Assembly: GCA_038087875.1 (NCBI GenBank) | Contig: CM075989.1 | Coordinates: forward strand, 13,394,001-13,458,000 | Origin: Malacoraja senta | Taxonomy: Eukaryota | Length of the DNA: 64,000 bases | Direction of reading: 5' to 3' | Shown here: piece by piece, positions 1-64,000 of the stretch | Position numbering within the stretch: position 1 is the first letter of the stretch | Layout of the letters: the number at the start of each line of letters is the position of its first letter | Translations under genes and position numbers: made by a program | Notes under the pieces: model-generated | Seen by the model: only the letters and a program-made list of their open reading frames with translations | What the model was told of the DNA's origin: nothing | The model's database searches: none

Positions 1-343
1 TCTGTCTGTCTTGCTCTGCTTTTAGTTTGAGCTCTTTTTCTTCTTCCTCTTGCTGCTCTTTTTCCTTTTCTCGCTCCGATTGCTCCTTTTTTCTTTGCTC
101 TTCCTGTCTGCGTCCACGCTGTTCTTTTTCCTTTCTGGCCTTCTCCTTAATCTGTGCTGCTTCAGCATGGATCTGACTTATTTCTTCGTCTGTTAAAATG
201 TTTTGTGGTTCCACAAATGGCTTTGTTGACCGATCAGGTATCACTGGTCCGTTGTGAACTGGTAGGCTCTCTGTACCAGCAATGTCAGATTTGGGATGAG
301 ACCTCTCTGGCATTTTTAGTGCAGGTTTCTTAGTTCGATCAAT
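1..343 (-). CDS. USP8: USP8 coding exon 10 (SH3-binding motif and coiled coil; runs off the window)
   Basis: IDRTKKPALKMPE...VIPDRSTKP...LTDEEISQIHAE, then an E/K/R/Q-rich coil. The PQ|IDRTKKP motif is split by the exon junction. Open to base 1. Confidence 0.96.
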   Translation of the reverse strand, partial: MDRTKKPALKMPERSHPKSDIAGTESLPVHNGPVIPDRSTKPFVEPQNILTDEEISQIHAEAAQIKEKARKEKEQRGRRQEEQRKKEQSEREKEKEQQEEEEKELKLKAEQDRQ

Positions 344-1630
344 CTGTTCAAATACATAAAAATACAATTGCACCTGTGAATCTTAAAAGATATTCACTTT
401 CAGAAACACTTAATACATAGATTTTACAATCCATAATTTACAATCAAGGCGCCAATCAGAGACAAAACACCTGGAATTCATTGCACATTTTCAATCTCAA
501 GATGTGAAATCAATGCAAAACAGACGACTCGAGTAAGTGGATCATTATTCAAAAATGGGAACATAAGCATAACTAGCGATGGTCCATGACTGTTTACCTA
601 CTTCCCGAATGCTGGCTGCAGATGCACACCTACATGCAGAAGAACATAAATTGACTAGATTGGGGGAAAGCACAAACCATGGGATTTTTAGGAAGTATGA
701 CTTTAAAAAATGAAAAAAAGCTAATTTTATTGTTACACAAGGCCAATTTCCATTTCAATAATGTAGAATTAAGAAATGGCAGATCAATTAAATTCACATT
801 TTGTGAATTCACAATGTCGCATTGAGCTTCCAAAGGCGAAGCTATAATTTAAGCTTTTTGATATCCAATAGAAATAGTTGCTTGCTGAAAGGGAAAGAAA
901 GATGAATACTGAAGACTTGATTAGGTATCACAAAGGTCATGGAATTTTTTTTTTACTCATGAGGTAACATATTGGTATGGACACGTCTGGCTGCCTAGCA
1001 AAAAATTGGGAAATAAAGGCATAATTGAATTTTTTTTTTAATGTGAACAAATGAAATAAAAATAGAAAATGCTGAAAATACTCAGCTGCAGGCAGACAGC
1101 ACCAATGGAAAAAACACCTATGGGTCCTTATAACAAAAAGAAAATAAGTTGCACAGAATGTGTGGGGAAGGCATGATTCTGTAATGGATCCATTGGATAA
1201 ATTGTAGAGGATGTACAATCAGTAGATTAGAGAGAGAGTAAAACAAAAGCTACGAGTAAGAATATAAACAAAGAAATGTGAAGAGATTAAAAATGCGATT
1301 CTATAGGACTTGCCCAAAGGACACGCTTCACTAATGGAAAGGATTGAAAGTTTCAGATTCTGTACCCCCAGCTTATCCTTGCCATCAACCCAATGATTAA
1401 CCCACTTCAAAGTTCCAGAAATATCACACATTACAAAATCCTAGTTTTATTCGCACCAGCCTTAAAGACAAGAAGAAAAATTAAATAAGACTTCACAGCA
1501 ATTAACTCTGGGCAGAAGGTTTGTTTTCGTTTTACTTAAAAGGGGATACAGTAAGAATGAAATATGGGTCAGAACCATGGAAGCTAGCATTTTAGAGGAC
1601 ACTGCATTCTCAGTAGTATAGCACACATAC

Positions 1631-1860
1631 CTGTGGAATGGTTTTTACTGCAACAGGCAGCACACCAGTTGATACTGAAACTTTCGGACCAGGGACACCA
1701 TTAGCAATTGTTTCTATGCTGACTTCTTTTGTAGTCTCTTCCAACTCAGCTATGTTTCCATTAAAACTTCCCAATTCTTGGAAAGCCTCCACTTCATCAT
1801 GGTCTGCAGGAGGTGGTTGAAGAGGTGGTGGTTCCTCCAAAGATGGATAACTAAAGTTCA
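1631..1860 (-). CDS. USP8: USP8 coding exon 9
   Basis: LNFSYPSLEEPPP...VKTIPQ; conserved F(S/T)YPSLEE; 230 nt. Confidence 0.94.
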
Positions 1861-2819
1861 CTGTTATAAAATAATGAACACAGTATTTTGTTCCAAAGCT
1901 TTGAGTTAGCATCCGGTTGAACAAACTAAAATTCCACAGAGCGTTCATTCCCACCAAGCTCACAGGGCGAGCACAGTTGCTATAGTAAATGTGACTTAGT
2001 TACCCATGTAATAATTGGCTTAAGGTTGGAGATGAAACAAATCTCAGTCACACATTTCTACTCAATATTCAGTAACTTTCCCTTAGGCTGGAATATCTTC
2101 TACAATGACACAGTTTCCGTGCATTGGTGAGGTACCACAGCAAAGCTGGTAGATCCTTGTTGGGCATTAATACCATTAAGTAATTAAGAGAAACAGGGGA
2201 GAGTGGGGTGGGTAACAGTGAGAACATAACCAAAATTCATACTTGACACCCAGAATTATTGCAAGATCGCACATGGAATCTATTCTTGTTATTTTCCCTT
2301 CCATCACCCACAGCAAGTTTCAAACACACCACATTTTCTCTGAGGAAATTCACTCTGGATTTAATACCTTCGTCATTCAAATTTTCTAACACTTAATAGC
2401 TTAAAGAGTGTGGACATTGAAAGTCCCACTGAATTGCTGTTAAGAACTAGCCAGGTCCTCTTTGTGTCATCCTAACAGAGGAGGAGATTTCAGATGAATA
2501 TTATCCCTTCCAACACAAAGCTTGGTGATTCTACATCAGGCCAACAGATTTATCATTTATTCTCAGGCCGATAACAAATCCAAAACATGTTATACATTTC
2601 TGAAATATAATTATTATATTCTTGCGATTCCTCTGTCCCTGCTTCCCTAAGAAAATTCACCAATCACCGCCACACACATTGCACTAGACCGCTTATGCTC
2701 CACTTACTGTTTCAAGGAAACGTACTATAAATATTTTCACCCCTCTCTTTAAGGATGTTATATAGTCATGTTAAAAATGTTTTCAAAGCCATCATTTATT
2801 CAGGATACAGAATACTTAC

Positions 2820-2964
2820 AGGACACTTGGACAGCAGTACAGGATTCTTCCTTTGGAACAGCCACTTTGGGATTGGTGGTATACATTGGGTAGCAGCGAA
2901 GCCAACTGTCATAGCCACCCTCCAATACCATTGGTTCACTCCGAAGAATTACCTGGCTATCCCA
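2820..2964 (-). CDS. USP8: USP8 coding exon 8 (end of rhodanese domain)
   Basis: [39 protein letters not shown] motif; 145 nt; GTAAGT donor. Confidence 0.97.
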
Positions 2965-3291
2965 CTGCATAAGATAAAAGTGGAAAATTTAATAGGCTTG
3001 GCAAGTTAGTGCACACTGCCTTTCTATCACCAACAGATATTGTTGCTGTCCCATGCTCCGCCCTCTAATGTTCCCATCTTCATGCAAAGGGATATTGTGG
3101 TGCAGGTGTGTACTGCAAATTGTTGCCAATGGATTTAGGGTATCAAGATGGAGTTGATACTATGTGGAGAATTGGCAGGGAAATAATTAAATCTGGATGT
3201 GCCATTCTTTGATCATACAGCAACAGTGCTGGCACACAGCACTAAACATAAGACAACTCCACACTGTTCATGTTGTAAGTAATTTCCAAAC

Positions 3292-3454
3292 CTTATAAAG
3301 TGCATCTTTGAGACTCTGAAGAACAGTTCCTCTTGTCAACTGGTTGATGGAACTTAACCAATCCAACAAAATAATGTAATCAACAAACTGCCGCTTCCGC
3401 CATGTCTCCTTTGATTCTTCTGGCAGTCTCAACTCTATCTGGTTGACAGTGATT
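3292..3454 (-). CDS. USP8: USP8 coding exon 7 (rhodanese domain)
   Basis: ITVNQIELRLPEESKETWRKRQFVDYIILLDWLSS...LQSLKDALYK; 163 nt. Confidence 0.96.
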
Positions 3455-3595
3455 CTGTAGGGAAGAATTCCAGAAATATTAACTTGAGGCAGAGAGACAG
3501 AAACTTAAAATATCTTCATGAAAGCAGTGTCCAACTTCTTTCTCAAACTTTAAAATAGCATCTGCTATCAATTCCAAATGGACTGAATTTCTTAC

Positions 3596-3764
3596 CCTGG
3601 ATTGATAGCTTCCTCTGGCACACTTATACAAGATGACCTGGCCATGTGTATGTGAGATTCCTGGTAATCCTTGGAGCTCCGTGCATCCATAATGATCACC
3701 TCAGTGTTTCCATCTTGCAGCATTGCAAACAATTTTTCTGCACTAATTGTGTCTCGAGGTGAAC
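3596..3764 (-). CDS. USP8: USP8 coding exon 6 (start of rhodanese domain)
   Basis: SPRDTISAEKLFAMLQDGNTEVIIMDARSSKDYQESHIHMARSSCISVPEEAINPG; contains IIMDAR and SVPEEAI motifs; 169 nt. The acceptor is somewhat weak. Confidence 0.92.
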
Positions 3765-5139
3765 CTGCTTCCCAAAGACAGAATGATAGAAATAAAAAAG
3801 CAGTTAGTCAATCATGATGAGGGCAAAGGAACAATCTGCAAAAACCCTTTTTCTGTGTCACTGGCAGGACAAAAGCACTTCAGAAACTTTCCCCGCAAAA
3901 GCTGCAATAATTGGCTTTGCATTTTGAAAGCTAACAGAGCAAAACTGAATGTGCAACAGAGACTTACAATAAGACATTGTGAATCTGTAGAATTCTCCGC
4001 TACAGAAGGCAATGGAGGCCAATTCACTGGATGTATTCAAGAGAGAGTTGGATATCGCTCTCAGGGCTATCGGAATTAAGGGATATGGGGAGAAAGCAGG
4101 AACGGAGTACTGATTCTGGATGATCAGCCATGATCATATTAAATGGTGGTGCTGGCTTGAAGGGCTGAAGGGCCTACTCCTGCACCTATTTTCTATGTGT
4201 CTATGACATACAAAATGAATATGTCAAGAAGCAAATAATTTGTTTTTTTATTTCAAATTTTGCAAATCCCACTATCGTACGTTATTGCACTGTTTCAGAA
4301 CATTCAAACCATTCAAGCAAAATTAAAAGACAACTTTCAACTCAGGAAACGCATGTAATTTTGATACTAAACCCGAGAAAGTAGTTAGTTACTAAAAATG
4401 AACCCAAACTAAAAATGAATCAATCTTCTAAGAGGGAAGAAATGAGATAATTGGACCACAATGCAGAAAAAGCACTCGGGTTGGAAAACCCTTTCTCTAT
4501 TACTCTGACCAAATTATGGAATATCACGATGTCAGATTAAAATAATTAGAGAACATTTTAAAAATTTAATTTTAGTATCTTGTACTGTTTCAATGAAGCC
4601 CAACAACAGCTCATCAGGTGCCTGGGCACATTGCAACCTACGAGACTCAATATCAGGTCCAATATTACAGATGGCTCACTTTTTTTCTCTTTGTATTAGA
4701 ACTGGCCAGATCACTTTTGAAGATGGTGAAATGTTCTAACCTGAATGGTTGTCTAAAACAGATCACTGGGATATTTAAAGAGGAAGTATATTATTTTTTT
4801 GAAAGATTGGCGAATTGAGGACTATGGTTGGGGAGGCAGGCTTGAGAGGACGTGGCCTACTCCTATGTTCTTATGCTCTCATCCTTGGGCCATTCTACAA
4901 AATTGTTTGCAACTGCTATCACTTTTTGCACATGGATCATTGCAAGCTGAATTTGGTCAGGCTTCTACCAATATCAGGACCTAGTAAATAGACCATTTTT
5001 CTCCACATGGCAAATAAAAAATAAATAACTTCCACAACAAAGGAAAACATTCATATCTCAGTGCCACAAAAAAATAGATCTGGAACCAGTGACTGAATGT
5101 GTCAATGGAACATAGAATTATAATATCATAGACACAAAC

Positions 5140-6310
5140 AGCACAGAAACAGCTGATCATCCTTTTGGCCCAACTCGCCCGTGCTGACCATAAATACCTA
5201 ACTACGCTAGTCTAATTTGTCTGCATTAAGATATCTACTGCTTTCCTATCCAAATGCCTTTCAAACCTTGTAATTCAATGTGCTTTCATCGACCCATCTG
5301 GCAGCTTCTTCACAATGTATTATCCACATCTGCCACTGCTCCAAACTTTCCAGTTGATCTATGTCCCATTGTATCTCTAGATAATATTTGCGATCTATGA
5401 CTCCAACAATTTTTTTATAATCTGCAAACTTGCTAATCAGACCCGCTATATTTCCATCCAAGTCATTTATAGATATTATTACAAAAGGTCTAACCACCAA
5501 TGTGTAGGAAAGAACTGCAGGTGCTGGTTTAAATCGAAGATATAGACACAAAATGGTGGAGTAACCCAGCGGGACAGGCAGCATCTCTGGAGAGAAGGAA
5601 TGGGTAACCAGTCTGAAGAAGGGTCTCGACCCAAAATGTCACCCATTCCTTCCCTCCAGAGATGCTGCCTGTCCCGCTGAGTTACTCCAGCATTTTGTGT
5701 CTATCTTTGGTCTAACCACCTGAGAGTCAGAGAAACACCCATCCATCATCACCCTATGCCTCCTATCGCTAAGCCTACTTTGTATTCAGTTTGCTCAGAC
5801 CCTTTGTGCTTTAACCACCAATGTGTAGACAGACCTGCCTACCGTGCGGGACTGTCAAAAGACTCGCTGAGATCCATGGAAACCACATCATTCATCAATC
5901 TTCCTCGTCATCTAAAAAAACTCAGATTTATGAGACATGATTGCCTCTGCACAAAAACCTACCTTAATTAGTCCCTACCTTTAAAGTGACACTTCCTTCT
6001 TCCTGATACAGAGATGCTCACATTTTAAATACACGGAATCTTCAACAACTTTCCAGCCACTGAGGCAAGGCTCGCCAATCTGTAGTTTCTAGGCTTGACC
6101 CTTCTTCACTTCGTGAACAAAGGGACTATGTCAACTATCCGACCATCTTCTAGTCCCTATCCATTACGGCCAAAAATGCAAAAATCTGCATTAGAGCCCC
6201 ACCAACCTCCAGGCTTGTTTTCCTTAGCATTTCAAGATAGATCATTACAGACCATAGGGATTTATTGACCCTGATGCTGTCTAATATTTTTAACACTTCC
6301 TCCTTTCTAA
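5140..6310 (-). mobile_element. CR1-like LINE fragments (decayed)
   Basis: INDLDGNIAGLISKFAD motif and typical CR1 RT remnants; interrupted by the PLE hairpin. Confidence 0.7.
5499..5708. mobile_element. Palindromic PLE-derived short element
   Basis: About 75-bp inverted arms (GACACAAAATG...GGAATGGGT / ACCCATTCC...TTTTGTGTC) with a decayed hammerhead core at 5613-5640. Flanked by a GGTCTAACCACC direct repeat (5487-5498, 5709-5720). Confidence 0.8.
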
Positions 6311-6849
6311 AACAGACATGCTCAAATTTTAAAATGCAGCAATTTATGAATTTGTTTACCATGAACTGTTAAGACTAGACTGAGAATGCGAGGTCACTGA
6401 AATTAAACATTAACTCTTTCTTTCTCCACCAATCCACGAAAATTAGCATTTTCTACTTATAGTTCAGATTTCCAACATCTGTAGTTTTTGTTGTTTGGAC
6501 CAACATCCCATCAAATGCATTAACTGATCTCAGCTGCTACGTGTGGAGGTACCAAAACTAATCACACAGTTCAGCATTTAGCATGTGGTGTCATGGATTC
6601 CACTCTTGTGTGCTGTCCACTGACTTGTGCAGGAAGCTCTACAGGAGAAGGGGATGGTGTTTAGGATTAGGAGGTGATTAGGATTAGGTACTTGTTCAGG
6701 ATTAGGAGAAATGTTGGTGGAATGAGATAAAGAATAAAGAGGGACTAACAATGAACATTAAATTGTCTTAGGCACAACTGGGTTGAGCAGCCTGCTTCAC
6801 GCCATAAAATCTTTTCTAAGTTTAATAGCAGTAATAACAGATATCTTAC

Positions 6850-6898
6850 CAATGCGTTCTGCATTTGATTTTTTGATGTCGCTCAGCGCACTGTCGCC
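6850..6898 (-). CDS. USP8: USP8 coding exon 5 (short, poorly conserved linker)
   Basis: 49 nt, GDSALSDIKKSNAERI(G), flanked by tttgttttag and GTAAGA. It supplies the phase 0-to-1 change needed between its neighbours. Confidence 0.78.
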
Positions 6899-7379
6899 CT
6901 AAAACAAATGAAAAGCAGCTTTACAAACTACTGTTAAACATTCCAAATATTAAGAATATTTGAGTGCGTCCACCCCCCCGCCCCCCCATTAGCATAAAAA
7001 TATTCTGCAATTCACTAAAGTCAGATATGATTCTGTAGCAACAGTTGGTAATTTCATAATCTATTATAGACAAGTATCTGAACAATTTTCTTCATAATTT
7101 CAAGCTTTGGAGACACTGCTGGCCAGGAATACGTTTATTGCCAATCCCAAACTGCCCTAATAGCAAGCATTTCAGTTAGGATCAGCAGGTCTGGAGTCAC
7201 ACTTGTTAGACAAGATAGAAATAACATTTCCTTGAGGTCATTAGTGAACCAAATGGATTTTTACAATCACTCATTTATTTAAAATTAATTTAAATTCCCT
7301 AGTTGCTCTGGTGATTTGAACATGCCTGCTGATCATCAGCTCTGATTACCAAAATACTAGCCCAGTAATTTAAGCATGA

Positions 7380-8190
7380 CTAGACCAAGTGCAGACCCGT
7401 TGGGTCTGCTCCCCCAACGCAATATTCCAGCACTCACCCATTCCCCCAACGCAACGCGGGGGGGTGTGGGGGCGGAGGGGGGGGGGTGGTGTGTGGGGGG
7501 CGGCGTGTGGGGGGCAGGGGGTATATGGGGGGGGAGGGGTGGAGGGGGGAGTTGAAAGGGATAACTTTATGGCTTTGCAATTTTGGTCCTTCTCTTGCTC
7601 AGAGCAAATTTCAGAAGTATGTGCATCGAAGTCTGTGAAGTTGAAGAATTACCATGAATAACTTTAGAAGCTGGTCTGTAAGTGGGCTTGAATTCCTTTA
7701 CCACGGTGTTGAGAGTTGGCCATATTACTTTCAAATCATATTTGGTCCGCGATGGGATGTGTGTGGGAGGGAGGGGCAGTGAGGAGGGTGTACCATGCTG
7801 TGGGAGGGAGTGAGAGAGGGAGGGAGGCCGCGGTCGGGCGTGGAACTGAGGACCCGAGCAGGCGTGGAACTGAGGACCCGAGCGGGCGTGTGTGAAACGG
7901 GCGCAGACTTGAGCCATGGTGCCTGCCCACCTCATTGTGACGTCATCAGTCGAAGCTGGTTGAGGAATCTGTGTGTGAAAGGCGGTTAAAAATGCCGTTT
8001 TGTCTTTATATATTTAATTTTATTCACCAATAACGTGAAATATAGGATCAAATCTTAAGTGAACCTGATCACTGCGTGGAGGGGAAAAGTGCGAGTCAGA
8101 ATATGTAAAATTTTAAGCGCTACCATGTAGCGTTTAGGCGAAAATACAAAAACACATACACACACACGATGAGACTTTTATATGTATCAA
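7380..8190 (-). mobile_element. Non-autonomous Helitron-like element
   Basis: The minus-strand 3' end reads GCAGACCC-AAC-GGGTCTGC (hairpin) then ACTTGGTCTAG|T. The decayed 5' end (..ATACATATAAAAGTCTCATC plus microsatellite) matches the TCTATATTACTAAAACTCTCATC end at 46378. Confidence 0.75.
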
Positions 8191-8349
8191 TGCTTCCCAA
8201 TGCTAAAATACAAATGTAGACACCGTCAATTAATCCAACCCATTTGTGCTATATGTTCACAAACTAACCTCCACTTTAAAGAGAATACTTAACGCACAAG
8301 GTTTGGGGGAAATATACTGACATAGAGAGGGATTTGGCTAACTAACAAG

Positions 8350-8693
8350 AAACTCCTTCGATGGAGTCGAGGGGGGAGGTAAAGGGACAGGTGTTGCATC
8401 TCCTGCAGTTGCAGGGGAAAGTACCTGGGGAGGGGTGGTTTGGGTGGGAAGGGACGAGTTGACCAGGGAGTTTCGGAGGGAACGGTCTCTGCGGAAAGCA
8501 GAAAGGGGTGGAAATGTGAAGATGTTGCCAGTAGTGGAATCCCATTGGAGGTGATGAAAATGTTGGAGGATTATATGCTGTATGCGACGGCTGATGGGGT
8601 GGAAGGTGAGGACAGGGGAGACTCTGTCGTTACGAATGGAAGGGGGAGGGAGAGTAAGAGCGTGCTGCGGGATTTCGAGGAGACCCTAGTGAG
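8350..8693 (-). mobile_element. Penelope-like internal fragment
   Basis: PSPGTFPCNCRRCNTCPFTSPLDSIEG; homologous to 23200-23455. Confidence 0.75.
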
Positions 8694-9539
8694 ACGTGAG
8701 AAATTTAAGACAGAGATAAGGAAGAATTTCTTCTCTCAGATATCTTGATGCTTTGGAATTCTCTGCTCCAGTGGGCTGTGGAGGGGAGATCGTGGAACAT
8801 TTAAGCTGGGGAATGACAGACTTTTAAACTAAGAAGGAGTCAAAGAGTGTATAATCAGAGACAGAAAGTCTGGCTTACTGGATTGCAGAAGACCCGTTTT
8901 ACAGAAATCTGACTTTACGCAAAATTCCCCATAATTATTTTAAAATATTTTTTAAGATAGGAAAGTTAGTTAGAGATACAAACATCTTCAGGATTAATGG
9001 AATAGGGGTATCAGCTAGTTAATTCAACAGGGAACCAGCCATTAAAAAATGTTCACATAAAACCTCTGTGCAATAAGCAAACAGACACCCTGGCCTTGAA
9101 GAATGCACGCTGCCAATTGTTCACAGCAGGTCACTTTGGAAACTGACAAGTAAATCTTTACCAATGACACTTGTAAAATACTTTAACAAACAATGTAATG
9201 TTCATTACAAATTTAAGGTCATCCAAATGATTGCAAGAGAAACATTTTGATTCTGTACCATTGTATCTACTCAGGGAAGACAATAAATAAAGGTTCATGT
9301 TAATTGTTGAAATTGTTCATTTTCGACTTATGGAAAGAAAATCTATAGAGTTTTCAGGAATTGAACCCTTAAGTAACTTGTAGACTCTCTGTAATGTTGC
9401 ATAGTGATTAGATTAGTCACTATTTTATTGAATGGCAGAGAAGGTTCAAGATGCTATTTGGTCTACTACTATCTTATTGTTCTTCTATTCTTAAAAACAT
9501 TATTGTAACATGATAATTTCTACTCAGGTTATTACAAAC

Positions 9540-9699
9540 CTTTATGGTTCCTTTCTCAACCTGGCCTGAAGAACCTCTGGTTGCTGCTGCCAAATTGTAG
9601 TCTTGTCCCTTGCTTTTTGTTTCTTCTTGCTCTTTGCATTTCTCTTCTTGCAGCCTATCATTTTCTTCAAGCTTTTTACGTACTTCAGCTTCCTCATAT
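9540..9699 (-). CDS. USP8: USP8 coding exon 4
   Basis: YEEAEVRKKLEENDRLQEEKCKEQEETKSKG...GTIK; 160 nt; phase 2 to 0; donor GTTTGT. Confidence 0.9.
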
Positions 9700-10326
9700 C
9701 TAACAGATTAAAATTAAATACTAGATTCACTTCAAAGTCAACCAATTAGCAGTACATTAATGGCCATGTTTCTGTACAGGGAGTATGTGATACAGCAATT
9801 CAGCTATGATCCAATACAAAGCCTAGATAGCTGAACAACATAAGGACTGCGCAGCTTATTACTCGAGATCTCCAGAGCCCAAATTTCAGCCAAACTGGTC
9901 TCCAATTTATCCCTAATACAGTTGCACGGAAAAAAACATGAATGCGGACAAGTGGCAAATATAATAGTAAATATAGTGTAACTCAACCAAATTAATGCTG
10001 GGAAATATAGTCACTCCAATTATGGGATATAATTTGACAAAAGATGTTTGTATTACAGCTCATAGTAATATGGCAGACATCTGACAGTGTAATATAGAAG
10101 AATTTTAAAAGACCAAATGAACCTGGAAATAGAGAAAAAAATTGAAACTTAAATTAACACTGAATTGGGACAATTGTTAAAAGAAATTCAATTCTGAAAA
10201 CTATAAACTGTGTGGTTAATAGATGCAGTGTCGAGCTTGATGAGCCCAAACAGTTGCTTGTGTATATCCCTGTTATTTCTTACAGCCTGATTAGTTACGA
10301 ATTACGAAGTCAGAGTTACAACATAC

Positions 10327-10412
10327 CTTAATTTCAGGCTTTCGGAAAGTCTTTCTGCTTCTTCTAAGGCTTTTCGGAAGCTTGTCGGACCAAGTAAAGA
10401 AACATAGTAGTC
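10327..10412 (-). CDS. USP8: USP8 coding exon 3
   Basis: DYYVSLLGPTSFRKALEEAERLSESLKLR; 86 nt; AG/GT boundaries. Confidence 0.96.
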
Positions 10413-11129
10413 CTGCAATGAAAATAAATGTTATTATTATACTAATTCTGCAGTTCCTAGAACTAAACAACTTTACAATCCCGAACAATAATGGCTGCAT
10501 AAAAGAACAAATTAAAAACAAAGACAATAAAAACTGCAAATCAGTGTCTGCAGATGAAAGGCAGATCAATACTTTCAATGTGACCTTTCATCAGACCTGT
10601 AAAGGCAGAGTAGCAATGGTCTTTGATAGATATTAAAGACAGTTGCAAAGTACTCTGGAATGGTCTGTTGTTCTTCCAGCCCTCCATTTATGTTGGTCAA
10701 CTGGAAGGTCTATCCTAATTTGCCAACTAAAACATTCATCTGGCAGATCGGATTAAACTTACTCTGCATCTTTAGCATATTGTATTTCTTACAGATTGTC
10801 ATGAACTTACACGATGAAAACAGGTACTAGTAGTTCTGCTAGCATGCAATAATAGTATTCCTCCGAAACCTTGTGTCATAGAAAACCACAATATTAAAAA
10901 AAATTGTGGCAATGGGGTGAAAGGTGGTTAGCAGATAGCGTTTCAGACTCTTAATAACAAAGTCATTTTCCCAGCAAGATTAAACAAATTGCAGGTCTTT
11001 GCACTAGTAATCAGTATATTTTTGTAACTGCAAGCTAAAATTATTGCATGTTACACTGCCTAACAGAGAATCATTGCACAAATGTCAATAGAAGCAAAGT
11101 GACTTTTCAGTAGTTCTCTAATACCCAAC

Positions 11130-11335
11130 TGAAAATGCAGTAACTCAGTGGGTCAGGCAGCATCTCTAGAGAAAATGGATACATGACGTTTTGGGTCAGA
11201 ACCCTTTCTTCAGATGAAGGGTCCCGATCTGAAACTTCACTTATCTATTTTCTTCAAATGCTGCCTGTTCCACTAAGTTACTTCAGCATTTTGTGTCCAT
11301 CTCTAGCATAAACCAGCATCTGCAGTTCCTTTTTT
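11130..11335. mobile_element. Palindromic PLE-derived short element (decayed)
   Basis: Same arm sequences, with two opposed decayed hammerhead cores at 11185-11240. Confidence 0.7.
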
Positions 11336-11400
11336 ATATAATTCCTATGAATATTATGGCAAAAGCTGAATGTTATTTCACAAAATGGAACAGTAAGTAC

Positions 11401-11545
11401 CTGCTGGTGTTTATAATCGTTCCTTTTCCGAATTATATCATATATAGTTAGATACTTCATGTAAAGAACATAGGCTCTTTCTTCATCTCTGTCCAACCTA
11501 CTTTCTTCTGCAGCCTTGAAAATTTTACAGGCGCTTGCAACAATG
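11401..11545 (-). CDS. USP8: USP8 coding exon 2 (MIT domain)
   Basis: IVASACKIFKAAEESRLDRDEERAYVLYMKYLTIYDIIRKRNDYKHQQ; 145 nt; AG/GT boundaries, phase 2 to 0. Confidence 0.97.
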
Positions 11546-12239
11546 CTAGAAAACAAGGGAACGACGGTTTAGAAAGATGCGATCTTTGCATTGTGCAGGA
11601 GATAAATAACAGTGGAATAATTACTCCCTCGTCCAGTTAGTGTTGACAAGATTTTCTTACTTGAATTGAGTATGTTGCGTCATACTCAAAAGATTTTTTT
11701 AATTTATGCTTCATAAATAAAATTAACAACTTATCAAATGACAATGAGTAACTGAGCAACCCATGACAGGGAAATAGATGCCTTAAAACCACACGGAACC
11801 AGTTTCCATTGTGACCTTGGATGCTGTCTATGCATAGCTTGCACATTTTCTCAATTACCATGTGGATTTCCTCCATATGTTCTGGATTTCTCCTACATCC
11901 AAAATGATACCCTGACTCCCAAGGAGCAATCACAGTCTCTTAGGAATGTGCAATAAATGCTGGCATTGCCAGCACCACAAAGATCCTAAAAAATAAACGA
12001 ACCTACATTTGGTATATTGCAATTAGTTTTTCCACATCTAGCCTGACAGAGAGAACAAGAAAGAAAGTTTTCCTGCTCAAACCAAAGATTCGTATAAGTA
12101 TATATAAAAACAGCAGTGAAAAAGTTATGTTTGGCTCTAATTTCCCAATCTCCACCAATAATCTTGGTCCATGCTTGAAAAACAGCCACAAGAAAACTCC
12201 AAAGTTTCACCCATACCATGAAGTTTTACAGCAATATAT

Positions 12240-13236
12240 CAAGTCAAGTCAAATTTATCTATATATAGCACATTTAAAAAACAACTCTCGTTGGCCAAAG
12301 TGCTTTACATTTGTTATAAGAATAGCACAAACAAAACAAACTACATACATATATACATGTAGCCCTCACTCAGAGGACGTCAGGAAAGGCTTGGGAGTAT
12401 AGATAAGTCTTTAGTCTTGACTTAAAAGAGTCGATGGAGGGGGCAGTTCTGATGGGAAAGGGGATGCTGTTCCACAGTCATGGGGCTGCAACCGCAAAGG
12501 CGCAGTCGCCCCTGAGCTTATGCCTGGACCGTGGGATATTCAGCAACCCCAAGTCGGACGATCTGAGGGGCCTGGAGGTGGAGTGGTGGGTGAGAAGACT
12601 TTTTATGTAGGTGGGGGCAAGCCCATTGAGGGCTTTGTAGACATGGAGGATCTTGATGTTTATATGGAACCGCACAGGGAGCCAGTGGAGAGGCCAGGAT
12701 CGGGGTGATGTGGTCCCTTTTTCGGGTGTCCGTCAGGAGTCTCGCTGCGGCGTTTTGGACCAGTTGCAGGTGGGACAGGGAAGATCGGCTGATGCCAGTG
12801 TAAAGGGAGTTGCAGTAATCTAGGCGGGAGGAGATGAATGTGTGGATGATCTTTTCAAGGTCATCAAACTGGAGGAATTGTTTTATTTTAGCTATCGTCC
12901 GAAGCTGAAAGAAGCTATCTTTTACCACGGCATTGACTTGTTTGTCAAATTTCAGTGCTGAGTCAAATATCACGCCAAGGTTTTTGACGTGAGGTTTGAG
13001 TAGTGGGGTAAGGCTTCCAAGGCTGCCTGCTATCATTTTGATTGAGTCCGAGGGGCCGAGAAGGATGACCTCAGACTTACTCTCGTTTAGTTGGAGGAAG
13101 TTCTGGGCCATCCAACACTTTATATCCTCGAGGCAGTGGGTAAGGTTAAACAGATTAGATTGTTTTTTGGGCTTCAGGGGGAGATAGAGTTGTGTATCGT
13201 CTGCGTAGCAATGGAAGGAAATGCCGTTGATGTCGA
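12240..13236 (-). mobile_element. L2-clade LINE, 5'-truncated RT fragment
   Basis: HCYADDTQLYL...SSRLDYCNSL...LQLVQNAAARLLT; one frameshift near 12690; (ACTTG)n tail at 12240; candidate TSD CAATATAT (12232-12239, 13237-13244). Confidence 0.85.
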
Positions 13237-14174
13237 CAATATATGTTGATGTCTTCAGCACAAATAAGAGGCATTTAATTAAAAACTTGTCATCGCTGTT
13301 AATTTTGCTTTGTTGGATATTGAGAGTGATAATCTTTTTTTTTCCAAATGGAGAGTGGAAAACCACGGAACAGGCAAAATTGAGCGACTGAGGTCTATTA
13401 CCTTGATCCGAAGCACCACTCCTAAGATAATCAATTTAGCAAACTGTTCGTGCTCCCCCATCTTAAAATTCTATAAGCTACCTTGTATAGCTATGGATAG
13501 TGATTGAAATTTCTGGCATTTGATATTAATAACATACCAGAATTTGCACTTGGAACACACGTTAAATACAAAAACCCACTACAATAATTCTGATCACGGA
13601 CTGAATATTAGAAGAGATAATAACTAGAGTTTATCACTTCCATTCTATCCCTACTCCATAATCATCAAACTATGACCAATGTGCAAAACTAAACTCCTCG
13701 TGAATTAAGTTAGACCGGGATCTGACAACACAAGATTATACACTTAATTCTTTCAAGGAAGATATCACAAAATCACAGGAAGAGGCCATTCTGCCATAAT
13801 GTACCCAAGACACTATAGAACAGAATATGGTTGACCATCTTGAATTAGCTAGCAACCCTATCATTTTAAAGGACAAACAGGGATAGCCAATAAATGCTGG
13901 CCTTTCCAGGACAATCCAGATTTTAAAGAAAAATAAGTAAAAATACATAAAATTTGAGGTCCAGTCTATGACAAATACTAAGGCAAACCTCCATCACTCT
14001 TTGAAATAGCCAGTTAAGTAATCCCAATCTGCTCACATTTTCTCTCATGTAGCAATCTCCTTTGTGATAATAAATAAACTTCATTTTGAAATTTCAGTTA
14101 GGTTTACTCTAAGGTTTCTCATATTTATCTTGACTTTGCAAAAACACATTTCAATGTTGTTGCACATTCCTTAC

Positions 14175-14278
14175 GTTTTAGTGCTTTTCTTTTCCAGTTT
14201 CACTTCTGCTTTCTTATTGAGATCAGCCAAGCACGTAGACACATACAATTTCTTCACGTCACTTGAAACTGCAGGCAT
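14175..14278 (-). CDS. USP8: USP8 (ubiquitin C-terminal hydrolase 8/UBPY) first coding exon
   Basis: Translates MPAVSSDVKKLYVSTCLADLNKKAEVKLEKKSTK, resembling the vertebrate USP8 N-terminus (MPAVASVPKELYLSSSLKDLNKK). 104 nt, GTAAG donor. The 5'UTR part probably extends to a ttctgcag acceptor at 14370. Confidence 0.95.
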
Positions 14279-14630
14279 TTTGAAAAAACTGTGATCTTCA
14301 ACAGTCTGGAACAGAAGTGGTCCGTTCTATATTTACTTTCAGGCGCAGCTGGAATATGCACATAATTTGGCTGCAGAAATATTTAAAAAAAAAGCTCCCA
14401 AGAGTTACTGGCTTTAACAATTCAAAGAAACATTAAAGTCATCTTTAAAGAAAAGTATTTTAATATCTCACAGGCAACACAAAGAACAAATGCCCCGTTT
14501 GGTGGACAAAAAGGGTCACAAAAAGGGTCAAACAAACGCACACGATGTTATTGAGATTGAAAGATACAGTTCCAGTTTCATTCTTACTCGTAAAACATCC
14601 CCCATTAGGAAACTGTGAAAATTGACAACT

Positions 14631-14878
14631 GGCTGCACAGTGGAGGAGTTGCTACCTTACAGCTGACTACAGCTGCTGTCTGTAGTTTGTAAGTTCTCCC
14701 TGCGACCACATGGGTTTTCTCTGGTGGCTTCCGTTTACTCCCACGTTCGAAAGATGCGGGTTTAGCTTCTGTTAAAATTGGCCCAAAATACTAGGAATAA
14801 CATAGAACTCGTGTAACCGTTGTTTAGTGTGGACTTGGTGGGACGAAAGTCCTACTGTATCTCTACACCAAACTAAAA
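14631..14878 (+). mobile_element. V-SINE (decayed)
   Basis: V-domain GGGTTTTCTCTGGTGGCTTCCGTTTACTCCCAC. Another decayed copy lies near 11770-11910. Confidence 0.65.
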
Positions 14879-15479
14879 TTTTGCAATTATTTTTTTTTCC
14901 CCACCAGGTGCCCTGTGTTGTGGGTAAACTGATGGCTTGTGAAGGACAAAATTATTGCAATATCACAAGCCTGTCATGGATACTGGAAATATATTTAATC
15001 AACGTGCAGGGTAGGGGAAAATAAAATAACAATGAACCAGGACAACATGCTGCCTTGAAGGATTTAATAGCTACAGATAGAAATGATTTAAAGGGATATG
15101 GGACAAACGCAGGCAAATAGAACTAGCTTGGATAAACCTCTTGGTCGGCATGGACAAGTTGGGGCCAAAGGACCTGTTTATATGCCATATGACTATGATT
15201 CAGACTCATTTAATAGTCAACCAAACAGGTCTTTTGAATCTCGCATCTCTGCAAGGAAACAAGCTTCTCAATACTTCTTCCACAAGCTTGGCCAACACCA
15301 GACACCCAAGCTTGGTCAGACATCAGAAACATTAATCCTAATAATAACAAGATTTTGGTTTATGCCTAGACTTCGTACTTCTGCTGCCATTAAAGCAGTC
15401 GGCTGGTGTACGCAAGCCATGAGCCAGATTTACATTTAGATTTTTCAGAGGGGTCCAGGACCTGTATTCAGGGATGGCA

Positions 15480-15905
15480 AGGGTCCAGATTCGGACTCGA
15501 GGAAGTAGTCTAGCGGCCCAATCCGCGGAGGTGCAGGAAGGGGGATGGAAAGGTTCCGGACTCCAGGACCCGGCTCGGAATCGAGGCCCAAACCTCAGAA
15601 TCAAAGTCCAAGCTTAGTCCGCGAATCCTTGCAAGGAGACTTAGACCCGGTTGTTCTGTAACTTCCAAAAAAAAAACACTCGGGTACCGTACGCAACGCA
15701 GTGAAGAATCAGTCCGCCGCTCTCCAGCGTTTCCGCTCCGCTCAGTTTCACTCCGCGACCACAGGATTCCACCAGTGCGCATGTGCAACAGCATGTAAGA
15801 TCCGGTCGATCAGCTGGGTTGTTGCATCGACCAGAACCAAGGAGGCTTTGTGGGTGCGGCCTCCAAGCAGGAGGAACTCTCCATTGCCGTCTGTGGCGGG
15901 AGGCT
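15480..15905 (-). promoter_or_regulatory. USP8: CpG-rich promoter / non-coding first exon region of USP8
   Basis: Local CpG enrichment about 1.1-1.6 kb upstream of the ATG exon. NRF1-like TGCGCATGTGCA at 15776-15787 (one mismatch to consensus). Exact exon-1 donor not determined. Confidence 0.65.
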
Positions 15906-18235
15906 GAAAATATCACATCTACCGGATCTAAATCGCTGGTAAAGAAGTGTTGTCACCGCCACAGCAGCCCCCCAATGGGATTAGAGAACATTTAGATAAT
16001 TAACATCACCAAAACAAGTTTAAGGGATGAATGTACGCAAGACTCAAGCCTAATTTTCCATAAAATATTCAGAAAGACACCAGCGGCCACTTCATTTCTC
16101 ATGACTGCACTCGTGTGTCACTGTGAGGAGTCTGCTCTCGCTCATTGAGGTTGAGGATGACTTGTTTCACGTCGATTCTTTGTTTCACGTCGATTCTGAG
16201 GTGAATGATGAGGTCAATATGGGACTCACAGGCTACCATGGGGAGAGGCTAGAAAAGGAAGTGATTCATGGGCAGGTGACACTGACAGACAGATAGGTGG
16301 ATAGGCAGATGCGAATGAATAGCGTGGCTATATTCCTAACATGGGTAGGTTAATGTAACTAGGTGGAAGTCAGCAAGGACATGGTGGTATTAAGAACTTT
16401 CAGCCCGTGAATCAACGGGATTCACAAACCCATTGTTAATAAGACGTTGTACACCAGGTTCCAAACTACCCAACTGCATCATCAAACACCTTTGCCCCAT
16501 CTGCAAAATAGTCTGCAGTTTCTATATTAGCCTCATTATTAACCAAAATTGAACAGAACTATAATGGAAGCAAATCGTTCTCAATCCTCAGGTAATGCCC
16601 AAGAAGACTGGAGCATTATCAAACCAGACTGCATTAAGAGATTATTAGGACTGACGACCACATCGATTTTAAGGACAGCTTTAAAGTTAGAAAAAGAGAG
16701 ATGTATGGTGGAATTCTGAAGTTTGGAGCCTTGGCAGCTGAAGATATTGCATTTAATATTACATTATTACAATCGGATATCAAACACAAAAACCGCACAA
16801 ATAATTTGAAGCATTGCAGTGCTGGAGCCAATTAATAGATGACCAGCATGACAGATGTACATATCACAACATACATTTCAGGGTTTTTACATGAGCACAG
16901 GTTATGGAGGATGGAAGATACAATAAAAAGATATTCGTTTTTCATTACATGATCTGTATTATTGGTATGACTGGCAAATCAAATTCCTTGTATGTTGCAA
17001 AACATACTTGGCTAATAAAGTATGATTATGATTTATTATCTGTTCCTAATTGTTTGAGAAATTGTTGCTGAGCACTTTAACTACTGCAGCCCTTCTTGTG
17101 AAGCTGCTCATGGTCCATCAGGAAAGAAGTTTCAGGATTTAGATTCCATGTTAGGGTTGGTAATAAATGCAGATGATAGTGCATTGCTCAGTGAAGGTTT
17201 GGAAGATGTCTGTTGCAGCCTAGAAGCTAAGCTGCAGTAATTTTATAGATGGTAATCACTGCAGCAACGGTTCACCAATATAGGAGGGAATTATTATTTA
17301 AGGTATTGAATGGAGTAGCAATCAAATGGGCAGTTTTGTCCAGGATGTTGGTGTTGAGTTTTTTGAGCACTGATAGAGCTGTTCTCATCCAGGCAAATGA
17401 ATATTTGATCTGGCTGGAAAGGCATTAGAATGTCAATTGAGTCATACACTGCATTACTTACTTTTGCAGCCAGTGTATTTCTGAGGATAGTCCAATTGAG
17501 TTGTTGGTCAATGGTGGCCAGCTGGAAGGTGATTGTAGAAATATGTTATGGTAGTAATGCTTTTGATTAAAACTAGATGGTTATATTCCAACTGGTTTTG
17601 CACTGGTCTAATGTGAATATTATTTGATGAAACATCATCCACAAGTGCATAGGCATTGACAAGTCTAGGAGGTAGCAAAGGCATCCATAATGATCCCAAT
17701 AGCTCTCCTGGTAACTCAAACCTTCCAGACCCCGTAACATCTTTGTAAATCTTTTTTGCACCCATGACAGTTTAATGATCCTTTCTCTAGCAGTCCGCAA
17801 GTATTATACACAGTGCTCCTGATGTGGCTAATGTATTGAAGAGCTGCAACAATAGACAACAATAGGTGCAGGAGTAAGTCATTCGGCCTTTTGAGCCAGC
17901 ACCGCCATTCAATGTGATCATGGCTGACCATCCACAATCAGTACCCCGTTCCTGCCTTCTGCCCATATGCCTTGACTCCGCAATCTTTAAGAGCTCTATC
18001 TAACTCCCTCTTGAAAGCATCCAGAGAATGGATCCACAGACTCACAACTCTCGTGTAAAAAAGTATCACACAGTATGATACACAAGTATCAAACATTACG
18101 TCTCAATTCCGGGAACTATACAACAACCAGCCTGCTAAATGCCGCCTTCATCATCCTGTCAAACTGTGTTATCACTTTCATAGAAATATGTACCTAGGGC
18201 CGTATGGAGTGTTATAGAACATAGCGACCATGAGC

Positions 18236-19090
18236 TATGAAGAGGATGCTGAGGCTGCAGGATGACTTGGATAGGTTGGGTGAATGGGCAGATGCAGTAT
18301 AATGTGGATAAATGTGAAGTTATCCACTTTGGTGGCAAGAACAAGAAGGCAGGTTATTATCTGAATGGTGCTAGATTAGGAAAAGGGGAGGTGCAATGAG
18401 ACCTGAGTGTCCTTGTACATCAGTCACCGAAAGTAAGCATGTAGGTACAGCAGGCAGTGAAGAAAGCAAATGGCATGTTGGCCTTCGTAGCGAAAGGATT
18501 TGAATATAGGAACAAGGAGGTCCTACTGCAGTTGTACAGTGCACTGGTGAGACCACACCTGGAGTATTGTGTGCAATTTTGGTCTCCTAATTCGAGGAAG
18601 GACATTATTGCTATTGAGGGAGTGCAGAGTAGGTTCACCAGGTTAATTCCCGGGATGGCAGGACTGACATATAATGAAACAATGGATCGACTGGGCTTGT
18701 ATTCACTGGAATTTAGAAGGATCTTATAGAAACATATAACATTCTTAAGGGAATGGAAGGCTCAATGCGGGATAAATGTTCCCTATGTTGAGGGAGTCCA
18801 GAACCAGGGGTCACAGCTTAAGAATAAGTTAGGCCATTTTGGACTGAGATGAGGAAAAACTTTTTCACCCAGAGTTGTGAATCTGTGGAATTCCCTGCCA
18901 CAGAAGGCAGTGGAGGCCAATTCACTAGATGTTTTCAAAAGTTAGATTTAGCTCTTAGGGCTCGGGGAATCAAGGGATATGGGGAAAAAGCCTGAACGGA
19001 GTACTGATTTTGGATGATCATCAATGATCATATTGAATTGCGGTGCTGGCTCGAAGGACCTACTCCTGCACCTATTTTCTATGTGTCGAT
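18236..19090 (+). mobile_element. CR1-like LINE 3' fragment
   Basis: KKANGMLAF...LYSALVRPHLEYCVQFWSP; 3' UTR ends in CCTACTCCTGCACCTATTTTCTATG. An inverted copy of the same 3' end lies at about 17850-18060. Confidence 0.88.
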
Positions 19091-19094
19091 GATT

Positions 19095-19750
19095 CCTGCA
19101 CCAAGATGGCGGCGGCTGCGGCCTCAGCGCGCGGCCCGGGTCACGTGCGCCCACCTTCGCCCTCCGCGGTCCGCCTTGCGCTGTATGCCAGCGCGGGGCC
19201 TGCGGCACGCGGCGCCCGTCCTCAGCCCGAACCCCACACCGACCCGGAGCCAGAGACGGCGGTCGAGGTAGGTGAAAGTCGCAGTGAGAGGTAGATGCAG
19301 GCTCCTGCTCCCCGCGCGGGCGGCCTGAAGCTTTTCCAGGTCACGCTGAGGCGATGGCCGACCGGATGTGGAAGTTGATCCCTTTCTCTGCGCCTTAAAC
19401 AATAATCGACTTCCCCCGGAAAGGCGCCGGGCCCCGGGCCGCCGCACGCTTCCTGTTGCCCCGAGTGCGGCGAGAGCAAGGCTACGGCTAATACCGTCGG
19501 GATGTGTCCTGTCCCGGGTTGCTGCCTGTCCGGGCCTGGAGGCCCGGGCGTTCGCTGCATTCTCCGTCCGTGGGCCAGGGCCGAATCTCGACTCGCCCGC
19601 TATGAGTCGGGCCCGGGCGGGAAGGGAAAGGGGCACAGGGTAGTTGTAGAGCTGGGTCAGTGCGAACCCGGGGGTTGACAGACAGAAGCCCTTCCCCAAA
19701 TATCCAGGTCGGGCAGAAATAGGCAGCGTTGCCCGCTCTCAATCAGTTCA
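19095..19750 (+). promoter_or_regulatory. GABPB1: CpG island / promoter and first exon of GABPB1
   Basis: Very GC/CpG-rich. YY1 motif CAAGATGGCGGC (19102-19113), E-box CACGTG (19142-19147), several ETS cores (19362-19455). Candidate donors after 19267 (GAG|GTAGGT) and 19339 (CAG|GTCACG). Confidence 0.8.
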
Positions 19751-20750
19751 ATAATAAGATTTCCCGGAGGATGCGAGAACCATCTATCTCCACCACGAGT
19801 ACACCATAAATACGGACAAATTCCCTACGCTCGAAGGCTCTGAAAGTGGCTGCAGATGTTTTAATACATTTGGTGGGTGGGGAGAGAGAGACGGGGACAT
19901 TAGAACTCCCCCCACCCCTCAATGTTTGACGTTTTCCAGGTGGGTTTAGTGAAGCTGTGGAGACAAAATTACATTGCAGACCGGTACCACGTCCAAAAGA
20001 ACGTGCGATTAAAAAAAATGTCCAATTTAATGTAAAATTGATTTAGTGACACGAAGTAAAAGTTCGCAAGTGTTTTTGTGACTAAAAGGCTGTTATCGGG
20101 AATTCCGCAGGGCCCGGTGTTTGGTCTGTTGCTTTTGGTGGTACATATTATTGTCGATGGGGATCTAAACGTTAGGGGGCTGATAAGGACATTTACAGAT
20201 GATACAAACATTGGTGAGAAATAAAACTATGATCGATTTGAGAAAAGGTATCTTGATTTCAGAGACGTGTAAGATAAAGCAGGGGAATATAACATGAATG
20301 GGAGGCTATTGAGTGATGTAAAGGAACAGAAGGATGTGGGGCTACACACCAATACCTTGCTCAGTGCTCTAATTCATTATGATGCTGTTTACTGAATGTG
20401 GTCTTTCCGTCCATACCTTCACAGACTGCCAGTAACCTGATGCAAACACTGATCATTCAGCAAACCATTGCAGTGGCTTGGCTGTCGATGGGGGGCTGGC
20501 ATTGGACTGGATGGGGAGAGTGAATTGCCTGCTCAATGTTGAAATGGGGGATGATCTTCACAGTGAGTGTGGGCAATGATGTGAACAGACAGCAGCTGGT
20601 CTGTATGTTGGAGGTCATGGAAGTTGCTATCTTCCCAATTTCTGTTTGACTACACAGCTCACTCAAGCCCAGAGCCTTTACTATGGTAACATGCTCAACA
20701 GTAGTACTATAATGACATCTCTGGGCTGGGGAGATAAGAGAGACTTTCGG

Positions 20751-20924
20751 GTAGACACAAAATGCTGGAGAAACTCAGCGGGTGAGGCAGCATCTATGGA
20801 GAGAAGGAATTGGAGACATCGCCAATTCCTTCTCTCCATAGATGCTGCCTCACCTGCTGAGTTTCTCCAACATTTTGTGTCCACCTTCAATTTTACCAGC
20901 ATCTGTAGTTCTTTCTTAAACAGG
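20751..20924. mobile_element. Palindromic PLE-derived short element
   Basis: Near-perfect hairpin 20751-20885, flanked by GAGACTTT(C/A)GGGT (20740-20752, 20925-20937). The hammerhead core is missing from the loop. Confidence 0.8.
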
Positions 20925-21169
20925 GAGACTTTAGGGTCCGGCTACTCAGTCCACCTAGGCAGCAGCCATTGCCAAGTCCCAGCAACAGCCGGCACTTGCC
21001 TTGCTGATGAATATGCAGCACCGAGCTCCACACCTTACCGCAAAGTGAATGCATTGCCTTGTCCCAGCCTGTTTTCCCAGACAGCCTCTCCACACCTAGT
21101 AAAGCGTAATTTATTGCAGGATTTGCCCCAGTTCCTAGCACAGGCCATGCTCTGACAGCAGCACTGTCA

Positions 21170-21598
21170 AGGGGCTGTCCCACTTGGGCGACCTAATTGG
21201 CGATTTTAGAAGAGTTTTTAAAAAATGACATGTTGAAGACCTCCTTCGACTATGTTAAAGACTAGCTACAACTAACTTTGGGAAAATTGGAGAGTGAAAA
21301 CGACCTCCTTCGACCTCCCTTCGACTATGATGAAGACTATCTTCGACTACCTTCGACTAACATGCCGACCTACTATGATCTACTACGACGATTTTTTCCA
21401 TGGCAACCTTTTTTTACTCGCGGGCATTTTTTTACATATTTCAAAAACTCCGTGACCTAGCTGAGGCCTCGAGTACATGGAGACCACTCTCGGGCATGAA
21501 GGAGAGTTACGAAGACCTCCTACGACCTTGTGTCGACCGTGCTGCGAGTATGAGTCGAGGGTGAACTCGCGGATTAGGTCGCCCAAGTGGGACAGGCC
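21170..21598. mobile_element. MITE with CTGTCCCACT terminal core (Harbinger-like)
   Basis: GGCTGTCCCACTTGGGCGACCTAAT / ATTAGGTCGCCCAAGTGGGACAGGCC inverted termini; internal TTCGAC repeats. Confidence 0.75.
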
Positions 21599-22024
21599 AG
21601 TAATCCATCTCTCTCTGTAGAAACAAGGAATTGCAGATGCTGGTTTACCAAAAAAGAGTAATTCAGTGGGCCAGAAATGCTGCCTAATCTGCTGAGTTAC
21701 TGCAGCACTTTGTGTCTTTTCCTCGCTACACAATGTTGCAATGACCTCCTTCAGCACTGATTCCATTAGCACCTGCATTCCAGGGAACAAATCCTGGGTA
21801 CCAGTGGATACACTGATCATTATCTATAGCAGCACATTTCATTTAGGTGGTTAAAAAAGCCATGAAGGATGCTATCCTCAATTAATCAAGGCAGTGTACT
21901 AGAACTAGGGAGTTATACTAGAAATCTATACAATACCAGTTAGACCACATCTTGAGAACTGCACAGTTCTAATAATCACATTACAATACATGTATAATTT
22001 CACTGAAAAGAATGACAATCGTAA

Positions 22025-22312
22025 CTTTAGAGATACAGCGTGGAAACAGGCCCTTTGGCCCACCGAGACCGCACCGACCAGCGAACACCCCGCACACAAG
22101 CACTATCCTACACACTATGGAATATTGCAGAAGCCAATTAACCTTCAAACCTGCATGCCTTTGGAGTGTGGGAGGAAACTGGAGCACCCAGAGGAAATCC
22201 GCGCAGTCACAGGTAGAACGTACAAACTAGGTACAGACAGCACCTGTGGTCAAGATCAAACTCGGGTCTCAGGCATTGTAAGGCAGCAACTCGACCGCTG
22301 CGTCACTGTGCC
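22025..22312 (-). mobile_element. tRNA-derived V-SINE (HE1-like)
   Basis: GGCACAGTG..GCAGCGGT A-box, GAGTTTGATC B-box-like motif, V-domain GGGTGCTCCAGTTTCCTCCCACACTCCAAAG, CR1-like tail. Confidence 0.8.
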
Positions 22313-22540
22313 ACACACTAAGGATAGCTGGAATAAACTTGTATTTCCAAATTAGTGTATTACATTTAGTGCTCACAATGTGGCCTGCTGTTGGGGAAGA
22401 AACCACACAGATTAGATGACAATTTTGCTGAAAACCTATTAATTTCACTGGACATGATGAGTTTCCCCTTGCCTGCAACCTTAAATCTTCACCCACTCCT
22501 ACTATTCCAATGAAGCCCAAGATAGGCTTGAAGAACGTAG

Positions 22541-23455
22541 TGTGTAGGAAGGAACTGCAAATGTTGGTTTAAACTGAAGATAGACACAAAAAGCTGGAGT
22601 AACTCAGCGGGACAGGCAGCATCTCTGGAGAGAAAGAATGGGTGACGTTTCAGGTCGAGACCCTTCTTCAGACTGGATAGGGATAAGGGAAATGAGAGAA
22701 AAAGATGATGATGTGAAGAGATAAATAACAATTAATAAAAAAGATGCAAAAAAGTAACGATAAAGAAAACAGGCCATTGTTAGCTGTTTGTAGGGTGGAA
22801 AAGATAAGCTAGTGTGACTTGGGTGGGGGAGGAATAGAGAGGGAATGCCGGGGCTACCTGAAGTTAGAGAAATCAATATTCATACCACAGGGCTGTAAGC
22901 TGCCCAAGCAAAATTTGAGATGCTGTTCCTCCAATTTGCGTTTAACTCTGATAATGGAGGAGACCGAGGACAGAAAGGTCTGTGTAGGAATGGGAAGAAG
23001 AATTAAAGTGTCCGGCAACCGGGAGATCAGGTAAGTTCAGGCGGGCTGAGCGAAGGTGTTCTGCACAATGACCGCCCAGTCTACGTTTGGTCTCGCCGAT
23101 GTATAAGAGTCCACATCTTTAACAATGGATACAGTAGATGAGGTTGGAGGAAGTGCAAGTAAATCTCTGCCTAACCTGAAAGGACTGTCGGAGTCCCTGG
23201 AAGAGGGAGGAGATATAACGTCAGGTGTTGCATCTTCTGCAGTTGCAGGGGAAGGTACCAGGGGAGGGTGTGGTTTGGGTGGGAAGGGATGAGTTAACCA
23301 GGGATTTGCTGAGGTTCTCTGTGTAAGGCGGAAAGGGGTGGAGATGGGAAAATGTGGCTAGTGGTGGGATCCCATTGAAGGTGGTGAAAATTTTGGAGGA
23401 TTATGTGTTGTATGCGACAGCTGATGGGATGGAAGGTAAGCACTAGGGGGACTCT
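22541..23455 (-). mobile_element. Penelope-like retroelement 3' fragment (degenerate GIY-YIG endonuclease plus terminal repeat)
   Basis: The minus strand reads PGTFPCNCRRCNT ... NLIYCIHC*RCGLLYIGETKRRLG..AEHLRS ... EEQHLKFCLGSLQPCGMNIDFSNFR* (stop at 22854-22856). This is a Cys-rich linker plus the bipartite GIY-YIG motif typical of PLEs. Confidence 0.85.
22644..22671 (-). ncRNA. Minimal type-I hammerhead ribozyme core in the PLE terminal repeat
   Basis: CTGAAGA-A-GGGTCTCGACCT-GAAAC-GTC: CUGANGA box, stem II GGGT/ACCT, GAAA box, GUC cleavage triplet. Confidence 0.72.
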
Positions 23456-25540
23456 AGTTAGCAAGACACAGTTAGCATGTCAGGTCATTGACACTTCACG
23501 CCACTCCAAATGCATTGTCACATGGATTACTTTGGTTTCCATCTTATGACAGAAGTTCCTACTCCACACTTTCCTTTCTTAAAAAAAACTTTTTTGCCTC
23601 AATTGTTATCAAGTATTATTAATGCCTAAAAAAATATTCGTACGGTTTGTTTCAATTGCCATTTGCCAAAGATAATTCCCCAGGCAGCATTTGGAGAGAA
23701 AAATATTTTGCCTCATATCTGTTTTAAATGGGCATCGCCTTAATTTGAACAGATATCACATTGCTTTTTTTCTCACAAGAGGAAACACCCATTCCATCTT
23801 CTGAGGGTCTTGACAGGGATCATCTCTCTTTCTTTTAAACTCTAATAGACACATGTCTAATCAGTCTAAGCTTTCCTTACTGTACATCCTGTCAATTCTG
23901 TCTATCTTTTAAGAAATACGAGGATATTTTGTGTAAATGGATGGCAGCTGATTGAAAATAGATGATATAGTTATTTTCTGTAGAATTATATATTAGTAGT
24001 ATATTTTCATCAGGGCAGAATTGCAATGCTACTGTGAGACGTACTACTAATCTCTCCATTTAACTCAGTAAGGATGATGTTCTTATGTTATCACATAATT
24101 CTCGTGTATTTTTTGTTGTCTGTCAAGATCTGGTGACATCAGTAAGCTTCAATAGTGTGAATTTGATAGATGTTATTTCATCAGTGTGTGCTACAAGTGT
24201 GATGCTGGATATACATTTATTTTCCTCTTAGTATTGATTATTGGGGTACTGACATTTCCTCAATTACATAGAGAGATAGGAAGAGATTTGAACAACAACA
24301 TATTCAGAAAATGGCTTTGAAGAAAGAGTTTTCAGAGGAATTCCCTGACGCTTGTTTTGATGTTTGGAGCCTAAGCCTCCAATAGATATTCAAGGTGCCC
24401 AGTTTGAAGCAAGTTGTAAACCTGTGGGGAAGTTACAGAGAGACCCAATAGTTTTAAAACTGAGACAATGTTAGATCAGGAGCAATTGTCGATCAGTAAG
24501 AATCTGACCTACAGTCAGTTAGCATGTTTGAAGTTTTGGAGAAGCTCTAATTTATCGATATCTGAAATATTTGTTAATGATTGTAAAATCTATAATCTCA
24601 TGATTGAGGTATAGAAACATAGAAAAATGGGGACAAGAGTAGGCCATTCGGCCCTTCGAGCCATTCAATATGATCATAGCTGATCAGTACTCCGTTCCTG
24701 CTTTTCCCCCCATGTCCCTTGATTCCTTTAGCCCGAAGAGCTAAATCTAACTCCCTCTTGAAAACATTCAGTGAATTGGCCTCCACTGCCTTCTGTGGCA
24801 GATAATTCCACAGATTCACAACTTTCTGGGTGAAGAAGTTTTCCTCGTCTCAGTCCTAAATGGCCTACCCCTTATTCTTAAACTGTGACCCCTGGTTCTG
24901 GACTCCCCCAACAAGGGGAACATATTTCCTGCATCTAGCCTGTCCAATCCTTGAAGTATTTTATATGTTTCTATATGATCCTTCTAAAATCCAGTGAATA
25001 CAAGCCCAGTCGACCCATTCTTTAATCATATGTCAGTCCCGCCATCCCAGGAATTAACCTGGTGAACCTACGCTGCACTCCCTCAATAGCAATAATGTCC
25101 TTCCTCAAATTAGGAGATCAAAATTGCACACAATACTCCAGGTGCAATGTCACCAGGACCCTGCACAACTGCAGTAGGACCTCCTTGCTCCTAAACTCAA
25201 AGCCTCTTATTATCTGAAAATCCTCAGATAATAATCTGCCTACCTGTTCTTGCCACCAAAGTGGATAACCTCACATTTATCCACATTATACTGCATCTGC
25301 CATGCATCTGCCCACTCACCCAACCCATCCAAGTCACCCTGCAGCCTCTTAACATCCTCATCGCAGCTCACACTGCCACCCAGCTTTGTGTCATCCACAA
25401 AGTTGGAGATGTCACATTTAATTCCCTCGTCTAAACTGGGGTCGCAGCACAGAGCCTTGTAGCACCCCACTAGTCACTGCCTGCCATTCTGAAAAGGACC
25501 CGTTAATTCCTACTCTTTGCAGTTCTCTATCCATGTCAAT

Positions 25541-25930
25541 CATCGGCGGTCACTCAAAACAAGTATGACTGTCCTCTCATGGAGGATGCCTGTGCGTGAC
25601 TTTGTTTAACGTGGGGACATTGGTGCACAGACAGCCACCACATGGTCCTTGACAGGTCTGGATCAGAATCCAGTGGCATGGAAGCAAAGACGACCGACTG
25701 CAGCCTTCATCCGCCTTCCCAGCCGTTGTGACACTCTACTAAAGTCAGCCATCATCCTCCACCTGTTCCACTGTTGAGGTCTTGGTTGGATTGCTCTTTG
25801 TCAGAGACCTCCCCCTCAACCTTACCACCATGGGTGGCCCTACCAGGAGTATAGCTCCAGACGGCATCGCTCTCAGGATCTCAGGACCACACAAGCTTCT
25901 CCACCACGACAAGGTGACAATCCAAAAAGA
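25541..25930 (-). mobile_element. 390-bp non-autonomous RTE-like retroelement
   Basis: Perfect 12-bp TSD ATCCATGTCAAT (25529-25540, 25931-25942). The 5' end CACCTTGTCGTGGTGGAG..GCTTG resembles RTE-clade (BovB/Expander-like) 5' ends as I recall them. No ORF. Confidence 0.7.
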
Positions 25931-26295
25931 ATCCATGTCAATACCCTACCCCCAATATCATGTGTTCTAATTTTGCTCACTAATCTCTTGTGTGGGACCT
26001 CGTCAAAGGCTTTTTGAAAGTCCAGATACACCACATCCACTGGCTCTCCCTTATCCATTCTACTTGATACATCCTCAAAAAATTCCAGAAGATTAATCAA
26101 GCATGATTTCCCATTCATAAATCCATGCTGACTTTGACCGATCCTGTCACTGCTTTCCAAATGCGCTGCTATAACATCTTTGACAATCGTCTCAAGCAAC
26201 TTCCCCGCTACCGATGTACGGCTAACCGGTTTATAATTCCCCATTTTTTTTCTCTCCCTCCTTTCTTAAAAAGTGGGGTTACATTGGCTCTCCTC

Positions 26296-28657
26296 ATTTA
26301 ATAATTTGAGACGATTTTTTAACATAATGTATTCACATAAAGTGGAAAAGGAAGACTTATCAGTTATATCTTTGGATGCAGAGAAAGTATTTGATCTGGT
26401 AGAGTGGCAGTATTTATACTTAGTACTCCAAAAATTTAATATGGGAGATAATTTTATGAGATGTGTGAAATTATTATATGATAAACCAATGGCAAGAATA
26501 TTAACTAATAATATGTTGTCTCCAAAATTCCAATTATCACGAGGCAATAGACAGGGATGTGTTTTATCACCCCTGCTATTTGCCCTTATGATAGAGCCTT
26601 TGGCTGAAAGGATAAGAACACATCCGAATATTCAGGGATATAATACTAATGACTCTAATAACAAAATTTCATTATATGCAGATGATATACTTTTATATAT
26701 TAGAAATTCAGAAATGAGTATCCCGAATTTACTAAACGTAATAGAGGAATTTGGCTCTTTTTCTGGATATAGAATAAATTGGAATAAAAGTGAAATTATG
26801 TCATTACAGCCCCAGAAAGCGAATCATCTATTAAAATTTCCATTTAAAATTGCAACAGAAAAATTTAAATATTTAGGTATTCAAGTTACTAAAAGATATA
26901 AATCATTATTTAATGCTAATTTTAATCCTTTATTAAATAAATTGAACGCTCTGATTAAATTTTGGAAAACGCTCCCACTATCATTAATTGGCAGAATAAA
27001 TGCTATAAAAATGATAGTTCTACCACAAATAATATATTTATTTCAATCCATACCAATATATATACCAAAATATATATTTTTTAAACTAGACTCTAATATT
27101 ACTAATTTTATTTGGGACTACAAAGCACATAGGATTAAAAGAAATCATCTGTGTAAACCTAAAGATGTAGGGGGACTTGCACTGCCTAATTTTTTATATT
27201 ATTATTGGGCAGTGCATATTAAGAATATCATTTATTGGTTGGACTGCCCTTCTCAACAGATGGAATGGATAAGAATGGAGAAAGAGGACTGTTTTCCGTA
27301 CAATTTAGCAACGATCCTCTTTTCCCCGATAAAGTTGAATAATACATTATATAAGAAGAATCCAATTATACATAATATAATTCGAATTTGGAAACAAATA
27401 AAATTAACTTTAAAATTAAGGAACTTATCATCATTAACACCAATAGTGAATAATCCGGTATTTAAACCATCTTTTATGGATAAAACATAGACAATGGGAA
27501 AGATTGGGAATTAAAAAGGTGGGGGACATGTATGAAATGGGAAATTTATTATCATTTCAACAATTAAAATCAAAATTTAATCTGAATAATAACCAATACT
27601 TTAAATATTTACAGATATGTGACTTTATAAAAAAATATATACCAAGACTACAGAGCATAATGATAGACCCACTGGAAGAAGCAATGAATATTAAGGCAGA
27701 CTCACAAAAATTAATATCATATTTATATAATAGTATTCTTAATAGAGAATTGCCATCAACAGAGGCAATTAGAGAAGACTGGGAAAAAGAATTAATGGCA
27801 AAAAATTCTAAAGAAACATGGGAGAGGTATTTGATATATATACATAAATGTTCGATTAACGCTAGACATAATTTAATTCAATTTAAAATATTACATAGAT
27901 TATATTATTCAAAAGTTAGGTTGAATAAATTTTATTCAAATATTTCTACCATCTGTGATAAATGTCTTTCTCAAAATGCCAATATCACACATTCTTTCGT
28001 TTCTTGCACAAAACTTCATGGATTTTGGTGTGATATATTTGATATATTCACTAGTTTATTTAAGATAAAAATTGAACCTAATATGGAAATGATTATCTTC
28101 GGAGTAATAGGAGATGGAAACAAATTAAATATATCCCAAATTTCATTTTTAAATTATGGTTTAATAACAGCAAAAAAAACTCATACTTAAATTTTGGAAA
28201 AATGCTACTATACCAACACTCAAAATGTGGATTGGTAATATGTTGGAAACTGCCCACTTGGAAGAAATGAGACTCCTCCTAATAGATAAACAAGACCAAT
28301 TCTTAACGAGTTGGTCTCCATTTATTGACCTTGTGGATTCATGTGGTGCAATAGTATCGTAAAATTAAAAAATTCTGGGTTTGGGCGAAAAATGATTAAG
28401 AATATAAAAAAGCATCGACTTGTGGCAAGGGAGAATCTCCTTTCTGCTTCACTTTCTTACTTATTTCTTTTCTTTACCTCACACTCACTAGACTTTCCTT
28501 TACTCTTCACTACTTCTTTCTTTCTCATTTCTTTCTAAAAAAAATTTTAAAAAAGGAAGTTGTACAAAGAATGTTTTAATAATTCTGGGAACCTGTAAAA
28601 AGGTACCATCAAAATGTAATGTACTTCTAATAAATAAAATATAAAAAAAAACAAAAA
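26296..28657 (+). mobile_element. L1/Tx1-like LINE, 5'-truncated ORF2 (RT plus CCHC knuckle)
   Basis: [28 protein letters not shown] and CDKCLSQNANITHSFVSC motifs; frameshifts near 27490 and 28175; AATAAA plus A-tail; 15-bp TSD ACATTGGCTCTCCTC (26281-26295, 28658-28672). Confidence 0.92.
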
Positions 28658-28915
28658 ACATTGGCTCTCCTCCAGTCCACGGGAACTGATCCAGAGTTGA
28701 GAGAACATTGGAAAATGATTCCTGTCAATATCATTTTGCAAAGGACACCAAACTCTGATAATTTGTGGAAATAAATTAATGTGCACAAAGTGAAATGTTC
28801 ATGTTCTTGTGTTTCTGCAAGTCCATGTTTTTCCTCAACGGTTATGCCACAATAAATAATTACCTCGGTATGGATTAACAAATTATTCAATGGTGTTTTT
28901 CTACTTTTTGACTAG

Positions 28916-29092
<177 letters not shown>

Positions 29093-29384
29093 TGATATAA
29101 ATGGCCATAGTCTGACAGAATTAAGTCTGAACTGTGGGACAGCAAGGAACTAGTGTGTAAGATAGAGAAATAAACTTGTGGCAGTGGCAGCAAATGCTTA
29201 TGTGCACCGAAGGTGAGTTGTTACTTTGAATTCAATAAAATAGACACATATTCCTTTGGTGACCCATGTGATTCGGTACATTCTGAAATTAGCTATAGTC
29301 TTCAGCCATTGGGAATTGAGTAAATATAAACGGCAGCCTAATTTACACCCCATAAGTGTTGGGTAGAGCTGTTGGGAGCTCATA

Positions 29385-30989
29385 CAGTGGCTTGCAAAAG
29401 TTTTCATACCCCTTGAACGTTTCCACATTTTGTCATGTTACAACCACAAACGTAAATGTATTTTATTGTGATTTTATGTGATAGACCAACACAAAGTGGT
29501 GCATAATTGTGAAGTGGAAGGAAAATGATACATCGTTTTCAAATTTTTTTACAAATAAAAAACTGAAAAGTGTCGCGTGCAAAGGTATTCAGCCCCCCTG
29601 AGTCAATACTTTGTAGAACCACCTTTCGCTGCAATTACAGCTGCAAGTCTTTTGGGGTATGTCTCTACCAGCTTTGCAAATCTAGAGACTGAAATTTGTG
29701 CCCATTCTTCTTTGCAAAATAGCTCAAGCTCAGTCAGATTGGATTGAGAGCGTCTGTGAACAGCAATTTTCAAGTCTTGCCAGAGATTCTCAATTGGATT
29801 TAGGTCTGGACTTTGACTGGGCCATTCTAACACATGAATATGCTTTGATCTAAACCATTCCATTGTAGCTCTGGCTGTATGTTTAGGGTCGTTGTCCTGC
29901 TGGAAGGTGAACCTCCGCCCCAGTCTCAAGTCTTTTGCAGACTAAACAGGTTTTCTTCCAAGATTGCCCTGTATTTGGCTCCATCCATCTTCCCATCAAC
30001 TCTGACCAGCTTCCCAGTCCCTGCTGAAGAAAAGCATCCCCACAGCATGATGCTGCCACCACCATGTTTCACAGTGGGGATGGTGTGTTCAGGGTGATGT
30101 GCAGTGTTAGGTTTCCGCCACACATAGCATTTTGCATTTAGGCCCAAAACTTCAATTTTGGTCTCATCTGACCAGAGCACCTTCCTCCACATGTTTGCTG
30201 TGTCCCCCACATGGCTTGTGGCAAACTGCAAACGGGACTTCTTATGGCTTTTTTTCAACAATGGCTTTCTCCTTGCCACTCTTCCATAAAGGCCCGATTT
30301 GTGGAGTGCACGACTAATGGACAGATTCTCCCACCTGAGCTGTGGATCTCTGCAGCTCCTCCAGAGTTACCATGGGCCTCTTGGCTGCTTCTCTGATCAA
30401 TGCTCTCCTTGCCCGACCTGTCAGTTTAGGTGGATGGCCATGTCTTGGTAGGTTTGCAGTTGTGCCATACTCTTTCCATTTTCGGATGATGGATTGAACA
30501 GTGCTCCGTGAGATGTTCAAAGCTTGGGATTTTTTTAATAACCTAACCTTGCTTTAAACTTCTCCACAACTTTATCCCTGACCTGTCTGGTGTGTTCCTT
30601 GGGCTTTGTGAAGCTGTTTGTTCACTAATGTTCTCTAACAAAGCTCCGAGGCCTTCACAGAACAGCTGTATTTATACTGAGAATAGATTACACACAAGTG
30701 GACTCTATTTTCTAATTAGGTGACTTCTGAAGGCAATTGGTTGCACTGGATTTTATTTAGGGGTATCAGAGTAAAGGGGGCTGAATACTTTTGCACGCCA
30801 CACTTTTCAGTTTTTTATTTGTAAAAAAATGTGAAAACCCATGTATCATTTTCCTTCCACTTCACAATTATGCGCCACTTTGTGTTGGTCTATCACATAA
30901 AATCCCAATAAAATACATTTACGTTTGTGGTTGTAACGTGACAAAATGTGGAAAAGTTCAAGGGGTATGAATACTTTTGCAAGCCACTG
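29385..30989 (-). mobile_element. Full-length Tc1/mariner DNA transposon (DD34E, IR/DR type), transposase frameshifted
   Basis: TA|CAGTGGCTTGCAAAAG...CTTTTGCAAGCCACTG|TA; about 215-bp TIRs with inner and outer direct repeats; WSDET, QQDNDPKH and SPDLNPIENLW with 34 residues between D and E. Confidence 0.95.
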
Positions 30990-30994
30990 TATGT

Positions 30995-31750
30995 CTGAGA
31001 AGGAGAACCTATCAATCTCTGCTTTAAAAATACCCAGAGACTTGGCCTCCACAGCTATCTGTGGCAATGAATTCCACATATTCACCACCCTGTGACTAAA
31101 GAAATTCCTCATCATCATCTTTCTAAAGGTACATCCTTTTATTCTGAGACTGTGCCCTCTGGTCCTAGACTCTCCCACTAGTGGAAACATTCTCCCCACA
31201 TCCACTCCATCTAGGCCTTTCATTATTTGATAAGCTTCAATGTGAACCCTCTCATCCTTCTAAACTCCAGCAAGTATAGGCCCCGAGCTGTCAAACGCTC
31301 ATCCTAAGTTAACCAATCATCCCCGGGATCATTCTCATAAACCTCCTCTGGACCCTATCCAACTCTAACACATCCCTCCTCAGATGTAGGGCGCAAGAAC
31401 TGCTCACAATACTCCAAATGTGATCTGACCATTGCCTTCTAGAGCCTCCCTGCTTTCATATTCTAATTTTCTCAGCAAATTAACAGCAAATTAATCATTT
31501 GGAAATACTGCACCAGCTCTGCCAAGTCCCTTTGCATGTCCGATATCTGAATCCTCTCCCCATTTAGAAAATAGTCTATGCCTTTATTCCTACTATGAAA
31601 GTGCATGACAGCACATTTTGCTTTGTGAATTCCATCTGCCACTTCTTTGCCCACTCTTCCGATCTGTCCACATCCTTCTTACAGACTCCCTGCTTCCTCT
31701 ACACTAATTTCCCTCGCACCAACCTTAGTATCAACTGCAAACTTAGCTAC
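30995..31750 (-). mobile_element. CR1-like LINE 3' fragment
   Basis: KGLDGVDVGRMFPLVGESRTRGHSLRIKG...WNSLP. An opposite-orientation CR1 fragment follows at about 31810-32310. Confidence 0.8.
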
Positions 31751-32485
31751 AAAGCTAAGTTTGCAGTTTATAAAATAAAATCTGAATGATGGAAATACTT
31801 AGTAATTCTGTCAGTATTCGGAGAGAAAAGGACATGGTCGTGCTGAAGAGAGTACAGAGGAAATGCATTAGAAGGCAGTCTGGATCAAAGGAGTTAAGGA
31901 ATTGGATAGGCCGGCCTTGCTTTCCTTGGAGCGAAGGATGCTGAGGAGTAATTTCAATAGAGGTATAAACAGGCAGAGTCATAAGTGGCACATGATAGCT
32001 GGGTAGATAGTTGTAATCTTTACCCCATGGTAAGATATCAAAAACAAGAGGCATAGGTTTAAGGTGAGAGGAATGATTTAAAAGGGAATTTGAAGGGAAA
32101 GTTTTGTTTACACAGAGAGTGGTTGGGTTCTGGCATCAGAAACAATCCATACAGTTAAGAGACATTTAGACAAACACTTAAATACGCAAGGCATAGAATG
32201 ATATAAATTTAATGCAGGCAAACATGATTGGTTAGATGGACAAAGATTTGTCATGGACATTGTGGGCCTAAATGCCCCTTTCAGTGCTGTACAACTTATA
32301 ATTCTATGAATGTTAAAATAAAGGTTTCAGATTAGATAACCAACTACAGAAGGATATTAACGTAAACATTAATTTCTTTCTTCACAATTGCTGCCTGCAA
32401 TTTTTTAATTTCAGATTTTCAATTTTGTCTTATGCTTTTCTATAACTGCCATTCTTATGTTAATTTCTATTTACCAATGTTACAG

Positions 32486-32653
32486 CTTGGAACATCACCC
32501 CTTCATCTAGCAGCTCAATATGGTCATTATTCAACAGCAGAAGTGCTGCTTCGTGCAGGAGTGAGTCGGGATGCAAGAACCAAAGTGGACAGAACACCAC
32601 TGCATATGGCAGCATCAGCAGGCCATGCAAACATTGTGGAGGTTCTAGTGAAG
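32486..32653 (+). CDS. GABPB1: GABPB1 exon (ankyrin repeats)
   Basis: [56 protein letters not shown]; 168 nt. Confidence 0.97.
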
Positions 32654-33342
32654 GTATGGTTGGACAAATTCTATCATTCTATGTCAACCATGGATCATAC
32701 TTGCAGTTGTGGGTTCAATTTTTATTACAGAGCCGACATCAGATACTTTTGGATGACTGTCTCAGTGCAGTACTGAGGGAACGTTATTCAGCATTTCAGA
32801 TGCAATGTTAATCTAAAACTCTCTCAAGGCCTTGATGATAAAGGTTTCATGGGTTATTAAACAAAGAACATGGTGAATGTCCTGGAGATGGTGTAGGTTC
32901 CGAGAATCTATATGTGGTGACCAGGCTGTCAGGCACTATTTGATTTAGGTTGATATATTGGAGCCAAATCACTTATGAGTGAAGTTACAAGCTGGGAGAA
33001 TTTTGGAACTTTACTCTGCAATCATTGATAAAGCCAATTGATTGAGTTATATCTATGATTGGTAGATTTTAGTTCATCAAAGTATAACAGAATATGGGGC
33101 AATAGGGGATAAATATAAATAGTTCATAAAGGTAAATTCGGAATGCATGGGATGAGATCAATAGAGCACTTTCAATGTGTTATCTTCCTGCTTTGGGTAA
33201 TTATAATCAGAGAGACAAAAGATACTTTTCTTTTTCCTACTGATGTATGTAGACAAGAGTCATAGTCATACAACACAGAAACCAGCACTTCGTCCCAACT
33301 TGTCCATGCAGACAAAGATGCCACGCCTACGCTAATCACATT

Positions 33343-35070
33343 CAGGCATGAGATTGATCTGCGGATTCCCGCGAATGCGCATCTCTACGGCTAGCGCTCA
33401 GCTCCGCACATGTAGAGTAGCGATTACATTGTTAAAATATGAGAACTGTTTCATTTGTAAAACAAAAGCATTCAAGAGTCTGTATGTCATAGACACTACA
33501 ATATTCTTTTTTTTTTTTTATGTGTTATTGTAAGGTATGAAAACAAAATCACAGTATAAATTAAGGGTAAACAAGCAAGGAAATGGGGTCATTTCAAAGT
33601 ATAATTATCAAAAAAGTATTCTAAAAATCCTGTGTAAAGCATACTTCTCTCTAATTAGAAGAAACAAGTAAGGAACAATATGTTACAAGTAAGTAGCAAT
33701 GTTACAAAATTTTGAGATTTAAAAAATAAAGTCTGCAATTTATCCCATCAGATAAAGCATAAAAAGAAGTTTAATTTGACACCTAATTCACTTTCATATC
33801 TTCGGTATTAAAAAAGTTATGGCCATTTTCATACTCGGAAATTAGCATCTTGCTCCCTATTGCTTTCCATTGACTTAACACAAAAGCTGTGATCGAGGAC
33901 AGTTAAAAGCCCATAACTTTCTTAAAAATTAAGAGAACTGAAAGAAATTTTCAGTTATTATAGATTGAAGCATTCGGAAACAAATATGAAACAATCTTAC
34001 TTAGAAGACATGAAATTAAAGCATATAATTAGTTAGTTACCTAATTGTAGCTAATTACAAAATTAAATTACTAGATCTAAACATCTATCAATTTCTTAAG
34101 AATAGATTAACATTTTTAAATAGCCTAAGTGTCCAAATAACATTCACACAAGAATTCACAATATAACATAATTTTTAAATCTCATTGTCATGAATTTATA
34201 GGCCAAATGGAAGGAATTGAATGTTTAATACCTGTAAATTAATGGGCATTTAAATCATCTTGTGAGTGAGGATTTCTGGAACGCGATCAATTGGAACGTT
34301 GATTTGCGGTGAATTTAACCCCGTATTGGCATGAAACATTCTGCCGTTAGTTCAGGGAATAAAATCACCGTTTCGCATGAAAAAATGTGAATTAAAGGCT
34401 TCTTAAGAAGCACTTTTATACATTTAAATAACCACTTTCGTTTACCTGTCCCGTGTGTGAAATCCGTCCCCGCTATCGGCGTTAACGGCTTCAGGAGCTG
34501 ATTTTAAAACAACTCCAGCGCTGACATTGTCGATTTAATAAAAATAAAAAATTCACAAAACGCCCCTAGGAACGATTTTTCAGCAAACGCTTGTACTCCA
34601 ACGAAATATAATTCAGGACAAGGTAGGAGAAACCCGCGTTTTAAGCCCTCCCTCCCCCCCCCTTAAAGGCGCCAAAATCGCGCACACGGCCAGTGACAGA
34701 ATTGCAGCGTGACTGAAGGTAAGTTTTGTAACATACCTAAAGTAAGTGTAGGTGTATGTGTAATATAAAATATTTTCAATATGACTTAAGTGCAAACAAG
34801 CAAGGAGTTGGTGTCATTTTAAGGTATGATTATCACACATTTTCTGTGTAAATTAAGAAGTGACAAGCAAGGAAAATGTGTTATTTTAAGGTACAATTAA
34901 AAAAAACAGTCTAAATTAAGGGTAAACAGGCAAGAAAACAGTATCATTTCAAGGTACAATTATCAAAAATGTTCTGCATAAAGGGGGCGGCCTTGGAACC
35001 CTACCAGAGGACAATGCCCCCTAGACCCCCATCTCTCTTCCTCTTTTTTCATTTTTTTCCCTCGTGCCTG
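33343..35070. mobile_element. Non-autonomous DNA transposon (CAGG termini, hAT-like) inserted in a CR1/SINE tail
   Basis: TIR CAGGCAYGAG; flanking CACATT duplication (33337-33342, 35071-35076); internal roughly 60-bp imperfect repeats. Confidence 0.6.
33694..34739. mobile_element. Nested MITE with TAG termini (hAT/hATm-like)
   Basis: TAGCAATGTTACAAAA ... TTTTGTAACATACCTA, flanked by an AAGTAAG(T) duplication. Confidence 0.65.
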
Positions 35071-35427
35071 CACATTTGGCCCATATCCCTCTATACCTCA
35101 TTCTGATCCATAAAACTATTGCAAATTAAAAGAGGAATGTTAAAGTCTAAAGTTGATTTAAATCAAAAAATATCAGCACTCTATTTCAGACATAGTAATG
35201 TTCTTGTGCTCAGAGGATTTGTATGAACATCAGAATAATTTTCTTTTAAAATGCATTTCCTTACTTTCCCTCTGTTCATATTTTTATTACAATATTTGCA
35301 AATGTTTGCAAAATAGCCTTCGATATTCCCGTGGATAATGTTGAGGAAGACATTCATTGTAATGCTTCGGGTAATTAATTTAATAAAAGTGATGATGTCA
35401 CCTACACATTCTCTTTACTTTTGACAG

Positions 35428-35622
35428 AATGGAGCTGACATAAATGCAAAGGATATGCTTAAGATGACAGCACTTCACTGGGCTGTGGAGCACGGTCACC
35501 AAGACGTGGTTGAACTCTTGATAAAATATGGAGCTGATGTTCACACACCAAGTAAATTCTGCAAAACAGCTTTTGATGTTGCAGCGGATAATGGTGATGA
35601 AGAATTAATGTTAATGCTTCAG
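35428..35622 (+). CDS. GABPB1: GABPB1 exon (ankyrin repeats)
   Basis: [65 protein letters not shown]; 195 nt. Confidence 0.97.
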
Positions 35623-36289
35623 GTAATTAATTTAATACAATTGAGGCTCCAGATTACAATTAAGATGGATTATAGACACATTACATTATACTGGGGAACT
35701 GTAGCAAATTAATGGTTGCTTGCAGAGATATAAAATTGCAAAAGTAATTGAAAGGAACCTGCCAGAAGTTTTTGGCTTTGGTAGTGAATGAACAATTCTA
35801 TTTGCCAATTGCCCTTCAGAAAGTGGATTATTCTCTCATGCATTCTGACATGCTGTACCATCTTATGTTGAAATACTTTTCACAGGGAATTTTACATGAA
35901 GTAATCATGGGCAACAATATCCATCTATGGTTATGGAAGCCAAAAGTATGCATAGAATTTCCCCAATTGCTGTGCTATTCTCTAACCCTTTTAAAGAAGT
36001 GGTTGTAGAAATACTGGAGCCTTTGGTTGAAGTTTTTCAAAACGCGTTGAGTTCTCGTGAGATAATAGCAGACAAGAAAACTACAAATTTGATTCCTTTG
36101 CCTACGAAGGGAGGAATATAAAAATAGAGAACTATTAGTCTTTTCACCTAATATCTATTGGCAAGATGCTGGAGTCTATAATCAAGAAAGAAATGACTCG
36201 TCGCCTTGAGAAGCATAATGTAATCAAACTAAGGCAACATAGTTTTATGAAAGGTAAATCATGTTTACAAACCACAGAGGTGAACTCAT

Positions 36290-38195
36290 TAAGAGTCAAG
36301 AGTGTTTTATTGTCATATGTCCCAGACGGGACAATGAAATTCTTACTTGCTGCAGCACAACAGAATATGTGAATATGTAAACATTGTATATAACGGGGGA
36401 AAAAAGTTCAATAAATAACAAATATAGTGCAAATAACAAATAATAATATAGTCTTTTGCAGTTCAGAGCTCATAGCTTATTCGTTGTGTTTAATAGCCTG
36501 ATGGCTACGGGGAAGAAGCTGTTCCTGAACCTGAACGTTACAGTCTTCAGGCTCCTGTACCTTCTTCCTGATGGCAGTGGTGAGATAAGTGTTGGCCAGG
36601 ATGGTGTGGGTCCTTGATGATTTTGGCTGCCTTTTTGAGGCAGTGACTACGATAGATCCCTTCGACAGTGAGGAGGTCAAAGCCGGTGATGGACTGGGCA
36701 GTGGTCACAACTTTTTGTAGTCTTTTTCACTCCTGGACGTTCAAGTTGCCGAATCAGGCCACGATGCAACCAGTCAGAATGCTCGCTACCGTGCACCTCT
36801 AGAAGTTTAGGAGAATCCTCTTCGATATGTCGAATCTCCGTAATCTTCTCAGGAAGCAGAGTCGCTGGTGTGCCTTCTTTACAATTGCATCGGTGTGCTG
36901 GGTCCAGGAAAGATCTTCTGATATAGGCACGCCCAGGAATTTGAAGTTATTGACCCTCTCCACCCGTTGATATAAACAGGATTGTGGGTCCTCATTCTTC
37001 CCCTACTAAAGTCCACAATCAGTTCCTTGGTCTTAGTGATATTGAGAGCCAGGTTGTTGTGCTGCACCATTTGGTCAGTCGGTCGATCTCACTTCTGTAC
37101 TCTGACTCATCCCCATCTGTGATTCGTCCAACTTGATGATGGAGTTCGCACTATGACCGGCTACACAGTCATGGGTATAGAGTGAGTAAAGCAGGGGGCT
37201 GAGCACGCAGCCTTGAGGTGCTCCCGTACTAATTGTTACTGAGGATGAAGTGGTTCCTCCAATTCGAACAGACTGTGGTCTGTGGATGAGGAAGTCGAGG
37301 ATCCAATTACAGAGGGATGCGCAGAGGCCCAGTTCCGTGAGCTTGGTAACCAGCTTGGAAGGGATGATGGTATTAAACGCTGAGCTGTAGTCTATAAACA
37401 ACAGCCTGACGTGGGTGTTTTTATTGTCCAAGTGGTCCAGTGCGGAGTGGAGAGCCAGTGAAATTGCATCTACCTGTTGTGGTGGTATGCAAACTAGTTG
37501 GTCGAGGTAGGAGTTGATGTGCACCATAACCAACCTCTCAAAGCACTTCATCACCACAGACGTTAGTGCCACTGGTCGATAGTCATTGAGACACGTCACT
37601 TTACTCTTCTTGGGCACCGGTATTATTGATGCCCTCATAAAGCAGGTGGAAAAACTCAGACCTCAGAAGTGAGAGGTTGAAAATGTCTGCAAAAACTCCC
37701 GGCAGTTGGTCTGCACAGGTCTTGAGAACTCAACCGGGTATACCATCAGGTCCAGGCACTTTCCAAGGGTTCACCCCCTGGAAGGATCTTCTGACGTCGG
37801 CCTCTGTGACTATGACTGTAACACCGTCAGGGTGAAAAGGGGCTCGGGAAGGCACATCAGTATTCTCCCTATCGAACCGTGAATAGAACGCATTGAGCTC
37901 ATCAGGAAGTGATGCTTCGCTGTCGTTTGAGCCACCTCCTGATTTCGCATTGTAGGAGATGATGGTATTCAAGCCCTGCCACAGTTGCCGAACATCCGTC
38001 CCATCCTCCAGCTTAGAGCAGAAGTCCCTTTTGGCCTTTTTGATGGCCTTGCCAAGGTCGTATCTGGACTTCTTATAGACCTCTGTATCGCCAGACCTGA
38101 ATGCCCGGGATCTGGACTTCAGAAGAATGCGGATCTCATGGTTCATCCAAGGCTTCTGGTTAGGAAACACTCGGAAGGTTTTTGTTGGACTGCAT
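36290..38195 (-). mobile_element. Rex1/Babar-like LINE fragment
   Basis: [43 protein letters not shown] and [20 protein letters not shown] motifs; ACTCTTG-type tail near 36290. Confidence 0.88.
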
Positions 38196-38280
38196 ACACT
38201 AGAAAGATTATGGTACACTATGAAAAATAACTTTGTAAATAAAGTATTTATTATTAATGGGTACAATGAGCTATCATTTG

Positions 38281-38570
38281 TGTAGGAAGGAACTGAAGAT
38301 GCTGGTTTAAACTGAAGATAGACACAAAAAGCTGGAGTAACTCACCGGGCCAGGCAGCATCTCTAGAGAGAAGCAATGGATGATGTTTCGGGTTACTTTT
38401 TTGCATATCTTTCATTCGTTGCCTTTGTCTACATCATTGTCTATATCTCTCGTTTCCCTTTTCCCTAACTAGTTGGAAGGAGGGTCACTAACCCGAAACA
38501 GCACCCATTCCTTCTCTCCAGAGATGCTGCCTGTCCGGCTGAGTTACCCCAGCTTTTTGTGTCTATCCAC
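38281..38570. mobile_element. Palindromic PLE-derived short element
   Basis: Inverted arms; flanking direct repeat GAGCTATCATTTGTGT (38268-38283, 38571-38586). Confidence 0.8.
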
Positions 38571-39262
38571 GAGCTATCATTTGTGTTCAACTGGTAGCTC
38601 ATTTTTATGGAATCTAAAAATGTGTTGTTCTGTGGTGAGATCTTAGACTGTGTGCAACTCTGCATATGTAGCTTTTAATTGTTCCCTTTGAAGCAAAAAT
38701 ACAACAAAATGTGTTTTCTTGTTATTTAATCAATCTATATACAAATACAATCAAGCCAGACACAAGTACAAAAGTTAGTGCAAAGAGAAAAGTACCAGAG
38801 CGCAGAATATAGTGTTATAACGATACGGTTGCAGAGAAAATGCAGACAAATAAATGTGCACCAAGGTAAGTTGGGAGATCAGGACTACACACAGCTTCTG
38901 AGGAGTCTGTTCTGGAGGAAGAAGGTGTACCTAAATCTGGTAGTATGTGCTTTTAACCTATTGTATCTTCTGCCCATTGGGAGAAGAAGGAATGATCATG
39001 GTGTAAATGGTCCTTGATCATGTGCTGCTTTCCCATGGCAGAGAAGGGAAGTGTAGATGGAGTTGATGGGGGTGGCTGGTTTGTATGGTGGATTGGACAA
39101 CTCTCAGGAATTTCTTGCGTTGCTTTTAATGGTGTCTAATCCAACAAAGATGGGACTGAATAGTTTAATAACAGTGTATTTATTAAGGATAGATCCCTTC
39201 TAAGAATATGAAGCTTAATTAAGGAATGACCAATGTTTTATGTGTTCTATCTTATTCTACAG

Positions 39263-39401
39263 AGGGCAATGGAGAACCAGATCAACACAAACTTAGATTG
39301 CTCTGATACAATCACACTTCACAGTGCTGCACCACAATTCATTATTGGTCCGGGAGGAGTGGTCAATTTAACTGGCTTAGTTACTACATCAAAGGCATCA
39401 G
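39263..39401 (+). CDS. GABPB1: GABPB1 exon
   Basis: [46 protein letters not shown]; 139 nt; GTATGT donor. Confidence 0.95.
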
Positions 39402-40060
39402 GTATGTTGGCAATTACTTAGTTTCCCATTGATGTGAAATCACTCCTCTTCCTGTTATCCTTGTTCTCTTGTATCTAATGCAGATAACTTATTAGAGTAA
39501 AAGTGGAGAAGGAGCTTTACCTAGTAATGGAGGTTGAGAACAAGTAGAGGAGCCTGATTTCAAGCAATGCAAGTGACATTAATGTGCACGGCCCTGCTTA
39601 ATTTTTCTCAATGTGTCAGTGGGTGAAACTGATTACAGAATATGTGAACTTTCCAATGCAACCTCTATTGATTATAGGTTTAAAATGTTTTAACGTGTAG
39701 GACTGATATTATTCTCATGTACAGCAAGTTAATCAATAATGATCTCAACACAATAAAGAGACATAACTTAAATTTGGATAACCAGAAAGTAGATGCGGTT
39801 TGGGAGAGAAAGTAATTTATGGGGTTGGTACACAGTAGGACAGAGTAAAGGCACTCCTCGACTTATGTAATGGGCAACTTGTGATTCCACATCCCACTGT
39901 GTTAGAGAATTAAAAAATGTACCATTACTAAGTCAAGAAATTTCTCTTCATTAGAAGGCAAGTATAGCATGTGCAGGTGTACACTGCCATCTGCAGGTTC
40001 TGTACCAAGTCGCATCCCATGCTGTTATCATCATTGGATCTGAATCCTAGAACTTCCTAT

Positions 40061-40411
40061 AGGGCCTGTCCCACTTAGGCGATTTTTTAGGCGACTGCCG
40101 ACGACTAGGCTATCGCCACACGGTCGCCGGGGACTCATGGTCGTGAGTAGTCTCCTCAGTCGCCCAAAGAGTCGTAGCGTTTTTCTGGTCGCAGCTGGAT
40201 TTTGAAATGTTCAAAACTTTTCGGCGTCAGTCGGCGACCGTGGGCTTGTCGTAGCTTGTCTTCTCCTGAAGTAGGTGCTGTCGTAGGTTGTCGCCGGGAT
40301 GGCAGAGGTTGTCGTCAGGTGACGTAGGTTGTCGCCGGTGCTGACTTCGGTGAATTCCATTGTCGTATTCGCCGGCAGTCGCATCAAAAATCTCCTAGTG
40401 GGACAGGCCCT
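40061..40411. mobile_element. MITE with CTGTCCCACT terminal core (Harbinger-like)
   Basis: AGGGCCTGTCCCACT...AGTGGGACAGGCCCT with a 3-bp TAT duplication; internal GTCG repeats. Confidence 0.78.
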
Positions 40412-41665
40412 TATCTCCTCTGAGCATAGGACCCTAGTTTTCCAAGGAAGCCGCTCATCCGTACCTTCTGAAGGTAATAGGAGGGGGCAATAGGTGCTGA
40501 TCTTAACAGTGATGTCTGTAATCTAAAAGGTAACATTTTTTTGAAGGGCTGTCTGTCCCTCATAAGCATTGCTAATTATAGAAGCAAATTATAGAGGACT
40601 GATGATGCCACTTACTATAGTTTCTGTACTTGCAGTAATTCTAAACAACTCTCCTGATTGTCATTCATATTCAGTGGGTTGTTTTTGTACATTCTGTACT
40701 TAATCAGGGATTGCACCTATGTATGTCAATAATCGTACTGAACTGTATGAAAAAAAGAATGTCATTCTACCTAGATAATAAAGAATCATAAATCTGTTCA
40801 TTTACCCTGCTGAGACATGTTCCCCGAAACACTGCAACTTATGAGTTCCCTTTTGCTCACCAGCAATATTATCCATCTGTTTCACATAGTTTATTTTTTA
40901 ATTCCCAAATTGTAATGCAGCATGTTGAGAGTGAGCAACGAGTGTTACTCTAGCCGGATGCCCAATACGTCACTTTTTAAGGTTTGATCTTTGCATCCAG
41001 CATGTTCCCTGAATTCACATCCTTTCCCATGAGGTCAGCAAGACCATGTTTCTCCTGTTTAATTTTTTTATTTATTTGCAAAGATGGTCCTCCTTTTCAC
41101 ATTGTACCTCTGGAAATTAATTGCAATAACATGATGATCAAGTATATTTATGAAGTGGTATTGCAGTTCAGAATTATTTAAACTGGTTTAACATATCAAG
41201 TCGACGAAAGAGTTAAGCTGAAGCATTCACTCTTGTCCTCTTTCCACAGTAGCTGTCTGACCTGATGGTATCAGCACTTTCTGTTTTATTTCAGATGTCC
41301 ATTATCTGCAGTTTTATTGATTATTCAATTAAAATTTAAATATCGAGTTGTAGTATCCTACAGCACAGAAAATGACTCTTCAGCCCACCATGTCCATGCT
41401 GACCCATTTGCCCACTTCAGGCCTGTTTCCTCCTTTACTGTGCCCACTTAACTATATCTGTAATATCCTCTGAAACATCGTCTTCATATCTAATTTCACC
41501 ACCTCCTCTGTAGTGTTCCAGATATCAACCACTCTGTGCTAAATTATTTAGCTTTATTTAAAAATATCACAGCTTTTAAAAAATGATTCTCTTTTAGTAC
41601 TTCAGATTGTAGGACTCTTGCAACTTGTTACCTGAGAAGAATAACATTTGTTCTTTTAATTTTAG

Positions 41666-41764
41666 ACTCGGGACAGTTTGGGAATTCCTCTACATCGGTG
41701 TTGGCTACACTAGCTGCCTTGGCAGAAGCATCGGCACCATTGACACATACATCTGAAGCACCAG
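41666..41764 (+). CDS. GABPB1: GABPB1 exon
   Basis: [33 protein letters not shown]; 99 nt; phase 1 to 1. Too short to appear in the ORF track. Confidence 0.95.
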
Positions 41765-44292
41765 GTTAGAAAGCAACTGCTGCTCATTCTTTAAGATGTA
41801 TGACTTACCGAAATAATATGAGATTTGTCAAAAGTGAAAGTGTTTTGTCAAAAGTGCTATGTAGCCTGCAAAGACACAAGCAAAACATTTCACCAGCAAA
41901 ATGAACTCTTCTGCAATTTCAATTTTAATTAGATTTTATTTTTTAATATAAGAAACGCTCAACAATAGTTCTCACTTCAACAATGCAGAGAGGTTTTACA
42001 AAGGTATTTGTGCTGTAATGCCCATAATGCTATCTCCTTCATATTTCCTTCATCAATCCTTTCCTTCACTACTGATGCATCCTTAAGAAGTTAAGGATGT
42101 AATTGCTTCCACAATCAAGGTTAGCTGATGGAAAGCAATATATTTTCTTTGAGAAGGTACCTCAGCTTTCACAAACCAGCAAAATCTTGTATGTTTGCGC
42201 TGTCTCTGTAAACGTTCTATAAACCACCATTCCAACATCATTTCTGTCCAATATGTTAGGCTAATCTCAGCTAATACTAACTTTCATTGTTGCAAATATT
42301 ATAAGAAATGAATCGTAGATTCCTAAAAATCTGTTTCTACAGCATAAAAAATGGATTATGGCCCACCTCAACCATGCCACCTGTGATACCTATCTACGCT
42401 AATCCCATTTGCCTGTGTTGTGGTTCAAAACCATAACTTTGCCCTCAATATTAGCAAAACTGAAGACTTGGTTTTTGACCTAAGGATGCGAAGGGGTGAA
42501 CAAAATCCTGTCCTCATCAATGGATGCCTGTGGAAATGGTCAACAGCTTCAAGTTCTTAAGCATCACTATCATCTGAAACGCAACCTGATCACACTGATT
42601 CAGTGATCACATCAGTGTATTTACTTTCTTTGCCATCTGAGAAGATTTGGCACTATTTTTATGTCTTTATTAAGTACCAAATGTCTATCTAATTGGTATT
42701 GTGATAAATGTCAATGGCACAACTCTATTTGTAATGCTCAATGTTCTGGGTGTGTGTGAGAACTATAACTAATAGTATGCATGGAAGAGAGAAGATTGAA
42801 AATCAAAAACACTGCAGATGCTGGAAATGTAAAATAAACCAAAATGCAATAATAGATAGTGGGTCAAGCAGCATCTGTGTAAAGTGAAAGTTATTATTTC
42901 AGGCCTTTCATAAGAAAAGAGAAGATTGTTTATTCACCAATTGTTATGGTTTCCATATTTTATCAATTACCTTCTTTGTGGATGTGCATTGAATGATATG
43001 TTATATTTTCATCAAGAATGAAATACTTTGAAAGGCAGGAATATAACACTTTATAAACATTTTTGCCTTATTTGGTGCTTTCTTCAGTAGCCTGGGTAGA
43101 TTGAGTCTGTAGAAGGGTCTCGACCCAAAACGTCACTAATTCCTTCTCTCCAGAGATGCTGCCTCTCCCGCTGAGTTTTACTCCAGTTTTTTGTGTCTAG
43201 GTTGGTAGATTATCAGATCGAACCTATGTTTGCTAATCTACAGCAGCATGTGTGATGTTGAAGTATATTATAGATAGAGTTATAGAAAATATTCTTCATC
43301 TCCAGGCACAATATTCTTCATCTCCAGGCACATCATCCAATGTGATGTAAAATAATATAATTTCCATTAATTCTGTTAAAATTCTCAATGTTTTAATTAT
43401 CTTTCTCTTTGGCGTTTGCATTTGAACATTCTGCAATATTTTTGGTCATCTTAAAAGGGTAAAAATGACCAACCAAAGTAAACTGTGGTGAAACTTAACC
43501 AGAACGTTTGTGTAACTGTAAAACTCTCCTTAAAGTTACTAGCTCCCTGGGTTCATGCCATCTTCAACCATAAGCATTCAATTAAACATTGAAATCCCCA
43601 GGCACATCGGAATATTTTTGTATCAGTAATCAAATGAAACCCTGGCATGGTTTAGTGGGTAGGAATATGGTGGTGATGGTGAATGCTGTGTAGATGAAAA
43701 TAATGTTAATTATGTTATACTGAAACAGTCAAATACTAGGATTTTTGAAACAGGATAACTGGCTTCTTTTGTGCATATGGATAGAAAAGGTTAGGGGAAT
43801 ATAGACTAGGCACAGGCAAGTGCGACTAGCTCTGCTCGGCAACTTGGTCGCAGTGAACAAGTTGAGCCGAAGGGACTTTCGTGCTGTAGAGTTCTATGAG
43901 TTTAAGACTGTTTTGTTTCTAGGTTCATGGGTACCAATGCAGTAAGTTGCTTATCCTTCACAGGAAAGGCTGCCTGTGACAGTTGAAGTGCAAATGATCG
44001 TTCAAGACAGTGATGGGCTTACCATGCGCCTCTTGGTTTCAGTCAAAATGATGACAACTTGATGTACCTGCCTGTTGGTAGTGGGGTGAGATTGGCTGGA
44101 GGGTAGCTGGGATCTGCATTGAGGATGGGTTGCCTGAACTAGTGTTCTCCTGGAATTAGTGTGGTGGGGGGAAGGGTATATTTACTTAGGTAGCCCCTGA
44201 TGTGGGTGGCAATGTTGGGCTTGGTGATTCTTTGTTGCAATTTTATTTTAACGTCTTAGTTCGTATATACTGTATGTCCAGTTAATCCTTAA

Positions 44293-44587
44293 ACCCCTGT
44301 CCCACTTTCCCGAGTTACTCACGAATTCTCCCGAGTTTTCCCCTTGATTCAAACTCGGAGATGCCAGCCGTAGGTACTCTGGGCTATTTTTTTTACTCAT
44401 GGACATTTTTCAACATGCTGAAAAAACGTCCCAACTTACCTGATGCCCCGAGTACCTACGGCTAGCATTACGAGCCGCTACAAAATATCTACAGCCTCCT
44501 ACGGACTCCAACGGACATTCTCCGAGTTTGAATCAAGGGGAAAACTCGGGAGAATTTGTGAGTAACTCGGAAAAGTGGGACAGGGGC
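44293..44587. mobile_element. MITE with about 68-bp TIRs and CTGTCCCACT core
   Basis: CCCCTGTCCCACTTTCCCGAGTTACTCACGAATTCTCCCGAG...CTCGGAG inverted at both ends; TTAA on both flanks. Confidence 0.8.
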
Positions 44588-44728
44588 TTAACTTCTCTTC
44601 CTGCTTCCCAGTGGGTGCTTCTTAGCTTTTAATCAAAATAAGTGTTTAGTTCATAATGATATCTAAAGTGGAAATGTCGACTTTCAGAATTCAGGATTAT
44701 ATGAGAATTTTTTTTTTTCTTCTTTCAG

Positions 44729-44911
44729 CAATTGCTACAGAGGAAGTAGTAACAGCAGACTCTGTGGATAGTGCCATACAACAAGTTGTCAGCAGTGGAG
44801 GTCAGCAAGTGATTACCATAGTTACTGATGATATTCAGTTGAGCAACTTGCAGGCAGCCAGTGACAGCATGAATCAACCAATCATTGTGACAATGCAGGA
44901 TGGACGGCAAG
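44729..44911 (+). CDS. GABPB1: GABPB1 exon (transactivation region)
   Basis: [34 protein letters not shown]...[12 protein letters not shown]; 183 nt. Confidence 0.96.
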
Positions 44912-45409
44912 GTAAAGTGTAATTAATTGATAACATACAATGTGAGCAAATACTCATTCCCTGCTTCCTGGTATTCCCTCTTTAACTATTGATGTAAGAT
45001 AACTATTGCAAAGCATAATACACCAGGGGAATTGAGCAGGTGCAACACACATTTATTAAATTAAGGTTGTATTTGCTTTGGCTGCACTTGGTGACAGTAA
45101 AAATAAAACTAATATTTTTATTTCAAAGAATTTGTAGAGATATAATCACCTTGCACATTAAATGCTTAAAATAATAAAATACATTTCAGCTGCTCACAAT
45201 CATTAAAATGAAGCGCAACAATTAATAGGATTTGGTTTCTGAAGTTGGTTTTTTTCAAATATGTAAATACTGATTCTGTTCTATTCTGTTGTGTAGTTTT
45301 TGCACAATCCGCAGGCATTGCCACTTTCATTCCACTGCACATCTTGTATGTGTATGTGACGAATAAACTTGACTTGACATGTTCTGTTGAATCTATCTCC
45401 ATCTCCTAG

Positions 45410-45525
45410 TTTTGACTGTTCCAGCCACTGACATTGCTGAGGAGACTGTGATCACTGAAGAACCATTGATAAAGAGGCGTTGTGTGGAGATAATTGAAAA
45501 TCACATTGATAGCACAGAGATCGAG
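45410..45525 (+). CDS. GABPB1: GABPB1 penultimate coding exon
   Basis: [39 protein letters not shown]; 116 nt; GTAAGC donor. Confidence 0.96.
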
Positions 45526-46184
45526 GTAAGCATACAAGGAATCATTAATTTCTGGCGGGGTTGTGGGCAGGGGGTTGGAAGAGATTGGGGGAGGGGGGAA
45601 GATAATCATGACTGAGGCATTAGTTAGCACTGAATCTGTGGCATGGCTATTTGCATTATTTGCTTCTGGAAGAACCCCAATCGCTGGATCTTTCACCAGT
45701 GTTTTTGCTGCTACAAAGTTTAGAATATGATCACTCATTATATTCATCGCTGCATTTCTGTTATCTTCAGTACTGAGACTCTTTCATGGATCTATCCCAG
45801 ATATTCTTTCACCAAGTGATCTGTGTGGTGTTATCTGCACACTTTTGTTTTTAAAGTATTTGAGAACAAATGTCAACAGTTGTGATTTCCTTTGGAGACA
45901 TTTAGATTTATGTTCACTCATTTTGGGAGAGAGATGGAGAGATGTCATATATACTAACACAGTAAAACGACACGGGACACATCTCGTGGATATTGTAATC
46001 GATAGAGGAAAAGGAACAACCAAACATTTTGCTGCAATGTTGAAGTAATCCCATAAACATCTGAGTTCCAGTTGCCTAATGTCCTCTGAATCGACTGCTT
46101 AAAACAAAACAGAAGAGCCCAAAAAAACTAACTGCTAGAAGAACTCAGCAGGTCAGGCAGGATCTGTGGAGGGAAATGTACAGT

Positions 46185-46378
46185 CTGTTTTATGTTTTTT
46201 TAAACTTTTAAACATCAATAACATAAAATATACCATCAATCTGAACGTAACTTGTTTCATTTACATCACAGAACAATGGTAAGGTGGGCCAAAATGGTAG
46301 CGCTATCCTCTACTGTTTTTGCACAAATTGAGGTACAATCAAACAAACAAACATGATGAGAGTTTTAGTAATATAGAT
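46185..46378 (-). mobile_element. Helitron-like 5' end fragment
   Basis: Minus strand A|TCTATATTACTAAAACTCTCATCATGTTTGTTTG, similar to 8100-8190. It interrupts a decayed PLE palindrome (46130-46515). Confidence 0.55.
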
Positions 46379-47009
46379 CTCCCCGTCGCTCTCAGTCTAG
46401 AAGAAGTTTTGACCGAAACATCGATTGTCTATTTCCCTCCACAAGCACTGCCTGACCTGCTGAACCCCTCCAGCAGTTTTTAAAATTTTTGCTGCAGTTC
46501 CAGCACCTGTAGTCCCTTATCACCTTTGAGCAGAGACTAAATGTATTGTCTAACACATTTCCATATTAAATCTATGCTGGAATCTGATGTTTCTAATATG
46601 GTGCCCAAAGTGTATGGACCTATATCACACCCTCGCTTCAGTCCTCATGTTTTGTTCCATTGCCCATTTGGTCAGAGTGGGACCTGTGTCTAAATCTCTT
46701 GTTCATTCCTGAATCATTTAATAACTTCTAACAGCAACAGTTTTGTGTACAGTGCCATCCATAATGTTTGGGACAAAGACCCACCATTTATTTATTTGCC
46801 TCTGTACTCCACAATTTTAGATTTGCAATAGGAAAAAAAAATCACATGTGGTTAAAGTGCACATTGTCAGATTTTATTGAAGGTCATTTTTATACATTTT
46901 GGTTTCACCATGTGGAAATTACAGCTGTGTTTATACATAGTCCCCCCCATTTCAGGGCACCATAATGTTTGGGACACATGACTTCATATGGGACACATTG
47001 CTCTTTGTC

Positions 47010-47370
47010 AGAGACCATATAACCATATAACAATTACAGCACGGAAACAGGCCATCTTGGCCCTTCTAGTCCGTGCCGAACACTTACTCTCACCTAGTCC
47101 CATCTACCTGCACACAGACCATAGCCCTCCATTCCTTTCCCGTCCATATACCTATCCAATTTTTTTTTAAATGATAAAATCGAACCTGCCTCCACCACTT
47201 CCACTGGAAGCTCATTCCACACAGCTACCACTCTCTGAGTAAAGAAGTTCTCCCTCATGTTACCCCTAAACCTTTGTCCCTTAATTCTCAAATCATGTCC
47301 TCTTGTTGAATCTTCCCTACTCTCAATGGAAAAAGCTTATCCACGTCAACTCTGTCTATCCCTATCCCTC
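47010..47370 (-). mobile_element. CR1-like 3' fragment nested in Tc1
   Basis: DRVDVDKLFPL...RIKGQRFRGNMRENFFTQRVVAVWNELP; (TTATATGG)-type tail. Confidence 0.8.
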
Positions 47371-47746
47371 TCAGCCAAATCTTAGGCTTACCAAAATCAA
47401 CTGTTTGGAACAAAGAGACCACTGGTGAGCTTACTAATCGCAAAGGGACTGACAGGCCAAGGAATATCTCCACAGCTGATGACAGAGTAATTCTCTCTAT
47501 AATGTAGAAAAACGCCGAAACACCTGTCTGGCAGATCAGAAACACACTTCAGGAGTCAGGTGTGGATTTGTCAATGACCACTGTCCACAGAAGACCCCAT
47601 GAACAGAAATACAGAGGCTACACTGCAAGATGCAAACCACTGGTTAGTTGGAAAAATAGGATGGCCTGAATGCCAAGAAGTACTTAAAAGAGCAACCTCA
47701 GATCTGGAAAAAGGCCTTGTGGACAGATGAGATGAAGATTAACTTA

Positions 47747-50672
47747 CAGTGCATTCAGAAAGTATTCAGACCCCTTAACTTTTTCCACATTTTCTTACAT
47801 TACAGCCTTATTCTAAAATGGATGAAATTCTTTTTTTTTATCATCAATCTACACAGAATACTCCAGAATGAAGAAGCGAAAACAGGTGTTTAGAAATTTT
47901 TGCAAAGTAATTAAAAATAAATAACTGAAATATCACATGTACATAAGTATTCAGACCATTTACTCAGTACTTTGTTGAGGCACCTTTGGCAGCGATTACA
48001 GCTTCTTGGGTATGATAATACAAGCTTGGCACACCTGTATTTGGGTAATTTATCCCATTCTTCTCTGCAGATCCTCTCAAGCTCTCAGGTTGGATGGGGA
48101 GCGTCGATGCACATCTATTTTCAGGTCCCTCCAGAGATGTTCGATTGGGTTCAAGTCCAGGCTCTGGTTGGGCCACTCAAGGACATTCACAGATTTGTCA
48201 CGAAGCCACTCCTGTGTTGTCTTGGCTGTGTGCTTAGGGCCGTTGTCCTGTTGGAAGGTGAACCTCCACCCCAGCCTGAGGTCCAGAATGCTCTGGAGCA
48301 GGTTTTCATCAAGGATCTCTCTGTACTTTGTTCCGTTCATCTTTCCCTCGATCCTGACTAGTCTCCCAGTTCCCGCCACTGAAAAACATCCCAACAGCAT
48401 GGTGCTGCCACCACCATGCTTCACCATAGGTATTGGCCAGGTGATGAGCGGTGCCTGGTTTCTTGGTTTCATCAGACCAGAGAATCTTGTTTCTCATCGT
48501 CTGAGAGTCCTTTAGGAGCCTTTTGGCAAACTCCAAGCGGGCTGTCATGTGCCTTTTTCTGACGAGTAGCTTCTGTCTGGCCACTCTACCATAAAGGCCT
48601 CATTGGTGGAGTGCTGCAGATATAGTTGTCCTTCTGGAAGGTTCTCCCATCTCCACAGAGGAACTCTGGAGCTCTGTCAGAGTGACCATCACGTTCTTGG
48701 TCACCTCCCTGACCAAGGCCCTTCTCCCCCGATTGCTCAGTTTGGCCGGGTAGCCAGCTCTATGAAGAGTCCTGGTGGGTGAAGAGTCCTGATGGTTCCA
48801 AAAGTTCTTCCATTTAAGAATGACGGAGGCCGCTGTGCTCATTGGGACCTGCAACGCTGCAGAAATTGTTTTATACCCTTCTCCAGATCTGTGACTCGAC
48901 ACAATCCTGTCTCGGAGGTCTACGGACAATTTCTTCGTCTTCATGGCTTAGTTTTTGCTCTGACATGCACTGTCAACTGTGGGACCTTATATACTGTAGA
49001 CAGATGTGTGCCTTTCCAAATCATGTCCAATCAATTTAATTTACCACTGGTGGACTCCAATCAAGTTATAGAAACATCTCGAGTAACCCATCGTTTAAAC
49101 CTTCAATCATAGATAAAGCATTTATACAATGGGAAAGAATGGGAATTAAAACGCTCGAAGATCTGTATGAATTAGAAAAATTACTATCATTCCAACAACT
49201 ACAACTGAAATATAATTTGAAAAATAATCAATATTTTAAATATATACAAATCTGTGACTATTTGAAAACACACACAAAAGATTATTATAATATGCCTTCC
49301 GACTTACTAGATGAAGCAATGAAGACAAAGGCGGAATCAGTTAATTTAATATCATACTTATATAATATCATCTTAAATATAGAAATACCCACAACAGATG
49401 GAATTAGAAGAGATTGGGAACAAGATCTAGGTATAAAAATTTCAAAAGAGAGTTGGGATAATCATTTATTACAGGTGCATAAATGCTCGATCAACGTACG
49501 ACATACGCTTATCCAATTTAAAACATTACATAGATTATATTATTCAAAAACCAAACTAAATAAAATCTTTCCTAACGTCTCACCAATCTGTGATAAATGT
49601 ATATGTCAAGAAGCTACCATAGCACATTCTTTTGTTTTTTGTACAAAAATCCAAAAATTCTGGTTTGAAATATTTGATATTTTTTCAAAATTAATCAAAA
49701 TAAAACTGGTACCAAAACCAGAATGGATTATTTTTGGAATATCGGAAGGTATTCCTGAATTAAACGTGTATCAGAAGAATTTACTCAATTATGGGCTAAT
49801 AATGGGAAAAAAGCTTATACTTAAATTCTGGAAAAATGCGCCCACACCAACAATAAAAATGTGGACATCAAATATGTTGGAAACATTACATCTGGAAGAG
49901 ATGAGATTCCTCCTAGTAGGTAAAGTAGATCAATTTCAAAAGACGTGGTCTACGTTTTTGGACCTATTACAAGCATGAGGTGCAATAGTAATTTAGAAAA
50001 ACAAATAAATAAATAAAAGGTATCTGGACCTGGTAATGGGAGGTAAAATAAAAACAGACTTGGTTGGTAGTTCCTTCTCTATGAAGTATGGTATAAGAGT
50101 TATAATAGAGCGATTGTTCCTTCTTTCTTTCTCTTTTTTTTTCTAGGGTCTATTTTCTAACTTTACTTCCTTCTCTAACCTCTTCTCTAAGGGGCTTTCT
50201 TTTCCCAACACTCTTTTGCACTTCACAACCTTTGCGCACTTTCTTCACTTTTCTTACTTCTTTCTTTTTCTTTCTTAAAGTTTAAAAAAATGAAGCGGTA
50301 CAAAAAATGTATTAATATATACGTGTTGTACATTACTGTAATCTACCGTACTTCTAAAAAATAAAAAAAATAAAAAAAAAAAAATAAAAAAAAAGAAACA
50401 TCTCGAGGATAATCAATGGAAACAGGATGAACCTAAGCTCAATTTTGAATGTCATCGCAAAGGGTCTGAATACTTATGTAAATGTGATATTTCAGTTATT
50501 TATTTTTAATTATTTTGCAAAAATTTCTAAACATGTTTTCGCTTCTTCATTCTAGGGTATTGTGTGTAGATTGATGATTTAAAAAAATGAATTTAATCCA
50601 TTTTAAAATAAGGCTGTAACGTAACAAAATGTGGAAAAAGTGAAGGGGTCCCAATACTTTTTGAATGCACTG
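47747..50672 (-). mobile_element. Tc1/mariner element (inner, DD34E) nested in the outer Tc1
   Basis: TA|CAGTGCATTCAGAAAGTATT...[50 protein letters not shown] and DLNPIEHLW motifs. Confidence 0.93.
49084..50393 (+). mobile_element. L1/Tx1-like LINE 3' fragment nested in the inner Tc1
   Basis: Uninterrupted ORF2 C-terminus 49085-49978 with CDKCICQEATIAHSFVFC; long A-tail; 14-bp TSD AGAAACATCTCGAG (49070-49083, 50394-50407). Confidence 0.93.
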
Positions 50673-51116
50673 TATATCAGAGTGATGGCAAGAGCAATGT
50701 ATGGAGGAGAGAAGGAACTGCTCAAGATCCAAAGCATACTACCTCATCTGTGAAACACGGTGGTGTGGGCGTTATGGCCTGGGCATGTATGGCTGCTGAA
50801 GGTACTGGCTCACTTATCTTCATTGATGATACAACTGCTGAAGTTAGTAGCATAATGAAATCTGAAGTGTAGACACATCCTATCTATTCAAGTTCAAACA
50901 AGTGCCTCAAAACTCATTGGCCGGCAGTTCATTCTACAGCAAGACAATGATCCCAAACATACTGCTAAAGCAACAAAGGAGTTTTTCAAAACTAAATAAC
51001 GGTCAATTCTTGAGTGACCAAGTCAATCACCCAATCTGAACCCAATTGAGCATGCCTTTTATATGCTGAAGATAAAACCGAAGTGGACTAGCCCCCAAAA
51101 CAAGCATAAGCTAAAG

Positions 51117-51292
51117 GTAGACAAAAATGCTGGAGAAACTCAGCGGGTGAGGCAGCATCTATGGAGCGAAGGAATAGGTGATATTTCAGGTCCGTCACCT
51201 ATTCCTTCGCTCCATAGATTCTGCCTCACCAGCTGAGTTTCTCCAACATTTTTGTGTACCTTCGATTTTTCCAGCATCTGCAGTTCTTTCTT
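51117..51292. mobile_element. Palindromic PLE-derived short element inserted in a Tc1 copy
   Basis: Hairpin 51117-51262; TSD AAGCAT(A/T)AGCTAAAG (51102-51116, 51293-51307). The sister Tc1 copy near 54455-54470 has a single, empty site. Confidence 0.85.
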
Positions 51293-51808
51293 AAGCATTA
51301 GCTAAAGATTGCTGCAATACAGGCCTGGCATAGCATCACTAGAGAAGACACCCAACAACTGGTGATGTGCATTAATCACAGACTTCAAGCAGTCATTGTA
51401 TGCAAAGGATATGCAACAAAATACTAAACATGACTACTTTCATTTACATGACATTGCTGTGTCCCAAACATTGTGATGCCCTGAAATGGGGGGGGGGGGG
51501 GGGGGGGAGGATAAACACTGCTCTGATTTCTATATGGTGAAACCAAAATGGATAAACATAGCCTTTATTAAAATCCGACCATGTGTACTTTAAGCACATG
51601 TGATTTTTTTTCTATTACAAATCTCAAATTGTGGAGTACAGAGGCAAATAAATAAATGATGGGTCTTTGTCCCAAACATTATGGATGGCACTGTGATTGA
51701 CGGGTGAAAGCACAGACTTGGAACATTCAGGAGTTAGCTGGTGCTTAAGTGAGTGACTCCTTTGTATTTTTGCCCTCTGACTCCTCCGACCTACTTTAAA
51801 AAGAGTCT

Positions 51809-52842
51809 GACTCGGGTCTTTGGAATCTTGGACGGTATAAATGCAAAAGATATTGCTAAATCATGGAGTAAGGAGCAAAGAACACATTTCAGCTAAGTCT
51901 AAAATTTACAGGGGACTTAACTAGGGATTTTGGTGAGTGGGGTGAAGTGGGTAGAGCTGCTGTTTTAAAGAACACTAAGATTGAATTAATAAGTAGTCAC
52001 CCAAATTAAGAAGTGGGGGGAATATTCTTGTCGTCGTCCCCCACCTTGTATTTTTATCTCCCCATGGCCGTCTAAAGGATAGGATTTTATCTTCAGTTAA
52101 TTAACTCATTTGTTTTGCTCTCTGCTGCTAGTGCTATGCATGTGGTATTAAACTAAACAAACTGCATTCATCTTAAATGTTTTGTTAGTGTTTCAGGGGA
52201 ATCCGTGTCATCAGGGCAGGGGGGGACTATTTGAAGATGTTTAGATAGCTTTCCTGGTATTTAGCAGCTGGGGTATGTTGGCCAGGTGTCATGAAAGCTC
52301 TTCCTCAAAGTAAGACTATGTTATGAGTTCTATATTTTGTCCTGTGCAATCATGTTGGGTCATGGTGCTTGAGGAGTATGGATAAGTGACTTGAACCAGA
52401 CCTCTCGCTCTCTCTCACTCTGCCTATGGGTTCTCTACTTTACTATGAGTTTTAAGGCAATGCTGAAGGTACACAAAGACTGGTGTAACTACCATGTCCC
52501 CATTTTAACCTGTTAGACCATATTTAGTTGGTTGATCATTTTAGTTCATTGATGTTCTATTTCTGCCTAGTTTTCAAGCAGAATCATTTTCTGGACATGT
52601 AAACCTTAAGTTTAGATAAAATGGACTGCCGGAACAATGGTTACTTGGGACCAGCCATGTAGCTTCTTTCCGAGAATTGGTCAGAATAGGACAATATTTA
52701 GAGGAATAGGTTGATACATGACAATATCTGATAATTTAAAAATAGTGGGACTTGGGTCTTTGGGCTTTTGGATGGTATAAGTGCAAAAGATTGTTGCCAA
52801 AGCATGGAGTAAGGCGAGATAACACAATTATGCAAATTCTAA
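51809..52842 (+). repeat. Imperfect direct repeat of about 94 bp, 940 bp apart
   Basis: 51809-51902 and 52749-52842 share GGGTCTTTGG...GGTATAA.TGCAAAAGAT...CATGGAGTAAGG...AACACA. Confidence 0.75.
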
Positions 52843-54086
52843 GTGTCATATCCAGTTTGAGAGTGAAAAATTGAAGTATGAAACTAATCTCTGAGACTTA
52901 ACTAATGATAATTGCAAACGTATAAAGGCAGATGTCTGACAGCGGCTGTGGTGGATGTGATCTTACATAATTCTCTAGATTCTGGAAAGATCTCAGCAAA
53001 TTGGAGAATGTGACACCCTTTTCCTGAAAAGAGAGAGAAATTTGTCTGACATTTTCCATTGGGATACTACTAGAATCCATTATTAAGTATCAGTAGTCAC
53101 TTAGAAAAGCAATATGTAATCAAGCAAGGTCCACATGATTTCAGAAAGGAAATATCTTGTTTGACTCTTTCATTGGACCTCTTTGAGTATATTCTGACTA
53201 AGGTGGATAAAAGGAACTAATAATTGCGATGTAGTTGAATTTCTGGAAGGTGCATGAAGAATGTTGCACAAAGTAAAAGCTCGTGATGTTGGGTGTAAAA
53301 TTATTAGCATAGATACAGGATTGGCCAAAATGGAGCTGGAAAGATTGCATAATTTTCAACTTGGCTATTTTAGTCTGCTCCAAAACAGCTTATTTCATTT
53401 CCTTGTGTCTCATCATCTGTGGCTGTGTTCAAAGATATAAAACTTTGCAGAATAGCGTCCAGTGCTTCCATAGATACTCTTCATAGTTTTCTGTATCTCC
53501 CTTGTCGCAAGCTTTTCAATGCCCATAATGGGTGGCCAGTAATTATCTAGCACTACCTTATTCCTGTACAATGTACTGACACAGACTCAAACTCATGTGC
53601 TGCAGGGAGGCTGCAGAGAAAGCTATAAAATTATATAACACTGAAGAATATGATATCCAGTCCAGAAGGCTGCAACGTACCGAGATGGAACATGAGGTGC
53701 TAGTCCTCAAGCTTACAAATATGTTCTGATTGTTCTTTATTTCAACTGCATTTCTCCAATGTGATTAAATGAATACTCAATAATGGCCTCTGGTAACTTT
53801 ACCATCGCAGGTGTAAGACAAGTTAGCATATCATCACCAGTTTTATACCTCTTCCCTTCTTTGAATAGGAATGCAACATTTACAGTCCTCTGATGGATGT
53901 CGGCAACTGTACGGTGATGGTCCTTGGCAGAAGCAACAGAAAGGTTGTACAGTCTAAAGAAATCTTTCCAGTGAATGAAGGAAGAGAGGGACTGCGGGTA
54001 GCTCATTCGGGGTTAGCAGATGAGATGGTTAAACAGGATACTTAGCTGTGGAAAAAGAGCCATTGAATACAGAAACAGGGTAGTTA

Positions 54087-55228
54087 CAGTGCCCTCCATA
54101 ATGTATAGGACAAAGACCCTTCATTTATTTATTTGCCGCTGTACTCCACAATTTGATATTTGTTAAAGAAAAAAATCACATGTGGTTAAAGTGCACATTG
54201 TCAGATTTTAATAAAGGCCATGTTTATACATTTGGGTTTCACCATGTAGAAATTACAGCAGTGTTTATACATAGTCCCCCCCCCCCCCATTTCAGGACAC
54301 CATAATGTTTTGGGACACAGCAATGTCATGTAAATGAAAGTAGCCATGTTTAGTATCCTTTGCATGCAATGACTGCTTGAAATCCGCGATTCATGGACAT
54401 CACCAGTTGTTGGGTGTCTTTGGTGATGCTCTGCCAGGCCTGTATTGCAGCCATCTTTAATTTATGCTTGTTTTGGGGGCAAGTCCCTTTCAGTTTTCTC
54501 TTCAGCATATAAAAGGCATGCTCAATTGGGTTCAGATCAGGTGATTGACTTGGCCACTAAAGAATTTGACCATTTTTTAGCTTTGAAAAACTCCTTTGTT
54601 GCTTTAGCAGTATGTTTGAGATCATTGTCTTGCTGCAGAATGAATCGCCGGCCAATGAGTTTTGAGGCATTTGTTTGAACTTGAGCAGATAGGCAGTGTC
54701 TATACACTTCAGAATTTATTATGCTACTTCCATCAGCAGTTGTATGATCAATGAAGATACGTGAGCCAGTACCTTCAGCAGCCATACATGCCCAGGCCAT
54801 AACACCCCCACCACCGTGTTTCACAGATGAGGTGGTAGGCTCTGGATCTTGAGCAGTTCTTCTCTCCTCCATACTTTGTTCTTGCCATCACTCTGATATA
54901 AGTTAATCTTCGTCACATCTGTCCACAATACGTTTTTCCAGAACTGTGGTTGCTCTTTTAAGTACTTCTTGGCAAACTGTAACCCGGCCATCCTATTTTT
55001 GCAGCTTGCAGTGTAGCCCCTGTATTTCTGTTCATGAAGTCTTCTGCGGACAGTGGTCATTGACAAATCCACACTTGACTCCTGAAGAGTGTTTCTGATC
55101 TGTTGGACAGGTGTTTGGGGATGTTTCTATATTATAGTGAGAATTCCTCTGTCATCAGCTGTGGAGTTCTTCCCTGGCCTGCCAGTCCCTTTGCGATTAG
55201 TAAGCTCACCAGTGGTCTATTTCTCCTT
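54087..55228 (-). mobile_element. Truncated Tc1/mariner copy, same family as 46750-51693
   Basis: TA|CAGTGCCCTCCATAATG TIR; VKHGGGGVMAWACM and QQDNDLKHTAK motifs; second TIR missing. Confidence 0.9.
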
Positions 55229-56845
55229 AATTGTAGAATTAGGGAATTAATGCGCAGAATCTGTGAAAGAGAGAATCAGAAAATAATCTGGGCTCTGGAA
55301 TTGGACAACTCATTCACGGAACATATTTAGTTATGGTGGGCCAACTAGCCACTCACTGCGCAATAACATTCTATGATTCTAACTAATTGTGGGGGCGGGG
55401 GGCTTTAGAGGACCGGTTCACTGAATTTAGAGGACCGGTAATCATCCAAACAAATGTTTCTAATAAGATCAAGTTTTAGTAATTAAACAGTTCCCGGAGA
55501 ACAATTACATGAAATGGTTTGGCACGGTATACTTGCATTTGATCATCAAGATGTTGGTAGTTGGAAAGTATGCTAATTCATTATAAACGTAAGTATTTTA
55601 TTGAGAAAGCTAATATATTTGTGGAGCCTAAAATTGTGAGGTATGTAATTTGATTTAAGAAATGTAAGGATTAAATTCAGAGTTAACTTAGATCTAAACT
55701 ACATTGCAGGTCTCTAGAGTTTAGACTAGCTACAAACAATGTCACAAGGTTGTGTACTGCAGGCTGTGCTGGATCTCGTCAAGTTAATGAGGCATTCTTC
55801 AGGGTTGTCATTCAGCTTTGGTTGAGATCAAATTCTGATTGAGTTGTTTTCTGAACATTTGTGTTTCTCCTAATGGCATTTATGTCGGGAACATTACAGA
55901 TCAGGAATGGAATTTATTGTGTGACTGAGTTCCACATGCTGATCGTGTATTCAAAATTCAGACATTTCAAATGAGAGGAATCGAGGGTTGCAGGGATGGG
56001 GCAGTACCATGGAATTGAGACCAACAATTGGATCCGTCATGATCTCATTGAATGTCAGAGCAAGATTAAGGAGCTGCATAACTATTATTTCACCTAATGT
56101 ACCACTTTGCTCTGGGGTATTTTGGGATAAACAGTTACGTATGCTGAAATCTAAAGATGTCCTAGATCCAATGGAAAAAAAACTCTCACTTGTTGCTGTG
56201 ACTTACTTTGGAATCTCTGGAACAGGGTTTCTCCATCTGTTCTATCACCACATTGGACAGCTTAAACACGGCAACCATAAGTCCTGTCATAGAGCAATGT
56301 TGGGTGCACCTTCATTGTCAAGGTCCTCGCTATTTGTTCTAAATGCACTTGGAAACTGCACACCGTGTACAGTTATTAAGATCTACAGAAGAACCATTGA
56401 TTGTATAGAATATTCATCTTTTAGGAAATATGCTGCCCTAAACTCGAGCAGTTGTCACGGTGTTCTCTCCAATCGCCTTTATTTGGACTTTAGATCAAAA
56501 CAATAGCTGTTTGCAACTTGATTTTTTTATAATGCCTTTCACTGACATCTGCGGTATTAGTTTGAAATAGAAAAGATAAATATTCTACTTTGACACCAGG
56601 AATTATGCAGGAGGACTGAGTTGTTTTGGGTTTAACCTGTCCTCCACTCTACTAACCAGTGGAAATGCACACTGTACCTTGCTCCTTTTATTTTCCTGAA
56701 CACACCAAGTTGTTTGCATAGTTTCCAATAATCCAGAGTCTGAGCACGAATCACTAGAAGGACATTGATAAGATGAACAATCACAGTCTTTTTCCAGGGT
56801 GGGGGAGTCCAGAAAAAGATGGCATAGGTTTAAGGTGAGAGGAGA

Positions 56846-57310
56846 AAGATACAAGATACAAGATACATTTATTTGCCACATGTACCAATTGGTACAGTGA
56901 AATGTGTGGTCGCCATACAAATAATAAAGAGCACAGACGATAGTTTTTAACACAGACATCCCCACACAGCGGGATCAAAGTTTCCCACTGTGAGGGAAGG
57001 CTCCAAAATTCAGTCATCCTCCTCTGTTGTCCTCCCGTGGTCGGGGGGCTCCCGAACCACCCTGCAGTCGCTGCTACGGGCCACCCGATGTTCAGGCCCG
57101 CTCGCCGGGGTGATGGAAGTCCGACGTCGGGACTGGAGGACATCCTCAGCGGCTTAGGACATCCGAGAACGGCACCCTCCTACCAGAGTCCGCGGCTCCC
57201 GAAGTCCACAGGTCGCACTGGGCGGAGATTCAACGCTGGCGGCCCACGGCAAAGGGCCCCAGGACACTGCGATGTTTAAGTCAGCGCCGCCCGCCCTGGA
57301 AGCTCTGCAG
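56846..57310 (-). mobile_element. GC-rich non-LTR 3' fragment with (TATCTTG)n tail inserted into a CR1 fragment (56790-57560)
   Basis: The CR1 text ...GGAGAAAGAT|TTAAAAGGAACCTGAGG is split by the insert; tandem AAGATAC at the left edge. Confidence 0.55.
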
Positions 57311-59852
57311 GTTTAAAAGGAACCTGAGGGGCATGTTTTCACATGGAGGTTGGTTTGTACATGGAAAGAGCTGCTCGAGGAAGCTGTAGAGACAGATATA
57401 ATTGCAATGTTTAAAAAAACATTTGGTCTAGTACGTGGATAAGAAAGGTTTAAAGGGATTTTGGTCAATCATAGGCAAATGGGACGAGCTGAAGTAACAT
57501 CTTGGTCGACACAGATGAGTTAGGCTGAAGGGCCTGTATCCATGCTGCATGACTCTATTACACTAATTGGTGAAACCATAGAATTTTGGGAGGAGGAGAT
57601 TTCAGTCCTCACTCATGCACACATTTAGCTCTTGGGGCTAAAGGAATCAATGGATATGGGGAAAAAGCAGGAACAGGGTACTGAATTTAGATGATCAGCC
57701 TACTCCTGCACCTATTTTTCTAAGTTTCTATTCCAACAGAGGACATGAATTGTCAGCTCTTTCCTTTAATACCTAGGGTGTTAATGTAATTGCAAAGCCT
57801 TCCTTGCTGTCCCAACTATGTGGGACGTGTATTTAATTCAATGGTCGATATCTAGGGGTAAGCAGAAGGCACTGCTTTGAAACCGACTTTCATTGTAAAC
57901 AGTTTTTAATTTTTCATTTTTAAACAGTTAAAATAAGCTTTTGTTTAAAATCAACATTCTGCTTGCAGAATTTGACTTTTAAATAGAATCTATTTGCTGA
58001 ATTTACACTGATTTTAGTGCAGTTCCTGTTAAAATTGGCTACAGAATATTTAAAACCCCTCTAATTTCCCTTTATCTAGTAGCTAAACTAGAATGACATT
58101 ATATTATCTATTTGGAATAATAAACACAAAATTCTTACTAATAAAAGAACAATATAATATAATGGGTACATTCACAATGACTAGTCTTGCCCCATGACAC
58201 TTTTGAAAAACCTAATATGTTAATTTGTGATTCTATTGCTGCTTTAGGTTCACAGTGAGATGTTAAAACACTGCTGGTTAATCTAATGGAAAAGGAGCAT
58301 GAATTAGCGCAAACACAGTGATGTACTTACAAGAATGGAGAAAATTAAATGCCAAGATAGACCAAAAGCCACAAGGAAGGCCAATAAAATATTTTAAATT
58401 AAAACGTAGACATATTTGCATTTCAAATTACTGTTGTACTTGGAGCAAGTGTATAAATGTGTATAAACTTGAAATGTGTAGCCCAGCTTCTCAAATGTCC
58501 CTTCAATTCAATACTTCTGTGTAACAAAAATACCATAAATTATGTTCATGTGAAAAGCCCGAGATGCTAAGATGGTCGGTTAGAGTGGAAAAAAATCTAT
58601 ATTTTTATTTCTCTGGATAAGGATAGGCTAACTCAAAAAATTATTTTAATAAACAAAAAAAAGTTCAGAATTCACATTCTTGTGGATGTTGTTTACTTAT
58701 AGAGACTAATTTAGTAACTGATCCAAACAAAAGATTATTTAACAAAAAAATACAGTTTCAACTTGCTTAAATAATAATTCTGATGCCGGGCTCTGTCATT
58801 GTGGGAGAGGAGGCAGAAATGGCCTTATTCAAATGAAATGAATGAAAAAAATGTCAGCAATTTTTTAGTTTGTTTTGACCTGATATAATTCTGTAAGCTT
58901 GTTTCCAAATTCCAATCAAGGGCTTAACGGTTCTTCTGGTAGAAAGCTTTCTTACAAATTTCCTACATCTGTTAGGCATTTAGCATTAAGTATTTTGACT
59001 TTTGAAATACATTGCATGTATAAATGAGGAGAGGGACAGGGTCGAGAGCTAGGAAAAATAGCAGCTACTTCCTCTATCCTGAGAGGATGCTTTTGGAATT
59101 TGAAATAAGTACCAGGATATATTAAGGTGTCTGTTTCACATAGGGTCTATTCTGCATTTCCAATAATCCATTAAAATCTCATTCACATGGGTGTAGCATG
59201 GTTTCTAGCTTGCAATTCTTTACAAAAACAAAAAAAGTTGATGTGTTTCTGTTGGGAAAGTCAATAACAACGTTTTTTTTCCTTTCTTATTGCTTATCAT
59301 ATTTAAATCTGAAGACTAAAATCTTTTCTTGCTGTTTATATCTGCAGCAGTCAGAGATTTGTCACTCTGTCTTTTTCTTTAAGGAGCCATGCCAAACTGT
59401 CCCTTGCCAATTAATATCTTTATTATAATGTAAACCATCCTAGGCTCCTGTGGTTTTTGAACATAGACTATTTTTTACTTTTGTACTTGCTTAGAGTCTT
59501 ACAGCTTTTTGACAGATAAATTTCACAGATTCTCATAATATATGAAAATATGTTCACATTTCCTATATTTATGGATTATATAAATGATCATTTATAGATG
59601 GTCACAATTGAAGAGTGTGGAATAAAACAAATTTTAAGATATCTTTGAAGGGAATAGACACGATATTTCGAGTCAGGACCCTTCGTCAGACTGAGTTCCT
59701 CCAGCACTTTGTGCTTTGCTCAAGATTCCAGCATCTGTAGTTTCCTGTGTCTTCTTTACTACCTTGTTCATCCAAATTGAATAGGATTTTAGACACAAAA
59801 TGCTGGAGTAACTCAGCGGGACAGGCAGCATCTCTGGAGAGAAGGAATGGGT

Positions 59853-59880
59853 GACGTTTCAGGTTGAGACCCTTCCTCAG
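59853..59880 (-). ncRNA. Minimal hammerhead ribozyme core (PLE-derived)
   Basis: CTGAGGA-A-GGGTCTCAACCT-GAAAC-GTC within PLE terminal-repeat copy 59790-60070. Confidence 0.65.
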
Positions 59881-60979
59881 ACTGATGTCAGGGGAGTGGG
59901 CGGGACAGAGATAGAATGTAGTCGGAGACAGTAAAACGTGGGAGAACTGGGAAGGGGAGGGGATGGAGAGAGAGGGAAAGCAAGAACTTCCCAGTTCTTC
60001 CACCAGTCATATTATCACTTCAAATATCTCTCTCCATCTGCTCCCCCTTCCCAGTTCTCCCACCAGTCTTACTAATAATATCCTGTGTTGTTTCATGTTG
60101 CTGCCTTGAAAGACGCTGGCAACAATATTTTTCTGCTGACTTCACTTGAAGTTGCTTGGGGCTGAGTGCCTCTTTCAGAGAAACGTTGATTTTCTTAAAA
60201 TTCTTTTTTTTTAAATTTGGGTGTTGCTGAATGTTGAGTTTTATTTCTCATCTAATTTCTCATGGAATCTTGGACCATTGCTGACATTCTGGTGGAGGTG
60301 CACCACAGTGCTGTTGGGAAGGGAGATCCAGGTGTTAGACCCAGCGACGATGAAGTATCAGTGGTATATTTCCAGCTCTGGATGGTATGAGACTGAAGAA
60401 GTCATTAGCTGGTGTGCTCCCCTGCATTCCGTGTCCTTCACAGGGAAGGAAGTCAGAGGTTTGGGAGGTGCTGTTGAAGGAGGCTGGGTGAATAACTGCA
60501 ATGAATTTTGTAGATGGTACACACTGTTGCCACTGTGTGCCAGGGGTAGAAGGAATAGGTAGGTGGTTGATAGGGTGTGAATCTGGCTGAATGCTTTATC
60601 CTGCTGTTGGGTTTCTTGGTTATTGGCGCTGCACTCAGTGGATGTTCTTCCTTCGTGCTCCTGAGTTGTAAATGCTGGAGAGACTTTAGGAGTCAGGAAA
60701 TCAGCCATTTACTGCAGGAAATTGGTCTCTGATCTGCATTTGTTGTGTTTATGTGTCTGGTCCAATTGATTTCTGGTCATGAATGCCCTTAGCACATTGA
60801 TGATGGGACTTGGCGATATTGATGGCATTGAATGTAAAGAGTAGGTGGTTAGAATCTATCTTGATAGACACAAAATGCCTGAGTACCTAAGTAGGATAGG
60901 CAGCATCTCTGGAGAAGGAATGGGATGTTTCAGGTTGAGACACTTCTTCAGACTGAGTTGGAGCCTGAAGAAGGGTCTC

Positions 60980-61007
60980 CTGAAGAAGGGTCTCAACCTG
61001 AAACGTC
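60980..61007 (+). ncRNA. Minimal hammerhead ribozyme core (PLE-derived)
   Basis: CTGAAGA-A-GGGTCTCAACCT-GAAAC-GTC within palindromic element 60865-61090. Confidence 0.65.
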
Positions 61008-61338
61008 ACCCATTCCTTCTCTCCAGAGATGCTGCCTGGCCCGCTGAGTTACTCTGGCATTTTGTGTCTATCTTTAGTGTAAACCAGCAAATGCAGTTCC
61101 TTCCTACACAGAGAATCTCTCTCGTTGGACGTGCAAATGTTTCTTACCACTTATCAGTCAATGTCTGAACATTGTGTAGATCTTGCTGCATGCAGACATG
61201 GACTGCTACATTTGCTGAGGAGTTGCTAATGGAAAGAACATTGTGCAACCATCAGCAAGCATTCCTAACTGTGATTTTAGGAAGGACAGGTCTTTGACAA
61301 AACAGCTGAAAATGGCTGTACGTAGAACTCTGTCCTGA

Positions 61339-61635
61339 GGAACAGTGGTTCAGTGGTAGAATTGCTGCCGTGCGGTGCCAGAGACCCATGTTCGATCCTG
61401 ACTACAGATACCATCTGTATGGAGTTTGCACGTTCCCCCTGTGAGCACGTGGGTTTTCTCCAGGTGCTCTGGTATCCTCCCACATTCCAAAGATGGGAGG
61501 TTAATTGGCTTCGGTAAAAATTGTAAGATTGTTCCTAGTGTGTCGGATAGTGTTAGTATACAGGATAATCACAGGTCAGCATGGACTCAGTTGGCCGAAG
61601 GGCCTGTTTCCATGCCGTATCTTTAAAGTGTAAAG
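61339..61635 (+). mobile_element. tRNA-derived V-SINE (HE1-like)
   Basis: Same organisation, with GTTCGATCC B-box and V-domain. Confidence 0.8.
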
Positions 61636-64000
61636 AATTTTTATACAGTATGAAGTCTTCAGTCTGGGATGATTGAAGCAAGGCAACCAGTCATTTTATG
61701 AGAGATGGCTAGAGACCTTTTCCTTTAATGCCATTGAGTTTGATTTTACCAGGGCTCCTGGAAGGTACTCGTGGTCAAATGCTGTCTGATATCATGGGCA
61801 GTCACTCTCACCTCACATGGAAATTCTATCTTTCTCCAAATTGTTACACAGCATGGAAACAGCCTCGCAGCTCACAGCTCCCTTCTACCACCACCAATTC
61901 TTGTAAATCCCAATCTTCCTCTCATGGAGGACAGAGATGTGTGGTGCGTCCGTCACCGTGGCCGTCGGAAACCAGCACCACTGCTTCGCTAATGTTTTCA
62001 ACGGAAATGTTTTCTTCTCTCCCACATCTTCCTCAACTTCTCCCGCTCCTGGGTTCTCCTGCCACCCACATGCACCAGGGGTAATTTGGAACGCTTTTGT
62101 CTTTTTAATCTCTAGGCCTTGTCCACCCATTTGGCAATCAACGCCCTGTCCACCCACATTCATCCATCACTTGCCAAGCTTTGTTCTGCTCCCCACCTCT
62201 TCCCATTTTCTCCCCTCCCCACTACAATTACTCCAAAGAAGGATCGCCTATGCATGTCTTCCAGGGATGCTGCCTGACCCACTGAATTACTCTAGCACCT
62301 TTTGTGTTCTATGTAAGATTCCAGTATCTGCAGTTCCTAGTGTCTCCAGGGGTAATTTGCGGTATCTAGTTAACCTACCACTCGGTGCATCTTTGGCAAG
62401 TGGGAGAAAACAGAGCTCCCAAGGTCTGGATTAATCGGGGGTGTCTGACTGCATGAACCACTTCTCATTGTGCCATCCTGAATTAAAGCATTGTTGAGAG
62501 CCACATAAAAATGATAGGCACGCAGCCAAGTACATGGGAAGCCACCAGCAAACGTGTGATTATTTTTGCAGCTCAAGATATTGTAATTTGTTAGTCTTTT
62601 CCACTATTAGTTTCCAGTGACCTGCAGGCCTTTGGTATTCACTGTATTCCCTTATTAAAGCTAATACACTCTTTTGCTCAGACATTTTCAGACGAAGATA
62701 TAATTTGTGTACAAATTACTGCAGACTTTTAAATTACTTCCTGTTTTATTTGTTGCTCCATATTCTCAGACACATTGGTCCTAAGCATGGTTTAATGGGA
62801 ACAATAGCTTTCCAAATCTTCGTCCAGCTGATCCACAACACAGATATGAAGAGCATTGCACTCACCCCCTCCTGACCTTTCACCTCAAGAAAAAGGGATG
62901 GCTTTGTTCACTTGTATAATGCTGCCATTGAGTGGGAGAAAGCTTCCCTCAGGGAGAATTTGGTTATTCACAAGGGCTGGGTTTCTAATTACTAGAACAC
63001 AAAAAAGACAATTGAGTCCTAGAAGCAGTTTGGAACATATTCAATCCTTTGGGTCAGAAGACTCGAGTAATTTTGGTATACACATTTTTAATATATGACT
63101 GAAATAGTAAATAAAGATCAAACTGCAGTATTAGAATTAGTGGAATTACTGTAAAACATGTAGAATGGAATGTCAGAAAACACTGAAATGAATGTCATAC
63201 TTTATGATGGGTGATCTCTTCCACCTGTATAAACCTGAGAAGTGTCAGCCCAGGAACTTCAACAAATTCTCCAGGATATGAGCCTGTAGCCTAGTGCCTT
63301 TGACCCGCAGCCTATGGTGTATTGATTCTTCTAAAACACTAGAATGATCTGAAGCTAGAAGTGGGAAAAGCATCCTGCTCTGGTCCCGGTTTGCTATACT
63401 TTTGGATCTACTTAAACTAGTTCTATAACTCTGAAGGTGTCTGCCTCACTTAGCATTGTACCTCAAGATAGTCATTGTGGGTGATGTACAGAGATAATTA
63501 TGATTGATGAATTAAGAAAGTATGTTTTGGAATTCTCAATTTAGGATAGAAGTGGGAAAAGGACACATCATTTTCTTTCTTGGAGTTGAGATCTTCTTGC
63601 CCATGGCATTTACAAACTGCCACCTTCTTGCCACCTTTAGCAAATGCATAATTTGTGACGCTTCCTTGCCTTTCCTATCTTAGTCCATATTCGACACCTG
63701 CAAAGCTTTCAATCTTTTACTTCAACATCATTGAATCAAAGTTTCATTATTCCCCTTTTTAAAGTTCTTTGAACTGTTTGGAGGAATTTACATGGTTTAC
63801 TTGTTCTCAAGGAGGGAAAAACTCAGCAGTTATCCAAAATTCACCTCTACTAACCATACCTGAAACAGCATGAGTATTTACATTAATTCTTTAACATTAA
63901 ACTTGGATTCCATTGACTCAAGATGTCATTTTCTTTTGGTAAATTGGCTTCCATTACCCGGTGTTTGGTATTTATCGTCCTATAATCTGAAGCTATTCTT

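Follow-up and report, generated by a model that had tools for sequence, protein, structure and literature searches.

Short hairpins built from two inverted copies of the terminal repeat of a Penelope-like element (PLE) recur in the window (the whole 64-kb stretch of DNA that was analyzed), and they raise the question of whether such hairpins move as units copied whole or are made anew at each insertion. The window is repeat-rich, with 40% G+C and with LINE, Tc1, and PLE fragments. A first-pass annotation had placed inverted-repeat hairpins of 170 to 290 bp at 5499, 20751, 38281, 51117, and 60865, and all five were present. Inverted arms of 53 to 79 nt with 87 to 94% complementarity were found at 5542/5704, 20750/20885, 38317/38567, 51114/51262, and 60863/61072, and the hairpins measured 173 to 289 bp. 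The DNA fold of 5499-5708 reached −75.2 kcal/mol (z score, −16.85), and none of 200 shuffles was equally good. Altogether, 22 segments homologous to the PLE-end arms were found in the 64 kb, resolving into seven hairpins, one collapsed pair (59640-59755), and single arms. The annotated figure of about 10 copies is a fair one in this light, but only five hairpins are flanked by target-site duplications (TSDs). A point absent from the annotation is that the two arms of a hairpin are unequal, one carrying a tail of 36 to 38 bp and the other lacking it.

We consider it likely that each hairpin is a single EN+ PLE insertion cut to the last 100 to 220 bases of the element, with the inverted half formed in the course of that event rather than copied from a master hairpin. 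A literature search, with subscription literature mostly outside its scope, found no publication on such hairpins in skates or sharks, and motif scans gave no matches in metagenome, genome, and viral contigs, collections which are not expected to contain a vertebrate repeat.

Parent element and its hammerhead

The hairpin repeat corresponds to the 3′ terminus of a PLE of Neptune/Nematis type. On the minus strand of 22541-23455, a 5′-truncated copy of the parent type, the repeat is continuous with a truncated frame holding a CX4CxxC cysteine linker and the GIY-YIG C terminus; the copy also contains the 3′ untranslated region, a minimal hammerhead, and the tail (22541-22578). Positions within the repeat are given as d, the number of bases counted from the PLE 3′ terminus, with d1 at 22541. 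The GIY-YIG piece carries a CCHH-type motif (two inner cysteines and the following histidine), is broken by stops and frameshifts, and was weakly recognized by Pfam (E, 0.1). Eight homologs of the nuclease piece were found among 254 candidates, two of which (P0006 and P0007) are long proteins with RVT_1 and GIY-YIG domains, and the closest homologs were named from skates (65 to 76% identity), which makes a skate the probable host. The piece matched P0007 at 39% over 136 aligned columns (E, 2e-23). The copies in the window end short of the reverse transcriptase (RT) core, which P0006 and P0007 link, as RVT_1, to the same GIY-YIG domain. The linker reads C-N-C-R-R-C-N-T-stop and aligns with the CX4CxxC of P0007, with a stop in place of the last cysteine; a CX2-5CxxC linker upstream of GIY-YIG is a feature of Neptune/Nematis elements (PMC8557442).

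The minimal hammerhead of this copy has its core at 22671-22644, approximately 100 bases inside the end, and the motif predicts a cut after 22644, between d104 and d103. Our own descriptor detected four cores in the window, only one of which lies inside a TSD-flanked hairpin. Rfam reported no hammerhead at the gathering score across the window, nor at E values up to 10 on 22500-22800, and in single-strand folds the hammerhead was not the minimum-energy structure, with z scores near zero. The motif resembles the minimal hammerheads of metazoan PLEs in its large helix II, the extra base before it, the short helix I, and the palindromic 15.2-16.2 positions (PMC4209133). Unlike those hammerheads, it is known here as a motif only, with a core that is decayed or missing in most hairpins.

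Other traces of PLEs lie nearby. A second internal fragment (8369-8625) is 83% alike to 23203-23455 and lacks the terminal repeat, and decayed PLE-end fragments of older subfamilies occupy 21618-21717, 42811-42890, and 62225-62347. The public skate gene models P0001, P0002, and P0005 link the PLE nuclease piece to domains of other kinds (DUF4518, a region annotated as receptor-transporting protein, and a LINE RT piece); these models are probably annotation chimeras or exonized fragments.

Arm anatomy and hairpin centers

In both arms of the hairpins, the RNA 3′ ends point outwards. The tail is confined to one arm in all five TSD-flanked hairpins, so that one arm starts from d1 and the other from d36 to d41, and the inner ends fall at d103 to d139 in 11 of the 12 arms of six hairpins. 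In the 5499 hairpin, the tailed arm (5501-5605, minus strand) spans d1 to d103 and stops where the hammerhead is predicted to cut. Tolerating one substitution would move this end to d106; d103 is favored because base 22677 is T in nearly all contig depth. The tail-less arm (5605-5708, plus strand) spans approximately d36 to d139 and includes a decayed minimal hammerhead core (5613-5640), in which the GAAA box reads AAAA and which escaped the descriptor scan.

The other hairpins vary on this plan. The hairpin at 20737-20937, from a second subfamily, has a tail-less arm of approximately d39 to d106/108 and a tailed arm of d1 to d104/108, and at its center lies the ACGT palindrome that belongs to the hammerhead core. 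At 38268-38586, the tailed arm covers d1 to d115 and the tail-less arm d39 to d218. The hairpin at 51102-51307 lies within a remnant of a Tc1 DDE open reading frame (DDE_3; E, 1.8e-05, under the curated cutoff), with a tail-less arm of approximately d39 to d116, a tailed arm of d1 to d107, and a blunt center. At 60851-61122, the tail-less arm runs from d39 to at least d135, and 15 bp at the inner end of the tailed arm (d1 to d131) are tandemly duplicated. Among the older pairs, that at 11120-11345 belongs to another subfamily, with a tailed arm to approximately d130 and a tail-less arm of approximately d49 to d132; that at 46115-46520 has approximately 200 bp between its arms; and the arms of the collapsed pair at 59640-59755, from an older subfamily, are joined via a 5-nt overlap. 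A single tail-less arm (43095-43211, plus strand) spans d41 to d134, with an 8-bp flanking repeat matched by 39 of 3,000 random pairs and an additional G at its 5′ terminus, and another tail-less arm (59790-60073; d41 to d135) runs into the upstream sequence of another subfamily and a short internal inversion.

In 5499, 38281, 51117, and 60865, each arm has sequence that is missing from the other (the tail in one and inner sequence in the other). Simple fold-back (snap-back) of a cDNA is excluded by the private sequence in each arm of these four hairpins. The tail-less arm extends further inward in all four asymmetric hairpins, and two more hairpins are near-symmetric. Within a hairpin, the two arms are of one subfamily and have some variants in common that set them apart from other hairpins; for example, d100 is T in both arms of 20751, and both arms of 51117 have A at d100 and C at d91. 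Such sharing is expected if a single source RNA gave rise to both arms. However, a non-CpG change at d54 is common to the tailed arms of 20751 and 51117 and absent from their tail-less arms, which counts against construction at insertion.

At the hairpin centers, the two arms overlap by 0 to 4 bases. Seven centers were compared within the window, with the collapsed 59640 pair included and 46130 left out (arms 200 bp apart), and none of the 21 pairwise comparisons exceeded 23/41. The arm-junction comparison suggested with the annotation, in which shared junctions imply replication as a unit and unique junctions imply inversion at insertion, thus revealed no shared junction within the window and points to inversion at insertion. 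The center of 20751 could be derived from a 51117-like center by an 11-base deletion.

Target-site duplications and empty sites

Flanking repeats were ranked by a score of our own, devised after the repeats had been seen, with 3,000 random position pairs as the control. The 5499 hairpin is bracketed by an exact 12-bp repeat (5487-5498 and 5709-5720, both on the plus strand; 12/12 identical), which 1 of the 3,000 random pairs equaled. Repeats at the 38281 hairpin (38268-38283/38571-38586) were identical at 16/16 positions, with no random pair as good; those at 51117 (51102-51116/51293-51307) matched at 14/15, with 1 as good; and those at 20751 (20737-20752/20922-20937) matched at 14/16, with 4 as good. 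The first-pass annotation had assigned a 12- to 16-bp direct repeat to each hairpin; four stand far above chance, while the fifth, at 60865 (60851-60861/61112-61122), is weaker, with 10/11 matches and 39 random pairs as good. All 42 mixed pairings of left and right flanks scored 7 or less, and the five true pairs scored 8 to 16. The older hairpins 11132 and 46130 showed no flanking repeat, with 939 and 3,000 of the 3,000 random pairs, respectively, as good.

By BLAST, both flanks of the 51117 hairpin align to a sister Tc1 copy and overlap there on one 15-mer at 54455-54469; a MAFFT alignment of the Tc1 pair put the gap in the wrong place. The empty site that had been annotated for this hairpin is therefore present in the sister copy, but it is paralogous and not orthologous. 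No paralogous empty site was found within the window for 20751, 38281, 60865, 11132, or 43104. The host of the 5499 hairpin is an old LINE RT frame on the minus strand that reads through a single copy of the duplicated 12-mer, its codons being common to the frames to the left and right (...SDSQ-VVR and VVR-PFVIISINDLD...SKFAD). The left flank matched the RT part of P0005 (E, 1e-05) and the right flank gave no match to P0005, so that confirmation by an RT protein concerns the left flank only; Pfam found nothing in the six hairpin-flank frames searched.

Some duplications resemble the element itself. The target duplication overlaps the last 4 to 5 tail bases at 38279-38283, where the last 5 bases of the duplication are also d1 to d5, and at 51293-51297. 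The right duplication of the 5499 hairpin resembles the inner part of the tail, which leaves the arm end uncertain by 1 to 3 bases. Short target-RNA pairing may help priming, in contrast to the nonhomologous priming reported in vitro. In addition, an exact 17-mer at 5491-5507, in which the end of the left duplication is followed by the opening bases of the tailed arm, has its only other occurrence in the window at 5812-5828, approximately 320 bp downstream within the host LINE remnant. The copy at 5812-5828 may reflect patching from a template or a second priming event that aborted.

Ends and joints in contigs from related organisms

Contigs of four public runs (three organism codes and three studies) were aligned to 22491-23090 at 80% likeness, giving at least 178,920 to 337,412 aligned contigs per run. 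Run X1 possibly has the same source as the window and is not independent, and contig depth was not taken as copy number. Among the 24 of 3,211 loose-end entries listed, all four runs showed loose ends at 22541 (at least 1,066 to 1,560 contigs per run) and at 22577 (at least 949 to 1,593), and the flanks beyond both were long and unrelated (agreement, 0.34 to 0.39). This pair of outer ends, separated by 36 bases, therefore characterizes the family as a whole. An inner end at 22673 or 22674, just 5′ of the hammerhead, was likewise among the entries listed, with at least 738 to 1,311 contigs per run; the loose sequence past it agreed at 0.30 to 0.33 and was AT-rich after the first letters. Ends at d133 to d134 with unrelated flanks were thus among the commonest listed in all four runs. 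At 22593, 22631, and 22675, the loose sequence is shared, and these ends resemble points where subfamilies diverge; the cut site at 22643 was not among the six loose-end places listed per run.

Joints between inner positions gave a mixed picture. The three best-supported inner opposite-strand joints among the 15 of 992 listed (22631 with 22672, 22673, and 22675) had, on average, single-copy depth per contig, for example, a depth of 791 over 18 contigs in X1. Some joints with fixed letters lay far above one copy: among the 12 of 797 listed, 22674/22598 in X3 had a depth of 1,563, 22674/22644 in X4 had 727, and 22675/22643 in X3 had 561, against 34 to 114 for the single contigs listed. Two of these three have a side at 22643 or 22644, and their strand was not given. 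They may represent shared centers, hot spots, or subfamily features, and they count against construction at insertion. Joints of 22541 with 22576 or 22577 and joints that go back were not counted as tandem units or hairpin centers, since an identical entry would result from a contig that bridges two copies through unique DNA.

Origin of the hairpins

The layout of the hairpins is mostly ordinary for PLEs, as insertions with an inverted pseudo-LTR (pLTR) plus a tail are already published (PMC3846280, PMC8557442, and PMC11167929). In rotifers, PLE insertions combine an inverted pLTR with TSDs of 8 to 10 bp and a one-sided tail of 31 bp (PMC3846280), and PLEs generally show an inverted 5′-truncated copy and a tail of 30 to 40 bp (PMC8557442, PMC8969392, and PMC2377424). 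The hairpins resemble such EN+ PLE insertions in their head-to-head 3′ ends, the tail on one end, a TSD of variable length, and an inverted junction marked by a palindrome or by a short overlap (PMC3846280, PMC8557442, and PMC2377424). They differ in that no open reading frame separates the arms, the insert is 170 to 290 bp, the density is high, and the TSDs are 11 to 16 bp. Together with the lack of matching centers among the seven, the published layout supports one of the two alternatives originally annotated, namely, heavily truncated PLE insertions with an inverted pseudo-LTR.

The purified PLE protein of Anolis (Poseidon PAc) cuts and extends both target strands and starts reverse transcription at two sites that bound the tail (PMC11167929). 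A corresponding pathway would produce the hairpins observed here. The GIY-YIG nuclease would nick both target strands 11 to 16 bases apart, and PLE RNA would then be reverse transcribed with the two free 3′ target ends as primers, from the distal start site in one case, with the tail included, and from the proximal site in the other, with the tail omitted. Both cDNAs would end early and join in the middle through 0 to 4 bases of overlap. We infer the double priming and the joining ourselves, as joined inverted products do not appear in the available text of the in vitro study. Poseidon PAc also has a minimal hammerhead approximately 100 bases inside its end, and its linker is unlike the CX2-5CxxC linker of Neptune/Nematis type in the parent PLE here. 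By our approximate weighting, if the inverted half is made at insertion, then double priming from both target ends is the somewhat more probable route, antisense self-priming is a clearly less probable one, and other routes together would account for a small remainder.

In L1 twin priming, both target ends prime, and the two cDNAs, which copy different parts of the RNA, join by a short overlap. The double priming and the short-overlap joining proposed here are alike, whereas the arms here overlap by at least 65 bases.

In the antisense self-priming model proposed in PMC3846280, the 3′ end of an antisense PLE RNA folds back on the molecule, RT copies as far as the tail, and the resulting hairpin integrates with loss of the tail from one arm. 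This model predicts the further-reaching tail-less arm found in four of four asymmetric hairpins, which double priming does not require, although four of four would occur with a chance of 1 in 16 in the absence of any bias. The model was argued from palindromes at inverted junctions (PMC3846280), and the center of 20751 is palindromic; yet the centers overlap by at most 4 bases and 51117 is blunt. An extra step would also be needed to trim exactly 36 to 38 bases, which two RT start sites explain directly (PMC11167929). Overall, we regard self-priming as rather unlikely.

Transcription and whole-unit copying of a nonautonomous, retrozyme- or SINE-like hairpin family by PLE enzymes, in some subfamilies at least, would fit the high density of seven to eight inverted pairs in 64 kb and the resemblance between 20751 and 51117, which are alike in layout, have nearby centers, and share the d54 variant of the tailed arm. 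The few high-depth joints, with strand not given, point the same way; moreover, pLTRs can mobilize sequence in trans (PMC3846280), and nonautonomous PLEs exist (PMC8557442). However, the seven centers do not match, and the depth per contig at the inner opposite-strand joints listed is on average that of a single copy. The four hammerhead cores in the window, one of them in a TSD-flanked hairpin, include no same-strand tandem. Both arms of 20751 also differ from those of 51117 at matching positions, so that arm-to-arm conversion would be needed, and copying as a unit appears improbable. Deletion of the interior of longer inverted-repeat PLE insertions at a later time appears similarly doubtful. 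Long insertions of this kind are common (PMC2377424), 59640-59755 looks collapsed via its 5-nt overlap while 46130 retains a 200-bp spacer, and short overlaps at the centers are also compatible with repair deletions; random deletions, however, would scatter the inner ends, which cluster at d103 to d139 in 11 of 12 arms, and ends at d133 to d134 on unrelated flanks are among the commonest listed in the four runs. A MITE moved by a DNA transposase would share the short length, the inverted-repeat shape, and the flanking direct repeats, but the TSDs vary in sequence and in length (11 to 16 bp, not fixed), the ends are unequal by 36 to 38 bp, and the repeated sequence is a PLE 3′ terminus, which makes this origin extremely improbable.

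If built at insertion, the hairpins are dead-end products whose existence needs no ribozyme step. Annotators should label them neither MITEs nor retrozymes. For the PLE insertion mechanism, the value of these loci lies in the many minimal insertions whose two ends and center can be read in less than 300 bp. A genome-wide tally could separate double priming from antisense self-priming and test the hammerhead cut or the transcription start as the template end in vivo.

Assessment of retrozyme-like processing and possible runoff products

The annotation's other alternative, that of discrete mobile units processed by a ribozyme in the manner of retrozymes, was not supported: no hairpin had same-strand tandem hammerheads, and no two of the seven centers compared matched. 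Non-LTR retrozymes are tandem, head-to-tail units, each with a hammerhead, that are processed to unit-length linear or circular RNAs (PMC7229834; bioRxiv 10.64898/2026.07.22.740005). The hairpins resemble them in being short, noncoding, pLTR derived, and hammerhead related, with TSDs of more than 4 bp, but they are single inverted pairs. The hammerhead core is absent from 20751 and 51117 and mutated at 5499. Because the GUC site is central in the hairpin, inside a long stem, cleavage would halve the unit and not release it. In Schistosoma, opposite-strand pairs of minimal hammerheads lie 100 to 700 bp apart (PMC4209133).

Tentatively, the short arms may be runoff products, in which RT starts internally, approximately 100 to 135 bases from the RNA 5′ end, and falls off there. 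Two 5′ ends would be involved, a capped transcription start at d133 to d134 and the hammerhead cut at d103. For the start, the single arm at 43104 begins at d134 and has an additional G between that point and its 8-bp duplication; in runs X2 and X3, the loose sequence at 22674 opens with C on the cDNA strand. The context of d133 to d134 is one that we take to fit the initiator consensus. For the cut, the tailed arm of 5499 ends at d103, and 3 of the 12 joints listed have a side at 22643 or 22644, whereas the tailed arms of 51117 and 20751 retain all or part of the GUC and were thus not copied from cut RNA. The d133 to d134 position follows a pyrimidine tract ending in AG and could alternatively reflect a splice acceptor or simply divergence among subfamilies. 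In Drosophila virilis, helix I marks the end of an intron (PMC4209133), and the transcript starts inside the upstream pLTR (PMC2377424). The hammerhead of Poseidon PAc is dispensable in vitro, and no RNA reads were found to end at its cut (PMC11167929); here, some inner ends lie at or near the cut. If the runoff reading is true, these arms would form a very large fossil record, in these genomes, of ribozyme-cut PLE RNA reverse transcribed in vivo, and the excess of terminal stubs over coding parts would be explained.

Other elements in the window

Several repeats in the window are of other kinds. Inverted-repeat elements at 44289-44591, 21172-21598, and 40061-40411 are MITE-like and unrelated to the PLE end, and the first two have related ends. 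Tc1-like copies or fragments lie at 46731-48756, 50459-51694, 54086-55222, and 29381-30999, with one frame matching DDE_3 (E, 1.8e-05). The LINE remnants at 26270-28356 and 49040-49990 are 72% alike, and a 406-codon open frame matches RVT_1 (E, 1.1e-26). Finally, an AT-rich repeat with a period of 63 to 67 bp occurs at 33520-33625 and 34770-34985, one copy lying 1.2 kb away.

Follow-up and report, generated by a model that had tools for sequence, protein, structure and literature searches.

A dead, 5′-truncated Penelope-like retrotransposon of the endonuclease-bearing kind, likely Neptune-type, probably occupies 23455-22541 on the minus strand of the window (the whole 64,000-nucleotide stretch of Malacoraja senta DNA that was analysed). 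It ends in a pseudo-LTR with a minimal hammerhead motif, for which no active fold is predicted in this copy, and the hairpins of the window are likely insertion products of the same family. The direct observations behind this reading are the protein remnant, the motif, two 3′ ends, target duplications and head-to-head arms. On present evidence the locus is an ordinary dead retroelement whose motif has already been published. The asymmetry between the long and short arms of the hairpins fits the pair of internal priming sites observed in vitro with one anole element, and the skate assembly would offer many thousands of insertions in which two-site priming could be tested in vivo; the same insertions could test the need for a Penelope hammerhead once helix I is reduced to 2 bp.

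Protein homology and motifs identify 23455-22541 (minus strand) as the decayed, 5′-truncated element, its protein carrying a Neptune-type Zn linker, GIY-YIG and CCHH. The parts of the protein relic are:

23310..23455, minus strand: 5′-most ORF remnant, upstream of the Zn linker (RVPLVLTFHP...), from tblastn to the RT+EN homologs P0005/P0006
23221..23253, minus strand: CX2-5CxxC Zn-finger linker (FPCNCRRCNT), from homolog comparison
22854..23142, minus strand: decayed GIY-YIG endonuclease, from profile and motif residues
23142-23095, minus strand: GIY-YIG core, LIY..CxxC..YIG
23091-23074, minus strand: GIY-YIG residue R
23064-23053, minus strand: first GIY-YIG residue H
23013-23002, minus strand: second GIY-YIG residue H
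22934-22923, minus strand: GIY-YIG residue E
22886-22875, minus strand: GIY-YIG residue N

The relic is collinear with the last ~210 aa of proteins that carry reverse transcriptase (RT) and endonuclease (EN) domains and then ends in a stop. A search among longer proteins gave 5 matches from 467 candidates (best E 9e-40); the best comes from the skate Rhinoraja longicauda (an NCBI gene model, 69% identity), and others carry RT and GIY-YIG domains. Starting from a gar protein match, 110 full-length relatives were gathered, and a profile built from the C-termini of 90 of them matches 23319-22942 at iE 2e-38 and the last piece of the endonuclease at iE 0.049. The pre-linker remnant has a profile iE of 5.9e-12, with the HMM match extended into unrelated flank, and Pfam GIY-YIG on the relic alone reaches E 0.087, under the cut-off. 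The original prediction had called this a Penelope-like GIY-YIG relic and proposed comparing the ORF remnant with GIY-YIG proteins of Penelope-like elements (PLEs); the tblastn and profile matches to RT+EN homologs bear it out.

Damage to the relic comprises four in-frame stops (23445, 23403, 23223 and 23121) and two frameshifts (near 23315 and near 22946). The stops at 23445 and 23403 lie upstream of the ~23315 frameshift and are therefore outside the homologous frame. The stop 23223-23221 sits at the position of the homologs' last linker Cys, and the stop 23121-23119 interrupts the endonuclease between the two Cys that lie between GIY and YIG (LIYCIHC*RC..LYIG..EH..GH), a CCHH arrangement; the terminal TAG is at 22856-22854. 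The linker motif CX2-5CxxC is present in 104 of the 110 full-length homologs. A C-terminal EN with CCHH and a CX2-5CxxC linker leads to Neptune or Nematis in 10.1101/2021.04.23.441226. The Neptune-type linker is common to Nematis and Naiad, and since the relic has no RT, clade placement depends wholly on the linker, by which the family is likely of Neptune type. The element is truncated at about 23455 (contig cover stops in the bin 23422-23457). Compared with the Neptune-clade EN+ PLEs described there, the relic shares the linker Zn finger (FPCNCRRCNT*) but lacks RT here, and the microsatellite insertion suggested for Neptune is not seen at the sites in the window.

Other remnants of this kind lie in the window. 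A second relic of the family at 8345-8649 (minus strand) has the pre-linker region and an intact Zn linker (~8431-8400), with no endonuclease or pseudo-LTR after it. A much older GIY-YIG-like remnant at 22337-22453 (plus strand) faces the relic's tail about 90 nt off; its matches are weak, with E 9e-5 against a single homolog and iE 0.17 against the profile. Old short remnants resembling the endonuclease C-terminus are found at 53646-53732 (minus strand) and 4601-4654 (plus strand). Outside the window, in P0003, the Rhinoraja longicauda NCBI model "receptor-transporting protein 3-like", a 3CxxC zinc ribbon is fused to an open C-terminus of Neptune-type linker and GIY-YIG; this may reflect an error of gene prediction or the genuine exonisation of an endonuclease.

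The hammerhead motif proper (22671-22644) begins 183 nt past the stop of the decayed ORF, on the same strand:

22642..22673, minus strand: minimal type-I hammerhead motif, from the descriptor and comparison with PMC4209133 Fig. S3/S7

It reads CTGAAGA (22671-22665), an extra A (22664), GGGTCTCGACCT (22663-22652), GAAA (22651-22648), C (22647) and GTC (22646-22644), and the predicted cut falls between 22644 and 22643. The order given in the original prediction, CTGAAGA-A and then GAAAC-GTC downstream of a decayed GIY-YIG ORF, is exact on the minus strand, and the letters agree with its account of both boxes, a GUC and a stem III that is a loopless ACGT palindrome. Helix I, whose length the original prediction leaves unmentioned, has 2 bp (U22672-A22643 and G22673-C22642), followed by an A x C mismatch; its 3′ strand begins ACC in another subfamily also (loose ends at 22631). 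Helix II has 4 bp and a CUCG loop, with a bulged A after CUGAAGA. Helix III consists of A15.1-C15.2/G16.2-U16.1 only (ACGU, 22648-22645).

The motif recurs in the window well beyond chance. A 28-nt pattern with at most 3 mismatches has 6 matches in the window against 0.00 expected (100 shuffles). With the published descriptor of minimal hammerheads (min-HHR), re-coded from the PMC4209133 supplement, there are four core-intact motifs (22671, 59880, 59689 and 60980), three with a helix I of at least 2 bp and none with 3 bp, so that the published 3-bp minimum gives 0 descriptor matches in the window; 100 simulated sequences average 0.13 core-only matches and give 0 with a 2-bp helix I. The covariance-model search proposed earlier found no Rfam match at the gathering threshold over the whole window, nor at E<=10 over 22400-23600, and the exact degenerate hammerhead pattern occurs 0 times in metagenome contigs. 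Related repeats of a different family at 47476 (plus strand) and 55158 (minus strand) have CTGATGA ... GAAA at hammerhead-core spacing, with no GUH.

In Cervera and De la Pena (2014; PMC4209133), min-HHRs share with the relic CUGANGA plus an extra base, G10.1, GAAA-N-N-U-H, the palindromic 15.2-16.2 with no loop 3 and a U-rich upstream sequence. The relic has both descriptor boxes, CUGANGA(+N) and GAAANNUH, and the 15.2-16.2 palindrome without loop 3. Its helix I of 2 bp is shorter than the 3-7 bp of the descriptor. Helix II, 3-7 bp with G10.1-C11.1 in the descriptor, is 4 bp in the relic, where the pair 10.1-11.1 is G.U at a decaying CpG; half of the 12 window arms retain C at 11.1. Where 11.1 meets G12, the CpG reads TG in 6 arms, CA (G12 lost) in 3 and CG in 3, and the U at 11.1 is neutral CpG decay. 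The same source has published min-HHR examples with G.U at this pair, as well as manually found 2-bp helix I variants in D. virilis, Culex and Oikopleura; those stems are G-C only as against U-A/G-C in the relic, which resembles them. It also lists 5′-truncated PLEs with a single 3′ motif, and its Table S1 and Fig. S3 include no cartilaginous fish.

The predicted fold speaks against activity in this copy. The first box and the 5′ strand of helix II pair with sequence beyond the cut site, so that the CUGA box and helix II are hidden in the predicted structure; the competing pairing has a probability of 0.97-0.999 and the hammerhead helices at most 0.001, and the energies are -2.0 kcal/mol for the hammerhead form and -11.6 kcal/mol for the competing one, computed with folding programs that ignore the hammerhead core and tertiary contacts. 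Two copies co-fold via the competing helix, and the minimum-energy form is not the hammerhead in any of the five copies folded. The idea that the competing hairpin is a selected switch was rejected (z -1.13; 30 of 200 shuffles fold equally well). The relic holds a single motif and no tandem partner. Because of the 2-bp helix I, the competing fold and the missing tandem partner, activity of the relic copy is doubtful, and the models make it likely inactive as a ribozyme. The original prediction of a minimal, dimer-type hammerhead ribozyme therefore stands as to the published minimal, palindromic-helix-III kind of motif, while a working dimer ribozyme is questionable on the helix I length, the hidden CUGA box of the model and the single motif. 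A poor predicted fold is no proof of inactivity, because 2-bp helix I variants have been published and the anole ribozyme cuts only with protein. In PMC4209133, min-HHRs show no cleavage as monomers and low cleavage as dimers, and in PMC11167929 the ribozyme of the anole element cuts only when protein is added. The motif would have been inherited from ribozyme-bearing ancestors, and any cutting in the family would depend on a second copy with which the ACGU palindrome can pair, and probably on the element's protein as well.

Around and beyond the motif lies the pseudo-LTR (pLTR), which has two 3′ ends:

22675..22853, minus strand: 3′ untranslated / upstream part of the pseudo-LTR, 80% pyrimidine over 22760-22675
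22579..22641, minus strand: rest of the pseudo-LTR, to the short 3′ end (~22576-22582)
22541..22578, minus strand: "tail" of ~38 nt, to the long 3′ end at 22541, from contig ends, window arms and PMC11167929

Public runs of nine coded organisms contain words of the stretch, and contigs of 4 of the 21 listed runs were aligned to it (1 DNA run, X4, and 3 of guessed RNA type). The family is very abundant: the DNA run alone contributes 342,808 aligned pieces. Each of the four runs shows 3′ ends accumulating at 22541 and at 22577-22584, beyond which the contigs carry unrelated A/T-rich DNA. Two 3′ ends about 38 nt apart, inverted truncated copies and a variable target-site duplication (TSD; found at sites other than the relic's) correspond to the Penelope architecture outlined in 10.1101/2021.04.23.441226 and PMC3846280, namely an inverted truncated pLTR, one 30-40 bp tail and a TSD. 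Ribozyme cutting as the cause of 5′ truncation was considered and found no support from the contig ends listed or the window arms.

Twenty window arms align to 22760-22541 and form 8 head-to-head hairpins and 4 solo pieces, among them:

5501..5707, no strand: hairpin, long + short arm, 13-nt target duplication
11132..11331, no strand: older hairpin, short + long arm, no duplication found
20752..20922, no strand: hairpin from a different subfamily with its centre on the helix III palindrome, 13-nt duplication
21616..21717, no strand: old hairpin, truncated downstream of the motif
38279..38567, no strand: hairpin, one arm reaching relic 22758, duplication up to 18 nt
43104..43199, plus strand: solo copy, 96 nt, relic 22674 to 22581, 10-nt duplication
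51117..51293, no strand: hairpin, 15-nt duplication
59641..59750, no strand: old atypical hairpin, the one of 8 without a long + short pair
59790..59884, minus strand: solo copy, core intact, different pyrimidine-rich upstream sequence
60863..61110, no strand: hairpin, 11-nt duplication, first box duplicated (15 nt) at the junction

The other seven hairpins each have one arm reaching 22541-22550 and a second stopping at ~22577-22589 (for two arms the end was placed at the target duplication and not at the local alignment end). Target duplications of 10-18 nt with a score of at least 8 flank 6 of 10 insertions, a score that 28 of 1000 random pairs reach; no such duplication surrounds the relic (score 5). 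Some hairpin arms are from other subfamilies. As judged from these alignments, the window hairpins are head-to-head pseudo-LTR ends of the relic's family. The original prediction had linked them to a ribozyme-bearing PLE parent. The hairpins do represent the family's 3′ end, and "parent" is valid for the family and not for the relic copy, because the relic is itself a dead insertion and some arms derive from other subfamilies. At the junction of the hairpin at 60863-60980, about 12 nt preceding the initiator/acceptor site look like the end of the ORF, which could reflect a spliced copy or chance.

A mechanism for such insertions can be drawn from work on Poseidon of Anolis carolinensis (PAc; Frangieh et al. 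2024, PMC11167929), where the tail is traced to two internal RT start sites and both target strands are cut and extended. By extension from that in vitro work, the protein of the skate element would nick both strands of AT-rich DNA, and reverse transcription would start inside the element RNA at two sites ~38 nt apart (22541 and ~22580), each nicked strand being extended from one of the two. Joining of the two cDNAs head to head would then give a hairpin of unequal arms, one long and one short, flanked by a 10-18 nt duplication. A weaker step is that the RNA may begin at 22674, in which case starts at the pseudo-LTR copy near the RNA 5′ end would give cDNAs of 94-134 nt; cDNAs that short would explain why short copies swamp the ORF-bearing ones. 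Like the skate family, PAc has two internal start sites that define the tail, inserts into AT-rich targets and places a hammerhead where pLTR and ORF meet. It differs in that Poseidon is without the linker Zn finger that the relic has, and in that cleavage by the PAc ribozyme is demonstrated whereas the relic's motif is known from its letters and predicted fold. The PAc ORF starts at stem II, while the relic's subfamily has AAG where the older copy at 11210 has an in-frame ATG.

A single frame of the pseudo-LTR is open from 22674 on and, by its sequence, may represent the ORF's first codons. Its QHLQFL aligns with an SHxxFL motif found in 49 of 110 homologs, and 20 of 500 shuffles score equally. 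Among longer proteins, this frame is contained only in two unrelated gene models with the repeat. These are P0119 and P0120, predicted proteins that include the frame (SLKKG...), one of them an ODAD3-like skate gene model, and both are likely repeat capture by gene prediction.

The position 22674 is also where copies begin:

22670..22676, minus strand: CCAGTCT, initiator-like with A+1 = 22674, also a possible 3′ splice site (CAG|), inferred

We take the letters around 22674 to fit the initiator consensus, with A+1 = 22674. At this position 1331 contigs of the DNA run stop and continue into unrelated A/T-rich DNA (agreement 0.32), a pile seen for that one of the 4 runs among the 24 listed of 2774 loose-end rows, and the first consensus letter past it is G on the element's strand. 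The solo copy at 43104 likewise starts at 22674, after one G outside its 10-nt duplication. A TATA-like site (TATAT, 22703-22699) lies 29 nt upstream of 22674 in most family contigs and in the window copy at 38392; it is lost in the relic. An extra G is a mark of cap copying in L1 (PMC11702581), and TATA and initiator-like sites have been noted in rotifer pLTRs (PMC3846280). Position 22674 is thus possibly a transcription start just before the ribozyme. Tentatively, and with the odds rather against it, the skate family may be transcribed from a TATA + initiator promoter with +1 three bases before the hammerhead core, so that the capped RNA would open with the ribozyme and have room for only a 2-bp helix I; internal RT starts 94-134 nt from the cap, one per nicked strand, would yield very many tiny solo or hairpin insertions, some with a cap-derived G, and what preserves the boxes today would be their role as promoter and first codons and not ribozyme function. 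If this is true, the insertions are a genome-scale fossil record of two-strand priming. In the literature searched, which leaves out most subscription papers and Repbase/Dfam, no paper was found on a start site at a vertebrate PLE hammerhead or on this skate family.

The same pile could arise from the 3′ end of a retained intron together with a subfamily boundary, and not from a transcription start, a reading that we consider possible and rather unlikely. It would account for the tract of 80% pyrimidine that ends in CAG directly before the motif, for a donor-like CAG|GT overlapping the ORF stop, and for the loose ends at 22675, where contigs of 4 of 4 runs continue, on the element strand, into pyrimidine-rich stretches from other subfamilies; in D. 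virilis, moreover, the Penelope intron end maps to helix I. However, splicing predicts ends at 22672, and the 1331 contigs that stop at 22674 run into unrelated A/T-rich DNA. There is also no skip from 22672 to ~22859 among 15 listed of 794 joints, which shows only that such a skip is not dominant. A separate question is whether the family motif, short as its 2-bp helix I is, still works as a ribozyme with the help of dimerisation and protein, cutting a tandem precursor RNA after GUC. The intact core letters of the relic and three other window copies, the loopless palindrome and bulged A of the published type, and the other subfamily (loose ends at 22631) that varies the loop letters and keeps the 3′ strand of helix II all favor this, as does the protein-assisted cleavage demonstrated for the anole element (PMC11167929); contig joints that go back 94-135 nt may be tandem units. 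Yet helix I, just U-A and G-C, is under the descriptor minimum, the competing fold dominates in every copy folded, the cut site 22643/22644 is absent among the 24 listed of 2774 loose-end rows, and few window arms start within 4 nt of it (5608, 20817, 51193 and, in a weak alignment, 62244), so we regard a working ribozyme as doubtful.

An improbable alternative for the hairpins and short copies is that they are a non-autonomous family mobilised on its own, akin to SINEs, MITEs or retrozymes, or that they come from fold-back self-priming on antisense RNA. Short pieces do far outnumber ORF pieces in 4 of 4 runs (counted as contig pieces, which give no copy number). Non-LTR retrozymes, non-coding hammerhead units that 10.64898/2026.07.22.740005 proposes to be pLTR-derived, are reported there for one chondrichthyan genome; self-priming has been proposed for rotifer Penelopes in PMC3846280, and some hairpin centres in the window fall on short palindromes (20813-20817 and 11210-11214). 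But all 8 window hairpins differ in junction and arm length, which argues against a separately copied hairpin family, and 7 of the 8 show the asymmetric long and short ends expected from two priming sites. Retrozymes, moreover, occur as tandem arrays, as that source describes them, whereas the window copies are solo or inverted pairs, most with core letters lost: the window contains no tandem array of the unit and nowhere two or more tandem units each with a complete hammerhead. Two-site priming by the Penelope-like family itself is therefore preferred as the source of the hairpins.

Elsewhere in the window, 19100-19720 is a G+C-rich island with CAAGATGGCGGC and, on the plus strand, a possible first exon (MAAAAA...); if this is a gene start, the relic would lie antisense in an intron. 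At 26270-28190 (plus strand), open frames of 406 and 246 aa look by eye like the RT of a non-LTR retrotransposon.
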